Positions 1 to 64,000 of a DNA stretch of 64,000 nucleotides are shown here, one piece after another (within the stretch, counting starts at the first letter, position 1; each line of letters opens with the position of its first letter). The translations under genes were made by a program, and so were the position numbers. The notes beneath the pieces are model-generated. The model was not told where the DNA came from, made no database searches, and saw nothing but the letters and a program-made list of their open reading frames with translations. The stretch comes from Sphyrna mokarran (taxonomy: Eukaryota), in contig JAGIQG010000011.1 of the NCBI GenBank assembly GCA_024679065.1, forward strand, positions 6,820,001 to 6,884,000, in the 5' to 3' direction.

Positions 1-1
1 G

Positions 2-208
<207 letters not shown>

Positions 209-3200
209 TTGCAGGGAAATGGAGGGAGGAGGAAGGAAGTCACTAAGTTATATAATATACATGTCTAACTACGGAAATTTTATAAATATATATATATAAA
301 TATATATATTTATTAAAACACTGGGTTACTATCTCAAAAAACAGAATATAAAACAGTTAAATGGAATGTTACAAAACCATTAAACTCCTGGGATGTGGTG
401 TCAGTAATATCAATTTCCTGTTTAATTTCCCATATTCAGGTGTTGCTGCAATCCTGGTTGTTAGTTACTGGGTAGAGGTTAACTGTACTCCACAGGTCCT
501 GGCTGTTTGATAGGGCTACACACCTTGCTGTAAAAGCTGTGCTGATACACAAAAGCTCAGGTTGCCTTCTGGTTGTGTTGGAGAACACCCAAAGTCTGAA
601 TCATCTCAGTATAAAGAAGGTCATCCTCATCATTGTTGTGCTTTGGCATTTTGCAGCACAGTTACAGCAATGTTTCTTTCATAAACAATTTTTAAATAAT
701 TGAATGTATACTTAATGGTTAATGTCTATCTCTCGAGTTTAATTATTTACCTTCTATGGTTGGACAGATTATAAAATGTACTAAATAAGTAAATGGGATT
801 TGTTTTGTGTGATATCTATAAGCTACACTGTGCCTGGAATGGACCAAATTCTTTATTACTAGACACAGGCAGTGGTCTATCTTATTTTGTTTACTTTTCT
901 TGCAGTGGGAGAAGTGTGCTGCTATTATCTCCACATCCAAAACATTGCACTAACTTTGGAAAGGTGAAGCGGCAACTGTCATTTTAATAAAAGCTCCCTC
1001 CTGTAGCACTTGGGTTGAGTTTATTGCGTTATAGGCAACAGAAGTTGTCCCTCCTTTCAATGTTTTCTATAGTACTCTCTTCTAAGGAGGACTGATGGCT
1101 TGACCAAGCTAGCCAGGTCATGTTGGAGGGAGACCTAAATCCTTCCTCGTACACTAGTCAGAAAGGTGAAGGGACTTGGATTGGTGGTAGGGAAAAAAGC
1201 AAAAACTACACCTTTCTGGCATTAGAAGTCACATCTTTAACTGTGGCCTTAGAAAGCAGGAAATATGATTTCCTGGTGGTGCCAGCCTGAAAAATAATAA
1301 ATCTAATACTAAGCACATTTTAGTTGGGCTTCAGTTAACTTAATGTCATTGGGCTAGTGAGGTAGCAGTCAGCCAGGGCTCTCCTACTCCTTCCTCACTA
1401 CCTGGCAAAACCTGCAGGAAACTGATTTTCGGCCATTTGAGTCCTTGAATGCAAGGAAGTGACCAGTGCCAATGAAGCAATGACACAAGAGGGAGTGCAA
1501 CATCCAGCAGTTTTTCATTTCACTTGTCCCTCAGAAACTTGAACTTTCCTGCCACTTCACCTTAAAAGTTAGGAAAGCCTTTAATGAGCTGAGATACTGC
1601 TTGGTATTCTCAGCCTCCCGTTATCAATTGCACCATCAGCAGTAGTGTAAGTTTAAAGCTTGGGTTGGACAGATGGTATTATCCACTAGTTAGAATTTCC
1701 TGTTTAATTCAGAATTATTAGCTCAGACAAGGGTATGACCAGGAAGAATCTGGAACTATCATTTCAAAATACAGTATGTTCATACAAAAACCAAATCTGT
1801 TATTGTACAAAAAGCAGTCACTTTGGATCTTATAGGGAAAAAATATTGTGTGTTAAATTACAACCATTTAATTGGTAAAGATTTTTTCTGTAATGCACCG
1901 AACTGTTGCCTTGTCAAACACTGGAATTGAATACTGCCTCATTTCCATATAATGTACAATAACATTGAATTTAAAATCTGGAACTATGAACTAGTCAATT
2001 TATGATATAAAATTGAGCTATTCAGATCAGCAGATCCCTGCAAATTCTGGTCTGGCTATGTGACCTCAGTTTGATCAGTTTTCTGATTATAAAAATGCAT
2101 GTATGAAAATGTAGTTATTTGATTGTAACTCTATATACTGTGATCCTGCCTCATCCAGCAAAACTGTATGCCCACCCATGCCAGTTACAGAACTACCTAG
2201 TATGTATGTGATAAAATGCAATGTGCAAAGATTACAGACAAACTTCAGCTAAAAGTCAGAGTAGGTCATGTGTATGAGTACAGATCACTCCACAACTGCT
2301 CTAAGTTGATATATGAGGAATAGCTCTTAGGTGAGTTACAAGCAGGAGCTTGACCACAATTAAACAGTCTCTCTGAAAGGACAGGACTAAGGCAGTAAGT
2401 CTAATTACAAATAACAATACCAATAGTCCCTAAAATAAACCTTATAAAACAAAATAATCAGTAATTTAGTGATCATTCTATCAGCCTTAAAATTAGTTTC
2501 CTATTGTTCACTACTATTTGTTGACTTATTATTTGTTTGTGTCTTCAGTTTTGGTTTATAAAGAAGCTCAGTGTAGAAAATCCTTCCCAATTTCAACTAG
2601 TTTGTGATGTTTGGGATAGCCTTCAAGTAGAAAAGCAGTTTGGTGTTTTTATGGAACAGCCATTATGAAAAGTGGATGGGCCTTCTGATAGCCTCCTTAC
2701 TGCACTAAAGACTGGAACACTCAACCCAGTGAAACGCTGGAAATATTTAAAAAGCTATACTACAAAAATAATTCAATTCACTGGATCAAACTAACAGGTG
2801 TATTATTGAGCCCTGTCTGTCTGTTTCAATACTTTTCTAAAGGTGACCTTTATAAAATATAAACTCTTCTCTCTACAAAGTGCAGTCTGTTTCCTTTTTT
2901 TTGTTTGTGTCATTACCTGGTTGGTTTCACGTTCTGTTGGTTAATCTTCAATTGTGGCCTCTATGCTAGCCATTAACTAGGCAATGGAGATCAATGCAAC
3001 TGCAATGCCTCCCTGCTCCTATCCTACCCCACATTTGGGAGTCTCCTGCTAGGCCACTATTCAAGTTCACGTGAACAGTAATGATGTAGATGAAATGGCA
3101 ATCCCCAGTAATTCTTTAATAAGCATAATCAGTGGCTGGCAGGAGGAATAAAGGAGCACAAATTGCCAAATAGATACACAGGGTACTTGTAATCCATCTG

Positions 3201-3590
3201 TATTTACACATCTACATACTGTGTAAAATTACACAATTCTATTAATCTTTATCCACAGACTATCTTCAATAATTAACACTCATAGAGATTTTCAGTGGTT
3301 ACTCCAGAGTTCCACCCAATCAAATCCATATTACTACAACTAATTGCATATATGAGAAACGCAGTTTGCATGTACAGTGTAAGCTTGTTTCATTAAGAGA
3401 CCATTATGTTGCAATGGCAAAGATGTACCTTCACAAAGGAGGAATATCACTAGTTTATTGATACTAGTAAAAAATGTTTTGTCAAAAAGAAAAAAAGTGG
3501 GATTTGAGCACTGGTTGAGTATTTGTATTTTCTGTTGAACAGTTGTCTGGAAACTGCCTCTTCTATTAAAAACAGTAATTTCTCAACATG
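209..3590 (+). other. ICA1L: Probable ICA1L 3' UTR (end uncertain)
   Basis: Largely repeat-free AT-rich sequence after the stop. Candidate poly(A) signals are AATAAA at 986-991 and ATTAAA at 3565-3570, the latter followed by a T-rich tract. Confidence 0.35.
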
Positions 3591-4199
3591 TGCTTAATAG
3601 TTTTATTTTCTTATTGAAATGCACCTTTATACAATCAAAACAAATCCTTGTTCCCAACGAGACACATTGTCATTTAATCTTAATTATCCAGTACCATTAT
3701 GATCTTTGTCACATTTTTATCTTCATTATCTTCAAATGGCCAATTCCATTGCCAGAGGTAAGCACCTTTAAAATTACCTGTAAAGTTTACATTTCATTTG
3801 GAAAAATCTCAGCAATAGTTAAAAAGGTTATTATTATATATACAAGTAGACAGTAGCTGTTATTAAGCTGCCAGCATCCTATGTGAAGAGTCACAGTCTG
3901 CCATCTTTGACAATCTCCATGCCAATTGATTTTATTTTCCAAGGGATCTTTATGGCCACCGTCTACAATCCATTCTTCGTTCCATTCCCACTTCTCTCAA
4001 CACTGAGGTAATGACGGCTGTGTTTTCTAAAGCTTACTTCAATCTCCAGCAATTCCTCACTTACATCGATTTTCCACATTCAGGTGTTCCTCAATTACAC
4101 CAATTCTGCTGCTTCATCTCAAATGTTAATTTATATGCTTTCATCTACTAAGATTAGGCACATCCTCCTACCACAAACTTTTCACTTAAGGCAGCAACT

Positions 4200-5150
4200 C
4201 CAATCAGTAACCGAATTCCAGATTTCCACTATTTCATGAAAAGGTGCTTCCAGATTTCACTCGATTAATTTTAAGAACATATCCTTTTGTTCTTTGATTG
4301 CCCCAAGTTTTTCCATCCTTCAACTGTCTCCAACAGATCACTCTCATTTAGAAAAGAATACAAAGCATTTGTGCAACTTGTCTTCTTCATGCTTTAACAT
4401 CTAAGCCCTATTTTCTTTCTGGTGAATATGTACTGCAACCCTTCCAATTGAATATACCCTTCCTGAAGTGCAAAGCAATATTGACCATGATATTTTTTGT
4501 ACCTAGCCCCTTGAGATAAAGACAAGCATTTTAGTTACCTTTTATTGCTGTCTACCCATAATGATTTGTGTACTAGGGGGCTCCCAAATCTTTTTATTCC
4601 TCTATAGGTACTAGTTTTTTTGCATTTAGAAAATAATGCAACTTATTTTCCAAGTCCAAAGTGTATGACCTTTCACTTCTCCATTTTTTGCCATAGTATT
4701 ATCCAATCATTTAATCTGTCCGTGTCTCTTTGCAACTTTATTTACTGTTCCTCCTCAATATCATCTGAAACTGTGTATAAACTGCAACTGTTAATAAATT
4801 TCATGAAAAAGTTGACATCCCAGAACAGATCGCTGATTAATGCCACTAGATATCATGTCAACCAGAGTACAAATGCCTCATCTTCACTATTTGCCACATA
4901 CTCTTGTGACTGGGATTGAAAATTGGTTATCTCCAATTCTACATGCTCTTTCGTGAGTAATCTCATCTGTGAAATCTTAGGGCTGAGTTGGATTGTGGTT
5001 GTTGTAGTTTCGATGGGCCAAATGACCTCTTTCTGCACTGTAGCGTTTCTATGATTATCCAATGCTTTTTAGAAGTTCATGTAACATTCATAAACACTCC
5101 TGTTTTGATCATGTTAATGACCTCAAAATTCAGCTAAATTATGCAGATGA
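4200..5150 (-). mobile_element. Heavily decayed CR1-type LINE fragments with a short SINE/LINE tail at ~4980-5055
   Basis: Patches resemble the minus-strand CR1 copies at 26475-29240 and 40005-41240. No intact ORF. Confidence 0.5.
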
Positions 5151-5299
5151 TTGCTTCAGGTCTGGATAAAAAGACAAAGCTAAACTAACACACTTGTTTA
5201 TTCTCTAAACCTAATAGTTTATGATAGACAAAGAATCTATGAATTTTGAAGTTTTAAGATCATTTGAAGCTTATACATAAAATGCACTATATTTTTTGA

Positions 5300-5620
5300 A
5301 TTTAATAATTGCATTCAGCAGCCACGAAAACCTACTGACTCCTTCATTGAGGAGCTGTAAGAATGGCTGAAGGCTGTGATTATGGTGACCTGAAATCTAT
5401 GCTAATTAGGGATCGAATCATTGTAGGAACTTTAAACAAAAGAAAATCAGTTAACCCTTTTACGAAAACCATCCAGCGTATCAAGAAATTTGAAACCCAT
5501 TTGCAGCACAGACCCATATTAAGGGGCAAAAACAAACCATGCTACCAAGTAATTCCCCACTATTCAGTTAGTGAAACAGTGATTCTTCCTTTGCCACACG
5601 AGGGCAGAAACTAACACAAA
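5300..5620 (+). mobile_element. Gypsy-type gag remnant
   Basis: ORF 5363-5614 starts AEGCDYGDLKSMLIRDRIIVG, matching the recalled C.YG.L....IRDRIV.G motif of Ty3/Gypsy gag. Confidence 0.6.
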
Positions 5621-5714
5621 GGAAATTGTATAATTCTCTTAACATTAGAGAATTACAGAATCCTAACTTTATACCTCTTTCTGCTCTTCCTGTTTTGCAT
5701 TGAGAGATTAGTTA

Positions 5715-6132
5715 AAACATATGGGATCTTGGGCTTCAGAAATGAAGACTTTGATCAGAATCTTCTAGCTGCATCGTGGTGAGATCTGCCCTGTATGATT
5801 TGATGGACGAGCCTGAAAAAGGATATTTTGTTTCCACTAGCTGCTACTGCCTTGGGGGGAATAGTATCACAATTTCAAGGTGATCAGCAAGAAAACTTAA
5901 AGTGAAATGAGAAACTTCTTTATTTCAGAGCTGTTGGGATTTGGGCACTGCCTGGGAGATTCCATAGAGGTTTCAAAAAAGAGCTGGCCAAATATTTGTA
6001 AGTCATGAATTTAGAGGGTTATTATCGATAGGGCTAGGGAATTGGGACTAGCTAGTCAGCTCTTTCTAGAGCTATTGAAGATGGGCTAAATGGCCTCTTT
6101 CTGTGCTGCGTGCTGTAAAATTCTATGATTCC
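5715..6132 (+). mobile_element. CR1 LINE 3' fragment
   Basis: Ends in the CR1-type tail gggctaaatggcctctttctgtgctg...ttctatgattc. Confidence 0.65.
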
Positions 6133-9100
6133 ATGCCTTGCATTTAACAAAGCCATGTTGGCTATCTCTGATCAGCTGCTATTTGTTCAAATCAGGGAGA
6201 ATCTTCTAGTAATTACTTGGCATTTTTATCCTGGCTTTCTTAAATAATGGCAAATCATTAGCAAACTTCAAATCTTAATTGCAAAATTCCTAAATCAAGT
6301 GAACTCAAAAGACTGTAAATAATATTTCTGCACTTGCCTCGCAGAGATCTTTTAACAGTCTGGGATGAAAACTATGAGGTCAGAAAGATTTACCTATTTA
6401 AATCAGTATTTTATCCCAGTGCCATATTATTAGATATAATGCCAATAAGGGATTTCGATTGCCAGCACCTATGCTCCATATAAACCCCATTCCATTTGAT
6501 GCTGGAGTTTAATGATCTTTAATACTATTTAAAACATCAGCAATTGCTCCAGAAGATACGTGCCCATTGATTTTCAGTCGCAATCATGGACAAGTTGCAG
6601 TTGTGTTTCTCCCGCTGCAACAGTCTAAATTCAATACACGCAAGTGAAGGACATACCTGTCTCTTCAATAGACTATTAGTCGATTTTGTGCTAAGAGCAA
6701 CCGAAGCTAACTTAAAAATGACAAAGAATCAGGCAGATTTATTTCCTGGCAATCCCACTCCTTTTTGTGATGCTGCTTGATTGCAAATTCGCAGAATATT
6801 TTATGTGGGGTTATACGAACGAATATGTGAGACCACTGCAGCAAAATCAAGGCTGTATCAAACATTTCTGGTTTTAGTGGAAACTTAAAATGTCTTAGAC
6901 ATGCCTTCAGTTATTTATCTCCCTGAAAATTAAAATCTCCCATTAGAACTGCCTTTGTCTTTACTAAATGTGTTTCTGAATCCTATATTCATGCATCCTT
7001 GCTGTCGGCACTTCCTACCAAATACAAACAAGTCAAGCCCAGATTTCCGATATTTCCATTCTATGATCTACCAATAAGTCAATTGCTTCTCAGTAGTAAA
7101 GGTAAATTGGCACACTTGCTCCAATACTTTTACCATGACCTTCTGGAGAAAGGAAAAAATCATGATCATGTGCTGTGGTCATTGGATGTTGATAGATTAG
7201 GATTCCCCACTTCTCACAAACTGTCATGTATGGAGAAAGGGAGCTGTAGCCTTGCCAGATGGGGATGATGTAAAGGCAAGGCACTTTCTGTAAGGAATGA
7301 AGTTAAAACAAAATAATAGTGCAAAACATAAGGATCTATTCAAAATGTTTGCCCTCAGTAGAAAACGTACAGCACTGGGACAGGAATGCAGTCATGTTTC
7401 AGTATAAATTAACATATTATTTGTCTCTAGCTGCCCGTGTGCAGACTGAGATACACTGCTTTGTCCCACTAACCTAATTTTTAGATTTAAGAGATGATAG
7501 CAATTAAATGAATACACAATATCTTCTGCTAATTATCCGCTTTACTTGTTTTATGTACGTTTCATGCAATACAAATGCAGTTTCCAGTTCAAAGATTGTA
7601 ATAATTGCATTTTTCAATTGTTAAGAGTGAATCCCAACAACTCCTAAACATTTGGTCAGCAGCATTAAACTAACAGAGTCACTGGATCTGCAAAATGTGG
7701 TCTCAGATCAGTAGAAGTAAGTGCTTAACACATAGACCCATCCCTCCCCTAGAAACAGAATTGTAAACTTACAACTTTCACAGTACTTTGGCCTCTTTCA
7801 AGGAAGCAACATGGTGGTTTACTTACATCTACTGATACCAGAAGTACCGAGTAATTTGTCAGTAACATTTCGTCACCCCACAAGAGGCAGCTCTCAGTCA
7901 ATGACCTCAATAACCAGAGTTCAGAACAGATCTGCTACAATCTCTGTTGGCTCTGGAACTGTGCCGGCCTAGCGATAAACACAACTAAATGCTGAACTTC
8001 TTGAATTTAAATATGATATAGCTGAGCCATTTATAAAGAGGAATGAGAAATTGGGAAATTCCAATCTTCCACCAGGAAGGAGGGAAAGGGAAGTGAGCCC
8101 CTAGAATGGCAGAAACAGTTTTAATGCAGGAGACACTATGAGTAAGAGAAACTGAAAGCTGTACTCTGTTAGCACCATGATCAACGTGAGGGTCAGACAA
8201 ATTGAAACGTATCTATGTAATGTGTGAATATACAACAGAACCTATCATAAATGATAAATCAGAAACGGGTAACACTTGAAACTACTTAAGTCAGAATCTG
8301 GAAAGGATTACTATACACATTAAATGTGATCTGGGAAACATGGAAAAATTGTAATTTAAATGAATGTTCAGGATACTAGAAGAATCTGATACTAGAAGAT
8401 TCTGGAAGAATACAGCTTGGGAATGAGTGTTACAGGATTGATGGATTTGGTTTGTAGCAACATGCTAGAGTGCAGAGAATCAGTTTATATATGAATAGTG
8501 AATTAATGAAAAACAAAAAAAAAATTCTTGAGAGCATCAGAAAAGATTGAACTGCAACAGCAGTGATCATAATAGATATCTGAATCCTAGAATCTGAGGG
8601 ACACAGTCGTCACCTTAAGTTGACAATTTCCAGCCAGGGGTCACTGGACAACAATCAGAATTGGGAATCCTGGCAATGTCCAAAAGTTAATTTTAACACC
8701 ATCACCATTGTACCGTCAACCGCAGACTCACTACAACCAGTTACCAGAATGCCCACAAAAATAGCTATTTTCATACAATTATAGGCTTTTGTTTGCACCA
8801 GTACTTAGCAATGAAGAACACCATGATGCAAGAAAAATCAATGCATTATCACTTGCCACAGATCTGAAGTTAATTACAAAGGAAGTCCAGATCTGTGTTA
8901 TAAAAAAATTCTTTCCCTAGCAAAGGTGGGGCAATGGTAGAAGGCAGGCCTCAGCACTTGAGATAGGGACAAAGGTAAGAGTTCCAATTCTTTATTATCT
9001 AGTGGGAAGCTAGCCACATGTCTCTGTCAAGTAAGGACAGGGTTTGTTGCCAATGGAATGGCCACTGGGGTCAAAGAGCTGGCCAGACATGTGAAAACGC

Positions 9101-9640
9101 CAATATTTGCTGTCCGGGTTCTTGCAACACCGGGGATTTGTTCAGGTACGAGGGTTAACGGAATTGGACCATAACAGTAGCCAGATCTTCTAGAAACATG
9201 AAGAGCAGGAAATGCATGAGAAGGAATCCTCTTTTTGGTGTCAACAAAACATAGATGTCATCACAGGATAACTTGAAGTCATTTTCCTAGCAACAAACAT
9301 CATCCTTTAAACAGGCCTCATTGTTTTGCTAGGGCTGCAATATTTGTAAAGTACTTTTTCATGGATCTTCAGACAAGAAAAACTTCTAACCAATTCCTAT
9401 TAGAATAGCCTTAGACTGGCTTGGAAGACAGTGATTCAGTCAAAACTTCATATTGAAAAGGTGCCCCTTGGACATTACCATTAAATAAATTAAGCTAACA
9501 AATTACTTGCAAAAGAAAACATTTTTAAATCCCAGTATAATTTCACAGGCAACAGCCACCTTTCTAGTGCCTAATGCAAGTAATCTGGCTATAATTGAAA
9601 TCATGCCTAGACAAATCTGCTTCTATTCTAATGTCTTTGT

Positions 9641-9713
9641 GGGCCAGTGGCACAACAGATAATATGTCTGACTACAGATTAGGAGATTCCAGATTTGAAT
9701 CCTGGCTGGATCA
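9641..9713 (+). pseudogene. tRNA-Arg(ACG) pseudogene
   Basis: 73 nt starting gggccagtggcacaacagataatatgtctgactacagatt. It aligns without gaps to the recalled vertebrate tRNA-Arg-ACG with about 14 mismatches, roughly half at CpG sites. Anticodon is ACG>ACA and the B box is damaged. Confidence 0.85.
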
Positions 9714-12700
9714 TTGTCAACAGTTCACAAACTCAATGTTATTGCTTTGCTTACCCTTGCTTAATACACATATTGCAAAGACACAAGAAAACATTTAGTA
9801 GCAGGCACCACATTCTGTCCCCACCCAAGAGTAACCTACACTTTCCCTAATTAAGATCAGAATGGAATATGATCCATGTATTTCATTAAATGCAACCTTT
9901 ACCACTCAAGCAGGTTTAAAACTGGAATTATGAGCTTGAAGGGAGAGGCTGCAACCTGTTGCTTATACTTCCATCTCCCAACCTCAGTTGTTCTATCAAA
10001 TGCAGGAAAAATCTTCTGATGAGGAAAAGGCAAGAAAATGAAGTGTAATACGAGGAAAAATAGAGAAAATGCAGAGATGTGGATAGAACCAATCACCTCT
10101 GGGCACTCAGTGACTGGATAAAGAGGCAAAGCACGAGGTCAACAATGAGCTAGAAATAGCACACTAAAAGACAAAAGAACCTTCACAATTGACTTAAGGT
10201 TTTTTAAAATAGGTTTTTTTTAGTCATTACAGTGATGTAATTAAATCCCTGGCCCAGTGAGAATATAGCTGCTCAAATTTTTAGGTGAAGCAGAAGTTTA
10301 TTCCTATGCTGGTGAACTTTTTGCAGACATTCAATTTGAGGAATAAAATATGAAAAGTTATTTTCTTTCTGCTAATGTGCTAGACCCAAATAATTGTCGA
10401 TTTGTTAGGGACACTTCAGTTAGATCAATGGAGTGCCAGAACACAGATTGGACAAAACTGCACAGAACTAATGAGTACAATTCAAGTACATTCATGATAG
10501 TGAAGTACTGTGACAGATCTTCAAGTGGTGCAAGGTGGTACAAAAATTCAAAGTCTTTCTTCTTAAAACTTTAAACATAGGTGTGCCCCACGTCAGGTCT
10601 ACAGATCCAGTGTCTCAAACATGTTAGTCTAATGTGTTAATTCAGTTGTTGCAGTAATAGTATTTAACGCTGATCTTGAAATCCAGTAGTATTTCTAGAC
10701 CTAGTACACAAAGCTCAGCATAAGAAAAGGGTTTAGAAAATAGACATTACATTTACTATATAACTTTTTTTTCAAACATACTAACAATTAAAACATTTTT
10801 CTTTACTCCAAATTTCTGAAAAATGTCAAAGCAATTTTAAGACATTTTAAATACCGAGAAAATTGACTGAATTAACCCAGCTTGGATAAGTAAAGGCCTC
10901 TTTCACATGAGAACATCACCTTAAATAATGAAAATGGGAAAGGTTCTATACTTTGCACTGCCCATCAATGGCTCTTGCCTCCATGCAATCCCCAAGTTGA
11001 GCTGGTCATTTGTAATTAGCCAAGAAGAGGTTTTGGTGGTGAAATATTGTAATAAAACGCTCAAGACTTGTGGTTGATTCTTCACGGTGTATACAAACAT
11101 TTCATAGAGCTTTCCATGCCAGATTGTAATGGTAGTTATCATAGATGATACTGCAAACATTTCACAATACACAACTACATCCATTATTTACTTATTTGGA
11201 ATGTTTTATCACTAATCAAATTGCAAAATCACAAACTGCAGAGAACAAGTTCCCTGACCACAAGAGTCAACAAAGTTGGTAGGAGCTTAGCAACAGTGAA
11301 CCTCACCAAACATTAGAAGTGCTTTCAATCTGCTTTGTATGGAGCACTGTGCACGTCAAAATGGTGCCTATCAGACACAGGTAACAGTGAATCAAGACAG
11401 TGTAACAATGGTAAAGAGTGAACACAACAAAACAGAAAATGAGGACAGGATTGCAAGGAATATTCAAATTGTCAATTTTTGATAAATATATTTTGCAACA
11501 AACAGGCAGAAAGGTAGTAGTGGAGCCATTGAGAGGTACCAACAGTGATATAGTAAATAACTAGGGGATGGCGAATATTCTAAAACAACATTTCTGTATT
11601 AAGAAAAGGAGAGCAGAGACAATCTACTCAGAATAAAAGCTATTTTCTTTGGGAAGGGGAAGAGGAAGCGACATGGGTTAATTATTTATGGAAATTGAAA
11701 TTGCAGATGCGTTGAAGTTAAAAGGCAAGGCACTAGACCTGATGAAATATATACAAGGGCACTTAAGTGGCTTGTGAAATTGGTCACATCTTTGCTACTA
11801 TTTTTTACGAGTGGGAATTGAATCCAAGGATTGGAAAATAGTTAGTCATTAGCTTTTAAAAAGGATTACATAGGGATACAGTGCCAATCCCAGGAGTCAC
11901 TGAGTCAGTAAAAGACACAGGGCAGTACACATTCCAAGTACTGAGTAAAATTCTGGCCACCATACTACAGCAACAATACCCATGCAACAAAGGCAGTGGA
12001 GAAGAGGTGGCCTTGGTTATTTAATACTTTGGTACATTTGATTGCTGATGTCATTTTAACTTGCTTTAATTCCTCAATTAACAGTGTGCACTGATTTCCT
12101 TTGGTGACCTGATCTGTTAGCAACATTTTTATAGCTTTTAATTAATAGTAAATGGCACCATCTTGGGCTCAATAATTGTGCAAAGCTGATTTCACAAGGC
12201 AATTAGTCCAAGGATTATTCCAACATAAAAACCTGCAACACACCACATTGTTTCCACAGTAGAACTCCCACCCCAATTCAATGTGTTGCTAACTCACATA
12301 CTCAAAACATCTTACTAATGAGAGGCTCCCTTTTTGATGTAGATCTACTAGGGCATCTGGAACCAAATACCTAGATGATATTCTCCAAATTCTTGACTCA
12401 TCATCCTGAAGGTTGTATAATAGGTGCTATTTTGAAGGTAAATCTCAAATTAGGAATCCCATATGTAAGGACTGCAAAGTTCTATTGATGTTTTTTATTT
12501 CTAAGGCTTTATGGTTATAATATATAAAAACACGTTTACTGCAATGGACTTGGCAATTGAGATCAATACTTCCTGAATGTAGGTAAAGGAACCCCTCTCC
12601 ATATTGCATGTCTGTCAGTAAGGTGCATTCAAGCTTTGAAACACAATAATGACAGCCCATGTGCTACACATGTGACCATTTATCAGTCACAGCAACTAGT

Positions 12701-14610
12701 GTTCAAACTGTCCTCTGAGCTAAACAAAAGCAGCAATAGATATGAAGCTCCTTCCTGTGGAAAAACTATCTCAAATTTCCAGAACCAGATCAACCTTGGA
12801 GTTGTCTTAAGACACAGTCGGACCTATTCCAGTATCTACCACCACTTGGCTCCTCAAGTCGCCCAATCAGAGATTACCCTCTGCCCCAACACTAACACCA
12901 CTACTTGTTAAACTAGATCATCTCTCACTGCATACACCTTTAACTATAACATGAACTCTACAAATCACGCCCTGTGAATTCTAGTACAAAAAATCAAATG
13001 GAGCAAAATCAGTACCTATTAACAGTGCCAATCCCTTTTTTCTAATAATGGAGTGAGATGTGTCCTTCATCAAACAACATGCAAACTTACATTTACAAAA
13101 ACTGGTCCTCACCATAACTTTTAAGAACAGGAATTGGTCATTCACCTCCCCATACCCATCCTCCCATTTAATTTAAAAACATTGGCCTGTACTTCAATTG
13201 CCTTTGCACTTACCTGGAAAAATGTCAACCCACATAATCTAAGTTGAGCCTAAATCTAATCATCTGAATAAGAAACAGCTAAGAAGCATATTGTGATTGA
13301 CAGGGAGGCAAGAGCAAGAGGGAATTTCTCGCATTCAGCTTTAGATTGCCCACATTTTGTAACCTTTATACACTACAGGTAACTTGAACACTACAATACA
13401 AAATATGCTGTTTGATTTGGTTCATTGAATAGAGAAACTGGTTAGTTTTCCCCACAGTGTGAGCACACTCCAATAGCTGAAAGAAGTGGTAGAAAGTGGG
13501 GAAGCAGAAGACATTCCGAGACTTCATAAAACTGCACATTTTGAAAAGCTATAAAGGCTTTCTCAGTACTCCAAGGATATATTGTGTATTATACAACACT
13601 AGAGTGATTGTTCACAGCCAGCTACAAAAAAGAAATTCAACCATCTTAAATTTTCAACCTTTGGACTTAAAATTGTGGTTGAACACAGACTAAAAAACAT
13701 TACAATTTCTGTAAGAATTCAGCAGATTTCAGACATGTATAAAATCTAGCAGTTTCAAACAAAAGCAAATACACCAAAGAAGGGCAATTAAAAGTAATTG
13801 GGACATGCAAAATACTACCCAGTAATACTGGACCACAAGCTCTGGTTGCACCAATGTGATGGTCAAGTAATTGGAGGATGAGAAATGGAAGAAGGGCTGA
13901 GGCAGTGAAAAGTTTTACTACTTATTCACTCACTATCACGTGGCTACTTGTAATAACACGGCCATAAGAGCAATACTCTACATAGTGGGATGACCAGTTT
14001 GAGAAATGTCCATTTTACCTTCTCATGTGAAATTGGCCAGAAATACAGCAAATGTACATGAGCACAAACAAAATGAGGAAAATTTCCTGAGAACAGAACT
14101 ACTTAGCACTCAAGTGTTGCACTAGTGTAAAGCAGGCTTTCACTTGCCTTCGATTAACTCAGAAATGTTAACCTTATATATATAATATATATATAATCTT
14201 TATTTAAATGTAAACAGAACAGGAACCATTAAAAGATATGGCTCCACAGAGGGGGAAAATAGTGACAACTGTAGTCCTTTCAAGTAAAGTTTTGTCCAAT
14301 CACCTTGTTCAAGTTTGTGCCCTTCCACAGATTATTCCTTAGTCCTTGTGCCTGTATGGGGGAACAATCCACAGACTTAAAATACAGTATGCCAAAAGTC
14401 ATGCACTATAGCAGAATCACTTCCCATTGTGAAAAGGTCAACATCCTACTAAAGGAAGGCTTTTATTTAAATGTTGCTGTTGGGTTGATTGGAAATCCCC
14501 TCCCCCTCCCTTTGCCTGTACCCTGGGCCTGGAACCTTATTGCCAAGTTGTAGAGCTGCAGATATGTGATGTTGCTGTAGGTCTCTCCAGCGAAGGCCTG
14601 CTTCACTGGC

Positions 14611-14926
14611 TCATTTCTCCAACTCATCTGTTTGTGCTGACTGCTGGTGTACTGAAGCCTGCAGGTGGCCCATGCAGGTTCCTCTTGAAATTCTATCTTG
14701 CTCCACATGCATTGGCAGAGGAATAGGTTGTGCCAGCGACACTGTGGGTATGACTGCTGCAGGGACAATGAGGCCATGATTGGAGCCCTTCAGTGTAAGA
14801 TCTTGCGTGGGCAGAAGTGGCTTCAGGATACTGACCAGACAGAAAGCAGAACCACTTTTTGGGATAAAGTTCACCTTATTTTTATCTGGACAGAAGAACG
14901 GAGGAATTTCATGCAGCTGCTTTGGT
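14611..14926 (-). CDS. FAM117B: FAM117B last coding exon
   Basis: Acceptor tatttccttgattctAG, AG at + 14927-14928. Reads PKQLHEIPPFFCPDKNKVNFIPKSGSAFCLVSILKPLLPTQDLTLKGS...DRISRGT...ELEK*, matching the recalled FAM117B C-terminus. Phase joins the preceding exon (TC|A = Ser). Confidence 0.95.
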
Positions 14927-15054
14927 CTAGAATCAAGGAAATACAGCATCAACAAAAGCAAACAAATTAAGTTTTACAACATTATCAAGATAATTGACAA
15001 GTTTCCCAGACACAACCAATTAGTTGCTAGCATAGTTTCCAAATTTAATTTTTC

Positions 15055-15370
15055 TAGCCTTGGCTCAGTGAGTAGTAATTTAATGTCTCAGTCAGAAGAT
15101 TGGTGAATTTGAGTCCCATTCCAGATACTTCAGCATGTAATTCAGGCTAACAGTACAGAGAAGTACTGAGGGGAACTCAAGTGGATGCTAAGAATTCCAC
15201 TGTACTACTTGGAGGAGGACAAGAACTTCTCTCAGGTGTCCAGGCCAATATTCATCTCTGATAAAACATCCTTAAAACTGTCACTATGTTTCCAACACTA
15301 TAACTGTGACTACACTTTAAATGTACTTCATTGGCTGAAAAGTGCTTTGAGATATCCTGAGGTAACAAAC
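15055..15370 (+). mobile_element. Old tRNA-headed DeuSINE-type SINE (SacSINE1/AmnSINE1-like)
   Basis: tRNA-like head ttggctcagtgagtag...tgagtcccattcc, then a Deu-like middle (ggtgtccaggccaatatt), then the tail gtgactacactttaaatgtacttcattggctgaaaagtgctttgaga. Confidence 0.65.
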
Positions 15371-16141
15371 AATACTGTACAATGCCAAGTTATATTGCTA
15401 AATTTCAAAATCATTCGGGCTTTGGATACAAGCATCAATACAATTAAATTATTAAAGACAGGCAGAGTCAGCAAGAAAATAACTTCACAGCAGCAAACAA
15501 AATTGGAAGAAAAATAATAGGAGGATGAATCCAAGGAACGGTTAATCCAGGTGCAATCTAGAACATCATAATGGAGCAAATTGCCCAAAGCAGAGGCAAA
15601 GTTCTCAAAATGACATGAAAGAGAAAGCTGAGGAAGAGGGTGAAATTATGATACATTTATGAGTGTATCATAAATGAGGGTGATATGTTCAGCAGCAGAA
15701 TGAAGTAAAGTAGAAGATATTTTAAGGCAAATAAAATAAGAAAATTAAAATTGGATTAATACATAATTATGTTCCCATCCTTACATGAGCCAAAAAACAT
15801 GAACTAGTTAGTTCTGGTGATGTTTTACATGCTATTGTTCACGATGGGTATTCCAGTGCAACTGGTTTAATAATATTTCTGAGAATTCGGTTGAGAACGA
15901 GAAATATTGTCCTTTCACATCAGAAGTTAAGATTGTTACAAATGTTGGTTGTTGGGTTCTGAGGTAACGTACAACTCTATCAATGTTTAGGAAAGTATTA
16001 AAAAACTCCAGTTCTATCCTGCACCACCTGGCTCTCTGGAATATAAATTTATTAAGAATGCACTCTTTCTTGTAACTATCTTATAAGTCAATGCAAATTA
16101 GTGTTTTATGATACACTTCATTGACCACTAAATTATTTCAC

Positions 16142-16275
16142 CTAGTGACAGACCTATAAACATTGGTACTTAACTCTATTGCTTTCCCTAGTATCAGATC
16201 TTTAAAGGCAAGTACTTCACACTATTGCTTTCCACTGGTGACAGACTTACAAGAACCAGTACTTCACGCTGTATT
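16142..16275. repeat. Degenerate tandem repeat, ~46 bp x 3
   Basis: Units ctagtgacagacc...gtacttaactctattgctttcc / ctagtatcagatc...gtacttcacactattgctttcc / ctggtgacagact...gtacttcacgctgtatt. Confidence 0.75.
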
Positions 16276-16829
16276 AAAGCTCAAAACTTCTTATCAGAAC
16301 ACAAGTGGGAAAGGTCAGCTAGTTGTTAGCTTGTAGGCTCAATCAGACAGCCCAAAAAAAAGTCAAGCCGGTCATTAAGTTAAATTTAAATCTTAATGAT
16401 TATCCTGATTCATTTAGCTATTTGAAATCAATTAGACATGTGTATGGCTCTAAACCATCAGGGCATTCACATACCACTGCCAGTATGTTAAAGTCTCACA
16501 CAAAAGATTAAGAGAGGCCTGAATAATTACTAGTCTTATTTTGCGCCTGCTATCTGGACCAATGGATATTCTAATTGTTGTGAAAATTTGATTGGAGAAT
16601 AACACGTAAAGGCGTACGTTACTCTCACAAAAAGAACAAACGAGGAAAAAGAAAAAACAAAGCAGAAAGAATAATCATTCAGTAATCCATTTTGATCGTT
16701 ACAGCCTGCAGAAATATAAAGCAATAGCCTTGAACATGATCACATGGAGTCATGTGGAACCCTGAAACCCAGACGTGCAGTGAACTGACATCGATTGGCT
16801 GATGCACTCTACACGTAGTCTCATACTTA

Positions 16830-16964
<135 letters not shown>

Positions 16965-18078
16965 TTACAAGATTTGGTATTTGTATAAACAAAGTGAAAG
17001 ATTTCAATAGAAGAATCGTTGCAAGTTTTATGCCTGTGTTGGGTATTCTCCCTGGCTCTGGTACTCTTACATTTAGGGGCAGCCCAAACTGTACAATATT
17101 TAGGAATACAATAATGTAATCTAAGTTGTGACAACATGATCCTCCAGATTAAAGCTGGAGATCACGTTTTTCACATTATCTCCATACATACACTCTTATC
17201 TTCTTAGATGTGAATACTTGTTGACCATGCGATGGAAAAATAAATTTCTTGACGCTCCCAGTTATCCCGGATAATGGACCTGGTATGAAATCATTGGTAT
17301 CCTTTGCATCTGCTGGAAACAGACTGCATTACGGGATCTCACAAACCAAGTCCAATGTTTTCTTCCTATCGCATGCCCTCACCCAATTCATTTTCATCTG
17401 GATGTTAAATAAATGAGCAAGTGTCTACATTACAAAAGCTTAACTTCTACTAAAACCATGACGTGTCCCTATCCAAACCTGCTGATTCTGTTCAACTTTC
17501 AACCGAACAGGAGAAACAGTTAGAAACAGGAAATGGTGAAACCTTTTCTTCCCTCATTTTGGAACATTCTCCCTTTAATCTTACCACTGTCATGAGATGA
17601 AATGTAAAGGATGAATACTGCAAGAGAATTTTTTTTAAATTTGCAGAAAATTATGCTGAAAGTACAAGGAGTTCGTACTGGTGGCACCTACTATCATCCA
17701 GCAAACTCTGGCTCCTGATTTCAGAACCACTTAGCATCCAGTTTCCAAGCCACAGATAGAAACCTGTATGAGCTGCAATATATTGCAGCAAAAAAAAAAA
17801 AGACATATACGCCAACAAAAGCAAGGAGTTTCAAAATAAAAATATGAATAATTTGCCATAAATACTGCACTACTGTCAACATACACCCACTACTAAATGT
17901 CATTTCTGGGAAATGCGCCACAATAAATCTGAGAGGAACAATTAGAACTTCCTTCTCACAGCAGCAAACTACTCACTGCATGAAGGATGGAATTTGAAAG
18001 AAAATGACAGTTTTTTTGATAGATAGCTGATTGAAATGGAATATAATCCAAGTTTTGAGAACAAATAACTATAGGTTA

Positions 18079-18333
<255 letters not shown>

Positions 18334-18534
18334 CTAACAAAAAATCAATGTGCAAGAAATATCCTGTTAGTGCAAGTATTAATGAAAGTTATCCAGTTAG
18401 TGTAATTTTGCTATCGTAGTTCCCATGTTCTACTGAAGTTAAAGTTCTTGTATCGCAGCAGTGGCTACACTTCAAAAGGATGTCAATTTGGACATGAAGA
18501 TTGAAAAGTGCAACTTCTTTCACCAAATTGTCGA

Positions 18535-18812
18535 ATCCATACAGAACAAGAGGCCAACTGGCCCATCGAGTCTACACCGACCACAATCCCACACAGGCCC
18601 TATCCCCATAACACCACATATTTACCCTTCAAGACCTCCCGACACTGAGGGGCAATTTAGCTTGGCCAATCCATCTAACCTGCACATCTTTTAACTGTGG
18701 GAGGCAACTGGATCACCCAGAGATGCTGACACAGGGAGAATGTGCAAATTCCACAGTCACCCGAGACCAGAACTGAACCCAAGTCCCTGTAATGTGAAAC
18801 AGGAGTAACTCC
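18535..18812 (-). mobile_element. HE1-type V-SINE with CR1-like tail
   Basis: Reverse complement shows a decayed tRNA head, the V-domain core (tttgcacattctccctgtg...cagttgcctcccacag) and a CR1-type tail. Confidence 0.8.
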
Positions 18813-19414
18813 CATTTATTGAGAGCTCATGAATTTGGGTGGATCTGGAATCTGGACTGGTGGATACTGAAGGTGGAAGAAAACTGGGTTTAAACAAAGG
18901 AAAAAGATTAACTCAGTCATGAAATACAAAAGGATCAGTTCATGAGGTGGGGAGAGCGAGCGAGGGGAAAAGAGCGGGAGGCGGAAAGAGAGTGGGAGCG
19001 GAGGCGGGGGGTGTGTGTGTGGGAGCAGGAGAAGGAAAATGAGAAGTGGCAACTTAGGGTAACAAACATTTTCATGACCAAATATGCAATGAGGCTTTGG
19101 AGAACAAAGAGGATAAATATATGGATTGCCGGAAAATCTTAGCAGGTCTGGCAACATCTACAGGGAGAGGAAACGGAATCAATGTTTCAAGTCCATTTGC
19201 CCCTTCTTCACGATTAAAGAAAGGGAAAATGTGTTGAATATTACACAGGAGACATTTTACATGGGAAAAACTGCAGTAAGAACAAGAAACAGCATGAAAC
19301 GGGAAGATGGGCTCACATTGAGACAAAAAACATGGAATATAAAGAGATTAAAATGGAGGAGAAAGGTTACACTCTAAAGTTGTTGAACTCAATGTTGAGT
19401 TCTGAGGTTTTGAC

Positions 19415-19738
19415 TTAGAATTCCTACAGTACAGAAAAAAGCCATTTGGTCCATCAAGTCTGCACTGACCACAATCCCACCCAGGCTCTACCCCCATAAC
19501 CCTACATATTTACCCACCAATCCCGCTAATCTATACATCTCAGGACACTATGAGCAATTTTAGTATGGCCAATCCACCTAAACTGCACATTTTTGGACTG
19601 AGGGTGAAAACTGGAGCAAAGGAAACTCACACAGACACGAGGAGAATGTGCAAACTCCACACGGACAGTGACCCAAGCCGGGAATCAAACTCAGGTCCCT
19701 TGAGCTGTGAAGCAGCAGTGCTAACCACTGTGCCGCCC
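19415..19738 (-). mobile_element. HE1-type V-SINE, full length
   Basis: Minus strand gggcggcacagtggttagcactgctgcttcacagc...gagtttgattccc gives the A and B boxes, followed by the V core and the tail gaccaaatggcttttttctgtactgtaggaattcta. Confidence 0.85.
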
Positions 19739-20569
19739 TATGCTACCACTTTAACGTGCCTAAGCAAAGAGGAGCAGCATCTCACACAGATGCTGCCACA
19801 CCTATTGAGTTTTTCCAGCAATCTCTGATTTTATACTGTTTTCCATTTTCCAGCATTTGCAGTACTTTGGTTATTTTTGCTGAAGACAATATAAGGGTAA
19901 GAAACTCAAGCTCAGAAAGCATATTCTGAATTTTATGGGTATGATCTGTCAATCTGAAATGTTAACTGTTTCTCTCCACAGATGCTGTCAGACCTACTTT
20001 TGTTTTCATTTCAGATTTATCATCATTGGCAGTATCTTGCTTCTGAATGAAAACTTTAAACTGGTTCGATCGAGACACCAAGGACCAATGTCAATCAGCA
20101 TGGGCTGGAGTGATGCTTGAATAGTATGCCTTTTGCTGTTAATCAAGTATAGCCCTCCTTCAGTAATGAATCAGTAGTTGTCCACATTGAACCTGAAAAG
20201 GGCAGTTGTGATATGAACATGGGTGGACTGGTGTTGGCAGCACAATGTTTGTGGATTAATGATCTAGTGACACAAATTAAAGACAGAAGGTGGCGAAAAT
20301 AACTTGGCTTAAACTAGTGAATTCATTGGACCTGAGATTGAACCAATTCTTTCCTGGTCTAAACACACAAAATGTTGGATAAACACAGTAGGTCTGGCAG
20401 CATATGTGGAGAGGTCCACATGCTTTTACTGACAGTGATCCATTTGACTCAAATGAATAGTGCTGTACCCAATTCAGATCCTAGTTAATTTAGAACTTTG
20501 AAATAATATAATTACTGAAATTAATATTTTAAATATTTAATAAATTTGGAATAAAATAATGATTAATAA

Positions 20570-22370
20570 TGATCATGAAACCAATTAGACTGTCATAAAA
20601 AAACCATCTAATTTATTAATGTCTTTCAGGGGAGGAAATGCTGTTCTTGTTCTGTCAGGCCTACATGTGATACCCAGACTCACAGGAATGTGGTTGGTTC
20701 TTAAATGCCCTAACAAGCCACTCAGTTGTATCAAACCATTACAGGAAAGTTGAACATTAAAATTGGATTGCCCAGCATGGACCTAGGTGCCAGAAATAGC
20801 AAAGGCAAATCCTGCTCCATTGAATCTGAAAGGTCTTCCTCTCTATCATCTAGGAGAGAAATTAGGAGAGCTGTCTCACAGATTGAGTCAGACTAACTGA
20901 ATGATACCTTACAGCCAACGTCCTAAATACCAGTCCCTGGTGATTTCCTCTCCCACCAGCAGGACACACGCACCAGAGTTGGCAGCACAATACAGAGCCA
21001 GGAGGCAGCGACTTGGGAACCCTCAACATGGACTCCAGATCTCATGTAGTCTCATATCATTTTAAAACTTTATTTAATAGTGTCATAAAAGGCATACATT
21101 AACACTGCAATGAAGGTCCTGTGAAAATCCCCTAGTCACCACATCTCCAGCACCTGTTCAAATATAACAAGGGAGAATTTAACACAGCTAACTAGCGCAT
21201 CTTTAGGACTGTGGAAGGAAACCAGAGCACCCAAAGGAAACCCACACAGACACAGGGGGAACATGTAGTCTCCACACAGAGAACAACCCAAGCCATGAAT
21301 TGAACCTGGCGCTGAGGCAGCAGTACTAATCAATCTGCCACTATGCCATCCTGTTAAAGGCAGGCAAGGAAATTCCTAAATTATCACCTACTACCCTCTG
21401 ACAGCTGATGAACCAGCACTCCATGTTGAATGACACTTGGAAGAAGCACCAGGGGTGTCATTGAGGGGGGCTCAGCAGCACCAAACTGAATTCTGAAGAA
21501 CATATATGCGTCCAAAGTAGGTAGTGAATGAATCCAAGTGACAGGAGAATCCTACTTGATTTGTCCTCATAAATCTACCCCCCACAGATATCAATTGTGT
21601 AATGGACAGATGTTATCATGACCACCACGCAGTCCTTATGAGACTAAGTCCCATATTCACACAGAGAATATACTTCATCATGTTGTGTGACACAATTCAG
21701 AATAGATTACCGGCGCTAAAACTAAGCAATGATGGAGGCGCTGCGGGACTTCACCAGGAACAGAACTGCATTCAATCACAAACTGTAAGTTCATGGCCTG
21801 GAATACCCTTTACTTGACCATCATCAAGCATGGACCAACACTGGTTCAATGAGGCCTGGAGGAGAGTATGAATTGCCTACTCACTGAAGCTTGTCAGACA
21901 CTAAAGAGCAAGTACAGACAGATCTAACTAGTCCCATAACTAACAGATCAGATTATAATTCTGCAGTCCTGCCACATCCAGTTGCGAATGTCAGTGAGCA
22001 ATTGAATCAAGTGGAGGAGGCAGCTCCACAAATATTTACATCTTCAATGATGACAGTGACAAGTTACCCTGGTGTTGTGAGACTTCTTACAATGCCAGGT
22101 GTGTCAGTGAAAAGACAAGACTGAGACATTTTCAATCATCTTCAGCCAGAAGTGCCAAATGGATGATCCATTTTGGTCTCTGCCTGAGGTCCTTACCATC
22201 ACTTCATTCTTTAGATAATTTGATTTATCCCATTTGGTACCAAGAAATGGATGAAAATACTGGATATGGTCCCTGACAACAGGTGCTCCAGAACAAATTA
22301 AACCCCTAGCAAAACTAATTCAGTAGTTACAACACAGACATCTCCCAGGCCATACAGAAAATTGTGGCTG
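20570..22370 (+). mobile_element. Decayed LINE (CR1/L2 group), interrupted by a SINE
   Basis: Shares sequence with the copies at 43870-45385 and, in reverse, 50300-50540. Frames are broken. Confidence 0.55.
21062..21352 (-). mobile_element. V-SINE with an alternative tail (...ttcattgcagtgttaatgta...taaataaa)
   Basis: Same head and V core as 19415-19738 but a different 3' tail. That tail recurs on + at ~47210-47332 and ~50705-50850. Confidence 0.8.
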
Positions 22371-24299
22371 GTGTAAGACTAAAACAGTTCCATTTTAAAT
22401 CATGTTAGATGTTTGTTTGGCAAACATATATCAGAATTCTATGTACCAACAGAAGGTTTAAGGAGTTTTAATAAAATTAATGTATGTAGCTAAGACAATC
22501 CAATGTTCATGTGGCTTGTCAGTGATTTATATTCGACAAGATTAATCGAGCAAGATTCACCGCATTCAGAAAAAGGGATAAATGGTGGTGATGAGGAGCC
22601 AGCAAGAGAGCATGTACAGTTTTCCAAGCAGCAACTTCATGAATGTGCAGAATAAATATGCAACATGTAACTAACCCCTATAGCAAAACTCTACGCACGA
22701 GTTCTGCTAGCCAGATTATTGCTGCAAGAAAACCTGACTTCTGAGGAAAGGTCCCTACATATTTCAGTGTTCAGAATGTATTTCCTGGATCATTTTTTTT
22801 TGCCAGTAATGAGCAGTGAAGATGATGAGAATATCTCTCTTCTGCTCCTAGGGAGCGTCTAAAAAATTTTCACACATACTTCTACGAGCACTTTTGAAGT
22901 ATAACTTAAAGTTGCATACTTGATTTTTTGCCTAGTATTTAATCAACACACAAAATAATTAAGTATTCAGCAATTAAACATATAACTCAATCTAAATGCA
23001 CTGCTAGAATTGAAAATTGTTGGTGAACTTGTGCTTTCAGCAGTGTAGAGTATAAATGCTACATAGATGAGTTGAGTCAATGGTCTGTAGACTTCACGTA
23101 ATTATTGTTGAAATAATTTTTCCATAGCAGGCCATTTTAACAGCAACTTTATCAATCACATATTTTCTTAAAATATAGGCAACAGCAACTTTCTTCCTTA
23201 ACATGCTCACACTTGGGTTGGAATTCATAGAAGTTCTGCACAATATTACAAAAGGACATCAGTAATGTAATCAATAACACTCAGAGCAGCATGCTTTAGA
23301 ATTTCTAACAATTGTAAGATAATTAGAAGTGCAGAAATAAATGAAAATATACAGCTGTGTATGTTGACAAGCACCAAGAAAAGCCAGTCTTACAGACCAA
23401 CCAGTCATTCAAATGTCGTCTGCAGGACTTTGTCACATGTGCAGTATGGTTGCTGAGTTTCCTATATTCTGCAAATCAAGGTTTTCGATCCCCCGAGATG
23501 CATCATAAGGTGCAAATGCAAAGTCTTCCTTCCTAAAAAGGTGTTCAACTTCAACATGCAAATATTACCACATCATCACTCAAGACGCATGGATCAAGAG
23601 CAGGATAAAGCCTCCTTATCTCAACTTTTTTTAAAAAAAGGATTGCAGATGGCCAGGGATCTAGACCAATTCTCCTATCAACTCTCAAACTGATTGTAAA
23701 CAAGGTCTTAACTGGCCTACATTCTCTTTCCCTCCTGACAGGAAACAGCACGAGGGTTCAAGTAATTGGAACACACCAAGAATGTACACACATTAAGTAG
23801 TTCTTTCATGTACCCAATGAGTAAACAAACTCAAATTAACTTAAGGACAAATTAAGAGGGGCAGTCCCCCAGAAAGGAAGAGGAACAGCCTGAAGTCCAA
23901 AGGAAACTTAAAACATTAAATCAAAATGTGATTGTAAGGGTCTACATATACAACACATACCAGCCCCTGCAGCGCCCAGTGGGCACAGAAGGCGTCAACT
24001 TATACACATTAAGAAGCTAGCTCAAAAGTAGATTAATATTCCAAATTGGATCAACATAAAGAGCAGGAACTACAAGGATTTCTCTCTCTCTTCATGCCTA
24101 CTAAATCTGACACTAATAACATCTGACAGCACAATAACATTACTGGCATATCAAAACCTAATCAATTAAAGAAAGGACTGTGGTACCAATAAATAAAGTG
24201 CTTTACTTGGTATTGGAAAGCCTTTAAAATAGTTTTTTTTATACTGTATGATATGGATCGGTGGAATCCTACACTACACGCCTCATTAAGAAATGAATC

Positions 24300-25190
24300 T
24301 AGGCGTTGGTGAGCTTTCTTAACTATAATGTCGGGATGGGGGGGACCAGGACAGATTGGTGGTGATTTGGACACCTAAAAACTTGAAGCTCTCGACCCAT
24401 TCTGTTTCATCCCCATTGATGTAGATGGGCAGGTTTTTCTTTGTTTCCTGAAGTTGATGACAATTGCCTTCTTTTTATTGACACTGAGAGAGAGATTATT
24501 TTTGCTGCACCAGTTAACCAGATTTTCTAACTCGTTCTTGTATTCTGTTGCTTCATTGTTTGAGATCTGACTCACTATGATGATGTTGTCAGTAAACGTG
24601 AAGACTGAGTTGGATGATAATTTAGCTGCACAGTCCCAGGTGTACAAGGAGTATAGTAAAGGGCTGAGAACACAACCTTATGGGGCACCGGTGTTGAGGA
24701 TGATTGTACTATTGCCTATCCTGACTGATTGTGATCTGTGAGCTCCGAAATTCAGAGTCCAGTTGCAGAGAGAGGTGCCTAGGTCCAGACCACAGAATTT
24801 GGAGACGAGTTTTGTGAATAATAGTGTTGAAGGCTGATTTGTGGTCAATAAAAAGGAGTCTGACATGGGTATCCTTGTTATCTAGGTGTTCCAGGGTTGA
24901 GTGCAGGGCCAGGGAAATAGCATCTGCTGTAGACCTATAGCAGCAGTAGACAAACTGTAGTGGATTCAGGTAGTCTGGGAGGCTGGAATTAATATATGCC
25001 ATAGGTAGCCTTTTGAAGCTCTTCATAATGATGGATGTCAGAGTCACTGGCTGATCGTCCTGAAGGCATGCTGCTTGGTTTTTCTTTAGTACTGGGATGA
25101 TGGCTGTCGTCTCGAAGCAGGTAGGGATCTCAGATTGTTGCAAAGAGAAATCGAAGCTGTCTGTAAATACTTCCACTAGCTGATCTGAGT
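24300..25190 (-). mobile_element. Rex1/Babar-clade LINE RT fragment
   Basis: ORF pieces [52 protein letters not shown] (decayed FADD) and KKAHQRL are typical of Rex/Babar RT. Confidence 0.85.
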
Positions 25191-25199
25191 ACACCATCT

Positions 25200-26370
25200 G
25201 GGCCAGTTAGTCATGGCAAGACTGGATCCTGAACTTCCTAACTCTCAGACCACACAATCAGTAAGGGTAGGCAACAACACCTCCTCCACAACACTGATGC
25301 CCCACAAGGCTGTGTTCTCAGCCCCCTACTATACTCCTTATATATTTAAGGCTGGTGCAGCCAAATTCCCCTCAGTTTTCAGGTTTGCTGATGACACTAC
25401 CATAGTAGGTCGGATATCAAACAATGACGTGACAGAGAAACAGGAATGAGATAGAGAATCTGGTAAACTGGCGCGGCAATAACAATCTCTTCCTTAATGG
25501 CAACAAAATGATTTTTTTCTGATAGATAAGGAAATTAAGAGTTATGGGGAGAAAGTGGGAAAGTGGAACTGATCCACTTCTGATCAGCCATGATCTTGTT
25601 GAATGGCGGAGCAGGCTCGAAAGGCCTACTCCTGCCCCTATTTCTTGTGTTCTTATGAAGGAGATTGTCATCAACTTCAGGACACGAAAAGAAGAACATG
25701 CCCCTCTCTATATCAATGGAGACGAAGTAGAAAGGGTGGAGAGCTTCAAGTTTTTAGGTGTCCAGATCATCCACAACCTATCCTGGTCCCCCTCATACCG
25801 ACAATATAGTTAAGAAAGCACACCAACATTTCCACTTTCTCACAAGACTAAAGAAATTTGGCACGTCAGCTACGACTCTCACCAACTTTTATAGATGTAC
25901 CATAGAAAGCATTCTTTTTGGTTGTATCACAGCCTGGTATGGCTCCTGCTCTGCCCAAGACTGTAAGAATTTACAAAAGGTTATGAATGTAGCCCAATCC
26001 ATCACGCAAACCAGCTCCCATCCAATGACTCTTTCTACACTTGCCATTGTGTCAGCAAAGCTGCCAGCATAATTAAAGACCCCACTCGCCCCAGACATTC
26101 TTTCTTCCTTCCCAAAAAAGATACAAAAGCCTGAAGTCACATACCAAGCAACTCAAGAACGGCTTCTTCTCTGCTGCTTTCAGACTTTTAAACGGACTTG
26201 CCTTACATTATGTTGATATTTCTTTACATCCTAGCTCTGACTATAACACTACATTCTGCATTCTCTCATTTTCTTCTCTATGAACAGTATGTTTTGTCTG
26301 TATAGCATGCCAGAAACAATACTTTTCACTCTATGTTAATACACGTGACAATAAATCAAATCAAATCAAA
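25200..26370 (+). mobile_element. Rex1/Babar-clade LINE 3' half, with a CR1 tail nested at ~25510-25655
   Basis: Motifs FRFADDTTIVG, VESFKFLGV and LTNFYRCTIESILFGCITAWYG. Ends in aataaa followed by a (tcaaa)n microsatellite tail. Confidence 0.88.
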
Positions 26371-26474
26371 AGGTTAAGCTCAGCATCTGAGAAAGTAGGC
26401 CAAATGTACATGGGCCAGTTGTAGATCAGAATTTTTACAATCAGCAATTATTCTTATAGTCTCTTACTGGCCTA

Positions 26475-29240
26475 AGACTACAAGAACTAGGAACAGGAGT
26501 AGGTCGTTCAGCACCTCAAGCCTACTCCACCACTCAATAGGATCATGGCTGATCTAACATTCCTCATGTCTACTTTTCTGCCTTTTCTCCATAACCCTTG
26601 ATTTGCTTACCAGTCAAGAATTAATCTACCTCAACCTTAATATACACAAGGATTCTGCCCCCACAGTTCTCTGTGGCAAAGGGTTCCAAAGACAATCAAT
26701 TTTCAGTCAGGAAATTCCTCCTCAGTTCAGTCTTAAATTGGCATCTGTTTATTCTGAGGCAATGCCCTCTGGTCCTAGACTCTTCCATGAGGGGAAACAT
26801 CCTCTCAGCATTTACCATGTCAAGGCCCTTAAGATTCCTATGTGTTTCATTGAAATCACCTCTCATTTTTCTAAATTCCAATGAGTAGGTTCCAACCTGC
26901 TTAACCTCTTATCACGAAGCAATCCTTCCACATTGGGGATCATCCTAGTGAACCTTCTCTGAACGGTTTCCAAAGAAAAAATACATTTCCTTAAATACGG
27001 GGAACAAAACTGTCCATAGTACTCCAGGTGTGGCTTCACTCATACCACGTACAGCTGCAGCAAGACTTCTCCACTTATATTCTAACCCCCCGAAATAAAG
27101 GCCAATTTTCCATAAGCCTTCCTGATTACCAGCTACACCTGTGTGCGTTGCATGCACAAATACCCCCAAGACCCTTTGTGTTGCAGCTTTCTGCAGTTTT
27201 TTTCCCCATTTAAGTAATATTGTTCCTTTCCAAAATGAACAATTTCACATTTTCCCTCATTGTACATCATTTGCCAACTTTTTGTCGACTTACTTAACCT
27301 ATCAATGTCTCTTTGCAAGCTGTTCATATCTGTCTTGTAACTGTCTTTCTACTTATTCTTGTCATCCGCAAATTCGGCTATATTACACAGTGCTTCTTTC
27401 CTTCAGGTCATTAACGTATATTGTGATAGTTTCTGTCCCAGCACTAATCCCTGTGGAACCTCAATGGTTACAGGTAACTAACCTGAAAAATAATCTCTTA
27501 CCCCCCCCCCCCACTCACTATTCCCTACGCTTTATCAATCCTCTAACCATGCCAGCATACTATCTCCAACACATGGGCTCTTATCTTATGCTTTAACCTT
27601 TTGTATATTACCTTGTTGAATGTTTTCTTGAACATCACAACACATCAACTGGTTCCTCTCTATCCACATTGGTTGAGACTTCCTCAAAAAACGCTAACAA
27701 ATTAGTCAAACATGATTTTCCTTTCTTGAAGCCATGCTGACTCTGCATGATTAGATTATGATTTTCCAAATGTGCTGTTATTACCTTAATAATCGATTCC
27801 AACAATAGATGTTAGGCTAATCTGCCCATAGTTTTTGCCTTCTCCCATTTTTGAGAAGGGCTGTTGAATATTGGCAGCTTTCCAATCCTCCAGTATCTTT
27901 CACAGAATCCAAGATTTTTGGAAAATTATAACCAATGCATCCACTATCTCTGTAGTCATTTCTTTTAGGATCCTAGGATGCAAGCAATCAGGGCCAAGTG
28001 AGATATTTGCATTTAGCCCCATTAGTTTGTCTACTATTACTCCTCTAGTAATGGAAATTTACTTCTTCCCCATATTCTTTAGTATTAATGTGATATTTGA
28101 AGCATCTTCTGCTGTAAAGACTGATGCAAAATACCTGTTGAACTACTGTCATTTCCTTACTCCCCATAACAATCTCCCCAAATTCATTTTCTAAGGGGCC
28201 TATGTTCACTCTTACCTTTCTCTTTCTTTCTATGTATTTAAAGAAGCTATTGTTGTCAGCTTTTATATTCCTTGCTAGTTTACCCCGAAGTTTATTTTCT
28301 CACTACTATCTTTTTAGTTCTACTTTACTGGATTCTGAATTTATCCATCTTCTTTCTCTAGTCTTTGGGGTTATCACTGACTTCTGCCTCCTTATATACT
28401 TTCTCTTTTAATTTAACATTCTCCTCAACATCCTTGGTTAGCCTTTGTTGCTTTATGCCTCTCTTAGGATCTTTCTTTCTTACTGAGATATGTATGCAGA
28501 CAGCCATAAATTAATTCCTTGAATGTCTGCCATTGCTTGCTTCTCTTTTCTGCTAATCTATCTGGCCAATCCACTTCAGTTAACCTATCCTTATTTCATT
28601 ATGATTCCCTTTACTTAAGTTAAACATACTTGTTTCAGTTCCAAGTTTCTCTCTCAAACTAAATATTAAATTCTATCATGTTATGATCACTGCTTTCTAG
28701 GGGATCTTATACTCTGAGGTTATTTTTTAAACCTGCCTCATAAAATAGCCTGTTTTCTAGTTGGCTCCATGATATATTGCTCTAGAAAACTCTCTAATGC
28801 ACTGAATTCATTGTCATGGCTCCCTCTCCAACTTGATTAATCCAATTAACATGTAAAGTCACCCACATTTATTACTCTATTCTTTCAACATGCTCATATT
28901 ATTTGTTGATTTATATTCTTACAAACAGCAAGGCTACTGTTGGAGGTCTACACACCGTCCCTACCAACATCTTTCTCTTGCTGATTTTGTTCTTACCTCC
29001 ACCCAAGTGGACTCTACATCATCTGAACCTAGATCATCTCTCAAAACTGTCCTCATTTCAGCTATTAACAGTGCTATCCACCATCTTTTTCTTCCCTCCT
29101 GTCTTTCCAAACAGTCAAATATTCTTGAAAATTAAGTTCCCAGTTTTGATCTCCTTTTAACTATGTCTCCATAGTGGCTATGATATCATATCAATTTATC
29201 ATGATTTGCACAGTCAGTTTCTCAATCTTATTCCAAATGC
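26475..29240 (-). mobile_element. CR1 LINE, ~2.8 kb, decayed
   Basis: Minus-strand ORF pieces SLQRDIDRLSK...KCEIVHFG and RMRGDFNE...MFPLMEESRTRGH. The CR1 tail lies at the left end. Confidence 0.85.
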
Positions 29241-29694
29241 TATGTGTTACATTAAAGTCTTAAGGCTGGCCTCTTTTAATAATCCCAACTTTTCTGTCGT
29301 GCTTATTTGTCTCTCGCACTCAACTACCATTTTTGTGTTTTAATCTCGTCATTGTTTCTTTTTCCCTTGCCACCCTGTACTGGCAATCCAAGGTCCTGAT
29401 ATCTCAGAACTTGGGTATTGAAATCCAAAATTGTTCAACATTTCACGGCATCTCTGAAGTGTTTTGTAGTTAAAATTCAGAGATAAAGATCAATGTATCT
29501 ATTTGTTACTGCTGCACTCTGGTCTTTGCTTTGAGGAATATTATTTGCTAAGCCTTTGAAATGGCGAAAAGCATTGCTCAGAATTTGTATCATGCTAGTT
29601 GTTCAATGGGGAATAAGTGCAATACAGATCCAATGTGGCTACTGTACTTCTAGACTGATTTCACACCAATGGATGTCTTGAGTTACTAAAACTA

Positions 29695-30900
29695 AGTTAC
29701 AGAATCTCAAGATTGGTATGGTGCAGGTGATGGCCATTTGACCCATCATGTCTGCGCTGCTCTTCAAAAGAACATTATGACCTTGTTTCTATTTACATAT
29801 TTAACCAATACCCCTCTTGAATATCTTCAATGAACCAGAGTCCACACATTGGACAATACATTCCAGATCCCAACTACCTGTTGCATGCAGTAGTTTTGTC
29901 TCACATTGCATTTGAATTTGTGTCCTCTCAATTCTTTTAAGAGCAGGAACAGTTTCTCATCATCTCCTTTTGTCTTTCTGTGGCTCCTTCATGCCATACT
30001 CAGTAGATGATGCCTTGATGTTGAAGGCAGCCAAGATCATCTCACCTCTAGTATTCAGCTCCCATCCATATTTGGACCAATGTTTTTTTTGGGCCCTGCA
30101 CAATCTGCAGGATCCAAACTGCGCATGGGTAGTTGGCGATTGGTGGATAACTGCCACTTGATAGCATTGTTGACAACACTTGCATGCCTTTTCCAACGCC
30201 GGGACAAAACTGATGAAGTGATATTTGGCTAGGAGATGTGTCCTTTTTTTTGTGCATGGTATATACCTGGACAATTTTCTACTGCTATGCTGTACGCTAT
30301 ACTGGAACAGCTTGTTCAGTGTGGCTGGCTCTGGAACACAGATCTTCAGTACCTGTAACCTTTGCAACGCTGAATGCACATAGCTGTTCCTTGATTATGA
30401 GAATTAAGCAGAATTTGTTGCTGATATCTACAATGGAAACTCAAAAAAGACGAAGATCAGCTATACCCCTATAAACACTTCTAACTGAAAATCAAAGCAA
30501 ATGATTCAGCCTTATATTTTGCTTCCTCATTATTAATAGGAATTTTTTTTCAGAACTTTGATATAGTCCGCTGGCTGCAAGATCATTTAGTTCTGTCAAT
30601 AGCATGCTGCTGTTCAGCAAACGTGTGTAGCTTCATTGGGTTTACATCTCAATATTAGGTAGCCCTGTTGTTACTTTTGGCTTGCTGTTCTAGACTCCTT
30701 GTTGAACCAGGATTAAGTGTTAGCTTGATGTGAATGAAGTAGTAAAGAATATGTCAGGCCGTAAGTTACAGATTGGGTGGAATAAAATTATTTTGCCAGT
30801 GGCACACTGTGGGAGTGTTGCACAGAATGGACAATGTCCCATGATGGGACATGGTGGCCACAAAGATTGTGTTCATTCCTACCAATTCTGTCATGGAAAA
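29695..30900 (-). mobile_element. Composite of decayed LINE fragments
   Basis: CR1-like tail at ~29700-29950, followed by sequence complementary to the 20570-22370 family. Confidence 0.5.
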
Positions 30901-33479
30901 TTGTATCTGCAGCACTAGCTTTGTCACAAACCAGCCATTTAAACTAAGTTAGCACCACCTAAAGGGAACCTGCTGCAGAGAATTCTTGTCCAGGCATCCA
31001 AAAACCAGTAGTTAGCTATATTAACTTAAATTTTTCAGAACTATTGAGATTATGAATTACAGTTGGTAAAGAACTCGTGGCCTAAGCTAAGTGACACCAG
31101 TGGTTTTGCAATACAAATCTGAATTGCAAGTTTCTCTGACTCCAGAACAAAACATGCATCTTTCAAGGTTATGGCGTACAGTATGTTTAACCTACAGAAA
31201 AGTGACCAGCTTAAACATTCCTTTCAGATTTTACTTTTTGTTCTAAACATATCCTTAAGGGCCTTGAGCTTTGCTGGTGTTGATTTTTCTTCTCAGGATT
31301 TGGTGGGAGAGGGCAGTGCAATTTACATGCATCCAATGCTTTTTTACTGGGTATGAGTGGCCATTATTCATCAATAGTGCATTTGAATGTGCCATTCAAC
31401 TGTAGGATAAGTAATAGTTGAATCTAGTCTTGCTTTCATTTAATACCTATATATATAATTCTGATGCGACCACTTTATTGAAATGATGTGGTCCATCAGA
31501 AGTCACATTCACCACAAAATATCCTATAGATAGGAGTGCAGAATCTAAAAACTGTGATCTCTTTGTCCTGACCTCCACTTTTGTTCACAGCCCTGTGCAC
31601 CTCAAAGTGGAAGTTTTATATTATGGTGAAGATTCCCAGTCTTTACTTCCAGCTGTCAGCTGGAGAAGTGAATTTGTAATCAGCCGAATAATGATGCAAT
31701 TCTGCATTGGGAGGAAGAAAATTTCAAAAGGAATGCAATCAACAAATGAGTCCCTTACGTCGAGTGTGGAGCAGGCTTCATACTTTTGTACAACAGATAA
31801 TTGGTGCCATTTGATTTAGATTTTTAAATTGAGGACTGGACATCCACTGAATACCACAGTAAGGGCGAAGCTTCAACTTATCTAGATTGTGTGAAATCAT
31901 AACCTAGAGTAATAAAGAATTTTAACAAATAGAAATTGACAACTAACCTTGGGAGCTTAGAGAAATTTATTAGTAATGGGAAAGAAAAAACTAACACCAC
32001 ACTTCAGAAGCAGGATCTAGCTGCAGCAAATTGGAGCAAGGAGAAGAAAATTATTTTGAAGAAAAGAGTACTATTCCCTTCTTGAGGTGACAGAAATACT
32101 GAATGTGCAAGTTCAGCTAATTTGAATGAAGTAACATTCAGTTGACTTCTGAGTTTAAGTAAAAATGCTGTATTCTTACAACTGCTGTCTCCATATCACA
32201 CTCTTACATTCCATATGTTTCATTTTGAGAAAATTATATTGAGAAGAAAGAAGGAACATGGAAATGATTCTAGACTATTGAATTTAATGGCATAATTTCC
32301 AATGCACTAACAGAGATTGTACAGCACTTCTCCATTTAAGATTCTTTTGCCGTGAAATCAAACTGATTCAATTATCAATTAATACTTCTGCCATTTGATA
32401 ATAAGTTAAACAAATCTTTTGATCGTCTAGGTGGCATGGAAGTGTGAAAGGAAATGGATTGAAGGCATGTGGCTTGGAATCAGTGACCATTGGTTCAAAC
32501 AAAATGTTTCACCTTGCAATTCAGAGATGCTCCCTAACCCATCTGCTGAGACTGGTGCCAGCACAAAAGCAAATGTTAGTACTGCTTCACTGCGCAGCTG
32601 TTTGACTCAGTGGGCTATTCAACTTAGTAAAGACCCTCTTATTAGAACTGAACAGGTGCGCTGGAGTAAAATAAATCAGATCTCTATTTGGCAAAAAAGA
32701 GCTGCTTATAGATGTGATTCTGTTTTTTTTAAAAAAGACAGCAAAACAAAAATCACAAAATACTCAGCACAATATGTTGCACCTACTTTGCCTTGCAAAT
32801 TGAACCATAGGAAGCAAATACAGCCTAAATTAAAACTTCGTGGTCTGCCAGGTTTAGCAAATTTGGCTTTTTATACATCCAAAATGGTCATCACACTTAA
32901 AAATTAGTTTAACAGTGACAAATGCATAAAAAAAGCAACTCTCACCAACACATTGTTTTTTAATCTTTATCTCCTGTCCAAGTCTAGCCCTGCTTTCAAG
33001 GTGGTGATTTATTTGCAGGCCTGGTACATTTTGTTTAGATCAACTGAATTAAACAGAAGTCCATCACAAAATAAAGAGATATAAACCGTAAACAGTGTTC
33101 TGCCTGATTTTTTCAGCATATTAATGCCAATAACAAAATTCATGCTCAAATCCACATACTTAAATGTTGAGTCAATGTTATTTTGTGTGATGCTTTATTT
33201 ATCATCTGAAATTGCTCCCACCACTATAACTGCCAGTGCCAAGATTGCAATGTTGGGCATTAAATAGTTTACGTAAGGTAAAATCTGTCTTGCTCTATTT
33301 TAATAATAATTTCCAACATCATTCATCAATTAAATCAATGAAAACATTTATTGTGCAGACTTCTGAAAGTTTTAGATGCCCACAATTACATCTTACTAAA
33401 TCCTAGAAATAATATTCATGATTTAAAATCAGTGACAATAATGAAGGTAAACAAAACAAATACAAAAGAAAGTACAATA

Positions 33480-34430
33480 ATCAGTCTTACTAGTTGATTG
33501 AGTTTTTAAAGAGTTAATAGCAATGATTGATGACAACAATGTGGTTGACATGATACGTATGGACCTCCAAAAGGTATTTGATGAAGTGCTACAGGTTAGC
33601 TTGTCAACAAGCTGAAGCCCACTGAATAAAAGACACAGTGGCGGTATGGATACAAAGTCAGCTGAGTGACAAGAGAGCGTAGTGGTAAAAAGATTACTTT
33701 TGGACCGGAGTAAGTTACAAGAAGTCATAGATAAGTTGGTGGAATAGGTAGATACAAGACATATGGAATTCAATGTAGAGTAGTAATATATTTTAATAAC
33801 AAAGAAAGGCAATACAAATTAAGGTACAATTCTAAAGGGGTGCAGGAACAAAGGTATGTGCACACTAACTCTCTGAAAATGGGATGGCAGGTTTAAAATG
33901 CAGTTAAAAGGTTTATGGGATCCCGAACTTTATAAATAGAAACATTGAATGTAAGGAAGTTAGATGTACTACTGGCATGGCCTCATCTGGAGCACTGTAT
34001 CCTGGGCACCAGACTTTAGGAAGGATGTAAAGATTTGAGAGAGGATGCAGGAAAAAAATAAGAATGGTTCTAGGAATGAAGTACTTCAGTTACAAGAATA
34101 GATGGGAATAGCTGAAATAAAACTGTTGAAAATCATGAGTAGATAGGAAGAAACTGTTTCATTTGGCGAAAGGGTAGGGACACAGATACAGTAATTGGCA
34201 AAAGAAGAAAAGGTGAGTGATTTGGACCTGGAATGCATTGCCTAATAGGGTAATGGAGGCAGATATAATCTTGATTTACAGAAATTAACTGAATAAGCAG
34301 CAAAGATTAAAATACTTTAGCATTATAGCAAGGGCAGGGGAGATGGACAAACTGAATGCTCTTGCAGAGAGCCAGCTTGACTTGAAAGGTTGAATGGCTC
34401 CTTCTGTGCTGCAACCATTCTATGATTCTA
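33480..34430 (+). mobile_element. CR1 LINE 3' fragment
   Basis: RT motif remnant (atggacctccaaaaggtatttgatgaagtg, cf. MDFQKAFDKV) and the tail gaatggctccttctgtgctgcaaccattctatgattcta. Confidence 0.75.
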
Positions 34431-35271
34431 GTCCACAACATCTGTTGCAATAAACTTCAGTGACATATTTAACCACTGGATTCCATTCAATATTGAAAGA
34501 GTTTTAAAAAGTTGAGACATTCAGATACACATGGTTTCTTTATAACAATGCAAGTTCAACATTTTTTACATCTCTATTACCTAAACAGGATACATTGTAT
34601 AATATAAGATTTATAGAGCTAATAATCATTCACCTCTCAGACAACTTTTACCTTTATGCATTATGGAACTGGGCCATCTCTTAGTGCAATATGATATATT
34701 CCATTCAAAAACATATCTGCACCTGGATTTAAATCTTGCAGTTAAAAAAATTCTAAAACTCATAACCGCAGTCGAATTATTTCAATCAACAATAAAACAA
34801 GAATAAAGAGATGGTAACTAGCTATTGAATGCACCTTGCATTTCTCTTATGGGCCAACATTTCCAACTGTATATCCTCCTTTAGAAGAGAAAGTTTCATT
34901 ACGACAAATTGAGAACATCTTTCATGATATAGTCATCTTACTTAGTTCAATCACAATATGATTTCACTAGTACTAAAAAGCTTATTCAATGGCACCATGA
35001 TGAAAAGCACCACTATTGCAAAACAGCCTCTATTGCCAACTGGTGATCACCTCACCTGGAGTCACTGCCAGTGTGGATACAATTGTCTTTTGATTGTGTG
35101 GTGAGGAGAAAAGGACAGAATATGGTTCCAATTTGCTGCTCACTGACTGCTGTTGTAAAGTGCATTGCTGTTGATAGCAGCATGCTCAGCTATAATTGGC
35201 TCCATAACTGAAAGGCTTAGCGAAAAACTTGGGTTAGCTATAGGAAGGCACTGCTGACCATGAAATTCTAG

Positions 35272-35480
35272 GTATACAGATGCCGGCGTTGGATTGGGGT
35301 GGTAAGAACTCAGTAAGAATTTAGCAACACCAATTTATAATCCAACTGATTTATTTGATAGTAAAAACGCGAGCTTTCAACACTCTGTGTCTTCCTCAGG
35401 CAAATGCAGTGTTCTGGACCAGAACACTGCATTTGCCTGAGGAAGACACAGAGTGTTGAAAGCTCGTGTTTTTACTATCA
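35272..35480. mobile_element. Short Penelope-like fold-back element with hammerhead motifs (element A)
   Basis: 13-bp TSD catgaaattctag at 35259-35271 and 35481-35493. 62-bp inverted arms 35356-35417 and 35419-35480 with one mismatch. Each arm carries CTGAGGA-a-GACAC-aga-GTGTT-GAAA-GC-TC. Confidence 0.8.
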
Positions 35481-35669
35481 CATGAAATTCTAGTCCAGTC
35501 CAACATCAACAACCATCTCTGATGGAAAGGAGGCATTATATAATTGAATTCAACATTAATAAATGCATTTTCTCAAACATGCTTTCAAAACTGGTATATT
35601 CAAAAATGTGTGTTACAAAAGAGCCCAACTTTTATCACAACCACTGCATTAGCACTGATAAGCTAGACA

Positions 35670-35774
35670 CTGCATTTGCCTGAAGACACAAGAGTCGAAA
35701 GCTCGCTTTTTTACTATCAAATAAATCGGTTGGATTATAAATTGGTGTTGCTAAATTCTTACTGAGTTCTTACC
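35670..35774 (+). mobile_element. Short Penelope-like element B, same family as A
   Basis: 10-bp TSD aagctagaca at 35660-35669 and 35775-35784. Near reverse complement of ~35300-35409. Motif CTGAAGA...GTC-GAAA-GC-TC. Confidence 0.8.
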
Positions 35775-35807
35775 AAGCTAGACAAGAACAGAGTGACCAG
35801 TACTTTT

Positions 35808-35992
35808 GACATCCAACAGGTTTATTTGGTATTGCAAGCTTTTGGAGCACTGCTCCTTCATCAGGTGATAATCACTTGATGAAGCAGCAGCACTCTGAAA
35901 GCTTGCAATACCAAATAAATCTTTGACTTTAACCTGATATTTGAGGCTCCTTACTGTGCCCACCCCAGTCCAAAGCTGGCATCTCCACATCA
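35808..35992 (+). mobile_element. Short Penelope-like fold-back element C
   Basis: Inverted arms ~35821-35869 and ~35871-35920. Motif (c/t)TGATGA-agnagcag...ctc-(G/A)AAA-gct on both strands. Probable TSD cagta(c/t)tttt at 35798-35807 and 35993-36002. Confidence 0.75.
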
Positions 35993-36112
35993 CAGTATTT
36001 TTTTTTGAGTGAAATAATATAGAATACTTCATCGAGTTAAAACTATGGCTTGAGGATCACAATTCAAGTGGTAATAAATGTGGAACGAACAGGAGACAAG
36101 AATTTTGCCATT

Positions 36113-36425
36113 TTAGAATCAAAATCCCCACAGCGCAGGAAGAGACATTTAACCCATTGACTTGCACTGACAACAATCCCACCCAGACCTCATCCCCATA
36201 ACCCCACTTTGCTAATCTCCCTGACACTAAGGAGCAACTGAAAATGGCCAATTAACCTAACCCCCACATTTCTAGGCTGTGGGAGAAAACTAGAGCACCC
36301 AGAGAAAACCCGTACAGACACAGGGAGAACATGCAAACTCCGCACAGACAAGTTATTTGAGGTTGGAATTGAACCCAGGTCCCTGATGCTGTGAATCAGT
36401 ATATTCTAACTACTGTGCCACTATG
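36113..36425 (-). mobile_element. HE1-type V-SINE
   Basis: Minus-strand head gtggcacagtagttag...gggttcaattcc, V core and CR1-type tail. Confidence 0.85.
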
Positions 36426-38699
36426 TTTACACTGGAAATTGATTGTGTCTGCCAGTCTGTGTCGGTGATCTTTCCTTTTTGAGAAAGATTGTTGTTCAAT
36501 GTGGCCAATGCTGGCAAGGCAATGTGTTATTCTCAGTTAACAGCATAAAGGGTCAACCACAGTGCTGGTCTGTTGGTTAGGCCAGTTGAGAGTATGTTTT
36601 AAGGATAAACCAGTTGTGCTTTTAAACATAAAAACCAACAGCTTTCTTTATACCAAATTTAGAGTTCATTTCACAATTTGACATATTGAGATTTTAAAGT
36701 CATCATCTTTGACTTTCTGGTCCAGAACCATAACAATACTTTACTGTCCCAATCTTACTTTCAAGAAGTAGCATTTCAGCAAAATCAAAAAACAATCTTT
36801 CGGTGGTTTCAAAGTCACTCTCAATGGCAACATAAATCTGCACTACCAGATGCACTGATAACCAAGGAGTTTCTGCAGGGCCTAAAACATCTGCAAGATT
36901 TCCTGGCTAGTGTAGACATCCTCTTGTTCAGTAACTAAAAACAAATCACAAAATAGACTTTTCTCACAGTAATCAAGGCGGAATTCACTTCATAGTACAA
37001 CTTTGCCACAATGTTTGAAACTGTGGTAGAACTGTCACAGGATGGAACTATCAAAATATGAAGGGCCATGAAACAGGAGATGGAAAGCTGTGGAAAGAAA
37101 ATCCCTCTCTTCCTGACCAGTAGGTATCTCCCAAAGCAACTATTCTGCTCAATTTGGCAGTCAGAATAGAAACCAAACACAAAATGGACATTGTGTTTCA
37201 ATGTCCATGACCTTTTCAATGATCTCAACTTTGACAGTTCGCTGTCAATGTTGCCTACTGAGAGAACCTTACAGAAAATCAAGGGCAATTAAGATCTATA
37301 ACTGGGAACTTCACCAAGGGATGACCAGGAGGAGATGAAGCAACTGTCAAGATTTGCACTAGAATAGCATCAGAGGTTATTGGGAAGGGAATCACATACA
37401 GATAGAACAGTTAGGGGGTAAAAGTGATAGAGAGATGAAAGGAGCATACTCTTGCTGAGTTTAAAAAGTTTGATGAATGGTCATTAACCCAAACCGTTAA
37501 CTATTCCTCTGCCCACAGATGCTGCTGAGTATTTCCAGACCTTTTTTATTTTAAGTGTTTTTGCGTCAAAGGCAATTTCAAAGTTAGATGTTCCTGAAGA
37601 GTGAATGTGCTATGTTAGTGATAGTCACTCTGGAAAACAGAGAGGGGAGGAACGGTGCATCTTGTGTTTAGATCAGAGTGTAGTTTATAGAAATAGCAGA
37701 CAATTACCTAATAATGCAGCTTAAGATAAAAGATGAAAAGAGTCTGAGATTATGGGCAGAAGCAAGTGGCCAAGAAAGTGGGGCACCCATGACCAAAGAC
37801 TATCGCTAGTAGATAATGAAATTGTTAAAAAAAAACCATCACTGAAGTTCAGGTGTAGAAAATGTCGATCAGAGCACTTGTAAATGGTGATAAAGAAATC
37901 TGGGAGTGGCCTAACATGGTGAAGATACAGTTTTTGCAGGAAAAGATATGATTAAGAATCATATTTCCAAGAGCAGTGAAACATTTTGGATTGAAGGGTA
38001 CAACAAAAAGCCAACTGACAGATGGGAAAGTAGGCCCAGCAAAAAAAGAAATAAGAAAGACAAGTGAAGCTGAAGGACGAAATGAGAAGTTCAAAGAAAT
38101 TCACAAAATGAAACTGAAAGTTAGCAGCAGCACCAATGTATCACAAACAGAAACAGGATTTTGACTACTTTTTTTCTCTAATTCTTATGAATACTTCAAA
38201 ATCAACCTTACGAAAAGGGATTCCCTAGTCTCACCACATAAGAGCTGATTAAGGTTCACGTTCACAACTAAAAGTCTTGTATACACATCAACTGGCAATA
38301 CAGTCCCAGCTTTTATTTCAGATTTCCATGTCACGATTTTCTTCAAAGTACAATGTCAATATGTATAGATAATTAGCTTGTGTGCAGTATTTTGAGGTGA
38401 AATGTGTAAGTGAAACATGTTCACTCGGAGAACAAATGGGTTGCTTCATAAGGTCTCCCTTCTTTCTCTCAGGTTTTTCGATATTCTACCTTTTGAAAGG
38501 CATCAAAACTCCTGTTTAGGATATAGTTTCAAGGAGAAATCCCAAATGCAAAAGTCCAGCCTTTTTAGTGATACTTTGAGCACAACATTTGTTGCAAAGC
38601 ATTCAGAAGCAAAAGCTTCAGATGACTTTCTTCCATCTATCTTGAGAACCCATTATGACTACAACTATACTGCAGCTATCACTCGCACAAAAATAAGGA

Positions 38700-39750
38700 A
38701 GGGGTACAGAGTACAAGAGCTGGCCTTTAATGTTGCAGTTGTATAAAACGTTAATTAGACCTCATTTGGAATACTGCATCCAGTTCTGGTCGCCTTACTA
38801 CCAGAACGGTGTGGAGACTCTGGAGAGAGTGCAGAGGAGGTTTACCAGGATGCTGCCTAGTATGGAAGGTCTGAGCTACGAGGAGAGGTTAGGCAAATTG
38901 GGGCTGTTTTTCTTAGAAAAATGTAGACTTAGAGGAGATCTAATAGAGGTGTACAAGATTATGAGGGGTATAGATAGAGTAAACAGGGTTAAGCTTTTTC
39001 CTAGGATGGACTCGAATACCACGAGGGGTCATGGGCTTAGGGTGAGGGGGGTAAGGTATAATTTGGATGCTAGTGGGAGTTTTTTCACACAGAAGGTGGT
39101 GGGGGTATGGAATGTGCTGCCAAGTAAAGTGGTGGAGGCAGGCATTCTGGAGTTATTTAAGAAATACCTAGATGGGCACACAAACAGAATGGGAATGGAG
39201 GAGTATAGAAAACTGATTTAAAATAGGGATCATGAGCCTTGGGAGTCCCTGGAAAGTGTGTAAATTGTCGATGATATTGATGTACTTGTTTTTATCCTAC
39301 AGGTGCTTTGGTCCACCTTGTTGTCTAACAAGAGGCATACACGCGATGGGTCATGAGAGAGCTGCTCTTGGATTTTTTGAGAGTATCCTAGTGCTTCACG
39401 TCGTTAGTGTACGCTTGACCTAGACCATTTGATGGGCAATACGACAGTTCAGTGATTATCGCTGTGCTGTGCAGATATACGGATGTGGGCCTGTGTCTGT
39501 AGGAGTTTGTGCATTCTCCCCGTGGTTGTGTGGGTTTTCTCCGGGTGCTCCGGTTTCCTCCCACATCCCAAAAATGTGCTCTTAGGCTAATTGACAAAAC
39601 AAATTCTCCCTAAATTGTCTCAAATTTGGTTTTTTAATCCATAGATCTATAAACATAGACAGGGATCATGGGTAGAGGTGGGAACATCGGGATGGCGGCG
39701 CGGGCTCGTTGGACCGAAGGGCCTGTTTCCCATGCTGTTTTGTTCTTTGT
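38700..39750 (+). mobile_element. Young 5'-truncated CR1 LINE with unusual 3' UTR
   Basis: Uninterrupted ORF 38730-39221: LYKTLIRPHLEYCIQFWSP...LERVQRRFTRM...LSYEERL...RLRGDLIEVYKI...TRGH. CpG-retaining tail ggcgcgggctcgttggaccgaagggcctgtttcccatgctg. Confidence 0.92.
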
Positions 39751-40002
39751 AACCAAAAAGCTGAACAAAGATGTTTTCGATCTGTGTGGCTTAGCTGTTC
39801 ATTGTTTTAATCAAACTGAAACATTGCAAATACCCCAGTTAGGTTGGGCATTAAACTCACATACTCATCAACCAAGCTCAGCCTAAGTCTGTGGCAAGAT
39901 TTCTTGTGCAATGTGGCTTCCAATTTGTGAAAACTAAACCCGGGATGCTCTCTGAGAGCAAGAAGAAAAAACACAATGACGCTGAGCAGCTGACAATTTG
40001 TT

Positions 40003-41240
40003 GCATATGAACAAGGCGGAGTGGGCCATTTGGTCGATTGAGACTGCTCCCTCTTTCAATAAGACCTTAGCTGATCTGATTTTAACCTCAATTCCACATT
40101 CCTGCTTTCTCCCACCCTCACCCGTAACCTTTCACTCCCTTGCTCATCAAGAATCTATCTATCCCTGCCTTAAAAGTATTCAAAGATTCTGCATCCACCA
40201 CTGTTAGATAAAGAGTTTCAAATACTCAAGATCCTCAGAGAATTATTCTTCCTAATCTCTGCCTTAATTGGGCGACCCCTTAATTTTAAATAGTGATACC
40301 TAGTTCTAGGTTCTCCCACAAGAGGAAACATCTTTTCTAGATCCACCTGTCAAGACCCCTCAGGATTTACATGTTTCAATCAAGTCACACCTCTTACTCT
40401 TCTAAACTCCACTGGATACAAGCTTAGGTCCAGCCTTTCCTCACAAGACAACTTACCATTTGAGGTATTAGTCTAGTAAACCTTTTATCAATTGTTCCCA
40501 ATCTATTTATATTCTTCCTTAAACAAGGATATCAATACTGTTCACAGTACTCCAGACATGATTGCACCAATGTTCTATAAATTGAAACATAAACTTCCTC
40601 ACTTTTGTATTCAATTTCCATCCCTATAAATATTAGCACTCTATTAGCTTTCTTAATTTACTGCTTGTATTTGCATACTGATCTTTTGCAATTCAAGTAC
40701 TTGGACACCCAGCTCCCTCTGTACCTCAGAGCTCTGCAATCTCTCACCATTTAGATAATATGCTTCTTTTACACTCTTCCTGCCAAAATGGATAACCTCA
40801 CATTTTTCCATGATATACTCCATTGGCCAGATCTTTCTCACTCAGTTAACTTATCTTTTTTAAAGCCTTTTTCTTGTCCTCTTCACAACTTATTTTCTTA
40901 TCTATTGCGTCATCAGCAAATTTAGCAACCATATGTCTGGTTGCTTCATCTAAATCATTTATGTGACTTATAAAATTTGAGGCCTCAGCAATGATCTTTT
41001 GGCACACCATTACATCTTGTCAACCAGAAAATGATTCATTTATGTCTGTGTACTGTTTCCTGTTAGTTAGCCAATCTTTTATCTGTCTGAATATGTTACC
41101 CCCTACTAATTGAGCTTTAATTTTCTGCAATCATGTTTGATATGGCTTCTGAAAATCTAAGCATAGCCCATTTACTGGTTCTCTCTCTGCACAAAATGTT
41201 ATTTCTTCAAAGAAATCCAATAAATTGGTTAAACATGATT
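40003..41240 (-). mobile_element. CR1 LINE 3' part, decayed
   Basis: ORF piece EKCEVIHFGRK...YYLNGERLQSSEVQRELGV, with the CR1 tail at the left end. Confidence 0.85.
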
Positions 41241-42200
41241 CTGTTGTGATAATAAGTATTTTCATGGCTGTTGTGATAAATGTGCTTTAATCATTGTTAC
41301 TCAAACAATGATTACTTCAAAATCATTATTGTTTTCTTCCCACTCCTCTTAAATTATTGCATAAATGAAAATTGTTTTGTAAAGCATGCTGAAGTGCTTC
41401 AAAAAAGGACAAGGAAATTGGACACCAAGAAGAATTTAGAAAAAATAGCTGAGATGACCGAAGCACTGGTTAAAGAGGTAAATTTTGAAGATAGATTAAA
41501 ATGGGCAAAGGTACAACACAGTCTGGAAGAGTGTCCCAAAGCATAAGACTAGAGTGGTTCAAAGCTGCAAATGATAATGATTCACAAGGGGGCAAAAATA
41601 GAAGAGTGAGGAGATTTAAACTAAGACGGAGGACAAGACAAGAGTGCAGAAATCTGGTGTAGAAAGATTCCAAAAAGAAATTAAAAATATTTGGGATGGT
41701 GTGTTAATGGGGATTTATGAATGATAAGACACAACACAATAGGGGATGCGACAATCTAAGCAAACATGATGTTCGAAGTAAGATGACATTCAAGTCATAG
41801 TAGTAGAAAGCCTTGAATGAATTGAGTTATTGAGAGGTATGGAGGGGGAAAATAGAAAGCATCAAAAGTGCCCACTGAACAAAGTCTTCGAAAAATGACA
41901 TCTTGAATGCTTTTGCCCAAGTTGATTTGAGGTCACTGCTAGAATATATGGAAAACATTGAATCAACTCCCAATTGTTGCACCAGCATAAGTTCTCAGCC
42001 TTCCAACTGTTTGAACAAATTTCATTGAAATATGTGCAGTACTAAAATAGATGTACCAAACTTGATCCTTTCAAACTTTATCCACAAACGTTACAATGGC
42101 AAATTTGGGGCTGCTGCCAATAATATTACTTAATATATGAAAACCAAACAACTAAAGTCAGATATTTGATTCCATGTTCTGTGTATGCTTTAATAGGGAC

Positions 42201-42333
42201 CCTCATCCGATGAAGAAGCAGCGCTTCCAAAGCTAGTGGCTTTTGCTACCAAATAAACCTGTTGGATTTTAGCCTGGTGTTGTGAGACTTCTTACTGTGT
42301 TTATCCTAGTCCAACGCTGGTATCTCCACATCA
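42201..42333 (+). mobile_element. Short Penelope-like element D, family of C
   Basis: ccGATGAagaagcagcgcttcCAAAgctagtg...ccaaataaacctgttgga...ccaacgctggtatctccacatca. Possible TSD taatagggac / taacagggtc. Confidence 0.75.
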
Positions 42334-42737
42334 TAACAGGGTCTGCCCAGAGCTTGGCACATGGATGACCTTAGCCCAGTCCACTGTTTCTTTTGCAGAA
42401 ACTCCTAACAAGTCATTTTGATGAAATTTTGGAGCACCAGTATTATGCTCATAAACAGACCACTCAGCTTGGAATTTGATCAATATCTCAGTTCTGATAT
42501 TATCTGTAATATTTATAGAAAAAGATGTACCCAGGCAGAAAACATCTCTCACGCGCCACCGCTGTTATTCTGTTCACAGACATGCCAAGTCCTGTACCTT
42601 CCTGAATAGCTTTTGATGAGGTTTTTGTTTTAACTGCACAGTATATAAATGCAAATAATCTAAATACCATTACTATCTGATCTGAGTTATTCCAACACCC
42701 TGTCACCAGAGGGCGTTCTAGATAAAGAAACACTTAC

Positions 42738-42890
42738 AATCATCATCTGCTCTTCTTTGTCCCCGCTCTCCTTGATAATAATTCGCTCAATCTCCTGGTT
42801 AAGACCCTCAACACTGTTGCGGAATCGGGAAACCGTTGACTTTGAAATAGGAATAGCCACTGGAATTAAAACAGTCTTTGGAATGGGTGC
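42738..42890 (-). CDS. FAM117B: FAM117B internal exon (153 nt)
   Basis: Bounded by tgtgttctAG and GTaagt, phase 0/0. Encodes APIPKTVLIPVAIPISKSTVSRFRNSVEGLNQEIERIIIKESGDKEEQMMI, containing the conserved SVEGLNQE motif. Confidence 0.95.
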
Positions 42891-43012
42891 CTAGAACACA
42901 ATTTTGAAATAGCACATCAGTACAGAGGGAAGTACAAAGCTGCAAATTAATGCAAGCCATTTAAAAATACATAAAAATATTAACTCTAAAAACGGATTGT
43001 AAAAGATGCAAC

Positions 43013-43074
43013 ATCTTGTTCAATGATCTAATTGTCAATTTTAATCTTGTTCAATGATCTAATTGTCAATTTTA
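43013..43074. repeat. Perfect tandem duplication, 31 bp x 2
   Basis: atcttgttcaatgatctaattgtcaatttta occurs twice in a row. Confidence 0.95.
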
Positions 43075-43869
43075 CAAATCTCATACCGAAGGTTTGACCA
43101 TAGAGACATCAAGAGAAATTTAGGCCTCTTTTGTAGAAGGCATGCAACCATTTGTTATTAATACTGTTTTTCCATCAAGTCACTTCCAAGACGTATTGAT
43201 ACAAGATCTGGAGAACAAATTAAGAGTTGGCTTAGTGATCTTGTCCCACCAGGCCATCGCTGCACTCACTGATTTTTACTATTCTCTTAAGTATAGAGAT
43301 TTTAAAATCTTAATCCTCAAGGCCTCCCTATCTCATGCAGCATATTGCTCCACAGTTCACTGTCCTACTTATCTCTCCTTGGAATGTTAACAGTCTGATT
43401 CTGCATCCAAAATTAGCAAATGATCTTTCAGCAGTCTTGGTCTTACTTTTCAATTCCACTAAACCTTCCCATGATTTTGAGATCTCTGTCAGTCATCTCA
43501 TCTGGTCTTGCTTCATATTCGAAGTGAAGGGCCTTGGTATGCTTATTAACATCATCCACAAAAATGGAACCAGATTCCAAATATATGTTGATGATATCCA
43601 GCTCCAACTCGCTCAACCCTTTACTGCTTCAAAGTTAACAGACTGAACAACATCACATCTCGGGTGACCCACTTAGATGGAGATGATCAAGGCCACTATC
43701 TTTGGGCCTGCTCATGAGCTGTGACTTTATCCATCTCCTTGACCATTAGGTAGAATCTTACCGTACACAATTACTCTGCTCTGTTTGACCATGCTCTTCT
43801 GACCATATCTGAAAGACTGCTATCTTTTGTCTCTATCCCTTCAGCACTTTTACACAACATTGTGGAGAA

Positions 43870-45385
43870 ATCTGGAAGTGACAATAATTGAAGGTCCACT
43901 GGAATTATCCTTTACCATGGAAATTTCACAGCATATCTTGCCCAAATGACTCCGTCAAGTTCTCCTTACTAATATCTGAGGGCTCGCAGGAAAATTGGGA
44001 GAATGATCCCAGAAGTTAGTCAAACAATCCAACAGAGTTACATTTGTCACATTATACCTTACATGATGCATCCCAGATTCCTCTAATAGCAATCTGGGAT
44101 ATAACTGGTCCTACTGGAAGTGATGGCACAACAGGAGTTTTCCCCAGGAATCTTCAACATTCACTCTGGACCTCAAGACCCCAGGTCAAAATGGACAAGG
44201 TTATCACTATTCTCTGCTGGCCCCTCCTTGAAAGAAGCACTGAGGGACAAGGGCACAAAACATACTGTGGATAGGGGAGTTCAATGATTATCATAATGAG
44301 TGGCTCACTAGTACAATGGATAATACCAGACAAAAGGAAAATCCTCCTTGATCTCATGATAACTGTCTCATGACAATATTGTTTGCAGTCCTTACAGAAG
44401 CAAAATCCAGTCTTCAGGATACAATCCATCCTGTTGTGTGGCACCATCACCTTATTGAAATCCCTAGTGTCCTTGACCCAACTATTTGGAGCTGCTCTAT
44501 CATGTCACCTCCCCTTCATCATAAGGTAAAACATGGAGATTTACATGACAATTGCATAGTATTCAGTAGCATTCAACTCCTCAGATTTGAAGCAGTCCAT
44601 GGCCACATTCACCAAGTCCTGGACAACATTCAAGCTTCAACTGTTAAGTAGCAAGTAATATCTGTACCATATAAGTGCCAGACAGTGACCATCTTCAACG
44701 AGAGAGAATGTAACCATCTCCCCACGACATTTAACAGAATTGTCATTGCTGCATACCTGATTATAAATATTCTAGTGGTTACAATTGGTCTGAAATCTAA
44801 CTGCAGCTAAATACAAGAGCAAGTAGAAGCTGGGAACTCTGTGATATGTTGCTCCTGACTTCCAAAGTCTGTCTATTATCTATAAAGTACAAGTCAGAAG
44901 TGTGATGGAATACTTTCCACTTGCCTTGATGAATACAGCTCCATCAATACAAGAACCTCAACAACATCCAGGACAAAATAAATCCCCCACCTTAAATTTC
45001 ACTCCCTTGACCATAGGCACACTATGCCAGAAATGGATACAATACAGAAGATGTACTGCAGCAACTTGTCAAATCTCCTTCAAGAGAAACTTTTAATCCC
45101 ACAGAGTCTACCACCTAGAACAAGGGAGCAGATGCACGTGAATACCATCATTTATGTGTTCCCTTCCAAGCCATATACCATCCTGACATGGGAATATATT
45201 GCAGCTCTCTCACAGTAGTTGGTTTAAAAACCTGGAACTCCTTTCCTAATTGTGTGTGGTTGAACCTATACCAGGTGAACTGCAGCAGTTCAAGAGGCAT
45301 CAACCACCATCTTTTCCAAGGCAATTAGGGATTGGCAACAAACATCAGCCTCACCAGCAGTGCACCATTCCATGAAAAAAAGTTT
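43870..45385 (+). mobile_element. Decayed LINE (CR1/L2 group), internally deleted
   Basis: RT remnants (DLHDNCIVFSSI) and the 3' tail ggcaattagggattggcaacaaac...ttccatgaaaaaaa. Confidence 0.6.
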
Positions 45386-45781
45386 ATTTGAAAATAGAAT
45401 GAAAACCTTTCCAGTGTTACAAAAATGCAGTCCAAGACTGTCACAAATTTCTCAGCACCAGCACTTATAGTGCACCAAATTGGTATAATTCCATTCAGTC
45501 TATAAAGATTGCTGAATACAAGGACAATCATAAATTAACATGCTGATTCTGCTGCAAAAGATAGTTAGTCTTTCTAAATCATGTTGCAGGTATCATTTCC
45601 TAGAAATGACAACAACCGAAATTGTTGATCTTAACCAGAATGGTAGCAGGGCTAAATAATTTAAGCTTTTTGAAGAAGAAAAAGAATCAGCCGAGTTTCT
45701 TCCTCCTCAATGTTATTCAGAAAGCACTGATGGAAACTATGGTTACAATCTGGCTGGATAGCAACAGCCGCATAGTCAAAT

Positions 45782-46716
45782 AGATTGGGCTAATAAATGG
45801 TAAGTAATATTTATGCCACAAAACGTCAGGTTATGACCATCTCCAACAAGAGAAGACATAACCATCTCCACATGAGATTTAACTGCATTGCCCTCACCAA
45901 ATCCCCACCATCAACATTCCAGTAGTTACCAGTGGCCAGAAACTTTCTTTAGTAAGAATCAAATACTGTTTCATCTGGGCTAAGTCACAGCCTGGGTGTT
46001 CAGTGTGATTACAGTACCACAGTGTGCTGCAATTTCTTTCCATTCTGTTTCAAAGAATGGTTATTTGAGTGAGTACTTATGACAATAACTGGCAGCATGT
46101 AACCATACATTAGCAGGAGCCAATCTTTTTACAACAGGAAAAATGGGGGAGGGGGAGCACAACACAGGAGAAGAGGATTGAAGTGTGACTTTTAAAATTC
46201 TACCTGGGATGTGGGTAATTTTGGCAACTCCATGTCTTAATCTCCATCTTATGTTGCACCAAAAAAATTGGTGGTGACTCTTCTTCTTGAACAATTGCAA
46301 TCTGTCTACTGGAAACACAATATTGTAAGGGAAGGTGTTCAAGGAGTTTGACTCAACAACAACTGAGGAATAGTGATACATGTCCAAATCAGATTCACAT
46401 AATGTAGAAGTAATGTTTCTCCACGGATTTGGTAAATACTGCTGATGGTCTCTTGGCAATTTGCCTAGGCTGTACACACTGCATCTACTATAGTCACACT
46501 GAACACCCAGGCTGCAACTTGGTCCAGAAACACTATCTGATTGTTCTAGGGAAAGTTTCTGGCCAATGGTAACTGCTGGAATGTTGATGGTAGGGATTTG
46601 GTGAGGGCAATGCAATTAAATCTCATGGGGAGATGGTTATGTCTTCTCTTATTGGAGATGGTCATAACCTGACATTTTGTGGCATGAATGTTACTTACCA
46701 TTTATTAGCCCAATCT
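45782..46716. repeat. Inverted duplication of ~235 bp (45782-46016 vs 46486-46716)
   Basis: agattgggctaataaatggtaagtaa...cagtgtgattacagta is the near reverse complement of tactatagtcacactg...ttacttaccatttattagcccaatct. The right arm is part of a minus-strand LINE piece at ~46195-46960. Confidence 0.9.
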
Positions 46717-49700
46717 GGTTTCTGCCCAAATTTTGCAACATGAGCATGGACAACTTTATTACCTGAGACCTGAGAAATTGGCTTTACACTATCAGAGAAC
46801 AGTTCAACCACTGGCATAAAAAGGTGGAGTGGGGAGGGGACACTGATGAAGCAAGTGTAAATGGTTAGGTTGAGGATGCTTGAGGAACTTCTGTAGCAAT
46901 ATATAAGACTCAGATGATTACTCTCCAATGATCCAACCATCTTCCTTTACTCTCCAATCCATCAAATATCTCAAGTATGTAGAGTAGTTCTTTTGCATAT
47001 GGAGCAAAGTTTTCACCTGAAGGAGATCGCATTTCCTGTGGAGTTGGAATCCCGTCCCCAAATACATTTCCTGGCAAATCTTTTTAGCAAATAAACCTCT
47101 TCAAAATATTCAGTTATTAAATAACAAGAGCAAATGACCCACGAACAAAATGTTAACAATGACCAAGTCAAACTCAAGAGAAGCTCAACAACTTAAACCC
47201 TAAAAAAAGATTGACAAGTTAGGTCCATTGACCCAAACAGGTGCCGGAGTATGGTGACTAGGGGAATTTCATAGTAACTTCATTGCAGTGTTAATCTAAG
47301 CCTTACTTGTGACTAATAAATAAAAACTTTAACTTGGATTGTCCAAGCAGTCAATGAACTGTATATGCAGGATTAACAACTGTAACATAATCGCCACAAG
47401 ATTGAATTATCTGCCAGTTACTAGATAAATGCAGATTGTATGCCTTTAAGAAAAAGAAAACATGACTAAAATTTAATTGCTATCCCATATTCAACATATT
47501 CAAGGCAAGTGAAACTTGAGAAAGAATGCTACTTTTTTCTGTGATTACTACTGTCTAAACTATCAGAATAGTAACCAGCTTTGGTTCTCTGCTAATTTTG
47601 TTCTGAAATCAGTGAGCATTTCTGGCAGTCTCTGGTTCTTCTTTACTATTTCCTTACGGGGAGTCAGATTTTCTTCTCAGCACCACACTCAGAGGATGAC
47701 CTGAGATCAGATCACAGATACAAACATTTCAATGTTAATTACAAGGTACTTTGGTTGTTGGGGCTTTAATGCATTGGGCTGGAGATGACAGTAGATTTCT
47801 CTGCCATTCTGTTGCACATATTTTTACTTGATATTGTGCACTTGCAGCATTTGATGCTATTTTTAGACACTAGTGAAAACATTAGATTTCTGTACATTTC
47901 AGTCAGAGTAGCAGCAACAGGCATAAATTTGCATTTGTAATTCCACACTGAATTGCTGATCTTACTTAATATGACAGCAGTTAATGTACTTCCCAACACC
48001 AGAGTGCCTTTTTTTACCCAAAAAAAAAGAGTGCTACAATTGTGGTGTTGGGAAAGAGACATGGTTTAAATAAGATACCATAATTATACCTCATCATAGA
48101 TTTATTCAGAAACACTACTTTCCGTGGAGGTAGAATTACAGAATTTGATTATTCAAAATTTCTACGGATCAAAACAGTGTGTGGATAATAACAACCAAGG
48201 ATTAAAACACGAAGCATTAAATAAATATATTCTGATTTGATCAGAATTAGTGATTGAATATCAAACCACTATGTAGGATCTTGCAGAATGCTATGTTCAA
48301 AAATTCTGCTGCAGAAAACTCTGTCATTACTATTCTTTTCCTCACCAATAGGAAAATGTGATGTTTAATTTTGACAGCTGAAAATAAATTGAATATCTCA
48401 GATCGAGGAGATGCATGTGATTCAGTAACTAATGTGCCAGTAATGACAAACCAATTGTGCACAATAAACAATTTTCTCTCTAGCCTGCAAATGACAATCT
48501 ACCCTACTTGCAGAACAATGAATCTCTGCATTTATTTTCCCTAGTAAAAATGCAACATAGTCCCCAAATATTTCAAATATAAATGCAGCTTTAAACATGA
48601 CAGCATTTCACGTTACCAGCAGCTTTTAAATGTCAATCTCTTTGAACCAAGGCTCACTTTCAACAGTTTTTGTTTCAAGAAAATGGATTGCTCGAACGGA
48701 AAACATGTTCTCAGCGTTTCGTTCTTTTTTCCCTAATACCGAGCCCCTCACCTCCTGCATTAACCTGCTCGCAGCCATTGCGAATAATAAATTTCACAGC
48801 CTTCTGACGAGTCGACAATATGAACAACATCCGCACATTGCAGAGATGTAAATTGCCTGGCTGGCGCACTTCTCTTCTGCAGCACCGAGTCCTCTCATCA
48901 ATAAACCTTCATTAGCATATCAATGACGCTCCAAGTTTCCGTAGCTTTAACAGAAAATGCATCCTGCATCTCAAATGACCCTTTCTATTCTTTGCTGTTT
49001 TACTTCACTAGTTCTGTACAAAGTGCCATGTGCCTCACGGAGCCTGCTAGACTGCAGACAGCATGAATTCTCTCTTCTGACCAGCAATGCACCCCACCCC
49101 CTATCAGCAGCAGTAGCAGTGCTGTTATAAACCCTTTTACCTACAGCCAATACACGCACTGCAGGAACCAGGGCTGCTCGGCAAAGAAGGAATATTAATA
49201 AAAACCTTTTATTGGTCGAGGGCCGGCTAGCATCCTCCTTCATCAACGCTTCGATCAATCATAGCTCGCCAAAATCATTCTCACAACAGTGAGTTTCACT
49301 TTAACCCTTTGATTAGTGTGTTGAATACTGTACACTGTTTACAACCTACATCAGCTCTTTTGGACCAGATCTGTCAAAAAGCCCAATTATAAACGCATTG
49401 GTATGAACTTCAACTGAAGAGAGAAGCAAGAAAATTTGTTTTTCTGGTTTCCGAAGCCTTCTGCCAGTTTGTAATTTGGGATGGACCATAATTAATTCAA
49501 AATAATGCTATTGGTACCTCTAAAAACTGAAGTGAAGCGCACAGTTAATAATGTCCATTCATCGAGCCAACACACATTCTAGTTTCAATTATTCTTCAAA
49601 CCCAATTTAATTACACTCCAAAGTGCTCACAGTATGGAGCTGTAGTTCTTCCCCTTGTATAGTTCATTATATATTCATTTATTTTAGAATAATACCAGTC

Positions 49701-50079
49701 CTGTTTGGCAGATTACACATAAAGCAAGGATTGCAGTGGAAAAGAGAAATGCATCCAACAGAATTTGTTTCTTTTTTTAAAGTGTACCTTAACAATTTTC
49801 TGTCTTTGGGAATAGTGGTGAGGTAGTGCAAGGAATCCCGGGCTAATTATCAGCCCATTCAACCATATCATGAACATTCTTTCCATGGCCAACAAGCCTG
49901 AATCTGGAGCTATAAATCTATTCCAATTTAAGATATCTGTGTAGATATCGTCAACTCCTACCAGTATAGGTATTCATCAAATAGTTAACAATTAACACCA
50001 AAAAATTAGGAACATTTTAAAATTTATTCACGGGATGTCAGTATCACTGGGTAGGCAGCATTGTTGTCCATCCCAAATT

Positions 50080-50297
50080 TTACTCTAGCCTTGAAGTTAC
50101 AAAACCAGTGCTCAGAGTGGACCAGCCAGAGCCACATTCTTTCCTTACTTGCCCCAAAAACCAAGTTCAAAATCCAAGTGAATCCAATTCATGGTCCCAT
50201 GAGACAAAGAGGATTCAAGGTGACAACACAAGATATTGCACCTCATCTTGGGCTTGCTCCAGTGATGCTTGATCTTAGCCAAAAGCCAAGAAGCAAT
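50080..50297 (-). mobile_element. U2 snRNA-derived short retroposon (SINEU-like)
   Basis: Minus strand starts ATTGCTTCTTGGCTTTTGGCTAAGATCAAG (U2 nt 1-31). It later has TGGTTTTTGGGGCA...GTCCACTC...GCA.CTGGTTTTG, matching the U2 Sm site and 3' half. TSD cat(c/t)ccaaatt at 50069-50079 and 50299-50309. Confidence 0.8.
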
Positions 50298-52239
50298 GCA
50301 TTCCAAATTGCCCTTGGACCAAATGGCTTGTTAGGTAATTTCAGAAGGCATTTTCAAGAGTCAACTACATTGCTGTGAATCTGGAGTCACAGTTAGGTCA
50401 GGCCAGCTAAGAGTGACAGATTTCCTTCCCTAAAGGACATGAGTGAACAAATGAGTTTTTATGACAATCAACCATGGCTTCATGGCCATTAAGTTAATTT
50501 CACTGAATTCAAATTCCACTATTTGCCCAGGATGGATTCTGAAAAAGAGGGTTTCCCTTGTGGAGAGATTACAACGAGGGACACAGTTTAAAAATAAGGG
50601 TTTTTCCATTTAGGACAAAGTTCAAGAGAATTTCTCTTTGAGGTTTGTGAGCCTATGGAATTCTCTTCCTCAGAGTGTTAGAGGCAGGGTCATTGAATAG
50701 TTCCTTCGGGTGCTCCAGTTTCCTCCCACATTCTGAAACATGCTGGTTAGGTGCGTTGACCTACTGGACTGTGGCAACTAGGAGAATTTCAGAGTAACTT
50801 CATTGCAGTGTTAATGTAAATCTTACTTGTGGCTAATAAAGAAACTTTACTTGATTTACATCTCAACCTGCTTTGTTTTGTCTTTTCCCTTGTCTGCCTC
50901 ATGCCCCTTCCAACTTTGAGAGAGCCAGAGTCATTGCAAGTGAGGAGGCCGCCAATTTGAGCAATTGAATCCATGCCAGCTCTCTTCAGGGCAATCCAGT
51001 CAGTCCCATTTCCTCACTTTATCCCTTGCAAGTGTATTTGCTTCAAATATAGTACAACGAGAGATGATCTTATTGAAAAACAAGATCTTGAGGGGACCTG
51101 ATAGGATGGATGCCAGGAAAATGGCTCCTCTTGTAGAGAAGATTAGATCCAGGGAATACAGTCTAAGCAGTTTTCTTTTTAAGACAGAGAGGTAGCTGGT
51201 TTGTGGAATTTTCCTCCTAGGAAAATAATAAAGGCTGGGTCACAGAATTTATTCAAAGCTGAGTTAGATAGATTTTTAGTGGACAGGGGAAGTTAGAAGT
51301 TATTGGGGGAGAGGGGGGTGGCGGGGTGTGTAAGGAGGTGATTGAGACCACAACTAGATCAGCTATGATCTTATCAAATGACAGAGTAAGCTTTAAAAAC
51401 CAAAAGACCCTTGCTGAATGTTTCTACATGATTATTTGATTTCCTTTTGAAATCTTCAATTCTATCTTCCACATAAGCAACAAGTTACAGACCTCTTTGC
51501 ACACCCCTCAATCATATACCCAGAGGCTTAAACCAGTGTCTCTTCGTCCTTATACCATCAGCTATTGGGAACAGCTTTTCTTTATCTTTTTATCTAAACT
51601 TGAAATAATCTTATGCTTTTATCAAATTTCTCCTCAAACTCTTTTGCTCCAAGGTGAAAAACCCAATTTCTCCAGCCAGCTTTGCAACCAAAATCCTCCA
51701 TCCCTGAAACTGTGCTGCATAGTGGCAAATGCCAGAAGAAACGAGAGCTGAATGAGAATAGAAAGAGATATATAGTGAAGGTGTGGAGTAAGCTAGAGTC
51801 AAGGAGGAGTGAGAGCTGAACAAAATAAACAACACTGTGGCAGAGCATGCCCAAGACCAGGAGTAGGAGAAGCAATTCAAACATATTGACAAAATGAAAG
51901 AAAGGGAGGTCAGAATTGGTGCAGAGATGAAGGAGCAACCGAACCCAAGGGACCTAAGATTGTGATGGAAACTAAATACTGATGTAAGGATTGCAATTCT
52001 ACATGGAATAAAAGAACAAAAGGATCATGGAGGGCAGCTCTACTAATCAGTAAAAGTTATGGCAGGTCTGCAAGGCCATAAGAGAATCAAACCAAGCACT
52101 AGGTTTCAGCCAAAACTTTCCAGCACCACCTGCCCATTGCCAGATTCTTCCAGTCTCGCCTGAAGTTAATGGATTACTGTTGGTCAGCCACATTCTTGCA
52201 GCAGGTCCCACTACTACAGTCAGAAAATCTCGACATTCA

Positions 52240-52810
52240 CTTCTAGAGGAATAGAAGTAGTCAGGAGGTTATGCTGAACCTGTATTGTACCTTGGCTAGG
52301 TAGCACTTGGTACTACATGCAGTTCTAGTCAACATACCATAAAAGGAATAAAGAAGCAATAGAATGGGTGCAGAGAAGATTAATAAAAATTATACCAGAA
52401 ATGAGGGTATTCATATCAGGAAAAGATAAATAGGCTGCGTTTCTTTCTTGAAAAAAAATCCAATAGAGGTCTTAAAATTTTGGAAAATTAGACAGAATGG
52501 ACACAAAGAGAATGTTGCCTCTTGTGAAAAACAGCATAATTAGAAACCATCAAAATAGCAGTCACAAAGAAATCCAATAGAATTCAGAAAAATCTTCACC
52601 CTAAGAGTGGTAAGACTGTAGAAGTCCTTAACATGGAGATGGTTGAAGTGAATATTGTAGATGCCTTTAAGGGGAGGCTAGTCAAGCATGACGGAGACAG
52701 GACTAGATGAAGTTAGACAGACAGGAGGCGGTTCATGTGGAACATAAACACTGGCATATACTGATTGGGAAGAACAGCCTGTTTCTCTGCCATATGTCCT
52801 GCATAATCCA
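52240..52810 (+). mobile_element. CR1 LINE 3' fragment
   Basis: Decayed equivalents of LY..L.RPHLEY..QFW and ERVQRR, followed by the CR1 tail. Confidence 0.75.
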
Positions 52811-52999
52811 AAGTAATCCTGTGAAAAGGAACTAGAACCATTAAATCCAAGATTATTTTAAATGCAAGCATCAAATCTCAAGTTTTTCTAAAGTCTTAAG
52901 ATTGATTTCTGCTAAGTTTAGCAAATAGTCTAATAAATTGAAGCATGACAAAGCATCTCAGTCCCATTAGATATACATCCTGTTCCATGTGGGAACAGT

Positions 53000-55900
53000 T
53001 CTCTTGTCCTGGATGATCATAGATGTAAGAACAGTCATCACCCCGAAAGACGTGAGTTCGGAAATTCAGAACTCAAGTCTAAAGTGAAGCTGGCATCATT
53101 GAAGTGTATTTGTTTCAGGGGAGGAGTGATCTGTACAAGCTGGATGAGTTGCACCTCAGCAGGGTCACCGTAGGGAGGTTTGCTATTTCTGGTTTGGTGG
53201 GATCAAGCTTTTCACAGAGCTACGTAGACTCAAAAGAGGAGAAGCAAATTGGAAATAGAAGAGAATTAGTCAGCAAATATGGAAGATTAAGGAAACAGAA
53301 GCTAGAAAATAGCAAAGAAATTGATCAATAAATAGTGGTACATACTTCAATGCAAGGAGCTTACAGAAAATAAGCCCATGTGCATCCTTTAGACAATTGG
53401 GAGTGTGATGATCATAGCTACTATCAAAACGTGGTATAAAGAGGGCAGAAATGGCAGCCAAGCATTCCTGAAAACAGGGTTTCCAGGTGGGATTAATGGA
53501 CTAAAATAAACAGGGGAACAAAAAAGAAGCAATCTCAAGAGTGTAATATAGACTTCCAGTCGGTAGAAGAGTAAATATGCAGTAAATGGCTGAGAAACGT
53601 GGAACCAGTAGGGCAGAAATAGTTGGGAGATTTTAACTTACGTATTAACTTGGATAAATTAATTGCAAAAGTATACAGGGTATAAAATTCTTAACATGCA
53701 TTCAGGATTTTTTTAAAATCCAACCAGAGAAGGGGCAGTTCTGAATTTCCTTTTAGGGAGTGAAGCTAGGAAAGGGAAACAGCATGAGAGTATTTTAGTA
53801 GTAGCAAACATAATTTAGTTAGAATTCTAGTAAATATGGAACAGGGCAAAGATAGAGCTAGCATATAAAATTTAAATTGGGGAAGGGCTAATTTTATCAT
53901 GCTGAAATGTAATTTAGTGAAAGTGGACTGGAAACAGCTACTTAAAGATAAATCAGTGTCAGGGCAGTGGGAGGCATTCAAGAAGATAGTGAGGGCTCAT
54001 AGCAAATATGCTCCCACAAAGAAAAAGGATAGATCTCTTAAATCTAAATGTCTCTGGATATTAAAGAGCGTATAGAGCAAGATAAGGCAAAAAGCCTAAA
54101 GGAATATACAAAGTGCAGGGATGCAATTATAAAACAAATTAGGAAAACCAAGAGAGAACATGAATAAAATATTGGCAAGTAAAATAATGGAACCCTCAAT
54201 GATATTTTATAAATAGGTAAAGAAAGAGCAAGACAATAACTAAGAAAACAGCAAGGTTGGTTAGTGACCAAAAAAGGTAAATTGTGTGTGGTGGTGTAAC
54301 ATTTGGGCATGATTCGTAATGAATCTCACGCATCAGTTTTCACAAGAGGGGAATGAAACAGGCTTTCTGGTTGAAGGAGTGTGAAATATTAGTTAGGAAA
54401 TATTTGAGTGTTCAACACTCATGAAAATTGATAAATCATGAGCCCGGAATGAGATACATCTTTCTTAAGGAAGGAAAGGGACAAAGCTCTGACCATCATT
54501 TCCTTATCCTTTCTGGCTTCAGGCATGGTGTTGGGAATCATGAACAGTTGACCTATCATTGTTTAAAAAAGAAATTGGTTGCCTGAATCATTGCAGGCCA
54601 TCAGCTTAATCTTGGAGGAGGCCAGGTATTGAAAATAAATTCCGAGACAGTATAAGTCATCATATCAGTGAAGATTGTGGAAGCATTGAAGAATGCTTCT
54701 TCAATGCGTTGAAGCATCCTCTGGATGCTCCAGTTACCTTCCAGAGTCCATAGATGTGCAAGTTAGATGGTCTGGCCATGCTAAATTGTCCTTTGGTTTC
54801 CCAAGATGTGTAGATTGGATGGATTGGCCGTGGGTAATAGGAATAAGATGGGGTAGTGGGCCTGGGTAAGATACTCTGTAAGAATTGATGAAATCTTGAT
54901 GGGCAAATGGCTACCATCTGCATTATCCCTCCCATCTTTCTGCTTATTTTATATGTTTATTGAAATTATTTTATATTTGACTGAAGTGGTATGGATGCCT
55001 GTTGCAGAGAGAATATAGTGATATGATTGATGGCGATGAGATTGTTGGGAAAGAAAAGAGGAAGGCCCAATACCAAATAGAAAGATGGAGTGGCAAGAGA
55101 CTTCAAGACAATGAGATTGGAAGAATAATGGATGTCTTTTAGTAAAGATGGAGAATGGCACTCAATCAGCATTGTGGTAACTCCAGAGAAAATGGGAGAA
55201 GTTGAAAGTAATATTAGTAGTATAAATCTTGACACAGAAAAGGCAAGAATTAATTAAGAGTCAACACAGGGGACATGATTAAGAAGTTTACAGATCAATC
55301 AAAAATGGCTGTTGAGTGAGGAAGAAAGCTGTGGAATCAAGGGTCAATAGAGTGCTTGATGTGCTGAGAAGTGCCAAACTGAATTAAATCTGGCAATGTA
55401 CCAGGTAATGTATTTGGCAAGACAAACCAGGCAAGGGAATACACAATTCATTACAAAATTCTGGCAAGTTAGGAAAAGAAAGAGGCCTTGGGGTACCAGT
55501 CCACAAAGTTTATTGGCACAGGATTTGAGAATAAAGAAAGAAATGATACCATGCATAGTGAGAGAAGGCACTAAGATGATGTCAATGGAAGCACAAGATG
55601 GGGGTGTTGGAAATTAGGGGTAGGCCCTACACACAAAGTCTCAAATTTATAAATACCTGAAGATAACAGGATAGATGGAAAAGGGGATCACAAGGGCATA
55701 CGGGATGTTTGCCTTTAGTAACTGAGTCCGAGAATAACAGTGAAGAGGATATGCTTTAACTGTATAAAACTGGAGTTGGTACTGCATACAGTTCTGGTCA
55801 CTGCTGTACAGGAAGAATGAGGGGTCAGAGGGGATATTGCAGGATATTGCCAGGAAAGACGAAGTTTAGCAGAGGAAGGATTGGATAGGCAGGGCTGTTT

Positions 55901-56150
55901 TTCTGCAACAGAGGGGATTTAATTGAAAGATCAGGATAGATCTTTCTTTTCCACAATTTCCAAAAGCACTCAGGTCAATACCTAATTGGTAGAAGGATTC
56001 TAGGTAAATTGAGAAGCAATTTATTTTCATCAAGAGGGTGGTGGAAGTCTGGAGCTCACTACTTGAAAGGATGGTGGAGGCAGATATCCTCACTGTATTT
56101 GAAAACACTTGGATATGCACGTGTGTCGCAACATGCAGGGCTATCTGTGC
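53000..56150 (+). mobile_element. Long decayed CR1 LINE with internal insertions
   Basis: Endonuclease remnant (gttgggagattttaactta, VGDFN), a linker region and the C-terminal region are recognisable at DNA level. Interrupted around 54660-55250. Confidence 0.65.
54717..54978 (+). repeat. 262-bp direct copy of 56385-56646
   Basis: About 5 mismatches by eye. It includes the SINE 3' half plus the non-SINE flank. Confidence 0.95.
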
Positions 56151-56274
56151 TGTAAAATATATTATGTTTCTCTATCTTGGCTCATTTCACTGAAACTTCC
56201 TTCCTAAAATACCAAAACTCCTTGAAAAGCTTTGATCAATTTTTTACCCAAATGTTCAAGATCTTTCACCATTC

Positions 56275-56595
56275 AGGGTGGCAGGGTGATACTGCAGCCT
56301 CAAAGTGCCAGGGATCCAGATTCAATTTCAGCCTTGGGTGGAGTTTGTGTGGTATTTGCATCTTCTCCCAATGTCTGCACAGTTTCCTCTGGATACTCCA
56401 GTTACCTTCCAGAGTCCATAGATGTGCAAGTTAGATGGACTGGCCATGCTAAATTGTCCTTTGGTTTCCCAAGATGTGTAGATTGGATGGATTGGCCGTG
56501 GGTAACAGGAATAAGATGGGGTAGTGGGCCTGGGTAAGATACTCTGTAAGAATTGATGAAATCTCGATGGGCAAATGGTTACCATCTGCATTATC
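56275..56595 (+). mobile_element. V-SINE, decayed
   Basis: Head remnant (gggatccagattcaatttcagccttggg), V core and tail. Confidence 0.75.
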
Positions 56596-56646
56596 CCTCC
56601 CATCTTTCTGCTTATTTTATATGTTTATTGAAATTATTTTATATTT

Positions 56647-59600
56647 TACATAAGAAACACACACACATCCACACAGTACTCATGTGCGTATTCCAACATG
56701 ACTGGCCACAAGGCTTCCTAGGGCCGGGGGACAAGCCCCGGTACACCTGGCATACATCCTGCCCAAGTTCTGTCTAATTGCACCAGTAATGACAGTAATA
56801 ATATAAAAACATAAAGGCAGAGGAATGCTGCTGGAGAACCAACTGGGTGCCCAAACAACCGAGGCTATAAACTAGCGAGTGGAGAAGAGAGGGAAAGAAG
56901 ACAACAAAGGAGAGAGAAGAAACAGAATGAAGGGGAAAAGAGAAAAGTTCTGTGTTGATCCCCACACCTCAACAAGGTGGGTGGGCTTATTCAGGAGAAG
57001 GGCCAGGCAGGTGGTTCTGTGGGAGCACCTGGCGTCTTGAGGCCAGTGGGTATCTACTCACCTAGCTCTAACTGCAGCATCCCAAAATGCACTATAAATG
57101 ATTGCCAGGTCTTATAGAACCTAACGTTGGACCCATGTAGCGTGCATATCATCTTCTCCAGCTTAATGGATCTACCACCTCCTTCACCTACTGTGAGTGC
57201 AAGGGGGTGTACCTGATTTCCACCTAAACAGGATTAGTCATCTTGCCAGGGGTGTAGTGAAAACTACAAAATCCACTTGGAATTTCAGCAGCAGTATATT
57301 TAAAGACACAACCCCAAACAGAGCAGTCTGGTGGGGAATGCGCTTATGCCCCAATCTTGCATTGCCACAATCGTCTCAAATATCGATGTCCAGTAGTTAT
57401 ACAGTGATGGGCAAGCCAGAACATAAGAGGGTGATGGAAGCTTGCCGACACCATTCACAAATGGGACTTGTGCCTGGGCACATTCTAAAGAGTCTAATCT
57501 AGTTAGATATGCTCTGTGAAGGAGTTTACATTATATCCTGCCTACCTGGCACATATTGAGGAGGAGCGTACTCAATGCAGCACCATGTTTCAATCCTCCT
57601 CCGAGAACTCCTCTCCCAGATCTCATTCCCATAAAGATTTAACCACTGATAAAGTTTTGTTGGGATTGAATTTGAGAATAAAGAACAGAAATGATACCTC
57701 GTATAGTAAGTGAAGATGTCAGTGGAGGCATGTGGTGGGAATGTTGGAAATTGGGGGTCGGCCTTACACACAAAGACTCAAATTAGCAAACATCTGAAAA
57801 AGTGCATTGCAGGTAAAGCAAACTTATCCAAAACCTGTCGGAATGATGCAAACAGCTTGTCCACATTCAAGTCCCAGAATGTTCTGATCCCGTGCTTGAC
57901 CTGTACACTGAAGCCACTGTCCAAAACAGATGGAGGAAAAAAATGATTAGCAAATACTAAGCAGGTTTGAAACACAAAGTGGCGTCTAAATTGTCAGAGT
58001 TGACTTGAGAAGTGCATTCCTAGTATACTGGGAAGTGGGAAAATATCAAGCAGCCAGGGAACACAGAGCACAGGAAGAGGATTCTAATTGCAGCCTACAA
58101 GGAACCTTCCATGCTGCCTCTCTCTCTCTCTGCATCCACTATCACTGTCGTTTTGGCTGCCCAATAATAATTGAGCAAAGAAAATTGGGCAAAGCCATAC
58201 CTGCTCCCGTTCAGGGCTTTACAAGATTGTCCTCTGTATTCTTGAGTTTTTCCTATTCCAGACAAAGCTTGAAATGAATTGAACAAGTTTGTAAAAAATA
58301 GGGTTTGGGGATGATCATTGGGATGAACTGAAAGAGATATAAAAACTTAAGTAGTATATTCCTCTTTACCGCATAGATAATAGGAGGATAGACCAATATT
58401 TGAAATCCTTTCCATCCACCCCATGAGTGGAACAAAGTTAGCTCCAAAGGGCCCATTAAATTTACTACTCATTTACACTCCCAAGTACACTGCCTTCAGA
58501 CAATCTTGAAAGGCAAGATGCGGAGCGGGAAGCTAAGAGCCACTGCATTAAAAGAAAGGAGTTCTTTCTTATACAAGAGAAGCTTGTACCCCAAAAAACA
58601 ACTAAACCTCTCTGCTATAGATAAGACTTTGGGAATCGGCATACTTTAGTAGATTGCCCACAAACAGCGATACTCTCCGCTTGAATCATCTCTGGTAGCT
58701 TGGAGGTGGCAGGTGCGTATACAATATCAAACAACTGCCAAATGTTTGAGTACACATTGATAAACCCAATCTGGTCAGGTGAGATATGATAGAGGGCAGA
58801 ACCTTAGAGATCAGTTTGAGATCTACATTCAGTAATGAGATCAGTCTATAAGAGCTGCAGATTTGCAGGTTCTTATTCTTTTTAAGGATGTTGCTTGCCT
58901 CAAGGCCTGCAGGAGAGAGCGGTTCTCATATGATTCATTGATCATATGCAGTAGCAGGGGAGCCAACCTATCCATAAATATTTTGCAGAACTCAATGAGG
59001 TACCCATGTGGCCCCAGATATTTCCCATTCAGCATAGTTCTAGTCACCCTAACAATTTCTTCAATGTCAATTGTTTTCTCCAATGCCGCAGTCTCTCCCC
59101 TGTCCATGACAGGGAGATTCAGTGCCCCAAAGAACTCCTGAAAGTCTGCCTTGTAGGCAGTAGTCTCCGAGCTATAGGGGGTTGAGTAAAAATACCTAAA
59201 CAGTTAATTTATTTGCTGTGGATCAGTAGAGATCCCGTTTGGAGACTGAATTTGTGGTATTAGACTTTTGGTGGAGAATTGATACAGCTGATGAGCTAGT
59301 AGCTTGTCTGCCTTGTTCCCATGCTCATAGTGTGTATATTTAGATTTGGACAGCTTCTTTTCCGCTTGACATGAGGACAATAATAAAATGTTCCTTATAT
59401 ACCTATGGGGATGGGCCCATAGCATAGGCAGCATCAACTTAATTCCAATACCTCCTACCTCTCTACTTCGCCTCATGTGCTGATGATGATGATCTGGCCC
59501 CTTAAATGATCCTTCAATGTCTTCCATAAGGTAGCTGCCGAGATTCCCTGGGCATCATTAAACATTAAGGAATTATTGATCCGGGTTAACAGAAATCTAA

Positions 59601-60575
59601 CAAATTCATCATCAGCAAGCAGACAAATATTAAATTGCCAAAGCGTACGAGGGCCCAACTTCCTCCCCACTATCAAGTCCATTATCAAAGTCTGAGATTA
59701 CAATGGCTTCGTAGAAGCATGAGCATGCAGGCGGGAGCAAAAAGTAATCTACGTGTGAATAGGTTTGGTGGACAGGTGAAAAAAAATTCCCTATTAGTGG
59801 GGTTAAGAAACCTCCGTGGGTCCTATGGAATGGGTATTCCGTGAGAAATTACTTAATAATTCCTGCTGAAGTGGCTCATCTTCAAGTTCCAACACATTCT
59901 TGAATAGCTGCACGTGTAGTATACTTTGATACCAAGTATCAAAGTCTGTGATACTTGGGCTAGTTTCCTCCGGAAAGATGATCAGAGGGATGTTTTTTCG
60001 TCTTTGGCGACCTTCCATCTCATCACATTTCTCCCTTAGGGATTTAATCTCCGATGTCAAATGAGTAACTTAGCTGTACAGCTCGGAGGTAGTGTTTCCA
60101 TTAAATGCCTTCAAGTCCTCAAGCTCCTTCAAGCTGTTCTCATGGGCAATGGTGACACCTTGGAGAGATTTAACAGATGATCCGAGCTCCTCTCTCAGCT
60201 CATCCATCTTGGCCTGCAACTCAGTAGCCCACCAGCTCAACATACTGCACAATCTTTGCATGGCCTCCATACTAACTTCCCCTGTCCTTTCACTCAGCAT
60301 GCTCTGCTCAGGGACCCCACCAGAAGTGTGGGGTGGGGTGGGGTGGGGTGGTGTGGTGTGGGACCCCACCGTAGTCCCACTCTTCAATTCTGGTTTGCCT
60401 CTTGTCATTTTGCCAGTGACAGCGCCTGAGGGCTTACCCATTTTCTCCAGCTTGGAGTGCTATTTCTTGGTCCGCATATCAAGCTACCTTGCTGTTCGAT
60501 CTACTTCTCTTGCAACTCTGACAATTTTCCTGAACTAAAAAACATCCACCTCATATCCGGCTTGTTCTTCTTCTT
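56647..60575 (-). mobile_element. L1-clade non-LTR retrotransposon, near full length with deletions
   Basis: ORF1 pieces: a coiled-coil-like stretch and EMEGRQRRKNI (cf. DLENRSRRNNI). ORF2 pieces: WQFNICLL, LWKTLKDHLRGQII, YEHGNKADKLLAHQL and NGKYLGPHGYLIEF (cf. KSPGPDG). Multiple stops and frameshifts. Confidence 0.88.
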
Positions 60576-60579
60576 TTCC

Positions 60580-61469
60580 AGTCATCTGATCAAAAATTAA
60601 TTTACCACATTACCTGGTTCTTAGATTTCTAAAGATTTGTAAGGTTCTGGTACTAGTTCATATGTATCTTCATATGATTTTTTCACCTTACATGTACTAG
60701 ATATCTCTGCTGGTGGTGATGCAAACACTTCACTAGCTCTGCCTACCAATTTTGTTCGAATGAATAATACCCACATATCCTGTGGCCATTTCATTTCTTC
60801 AGCCTTACTCTCAAATGAAATGACTTCTGCATCCTTCTCATCAAACTTTGGCAATGCTTGGACATATTTAAATAAATCCCCACCAAGCTTTTGACTACAA
60901 TGCTCTTGCTCCTTCTCACGATCCTCTTCACTACCCTCAGACTGTACTTTGCTCTTCACCTCCGCCAATTGTACCTAACATTCATTTTTCAAGGCCAGTT
61001 TCCAAAGTTCAAAAACTCTCTTTTTCCCTTTCCAAAATCTCCCTTTCCTTCTGTTTTGCCTGAAAATTAAATAGTTTTAGTTCTTTTTCGCATTCAAACT
61101 GTTTCATTTGTAACTGAATTCTCACCATTTCTAACAATTCTGTCTATGCATCTGGCAATTTCAAATGCTGTACTTTTACCACAATTATCCATCCTTTCCA
61201 TACTCTGTCAGACGATGTCAACTGCAATGTATTCACCAATTCCAAAAGTTTTGCTTTAGTCACCTTTTACAAAGTATCCTGCATGACTTCCTCTAGCCCC
61301 AAAAACGTCTGAGCCTCTGAAAGAGCCATTAGTCTACACCACACTCCCTACTTAAACATGAATACAACATCTGGAAAAAAAACACAAATATGCTCAGCAC
61401 TGTCTTTGAATTCACCGATCCCAAAATCAATCACGAAATACAGATTTCAATACCGGACAAGCCCCCAGT
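60580..61469 (-). mobile_element. Gypsy LTR retrotransposon internal 5' part (PBS and gag)
   Basis: ORF 60621-60968 has LPKFDEKD...MKWPQDMWVLFIRTKLVGRASEVF...YELVPE, typical of fish Gypsy gag. PBS TGGGGGCTTGTCCGG (61453-61467, minus) is complementary to the tRNA-Pro 3' end. Confidence 0.85.
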
Positions 61470-62095
61470 TGTTACGAGTCAGATTGGATACTTCAAAGTG
61501 TTCTACAAAACTCTAACCTGTAACATTTTATGTTGAATTTGGCTAGGATGAGCATGAGAGGTTTCACTTCAGGTGTGATTCAACTGACCCACAAGGAGCT
61601 TTTATCAAAAAAAAAATTGACATGTATAGTAAGACAATTAAATCAGCAAGAACTTTTAACAATTACAAACAAAAAACACAACAACTACAACAATGTATAC
61701 CTCTTAAGGAAATATCTCTACTGCATTCCAACCAAAGCCAATACACAAAACCCTCAAATTAAACACAATACTGCATTGGTTAATGCCCACTTGTTACAGG
61801 AATCCCATCTCCTGAGTTGAATGCTGAAGATTCCTTGTGAAGGAAAATCAGAAATGGTTGTAGTAGAATCTATTTCCCAAAACACAGCTTCTTAAAAAGA
61901 ACAGAGAGAGAAAGAGACTGCTTCTTAGCTTGCTGCTAAACTGCTTCCAAAACACTGCCCAAAACAAAACTGAAAGCCCAAAGGAAAAACCTCATCATCT
62001 GACTGCCAAGCTTAACTCCATCTCCCCCATGACAGCACTAAAGCTGTAAGCTGCATGATTTTAAAAAACTTTCTTAAAGGTACACGCATATGACA
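61470..62095 (-). mobile_element. 5' LTR of the Gypsy element
   Basis: Minus strand begins TGTCAT and ends GTAACA, 2 nt before the PBS. The outer boundary is inferred from the TG...CA inverted termini only. Confidence 0.65.
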
Positions 62096-62799
62096 CAGTA
62101 AATGAGAAACGTTTTGCTGGTTGATGGGTCAATAAACAGAGTGCAAAGATCTGATGTCGTTAGTAAAAGAACCAAAGGATAAACTAGATTTATTTTCATG
62201 CAGCAAGTTATGAGGATGTGAAAAGCAGTGTCAAAATGCAGCAAGTTAGAAGAATGTTCAATGCACTGTTAAAATTGGTGAGGAGCAAATTGAATAATGA
62301 GAAAACGTTGCACAATATAAGCTTCCGCTAAACTTTAGAAGGGAGAGGTGACTTGATTGCAAGAGATAAGATCCCGAGGGGTCTTGGCAGGATAGACATG
62401 GAAAGGATGTTTCCTCGTGGGAAAATCTAGAATTAGGGTAACTGTTTAAAAATAAGATGTCACCCATTTAAGACAGATTTTTTTCCCCTCAGAAAAGTGA
62501 GTCTCAGAATCCCTACAGTGCACAAGAGGCCATTCGACCCATCGAGTCTGTACCGATGCTGATAGTGTCTTTGGAACTCTTATTCAAAAGGTGATGGAAG
62601 CAGAGTTTTTGAATATTAAGAGTTGGATAGATTCTTGATAAGTAAGGGATTAGAAAGTAATAGGAAAGGTGGGAATGTGGAAGTGAGGTTACAATCAGAT
62701 CAGCCATGATCTTCTTGAATAACAGAGCAGCTCAAGGGACCAACTGGCCTAGTCTTAATTCATATGTTTAATAATAACTTAAGGGGGAAATCGCATATA

Positions 62800-63080
62800 T
62801 CCTCCAAGATGGCACCGGAGCGAGTTGACATCTTGCAAGCTGTGCCTAGCATTCCTTCTAATTGTATCTTTTATTCTTGTTCAATGCTTCTAAAACTTCA
62901 TTCTAACTCTTTTAAACTCTCTAAAAATGCTTTAATTCAATTTCTTATATCCTAGCTATGACTAACAATGCTTTCTGCACTCTCTCGTTTCCTTCTTAAT
63001 GAATGGTATGCTTGGTCTGTATAATGCGCAAGCAGCAATACCTTTCACTGTATGCTAACACATATGACAATAATCAAATC
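62800..63080 (+). mobile_element. Short non-autonomous Rex/Babar derivative
   Basis: ccaagatggcaccggagcg head and an AT-rich spacer, then a tail at ~62945-63080 matching the Rex/Babar 3' UTR at 26220-26370 and ending aataatcaaatc. No ORF sequence. Confidence 0.65.
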
Positions 63081-64000
63081 CTTGAAAAGGGAAAATATAT
63101 AGATTTGTGTGAAAATAGCAGGGAATTGGGACTAATTGGATATTTCTTATAAAACATTAGACACGAGCGGGTAAATGGCCTCATTTCAAAGTGCAAGACT
63201 AATTCTAACCCTTGACTGTTTCCTTTTAAACTCTGGCTTCCTAAGACATCTACTCCCTTGACTAAGCCATTGCCAGCTGTGCCTTCAACAGCTCACCTCG
63301 CAGGTCTAGAATTTGCTCCCTGAATCTTTACCTTGCACTTCTTTATTAAAAGCAATCACAAAACTTCTCTGACTAAACTCTTAGTCACAAAAGGTTGAGG
63401 AAAAACTCAAGTCTGGAGTAGGGGGAGGGAGAGGGAGAGAGAGAGTTAATATTTCAAGTCCAATGTGACTCAACTTTAAAACTGAATGCATTCTGAAGAA
63501 TCAAATTGCACTCAAAGCATTAACTCTGTTTCTCCCTTCATAGCTGCGATCAGACCTGCTGAATTTTTTCAAGAACTTATTTTAATTTCGGATCTCCTGC
63601 ATCGGCAATATTGTGCTTTTGAACTTCTCACCACCCTTCAAATACTATCTTTTTTGACTTGGTGGTAATAGTTGGCCCATTACAAAACAATGAAACACAA
63701 CATTGTTCTCTTAAACAAAAGGCACTATATAAATGCAAATTGTAATTACAGATCAGATTTAAGACCATCTAGTCAATCATTAACAGTTGTCTGCGAATTT
63801 GACAAAACTTGGCAAAGAAATGTGAATGCTGTGATGCTGGCTCCCCCTCCAAAGTACTCATTAACACACTAGTGTTGGCCACAGTCTTCCCTCCCTGCAT
63901 CCTTTTGCAACAGATCTACCTTACAGCTTAGTTATACAGCTTGAACAGTTGCATATCTAGGCATTCTTAGAGTCACTGACAAAAACAATGCATTGAATGA

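What the first reader, a model, noticed from the sequence alone, without database searches (positions are those of the whole stretch)
35272..35480. 209-bp fold-back retroelement carrying a hammerhead ribozyme motif locked in a 62-bp hairpin
Seen: a perfect 13-bp TSD and 62-bp inverted arms around a 1-nt centre (35418). Each arm reads tgc-CUGAGGA-a-GACAC-aga-GUGUU-GAAA-GC-UC-g(c/u)g. That gives the CUGANGA/GAAA/UH core, a 5-bp stem II, a ~3-bp stem I and a palindromic AGCU in place of stem III. Known: Penelope-like elements carry such minimal type I hammerheads that cleave as dimers, and they often insert with inverted pseudo-LTRs. Inference: a non-coding, non-autonomous mobile unit whose transcript from either strand has one ribozyme motif plus its own antisense. 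One copy would sit in FAM117B pre-mRNA.
Basis: partly seen in the sequence, partly recalled or inferred. Interest (0 to 1): 0.75.

Follow-up and report, generated by a model that had tools for sequence, protein, structure and literature searches.

The report
Stubby fold-back Penelope retroelement insertion
The hairpin is real but ordinary: it is a short, head-to-head double copy of the end of an abundant Penelope-like jumping gene that carries a small hammerhead ribozyme motif, and it was likely folded anew when it landed rather than jumping as a hairpin.

Summary
Observation confirmed: exact 13-bp TSD, 62-bp arms (one mismatch), a minimal hammerhead motif in each arm, inside an intron of a FAM117-family gene. 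The reading as a self-contained non-autonomous unit is not supported. The arm is the pseudo-LTR of an autonomous Penelope-like element: RT plus GIY-YIG, Neptune-type motifs, intact 893-aa ORFs in 5 of 38 long copies, 3,538 exact hits of a mid-arm 30-mer. In 94 copies picked by their 3' end, 63 are head-to-head palindromes. Arms run from 36 bp to over 1.6 kb, with varied centres and 12-14-bp TSDs. One arm ends at the ORF start and the other about 35 nt short of it. This 'inverted copy plus tail' layout is published. No arm starts at the predicted cleavage site (0 of 157), and the hairpin is predicted to lock the core. Likely mechanism: both target nicks prime cDNA, at two start sites on the same template, and the two cDNAs are joined. 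Cleavage was not tested. The scan reported this kind before in other genomes.

The parts
35259..35271 (.). left copy of the 13-bp target-site duplication
   Evidence: (D5), exact match; family TSDs are 12-14 bp in 46 of 59
35272..35272 (.). one junction base that differs from the family sequence
   Evidence: other copies read A here
35273..35417 (-). tail-bearing arm: last 145 nt of the PLE pseudo-LTR, ending 3 nt before the ORF start codon of the parent element (positions -144..0)
   Evidence: 98.6% and 97.9% identical to the pLTRs that precede the ATG in L160 and L143
35368..35402 (-). minimal type I hammerhead motif on the host pre-mRNA strand; predicted cleavage after 35371
   Evidence: activity not tested
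35418..35418 (.). centre of the palindrome; both orientations of this junction (T or A centre) occur among independent copies
35419..35480 (+). inverted, tail-less arm (positions -144..-83); its outer end is the shortest of 63, since 60 of 63 end at -28..-46
35434..35468 (+). second copy of the hammerhead motif, stem I weakened by the CpG change; predicted cleavage after 35465
35481..35493 (.). right copy of the target-site duplication
   Evidence: D5
35667..35775 (+). independent single-arm, tail-less copy of the same family (-139..-27), other haplotype, hammerhead core broken by a 3-nt loss; 10-bp TSD at 35660-35669 / 35775-35784
18334..42740 (-). host intron of a FAM117-family gene that contains the insertion
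   Evidence: PF15388 exon hits at window 42741-42881 (profile 108-152) and 18142-18333 (profile 151-217)

Best explanation
This is a short, likely dead-on-arrival insertion of the pseudo-LTR of an autonomous Penelope-like retroelement, and its two head-to-head arms were likely made during insertion by two target-primed reverse transcripts. Shown: the arm is the pLTR of an RT + GIY-YIG element; one arm ends at the ORF start (end A, 0..+8) and the other about 35 nt short (end B); TSDs are mostly 12-14 bp; either end can close a single-arm insertion; either arm can be the longer. Inferred: the endonuclease nicks both target strands about 13 bp apart, one 3' end primes at site A and the other at site B on the same element RNA (or on RNAs of one source), both cDNAs run off near position -145, which is probably the RNA 5' end, and they are joined by microhomology. 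The hammerhead is the parent's pLTR motif, copied from uncleaved RNA; in this copy it is predicted to be locked by its own antisense.
For: Link to ORF: (893 aa; RVT_1 E 1.5e-9; GIY-YIG E 5e-4, just under the curated cut-off). Palindromes in 63 of 94 tail-anchored copies; sense arms 36 to >=1,694 bp; outer ends of inverted arms at -28..-46 in 60 of 63 and never at the tail. Among 16 palindromes with a full-length arm, the tail is on the inverted arm in 10 and on the full-length arm in 6. Tail-less single arms with their own TSD: L142, L144, L148, L172, L176, L201 and window 35667-35775. Overlap of 2 or more nt with the target at end A in 34 of 59 and at end B in 36 of 59, against 18% and 17% by chance. 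The tail-less arm reaches further in for 23 copies, the tailed arm for 16, equal for 24. Arms of short hairpins share haplotype: 0 of 54 discordant at site -95 (19.7 expected from random pairing) and 0 of 54 at the stem II variant (9.1 expected). Inner ends: 80 of 157 at -152..-120, 0 of 157 at -103..-91. The layout matches PMC8557442 and PMC3846280; two RT start sites a tail apart, cutting and extension of both strands, and use of uncleaved RNA were shown in vitro for an anole element (PMC11167929).
Against: The five intact ORFs belong to a sister subfamily whose pLTRs are only 91-93% identical to the window arm in the four compared, so the direct parent was not found intact. Microhomology also marks repair-joined ends, and central deletions after insertion could create the asymmetry, so snap-back copying is not excluded for any single short copy; tiny snap-back tracts are visible at some junctions (L099). 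In long palindromes the arms disagree at upstream diagnostic sites (e.g. 10 of 27 at -222, 13.3 expected if random), which a strict one-template model does not explain without template switching, later gene conversion or assembly error. The RNA 5' end near -145 is inferred only; the RNA data available were contigs and showed no start. The window copy's B end (-83) is atypical.
Confidence: 0.72

Rival explanations
1. Same origin (truncated PLE pLTR, hairpin made at insertion), but the second arm is made by snap-back: one cDNA folds on its own 3' end and is copied back until about 35 nt from the target junction.
For: Arms of short hairpins are haplotype-identical (0 of 54 discordant); inner ends of the two arms correlate (Spearman 0.74); short templated fold-backs exist at junctions. 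Self-priming was proposed for PLE palindromes in PMC3846280 (passages read).
Against: The tail-less arm reaches further in than the tailed arm in 23 of 63, sometimes by hundreds of bases (L067, L101, L110). Full-length tail-less arms come with short tailed inverted arms (L162). Tail-less single arms carry their own TSD. Long arms differ in linked haplotypes.
Confidence: 0.18
2. One reading: the hairpin itself is a non-autonomous mobile unit, transcribed from either strand and re-inserted whole by the PLE enzyme.
For: Many copies have similar size (about 250 bp). Two copies, L025 and L026, share one complex junction and an arm-specific base in mirror image.
Against: That junction occurs only twice in 2.77 Gb, both on one contig. 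Centres vary, and arm lengths form a continuum into the ORF. The recurrent simple junctions sit on natural microhomologies. The size peak is also seen in single-arm copies, so it reflects a template boundary, not a hairpin unit.
Confidence: 0.05
3. The insertion has acquired a host role, as a cleaving ribozyme or a small-RNA hairpin in the FAM117-family pre-mRNA.
For: It is intronic with one motif in the pre-mRNA sense; a 62-bp near-perfect stem would be a substrate for dsRNA enzymes (general knowledge).
Against: It is a very young copy (99% identical to others) among thousands; freeing the core is predicted to cost about 32 kcal/mol; the motif has no stable stem III and needs a second sense copy; the neighbouring copy is on the other strand and has a broken core.
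Confidence: 0.03

Closest known systems
Insertion units of canonical EN+ Penelope-like elements: pLTR, adjacent inverted 5'-truncated copy, 30-40-bp tail at one end only (PMC8557442, PMC3846280, PMC8969392; passages read)
   Same: Head-to-head inverted copy, tail on one arm, variable TSD, 5' truncation, partial tandems, pLTR running into the ORF start.
   Different: Here the whole insertion is only pLTR, and a young family of thousands of copies allows the ends to be counted. The window copy's tail-less arm stops about 45 nt earlier than usual.
Neptune-type PLE ORF (RT, CX2-5CxxC linker, GIY-YIG with CCHH; PMC8557442)
   Same: [quoted passage not shown]
   Different: No phylogeny was run; Nematis shares the linker motif, so the clade is assigned by motif and host type only.
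Minimal hammerheads of metazoan PLE pLTRs (PMC4209133; parts 1-2 of 4 read)
   Same: Full core, extra base before stem II, palindromic 15.2-16.2 positions with no stem III loop, short stem I; the paper notes pairs on opposite strands 100-700 bp apart.
   Different: Stem I is only 3 bp and the first stem II pair is G-U in this subfamily rather than the usual G-C; cleavage untested.
Poseidon element PAc of the green anole (PMC11167929; parts 1-2 of 4 read)
   Same: Two RT start sites separated by the tail; both target strands cut and extended; hammerhead cleavage not needed for insertion.
   Different: PAc starts RT about 111-118 nt into its ORF and its hammerhead overlaps the start codon; here the sites are at about +4 and -35 and the hammerhead lies about 100 nt upstream of the ATG.
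Non-LTR retrozymes (bioRxiv 10.64898/2026.07.22.740005, part 1 of 5 and passages read; PMC7229834, search listing only)
   Same: Non-coding, type I hammerhead, derived from PLE pLTRs.
   Different: Retrozymes are head-to-tail tandems in which two sense ribozymes can act together; this is head-to-head with one sense motif per strand.

Membership tests
EN+ Penelope-like element (insertion of) | Sequence continuous with a single ORF encoding RT and C-terminal GIY-YIG | tested here: met
   GIY-YIG scores 20.8 and 20.1 bits against a 22.6 cut-off in two copies and 23.1 in a third
EN+ Penelope-like element (insertion of) | pLTR formed by a partial tandem that runs into the ORF start | tested here: met
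   most of 38 long copies have the arm sequence directly before the ATG and again after the stop
EN+ Penelope-like element (insertion of) | Inverted 5'-truncated copy with a 30-40-bp tail at one end only | tested here: met
   63 of 94; inverted ends at -28..-46 in 60 of 63, 0 of 63 with the tail; window copy itself ends at -83
EN+ Penelope-like element (insertion of) | Variable-length TSD | tested here: met
   exact TSD of 9-16 bp in 59 of 63
Neptune clade | CX2-5CxxC linker plus CCHH motif | tested here: met
   translation read against PMC8557442
Neptune clade | RT phylogenetic placement | not tested
   no reference PLE proteins were fetched
Minimal type I hammerhead | Conserved core with stems I and II and palindromic 15.2-16.2 | tested here: met
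   2 hits in the window, 0 in 100 shuffles
Minimal type I hammerhead | Compensatory changes in stems across related families | tested here: met
   5 of 7 pairs change on both sides in 9 motifs; motifs were chosen by a descriptor that requires pairing, so the percentage paired is circular
Minimal type I hammerhead | Match to an Rfam hammerhead model | tested here: not met
   none among 34 matches at E up to 10; whether these models can detect a motif without stem III was not tested
Minimal type I hammerhead | Self-cleavage as a dimer | not testable with these tools
   needs in vitro assay; the ribozyme fold is not the predicted minimum for monomer or dimer
Non-LTR retrozyme | Head-to-tail tandem units each with a hammerhead | tested here: not met
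   arms are head-to-head
Non-LTR retrozyme | Unit ends set by ribozyme cleavage | tested here: not met
   0 of 157 inner ends at -103..-91
Non-autonomous fixed-length element (SINE- or MITE-like) | Copies share fixed ends and a fixed internal junction | tested here: not met

The most novel reading that the evidence does not exclude
This young family records the missing step of the Penelope cycle: one enzyme complex primes both target nicks at two fixed sites 35-40 nt apart on one RNA, always one tailed and one tail-less, so head-to-head palindromes are its normal product. The abundant 250-bp hairpins are run-off copies of the mRNA's own 5' end, made from uncleaved RNA, and long arms switch templates as they grow.
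Probability: 0.4. Interest if true: 0.5.

Novelty: new member of a known kind. Interest (0 to 1): 0.2.

Why it matters
The single copy matters little. The family is useful because papers describe the origin of PLE inverted repeats and tails as undefined (PMC8557442). Here thousands of young copies and intact 893-aa ORFs give exact priming positions (about +4 and -35), a 12-14-bp stagger and a template boundary near -145. These can be tested directly in the in vitro system of PMC11167929. The family also seeds introns with near-perfect hairpins, a possible source of dsRNA.

Tried and rejected
Rfam scan: only sub-threshold hits, led by miRNA hairpin models that reflect the palindrome; no hammerhead family. 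Ribozyme cleavage as the template 5' end: rejected, 0 of 157. A splice junction at -146: single-arm copies show no shared upstream exon and no joint there in four contig sets; not supported, weakly tested. Remobilised hairpin clade: the L025/L026 junction is present twice only; only this one junction was counted genome-wide. Editing signature as a test of template strand: A>G versus T>C was 22:10 on sense arms and 22:16 on inverted arms, inconclusive. Expression: 17 runs listed, all contigs; four were laid, three of them only guessed to be RNA, so no start, strand or level can be read. No solved-structure or phage match for the ORF. ESM Atlas gave nothing for the host exon. Palindromes with the tail on both arms were not counted genome-wide; 0 of 63 were seen in the fetched set. 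Literature searches for Penelope + twin priming (3 papers) and Penelope + shark + palindrom (4 papers) listed no title on this mechanism or family; only listings were seen, and Repbase, Dfam and subscription journals were not searchable.

Full report
Observation. The sequence is as described. An exact 13-bp duplication (35259-35271, 35481-35493) brackets 209 bp whose last 125 bases form two 62-bp arms around base 35418, with one mismatch. The fold is far beyond chance (z = -18.5). A strict descriptor for a minimal type I hammerhead hits twice in the window, once per arm, and never in 100 shuffles. Rfam reports no hammerhead family. A FAM117-family gene on the - strand has exons on both sides; which paralogue it is was not established.

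Copy number. The window lies in a 2.77-Gb genome. A 30-mer from the arm's 3' end has 507 exact matches and a mid-arm 30-mer has 3,538; reversed controls gave 0. The best copies are 99% identical to the window copy, so the family is young. That the host is a cartilaginous fish is my recollection of similar repeats and the wording of earlier scan notes; no call showed it.

The arm belongs to an autonomous element. Below, position 0 is window base 35273 and negative numbers run into the arm. Copies with longer arms continue upstream into a reading frame with RT and GIY-YIG domains. A search with the ORF's 5' end gave 40 scored loci at 97% or more; 38 stretches were fetched and 5 hold an intact 893-aa ORF. 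Pfam gives RVT_1 at E 1.5e-9 and GIY-YIG at E 5e-4, slightly under its cut-off. [quoted passage not shown] The ATG follows the arm at +3. The window arm is 98.6% and 97.9% identical to the pLTRs before the ATG in L160 and L143, but only 91-93% to those of four intact copies, which form a sister subfamily.

Anatomy of the copies. I took 94 of the first 100 listed matches to the 3'-end pattern (the last 6 were not fetched). Sixty-three have an inverted arm directly adjoining. Sense arms run from 36 to at least 1,694 bp, and L123 is a 3.36-kb palindrome. The window copy is at the short end of this series. Outer ends are of two kinds: end A at 0..+8 (the reference stopped at +8; L110 goes further) and end B at -28..-46 in 60 of 63 inverted arms. 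None of the 63 inverted arms has the tail. The window's own B end, -83, is the most shortened. Among 16 palindromes with a full-length arm, the tail is on the inverted arm in 10 and on the long arm in 6. Exact TSDs of 9-16 bp were found in 59 of 63, 46 of them 12-14 bp. This is the published PLE layout of an inverted truncated copy with a 30-40-bp tail at one end (PMC8557442, PMC3846280, PMC8969392; passages read).

How the hairpin is made. Four results point to two primed ends. Tail-less single arms close with their own TSD (L142, L144, L148, L172, L176, L201 and the second window copy), as do tailed single arms; several others in those lists showed no TSD. Both ends overlap the target by 2 or more bases in about 60% of copies against 17-18% by chance. 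The tail-less arm reaches further in for 23 copies and the tailed arm for 16. Full-length tail-less arms occur with short tailed arms (L162). In vitro work on an anole element found two RT start sites a tail apart and extension of both cut strands (PMC11167929). In short hairpins the arms share haplotype: 0 of 54 discordant at -95 against 19.7 expected, and 0 of 54 at the stem II variant against 9.1 expected; this set includes the 30 similarity-selected loci. So both arms come from one template or one source. Against a simple picture, long arms disagree at upstream sites nearly as often as random pairs (10 of 27 at -222, 13.3 expected). Template switching, ectopic gene conversion or assembly error could each cause this and were not separated. 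Snap-back copying with later central deletion remains possible for any one short copy.

Is the hairpin itself mobile? Probably not. Centres differ widely and the simple recurrent junctions sit on natural microhomologies, in both orientations. One complex junction is shared by L025 and L026 in mirror image, but it occurs only those two times, on one contig. The size peak also appears in single-arm copies.

The hammerhead. The motif fits the minimal pLTR hammerheads of PMC4209133. Across 9 motifs from this and older related families, 5 of 7 stem pairs change on both sides while the core is invariant except at N7 and position 17; the motifs were picked by a pairing descriptor, so this is partly circular. 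Within the family the recurrent variants fall on N7, stem II, position 17 and the 3' strand of stem I, several at CpG sites. Cleavage would give a 5' end at -97, yet 0 of 157 inner ends lie at -103..-91, while 80 of 157 lie at -152..-120 with a sharp upstream edge. Copies were therefore made from uncleaved RNA, as reported for the anole element. The edge near -148 is best read as the RNA's 5' end, but that is inference: the available runs were contigs and showed no starts. In the window copy the core is fully paired on either strand and freeing it costs about 32 kcal/mol.

Verdict. A real, young, ordinary PLE insertion: a new member of a known kind. Five earlier scan notes on other genomes reached the same class of answer; I had reached my reading before looking and tested it here independently. 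What this family adds is a clean set of numbers on PLE priming that bears on an open mechanistic question. Supplements of the papers were not read and may hold related structures or sequences. Interest 0.2.

Noticed in passing
window 35667-35775 (+): Second, single-arm, tail-less copy of the same family with a 10-bp TSD, another haplotype and a broken hammerhead core, 190 bp from the finding.
   Followed up: yes
window about 35810-35992: Older fold-back insertion of a related PLE family: 52-bp arms at 87% around base 35870, tailed arm on +, degenerate hammerhead motifs; TSD not resolved.
   Followed up: partly
window 42203-42333 (+): Another old single-arm pLTR copy of a related family, about 73% identical to the arm, 400 bp from a FAM117-family exon.
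   Followed up: partly
L025 and L026 (G000:C1:79.09 Mb and 73.39 Mb): Two insertions with different TSDs share one complex junction and an arm-specific base in mirror image; only these two exist. Gene conversion between palindromes or a rare re-mobilisation.
   Followed up: partly
L049, L094, L107, L089 (positions -285..-222): The two arms of long palindromes carry different linked haplotypes although they agree near the priming sites.
   Followed up: partly
L052 (positions -318..-305): A cluster of four A>G changes shared by both arms, resembling editing of the template RNA.
   Followed up: no
L086, L099, L112: Three independent insertions into what looks like the same site of another repeat, with the same TSD sequence: a possible target preference.
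   Followed up: no
L162, L168, L169, L172, L176: Five copies with intact 893-aa ORFs; four share a distinct pLTR haplotype with U at N7, suggesting a recently active subfamily.
   Followed up: partly

What the first reader, a model, noticed from the sequence alone, without database searches (positions are those of the whole stretch)
50069..50309. U2 snRNA-derived retroposon with the branch-point domain swapped out (shark SINEU-like candidate)
Seen on the minus strand: U2 nt 1-31 (two CpG transitions, one deletion) stops just before GUAGUA. About 100 nt of unrelated sequence follows (catcactggagcaagcccaagatgagg...ggaccatgaattggattcacttggattttgaac). U2 similarity then resumes at the Sm-site region (TGGTTTTTGGGGCA vs TGGATTTTTGGAGCA) and 3' domain (GTCCACTC, CTGGT.TTG). 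The unit splits another repeat and is flanked by an 11-bp TSD, a retrotransposition signature. Known: ordinary U2 retrocopies are simple truncations, and snRNA-headed SINEs (SINEU) were described from crocodilians. Inference: an independent U2-derived SINE family, or a retrocopy of an expressed U2 variant that keeps the U6-pairing 5' end and Sm-like site but cannot read branch points.
Basis: partly seen in the sequence, partly recalled or inferred. Interest (0 to 1): 0.82.

Follow-up and report, generated by a model that had tools for sequence, protein, structure and literature searches.

The report
Shark SINE built from disabled U2
This is one old copy of an abundant jumping element made from the splicing RNA U2, in which the part that reads introns is not swapped out but mutated and predicted to be locked in a hairpin; relatives sitting at a fixed site inside U2 genes suggest it likely spread by borrowing the U2 promoter and a U2-targeting retrotransposon.

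Summary
The element is real: a U2-derived retroposon at 50080-50297 (minus strand), with a 10/11-matched target-site duplication that splits another repeat. It is one decayed copy of a dispersed family (thousands of search candidates, about 9% from consensus), and the same insertion is present in a second organism.

It aligns to U2 (p about 0.001 for the consensus, 0.009 for this copy), and an older subfamily bridges U2 and this family. The middle is stacked U2 5' fragments plus U2's branchpoint-interacting stem-loop, zipped from -0.8 to about -10 kcal/mol. The changes include A30G and then U43A, the pair that abolishes splicing in human cells (Stevers 2026). The Sm site and the stem IV loop are also degraded.

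One copy of the older subfamily and five of a sister family sit at U2 nt 38|39, the Keno target; one of the five retains U2 promoter sequence. This suggests transcription from a U2 promoter and mobilisation by a Keno/Tx1 LINE, addressing an open question about crocodilian SINEU. No source locus or RNA was found for this subfamily, and Repbase/Dfam were not checkable. The scan noted an analogous spliced-leader system in another genome, not this family.

The parts
50299..50309 (-). 5' copy of the target-site duplication (11 nt)
   Evidence: 10/11 match to 50069-50079; single in uninterrupted host-repeat copies
50268..50297 (-). Head: U2 nt 1-31, with two CpG transitions and one deletion; the family consensus equals the genome's U2 gene here
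50250..50267 (-). Stacked U2 5' fragments: a decayed remnant of U2 nt 32-36 closing the head, then a second copy of U2 nt 25-31 that forms the outer 5' arm of the hairpin
   Evidence: The older subfamily A' reads U2 1-36, then 25-31, then 23 onward
50225..50249 (-). U2 nt 23-47 = branchpoint-interacting stem-loop (BSL), hyperstabilised in the family; the branch-point recognition remnant lies at 50234-50239 in the loop region
   Evidence: Predicted dG: U2 -0.8, A' -9.1, A -10.0, this decayed copy -4.3 kcal/mol
50212..50224 (-). Former stem IIa sequence, now the outer 3' arm pairing with the second U2 25-31 copy
   Evidence: Extended hairpin -20.9 kcal/mol in the A consensus; alignment
50194..50205 (-). 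Stem IIb remnant (shortened by a deletion in this copy)
50154..50193 (-). Sm-site region with an ~18-nt tandem expansion, predicted to fold back over the mutated Sm site (50154-50163); a second Sm-like octamer at 50167-50174 is half in the stem
   Evidence: dG 0 in U2, -4.9 in A', -10.0 in A; 31 of 48 copies have an Sm-like match somewhere in the region; native A in 4 of 30 copies
50110..50152 (-). Stem III remnant; pairing is kept in the family consensus
   Evidence: dG -13.4 (U2), -14.7 (A'), -14.8 (A)
50080..50109 (-). 3' end: remnant of stem-loop IV with an ~8-nt deletion, an AGTAAA hexamer and a very short A tail
   Evidence: Three-way alignment; hexamer counts
50069..50079 (-). 3' copy of the target-site duplication
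50310..50480 (-). Host repeat split by the insertion, upstream part (it may extend further)
   Evidence: 70-83% to other copies that run straight on into the downstream part
50020..50068 (-). Host repeat, downstream part to its A/T-rich end (boundary approximate)

Best explanation
The window holds a decayed copy of a non-autonomous retroposon family (SINEU-like) made of a nearly full-length, stepwise-degraded U2 snRNA sequence, whose source copies were likely transcribed from a U2 gene promoter after landing at U2 nt 38|39 and were likely copied by a Keno/Tx1-type LINE.

SHOWN: it is a dispersed family with A-rich tails and TSDs; it is colinear with U2; subfamilies run U2 -> A' -> A; copies of A' and of the sister family B lie directly upstream of U2 nt 39-43, where Tx1-like LINE 3' ends also lie; one B copy lies inside a U2 gene that retains promoter sequence.

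PREDICTED by folding: the branch-point region is locked in a strengthened BSL hairpin and the Sm site is paired.

INFERRED: insertion at the Keno site gives the element a promoter and a fresh U2 head, which explains heads that are nearly identical to U2 (1-36 in A', 1-38 in B) on a body only 62-72% identical. Source copies that could not act as U2 (locked BSL, broken Sm site and stem IV loop, mutated Keno target) were tolerated and kept spreading. The family is now inactive.
For: Family and age: 2351 and 5286 first-look candidates; 48 distinct A loci at a mean 9.1% non-CpG divergence, range 3.5-15.5%, with the window copy the most diverged; no near-identical pair (best 90-92%).

TSD scores of 8 or more in 13 of 48 loci vs 8% of 400 mismatched-flank controls.

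A' is intermediate: at 22 columns where A and A' differ, A' matches U2 at 17, A at 2, neither at 3; identity to U2 from nt 23 is 72% vs 62%. The 98 copies classed form a graded series from A' to A, and the window copy is 20/22 A-type.

BSL dG: -0.8 (U2), -9.1 (A'), -10.0 (A), -10.3 and -9.9 (two B modules). For A' and A, p=0.004-0.005 against random substitution and 0.011-0.023 against a GC-ward null. A' carries A30G and A adds U43A, the M1 and M2 mutants of PMC13019295; there M2 and M1/M2 give little or no splicing, and only M1/M2 is predicted to favour the BSL.

Keno site: the 3' flank starts at U2 nt 39 (PMC4640811 section 6; PMC6136364). An exact 'A-run + Keno target' pattern gave 3 loci and control 0: two Tx1-like 3' ends and one B. 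B lies in U2 at this site at L141, L051, L191, L203 and L238. L141 has 85% identity over 48 nt to the proximal U2 promoter. An A' copy is followed by U2 nt ~43-186 at L242 (control 0).

Tandem copies: 9 of 48 A loci abut another family member within 30 nt; A lies 5' of A' 5 times vs 0 the other way, and B lies 5' of A 3 times vs 0.

One B copy has 41 of 72 A read as G, against 0-6 of about 80 in 30 other B copies; this is consistent with A-to-I editing of a double-stranded RNA intermediate.
Against: No copy of subfamily A itself was found at the Keno site (1 hit, 1 control hit; 0 of 42 U2 pseudogene loci) or behind a U2 promoter. The link for this lineage rests on one 5'-truncated, promoterless A' copy. 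Dispersed copies show no Keno-like target after the tail (A 9 of 65 vs 8.8%, p=0.11; A' 4 of 33; B 3 of 28; crude tail calling). No 3' tail shared with a LINE was demonstrated. The promoter at L141 is interrupted and the locus is old. The promoterless B-in-U2 copies could be insertions into existing U2 pseudogenes rather than read-through retrocopies. The BSL test was chosen after seeing the hairpin, and inverted repeats can homogenise without selection. The LINE is typed only by a zf-RVT domain in its relatives, its 3' end and its target; no RT phylogeny was made.
Confidence: 0.68

Rival explanations
1. The family is a real U2-derived SINE, but its heads were added by template switching of the reverse transcriptase onto free U2 snRNA, and it was transcribed from unrelated flanking promoters (Kojima's model for crocodilian SINEU). 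Keno-site copies are incidental by-products.
For: L202 carries an unedited U2 3-57 fragment in front of a hyperedited B copy, which looks like an RNA-level switch. 3'-truncated U2 retrocopies ending at nt 62-64 exist. No A source locus was found.
Against: The B consensus head ends at nt 38 and the A' head at nt 36, at or next to the Keno cut, rather than at scattered positions. Six SINE copies sit on the Keno 3' flank, and one retains promoter sequence.
Confidence: 0.17
2. The source was a free-standing variant U2 gene with its own snRNA promoter (possibly a functional variant snRNA), and the copies are its retropseudogenes.
For: The element is colinear with U2 over almost its whole length; stems IIb and III keep their pairing; an Sm-like octamer exists upstream of the native site in many copies.
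Against: There are three stacked 5' fragments, A-rich tails with a poly(A)-signal-like hexamer instead of the U2 3' trailer, loss of the Sm A and the stem IV loop, and a graded subfamily series. No conserved or young gene copy appeared among the best hits. U43A lowers U2 accumulation in human cells.
Confidence: 0.08
3. The element is a SINE as described, but the hairpins are neutral products of quasi-palindrome template switching and A-to-I editing during repeated RNA passages, with no selection against splicing activity. (This concerns only the 'why' and can hold alongside the best explanation.)
For: U2 -> A' changes include 11 A>G vs 5 T>C, and one copy is hyperedited. The stem changes could be templated by the opposite arm.
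Against: Four modules solve the stem differently, with double-sided changes, while the loop closure is kept. The stabilisation stays significant under a GC-ward null (p 0.011-0.023). Ordinary A copies show no A>G strand bias (91 A>G over 47 sites vs 131 T>C over 75 sites).
Confidence: 0.3
4. A single U2 pseudogene with an unrelated later insertion in its middle.
For: The Rfam score of this copy alone is below the cut-off.
Against: The same layout occurs in all 39 best non-self matches, and the middle aligns to U2.
Confidence: 0.01

Closest known systems
SINEU-3 of crocodilians (Kojima 2015, PMC4494074; main text read, figures and supplements not seen)
   Same: A U2-only short retroposon with a 5' ~32-nt U2 head, further U2 sequence downstream, a poly(A) tail, tandem insertions sandwiching a TSD, internal T runs that argue against Pol III, and a Tx1-clade partner inferred.
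   Different: SINEU-3 lost the branch-point region by a ~50-nt deletion, has a ~40-nt non-U2 3' end, and 90% of its copies sit in Mariner-N4_AMi. Here the region is kept and zipped into a hairpin, the 3' end is degraded U2, copies are dispersed, and some sit at the Keno site of U2 itself. The paper found no SINEU outside crocodilians. The SINEU-3 sequence could not be compared.
SINEU-1 and SINEU-2 (same paper)
   Same: Recurrent addition of U2-derived 5' segments, giving stacked heads, as in families A' and B here.
   Different: They carry U1 segments or a non-U2 3' half; their transcription was left open, with no promoter-bearing locus shown.
Keno (Tx1 clade) and Utopia, U2-targeting non-LTR retrotransposons (PMC4640811 section 6 and passages; PMC6136364 passages)
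   Same: Same insertion site, with the 3' flank starting at U2 nt 39; LINE 3' ends at that site occur in this genome.
   Different: They are autonomous and protein-coding; this element is a ~220-nt non-coding passenger made of the target RNA itself.
U2 BSL-stabilising mutants M1 (A30G), M2 (U43A) and M1/M2 (Stevers et al. 2026, PMC13019295; abstract, introduction, passages and first part of section 21 read)
   Same: The same two substitutions, gained in that order along U2 -> A' -> A.
   Different: Those are engineered mutants in human cells; here they come with further changes (U39C, C28G/G42U, loop changes) in a dead retroposon.
Ordinary U2 retropseudogenes
   Same: Retrotransposed U2 sequence with TSDs; many occur in this genome.
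   Different: They are plain full-length or truncated copies 76-96% identical to U2, with no shared insertions or subfamily-diagnostic changes.

Membership tests
SINEU (snRNA-headed SINEs, Kojima 2015) | 5' head derived from U1 or U2 snRNA | tested here: met
   Consensus nt 1-31 equal the genome's U2 gene after restoring one CpG
SINEU (snRNA-headed SINEs, Kojima 2015) | Short (<500 nt), non-coding, 3' poly(A) tail | tested here: met
   About 220 nt; A-rich tails listed for 48 loci; the window copy's tail is only 2-4 A
SINEU (snRNA-headed SINEs, Kojima 2015) | Many dispersed copies sharing one derived structure (not a sum of independent retrocopies) | tested here: met
   graded diagnostic changes in 98 copies
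SINEU (snRNA-headed SINEs, Kojima 2015) | Target-site duplications | tested here: met
   13 of 48 vs 8% in controls; window TSD checked against empty host repeats
SINEU (snRNA-headed SINEs, Kojima 2015) | Mobilised by a Tx1-clade LINE, shown by a shared target | tested here: inconclusive
   Shared Keno site for 5 B copies and 1 A' copy; none for A; no target bias in dispersed copies; no RT tree
SINEU-3 specifically | Internal ~50-nt deletion of U2 after nt 32 | tested here: not met
   The U2 32-82 region is present, diverged, with an insertion in front
SINEU-3 specifically | Preference for Mariner-N4_AMi | not testable with these tools
   Reference sequence unavailable; flanks here are diverse
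SINEU-3 specifically | Sequence homology to the crocodilian consensus beyond U2 | not testable with these tools
Functional or variant U2 snRNA gene | Upstream snRNA promoter | tested here: not met
   The window flank is a split repeat; promoter searches returned no A copy with extended promoter similarity
Functional or variant U2 snRNA gene | Intact branch-point recognition sequence and single-stranded Sm site | tested here: not met
   Three of six BPRS bases changed in A; native Sm A in 4 of 30 copies; both regions predicted paired
Classical Pol III SINE (tRNA, 7SL or 5S head) | Internal Pol III promoter and no internal T4+ terminator | tested here: not met
   The sequence shows T4 in the head and T5 at the Sm site; a B-box-like word exists by eye but lies too close to any A-box-like word (consensus recalled, no assay)

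The most novel reading that the evidence does not exclude
An independent, non-crocodilian origin of SINEU in which a U2-derived RNA parasitises its own parent gene. A Keno-type LINE inserts it at U2 nt 38|39, where it takes over the U2 Pol II promoter and a fresh U2 head. Selection on the source copies then froze U2's branch-point stem-loop (through the same A30G and U43A changes that kill splicing in human cells) and masked the Sm site, so that a heavily transcribed U2 mimic could not poison the spliceosome. In family B, a newly acquired intact branch-point sequence is likewise paired off by an antisense segment.
Probability: 0.4. Interest if true: 0.75.

Novelty: new variant of a known kind. 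Interest (0 to 1): 0.6.

Why it matters
snRNA-headed SINEs were described only from crocodilians, and how they are transcribed without an internal promoter was left open (PMC4494074; still undemonstrated in PMC5786205, 2018). This genome holds the missing kind of locus, a SINE inside a promoter-bearing U2 gene at the Keno site, which makes the question testable. The subfamily series is also a natural mutagenesis record of U2's branchpoint-interacting stem-loop that repeats laboratory loss-of-function mutants, and it hints at a general rule that snRNA-derived parasites must disarm the branch-point region: crocodilian SINEU-3 deleted it, and this family locked it. The window copy itself is an inert fossil.

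Tried and rejected
(1) A source locus for A was not found. The U2 upstream 300 nt gave 8 of 8 candidates, none with an A body; a variant proximal promoter gave 2 of 2, namely the B-in-U2 locus and L112. A promoter-adjacent motif + head pattern gave 8 hits: 5 U2 genes, 1 B, 1 A', and 1 A/A' intermediate. The last three show only the short motif by eye; their BLAST rows fell in the cut part, and they are treated as chance.

(2) A tail + Keno flank pattern: 1 hit without an A-rich tail and 1 control hit.

(3) Keno-like target after the tails of dispersed copies: no enrichment.

(4) Antisense-U2 origin of the middle: not significant.

(6) In one search, runs X2 and X4 did not cover the junction, which proves nothing; X1 may be the source sample, so it is not independent.

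(7) Recurrent insertion into the same host repeat: three other copies lie within about 12 nt of the window's site (L115, L220, L236), but two came from a search aimed at that junction and the host repeat is very abundant, so no target preference is claimed.

(8) Pfam found nothing on the 196-aa LINE fragment itself; typing rests on its relatives.

(9) Literature searches listed no report of a shark or other non-crocodilian SINEU; one search listed nothing specific on ADAR-hyperedited SINE retrocopies. Only listings were seen for most hits. Repbase, Dfam and subscription papers were not searchable, so prior cataloguing is not excluded (my estimate about 35%).

Full report
OBSERVATION. On the minus strand, 50297-50268 is U2 nt 1-31 with two CpG transitions and one deletion, the element runs to about 50080, and 50309-50299 / 50079-50069 match at 10 of 11 bases. 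Rfam's U2 model spans 50075-50297 end to end at 23 bits, E=0.069, under the cut-off of 46. About a dozen uninterrupted copies of the flanking repeat carry the 11-mer once and run straight from the upstream into the downstream flank, so the duplication and the split are real. The host is taken to be an elasmobranch because the three relatives found for a neighbouring LINE fragment are named shark proteins.

IT IS A FAMILY. The window stretch drew 2351 first-look candidates in the own genome; 40 were scored, and the 39 best non-self matches are 76-80% identical. A more central copy drew 5286 candidates, with best non-self matches of 90-92%. Candidates are not copy numbers. Among 48 distinct loci the mean non-CpG divergence from the consensus is 9.1% (3.5-15.5%), and the window copy is the most decayed. 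TSD scores of 8 or more occur in 13 of 48 loci against 8% of 400 mismatched-flank controls. Fourteen public runs, from eight studies and six coded organisms plus one unlabelled sample, hold half or more of a central copy's sampled words. In organism C a 2844-nt contig covers the unique flank and 40 nt of the element (49808-50119, 22 differences and one gap), so this very insertion predates that split. The family is old and shows no sign of current activity.

THE MIDDLE IS U2. Against the genome's own U2 gene (L031, one of four near-identical genes in an array about 8 kb apart), the consensus middle scores 66 vs 37.6+-5.1 in 2000 shuffles (p=0.001) and the window's middle 50 vs 36.1+-4.8 (p=0.009); antisense controls give p=0.55 and 0.17. 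A diverged tandem partner led to an older subfamily A' (1031 candidates, 40 scored, 30 fetched), about 12% from its own consensus. From U2 nt 23 on, A' is 72% and A 62% identical to U2 over 152 columns; where they differ, A' matches U2 17 times, A twice, and neither three times (gap placement near the Sm site is uncertain). Ninety-eight copies classed at 22 diagnostic columns grade from A' to A, and the window copy is 20/22 A. A' shows that the apparent insertion is stacked U2 5' pieces: nt 1-36, then 25-31, then 23 to about 183 with an ~18-nt expansion before the Sm site and an ~8-nt deletion in stem-loop IV.

STRUCTURE (predicted). The hairpin in the middle is U2's branchpoint-interacting stem-loop, nt 23-47. 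Its isolated energy goes from -0.8 kcal/mol (U2) to -9.1 (A') and -10.0 (A); the decayed window copy gives -4.3, and the whole window copy folds at z=-2.2. The same number of random substitutions reaches these values with p=0.005 and 0.004, or 0.011 and 0.023 under a GC-ward null; the test is post hoc. A' has A30G, A38G and U39C; A adds U43A and the double change C28G/G42U. Stevers et al. 2026 (PMC13019295; abstract, introduction, passages, first part of section 21) engineered A30G (M1) and U43A (M2): M2 and M1/M2 gave little or no splicing and low RNA levels, and only M1/M2 was predicted to favour the BSL. Stems IIb and III keep their pairing, stem IIa is lost to an outer helix, and the Sm region goes from unpaired to -10.0. 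The native Sm A survives in 4 of 30 aligned copies; an Sm-like octamer appears upstream in many copies but is half paired.

SISTER FAMILY B AND THE KENO SITE. A neighbour of one copy revealed family B (1457 candidates, 40 scored, 30 fetched): U2 nt 1-38, a 70-nt segment predicted to pair with that head's branch-point sequence, a second U2-like head, two BSL-derived hairpins with different compensatory solutions (-9.9 and -10.3), and an AATAAA + A tail (23 of 32 copies). Keno and Utopia insert with U2 nt 39 as their 3' flank (PMC4640811 passages and section 6; PMC6136364 passages). In the U2 array, at G000:C949:17389776-17390226, a B copy lies between U2 4-37 and U2 40-191, with the U2 3' trailer behind it and promoter-like sequence in front (85% over 48 nt proximal, 81% over 57 nt distal, split by another repeat). 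Of the 42 other non-intact U2 hits examined, three more have B followed by U2 nt 39-42 onward and the trailer, without promoter (L051, L191, L203), and two have LINE 3' ends at nt 38 and 46. An exact A-run + Keno-target pattern gave three loci (control 0): two LINE 3' ends and a fifth B. A pattern for the A' tail gave one locus (control 0), L242, where a 5'-truncated A' copy, split by a later insertion, is followed by its tail and U2 nt ~43-186. Relatives of the LINE's protein carry zf-RVT, as expected of the L1/Tx1 clades (recalled); no tree was built.

OTHER SIGNS OF THE MECHANISM. Ten of 48 A loci have another family member in the fetched flanks, nine within 30 nt. In mixed pairs A lies 5' of A' five times and B 5' of A three times, never the reverse, in one case with three copies of the TSD: the re-targeting Kojima described for SINEU-3. 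One B copy (L202) has 41 of 72 A read as G outside a G run, against 0-6 of about 80 in 30 others, with 5' U and 3' G neighbours favoured. This fits ADAR editing of a duplex RNA (preferences recalled) and points to passage through RNA.

AGAINST. No subfamily-A copy was found at the Keno site or behind a promoter, though exact patterns miss most 10%-diverged copies and only the best 40 candidates are scored per search. Dispersed copies show no Keno-like flank. The promoterless B-in-U2 copies may be insertions into pseudogenes. Hairpin zipping could be neutral. Expression was not shown.

COMPARISON AND VERDICT. Kojima 2015 (PMC4494074; parts 1-4 of 5, the whole main text; supplements not available, and they bear on the SINEU-3 comparison) defined SINEU in crocodilians only, with SINEU-3 as an internally deleted U2, a Tx1-Mar partner clustering with Keno, and transcription left open. 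Passages of PMC5786205, PMC4758252, PMC7245038 and PMC5499810 add no shark SINEU, and searches listed none; Repbase and Dfam could not be checked. The element meets the general SINEU criteria and fails the SINEU-3 deletion criterion, so it is filed as a new variant: most likely an independent origin that locks rather than deletes the branch-point region, with genomic evidence for promoter capture at the Keno site. The scan's index held no look-alike sequence and one analogous spliced-leader system in another genome. Interest 0.6.

Noticed in passing
L061-L090, e.g. L062:1501-1800 (G000:C772:40060551 onward): Second SINEU-like family B, about 300 nt, 1457 candidates: U2 1-38 head, a segment antisense to the branch-point sequence, a second head and two BSL-derived hairpins.
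   Followed up: yes
L141 / G000:C949:17389400-17390260: B copy inside a U2 gene with promoter remnant and 3' trailer, in the U2 gene array; a candidate former source locus. Another B copy with a short promoter-adjacent motif lies at about C949:17313420-17313700 (minus).
   Followed up: yes
L202:1252-1616 (minus; G000:C771:54350033-54353150): A-to-G hypermutated B retrocopy (41 of 72 A) with an unedited U2 3-57 fragment in front and a 10-nt TSD; a likely DNA record of ADAR hyperediting. It contains a long G run that could be an assembly artefact.
   Followed up: partly
L112 (G000:C557:765060-768136, minus): U2 promoter + U2 1-38 + the first 9 nt of the B body, followed by a broken LINE endonuclease-like fragment; its promoter is split by a repeat at the same place as in L141.
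   Followed up: partly
L052, L190, L193 (e.g. G000:C1548:101853900-101864000): A second U2 gene type with different upstream and trailer sequences, in tandem, interleaved with Tx1-like LINE 3' ends that abut U2 nt 38-40 or similar words.
   Followed up: partly
L037-L047 and others: Many U2 retrocopies include about 35 nt of 3' trailer and end at one place without a poly(A) tail (a strict pattern matched 12 of 42 loci), i.e. copies of unprocessed pre-U2; four others stop at nt 62-64.
   Followed up: no
L115, L220, L236 and window 50299-50310: Four family copies lie within about 12 nt of the same position of one abundant host repeat; this could be a weak target preference.
   Followed up: partly
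window 50790-50850 (minus): Start of another abundant repeat about 500 nt upstream of the element; a similar repeat splits the A' copy at L242 (seen by eye). The weak snoR442 Rfam hit at 50787-50807 (E=1.1) is chance.
   Followed up: no
window 1-64000: No stop-free frame of 200 codons or more in the whole window; whether the element lies in an intron was not determined.
   Followed up: no
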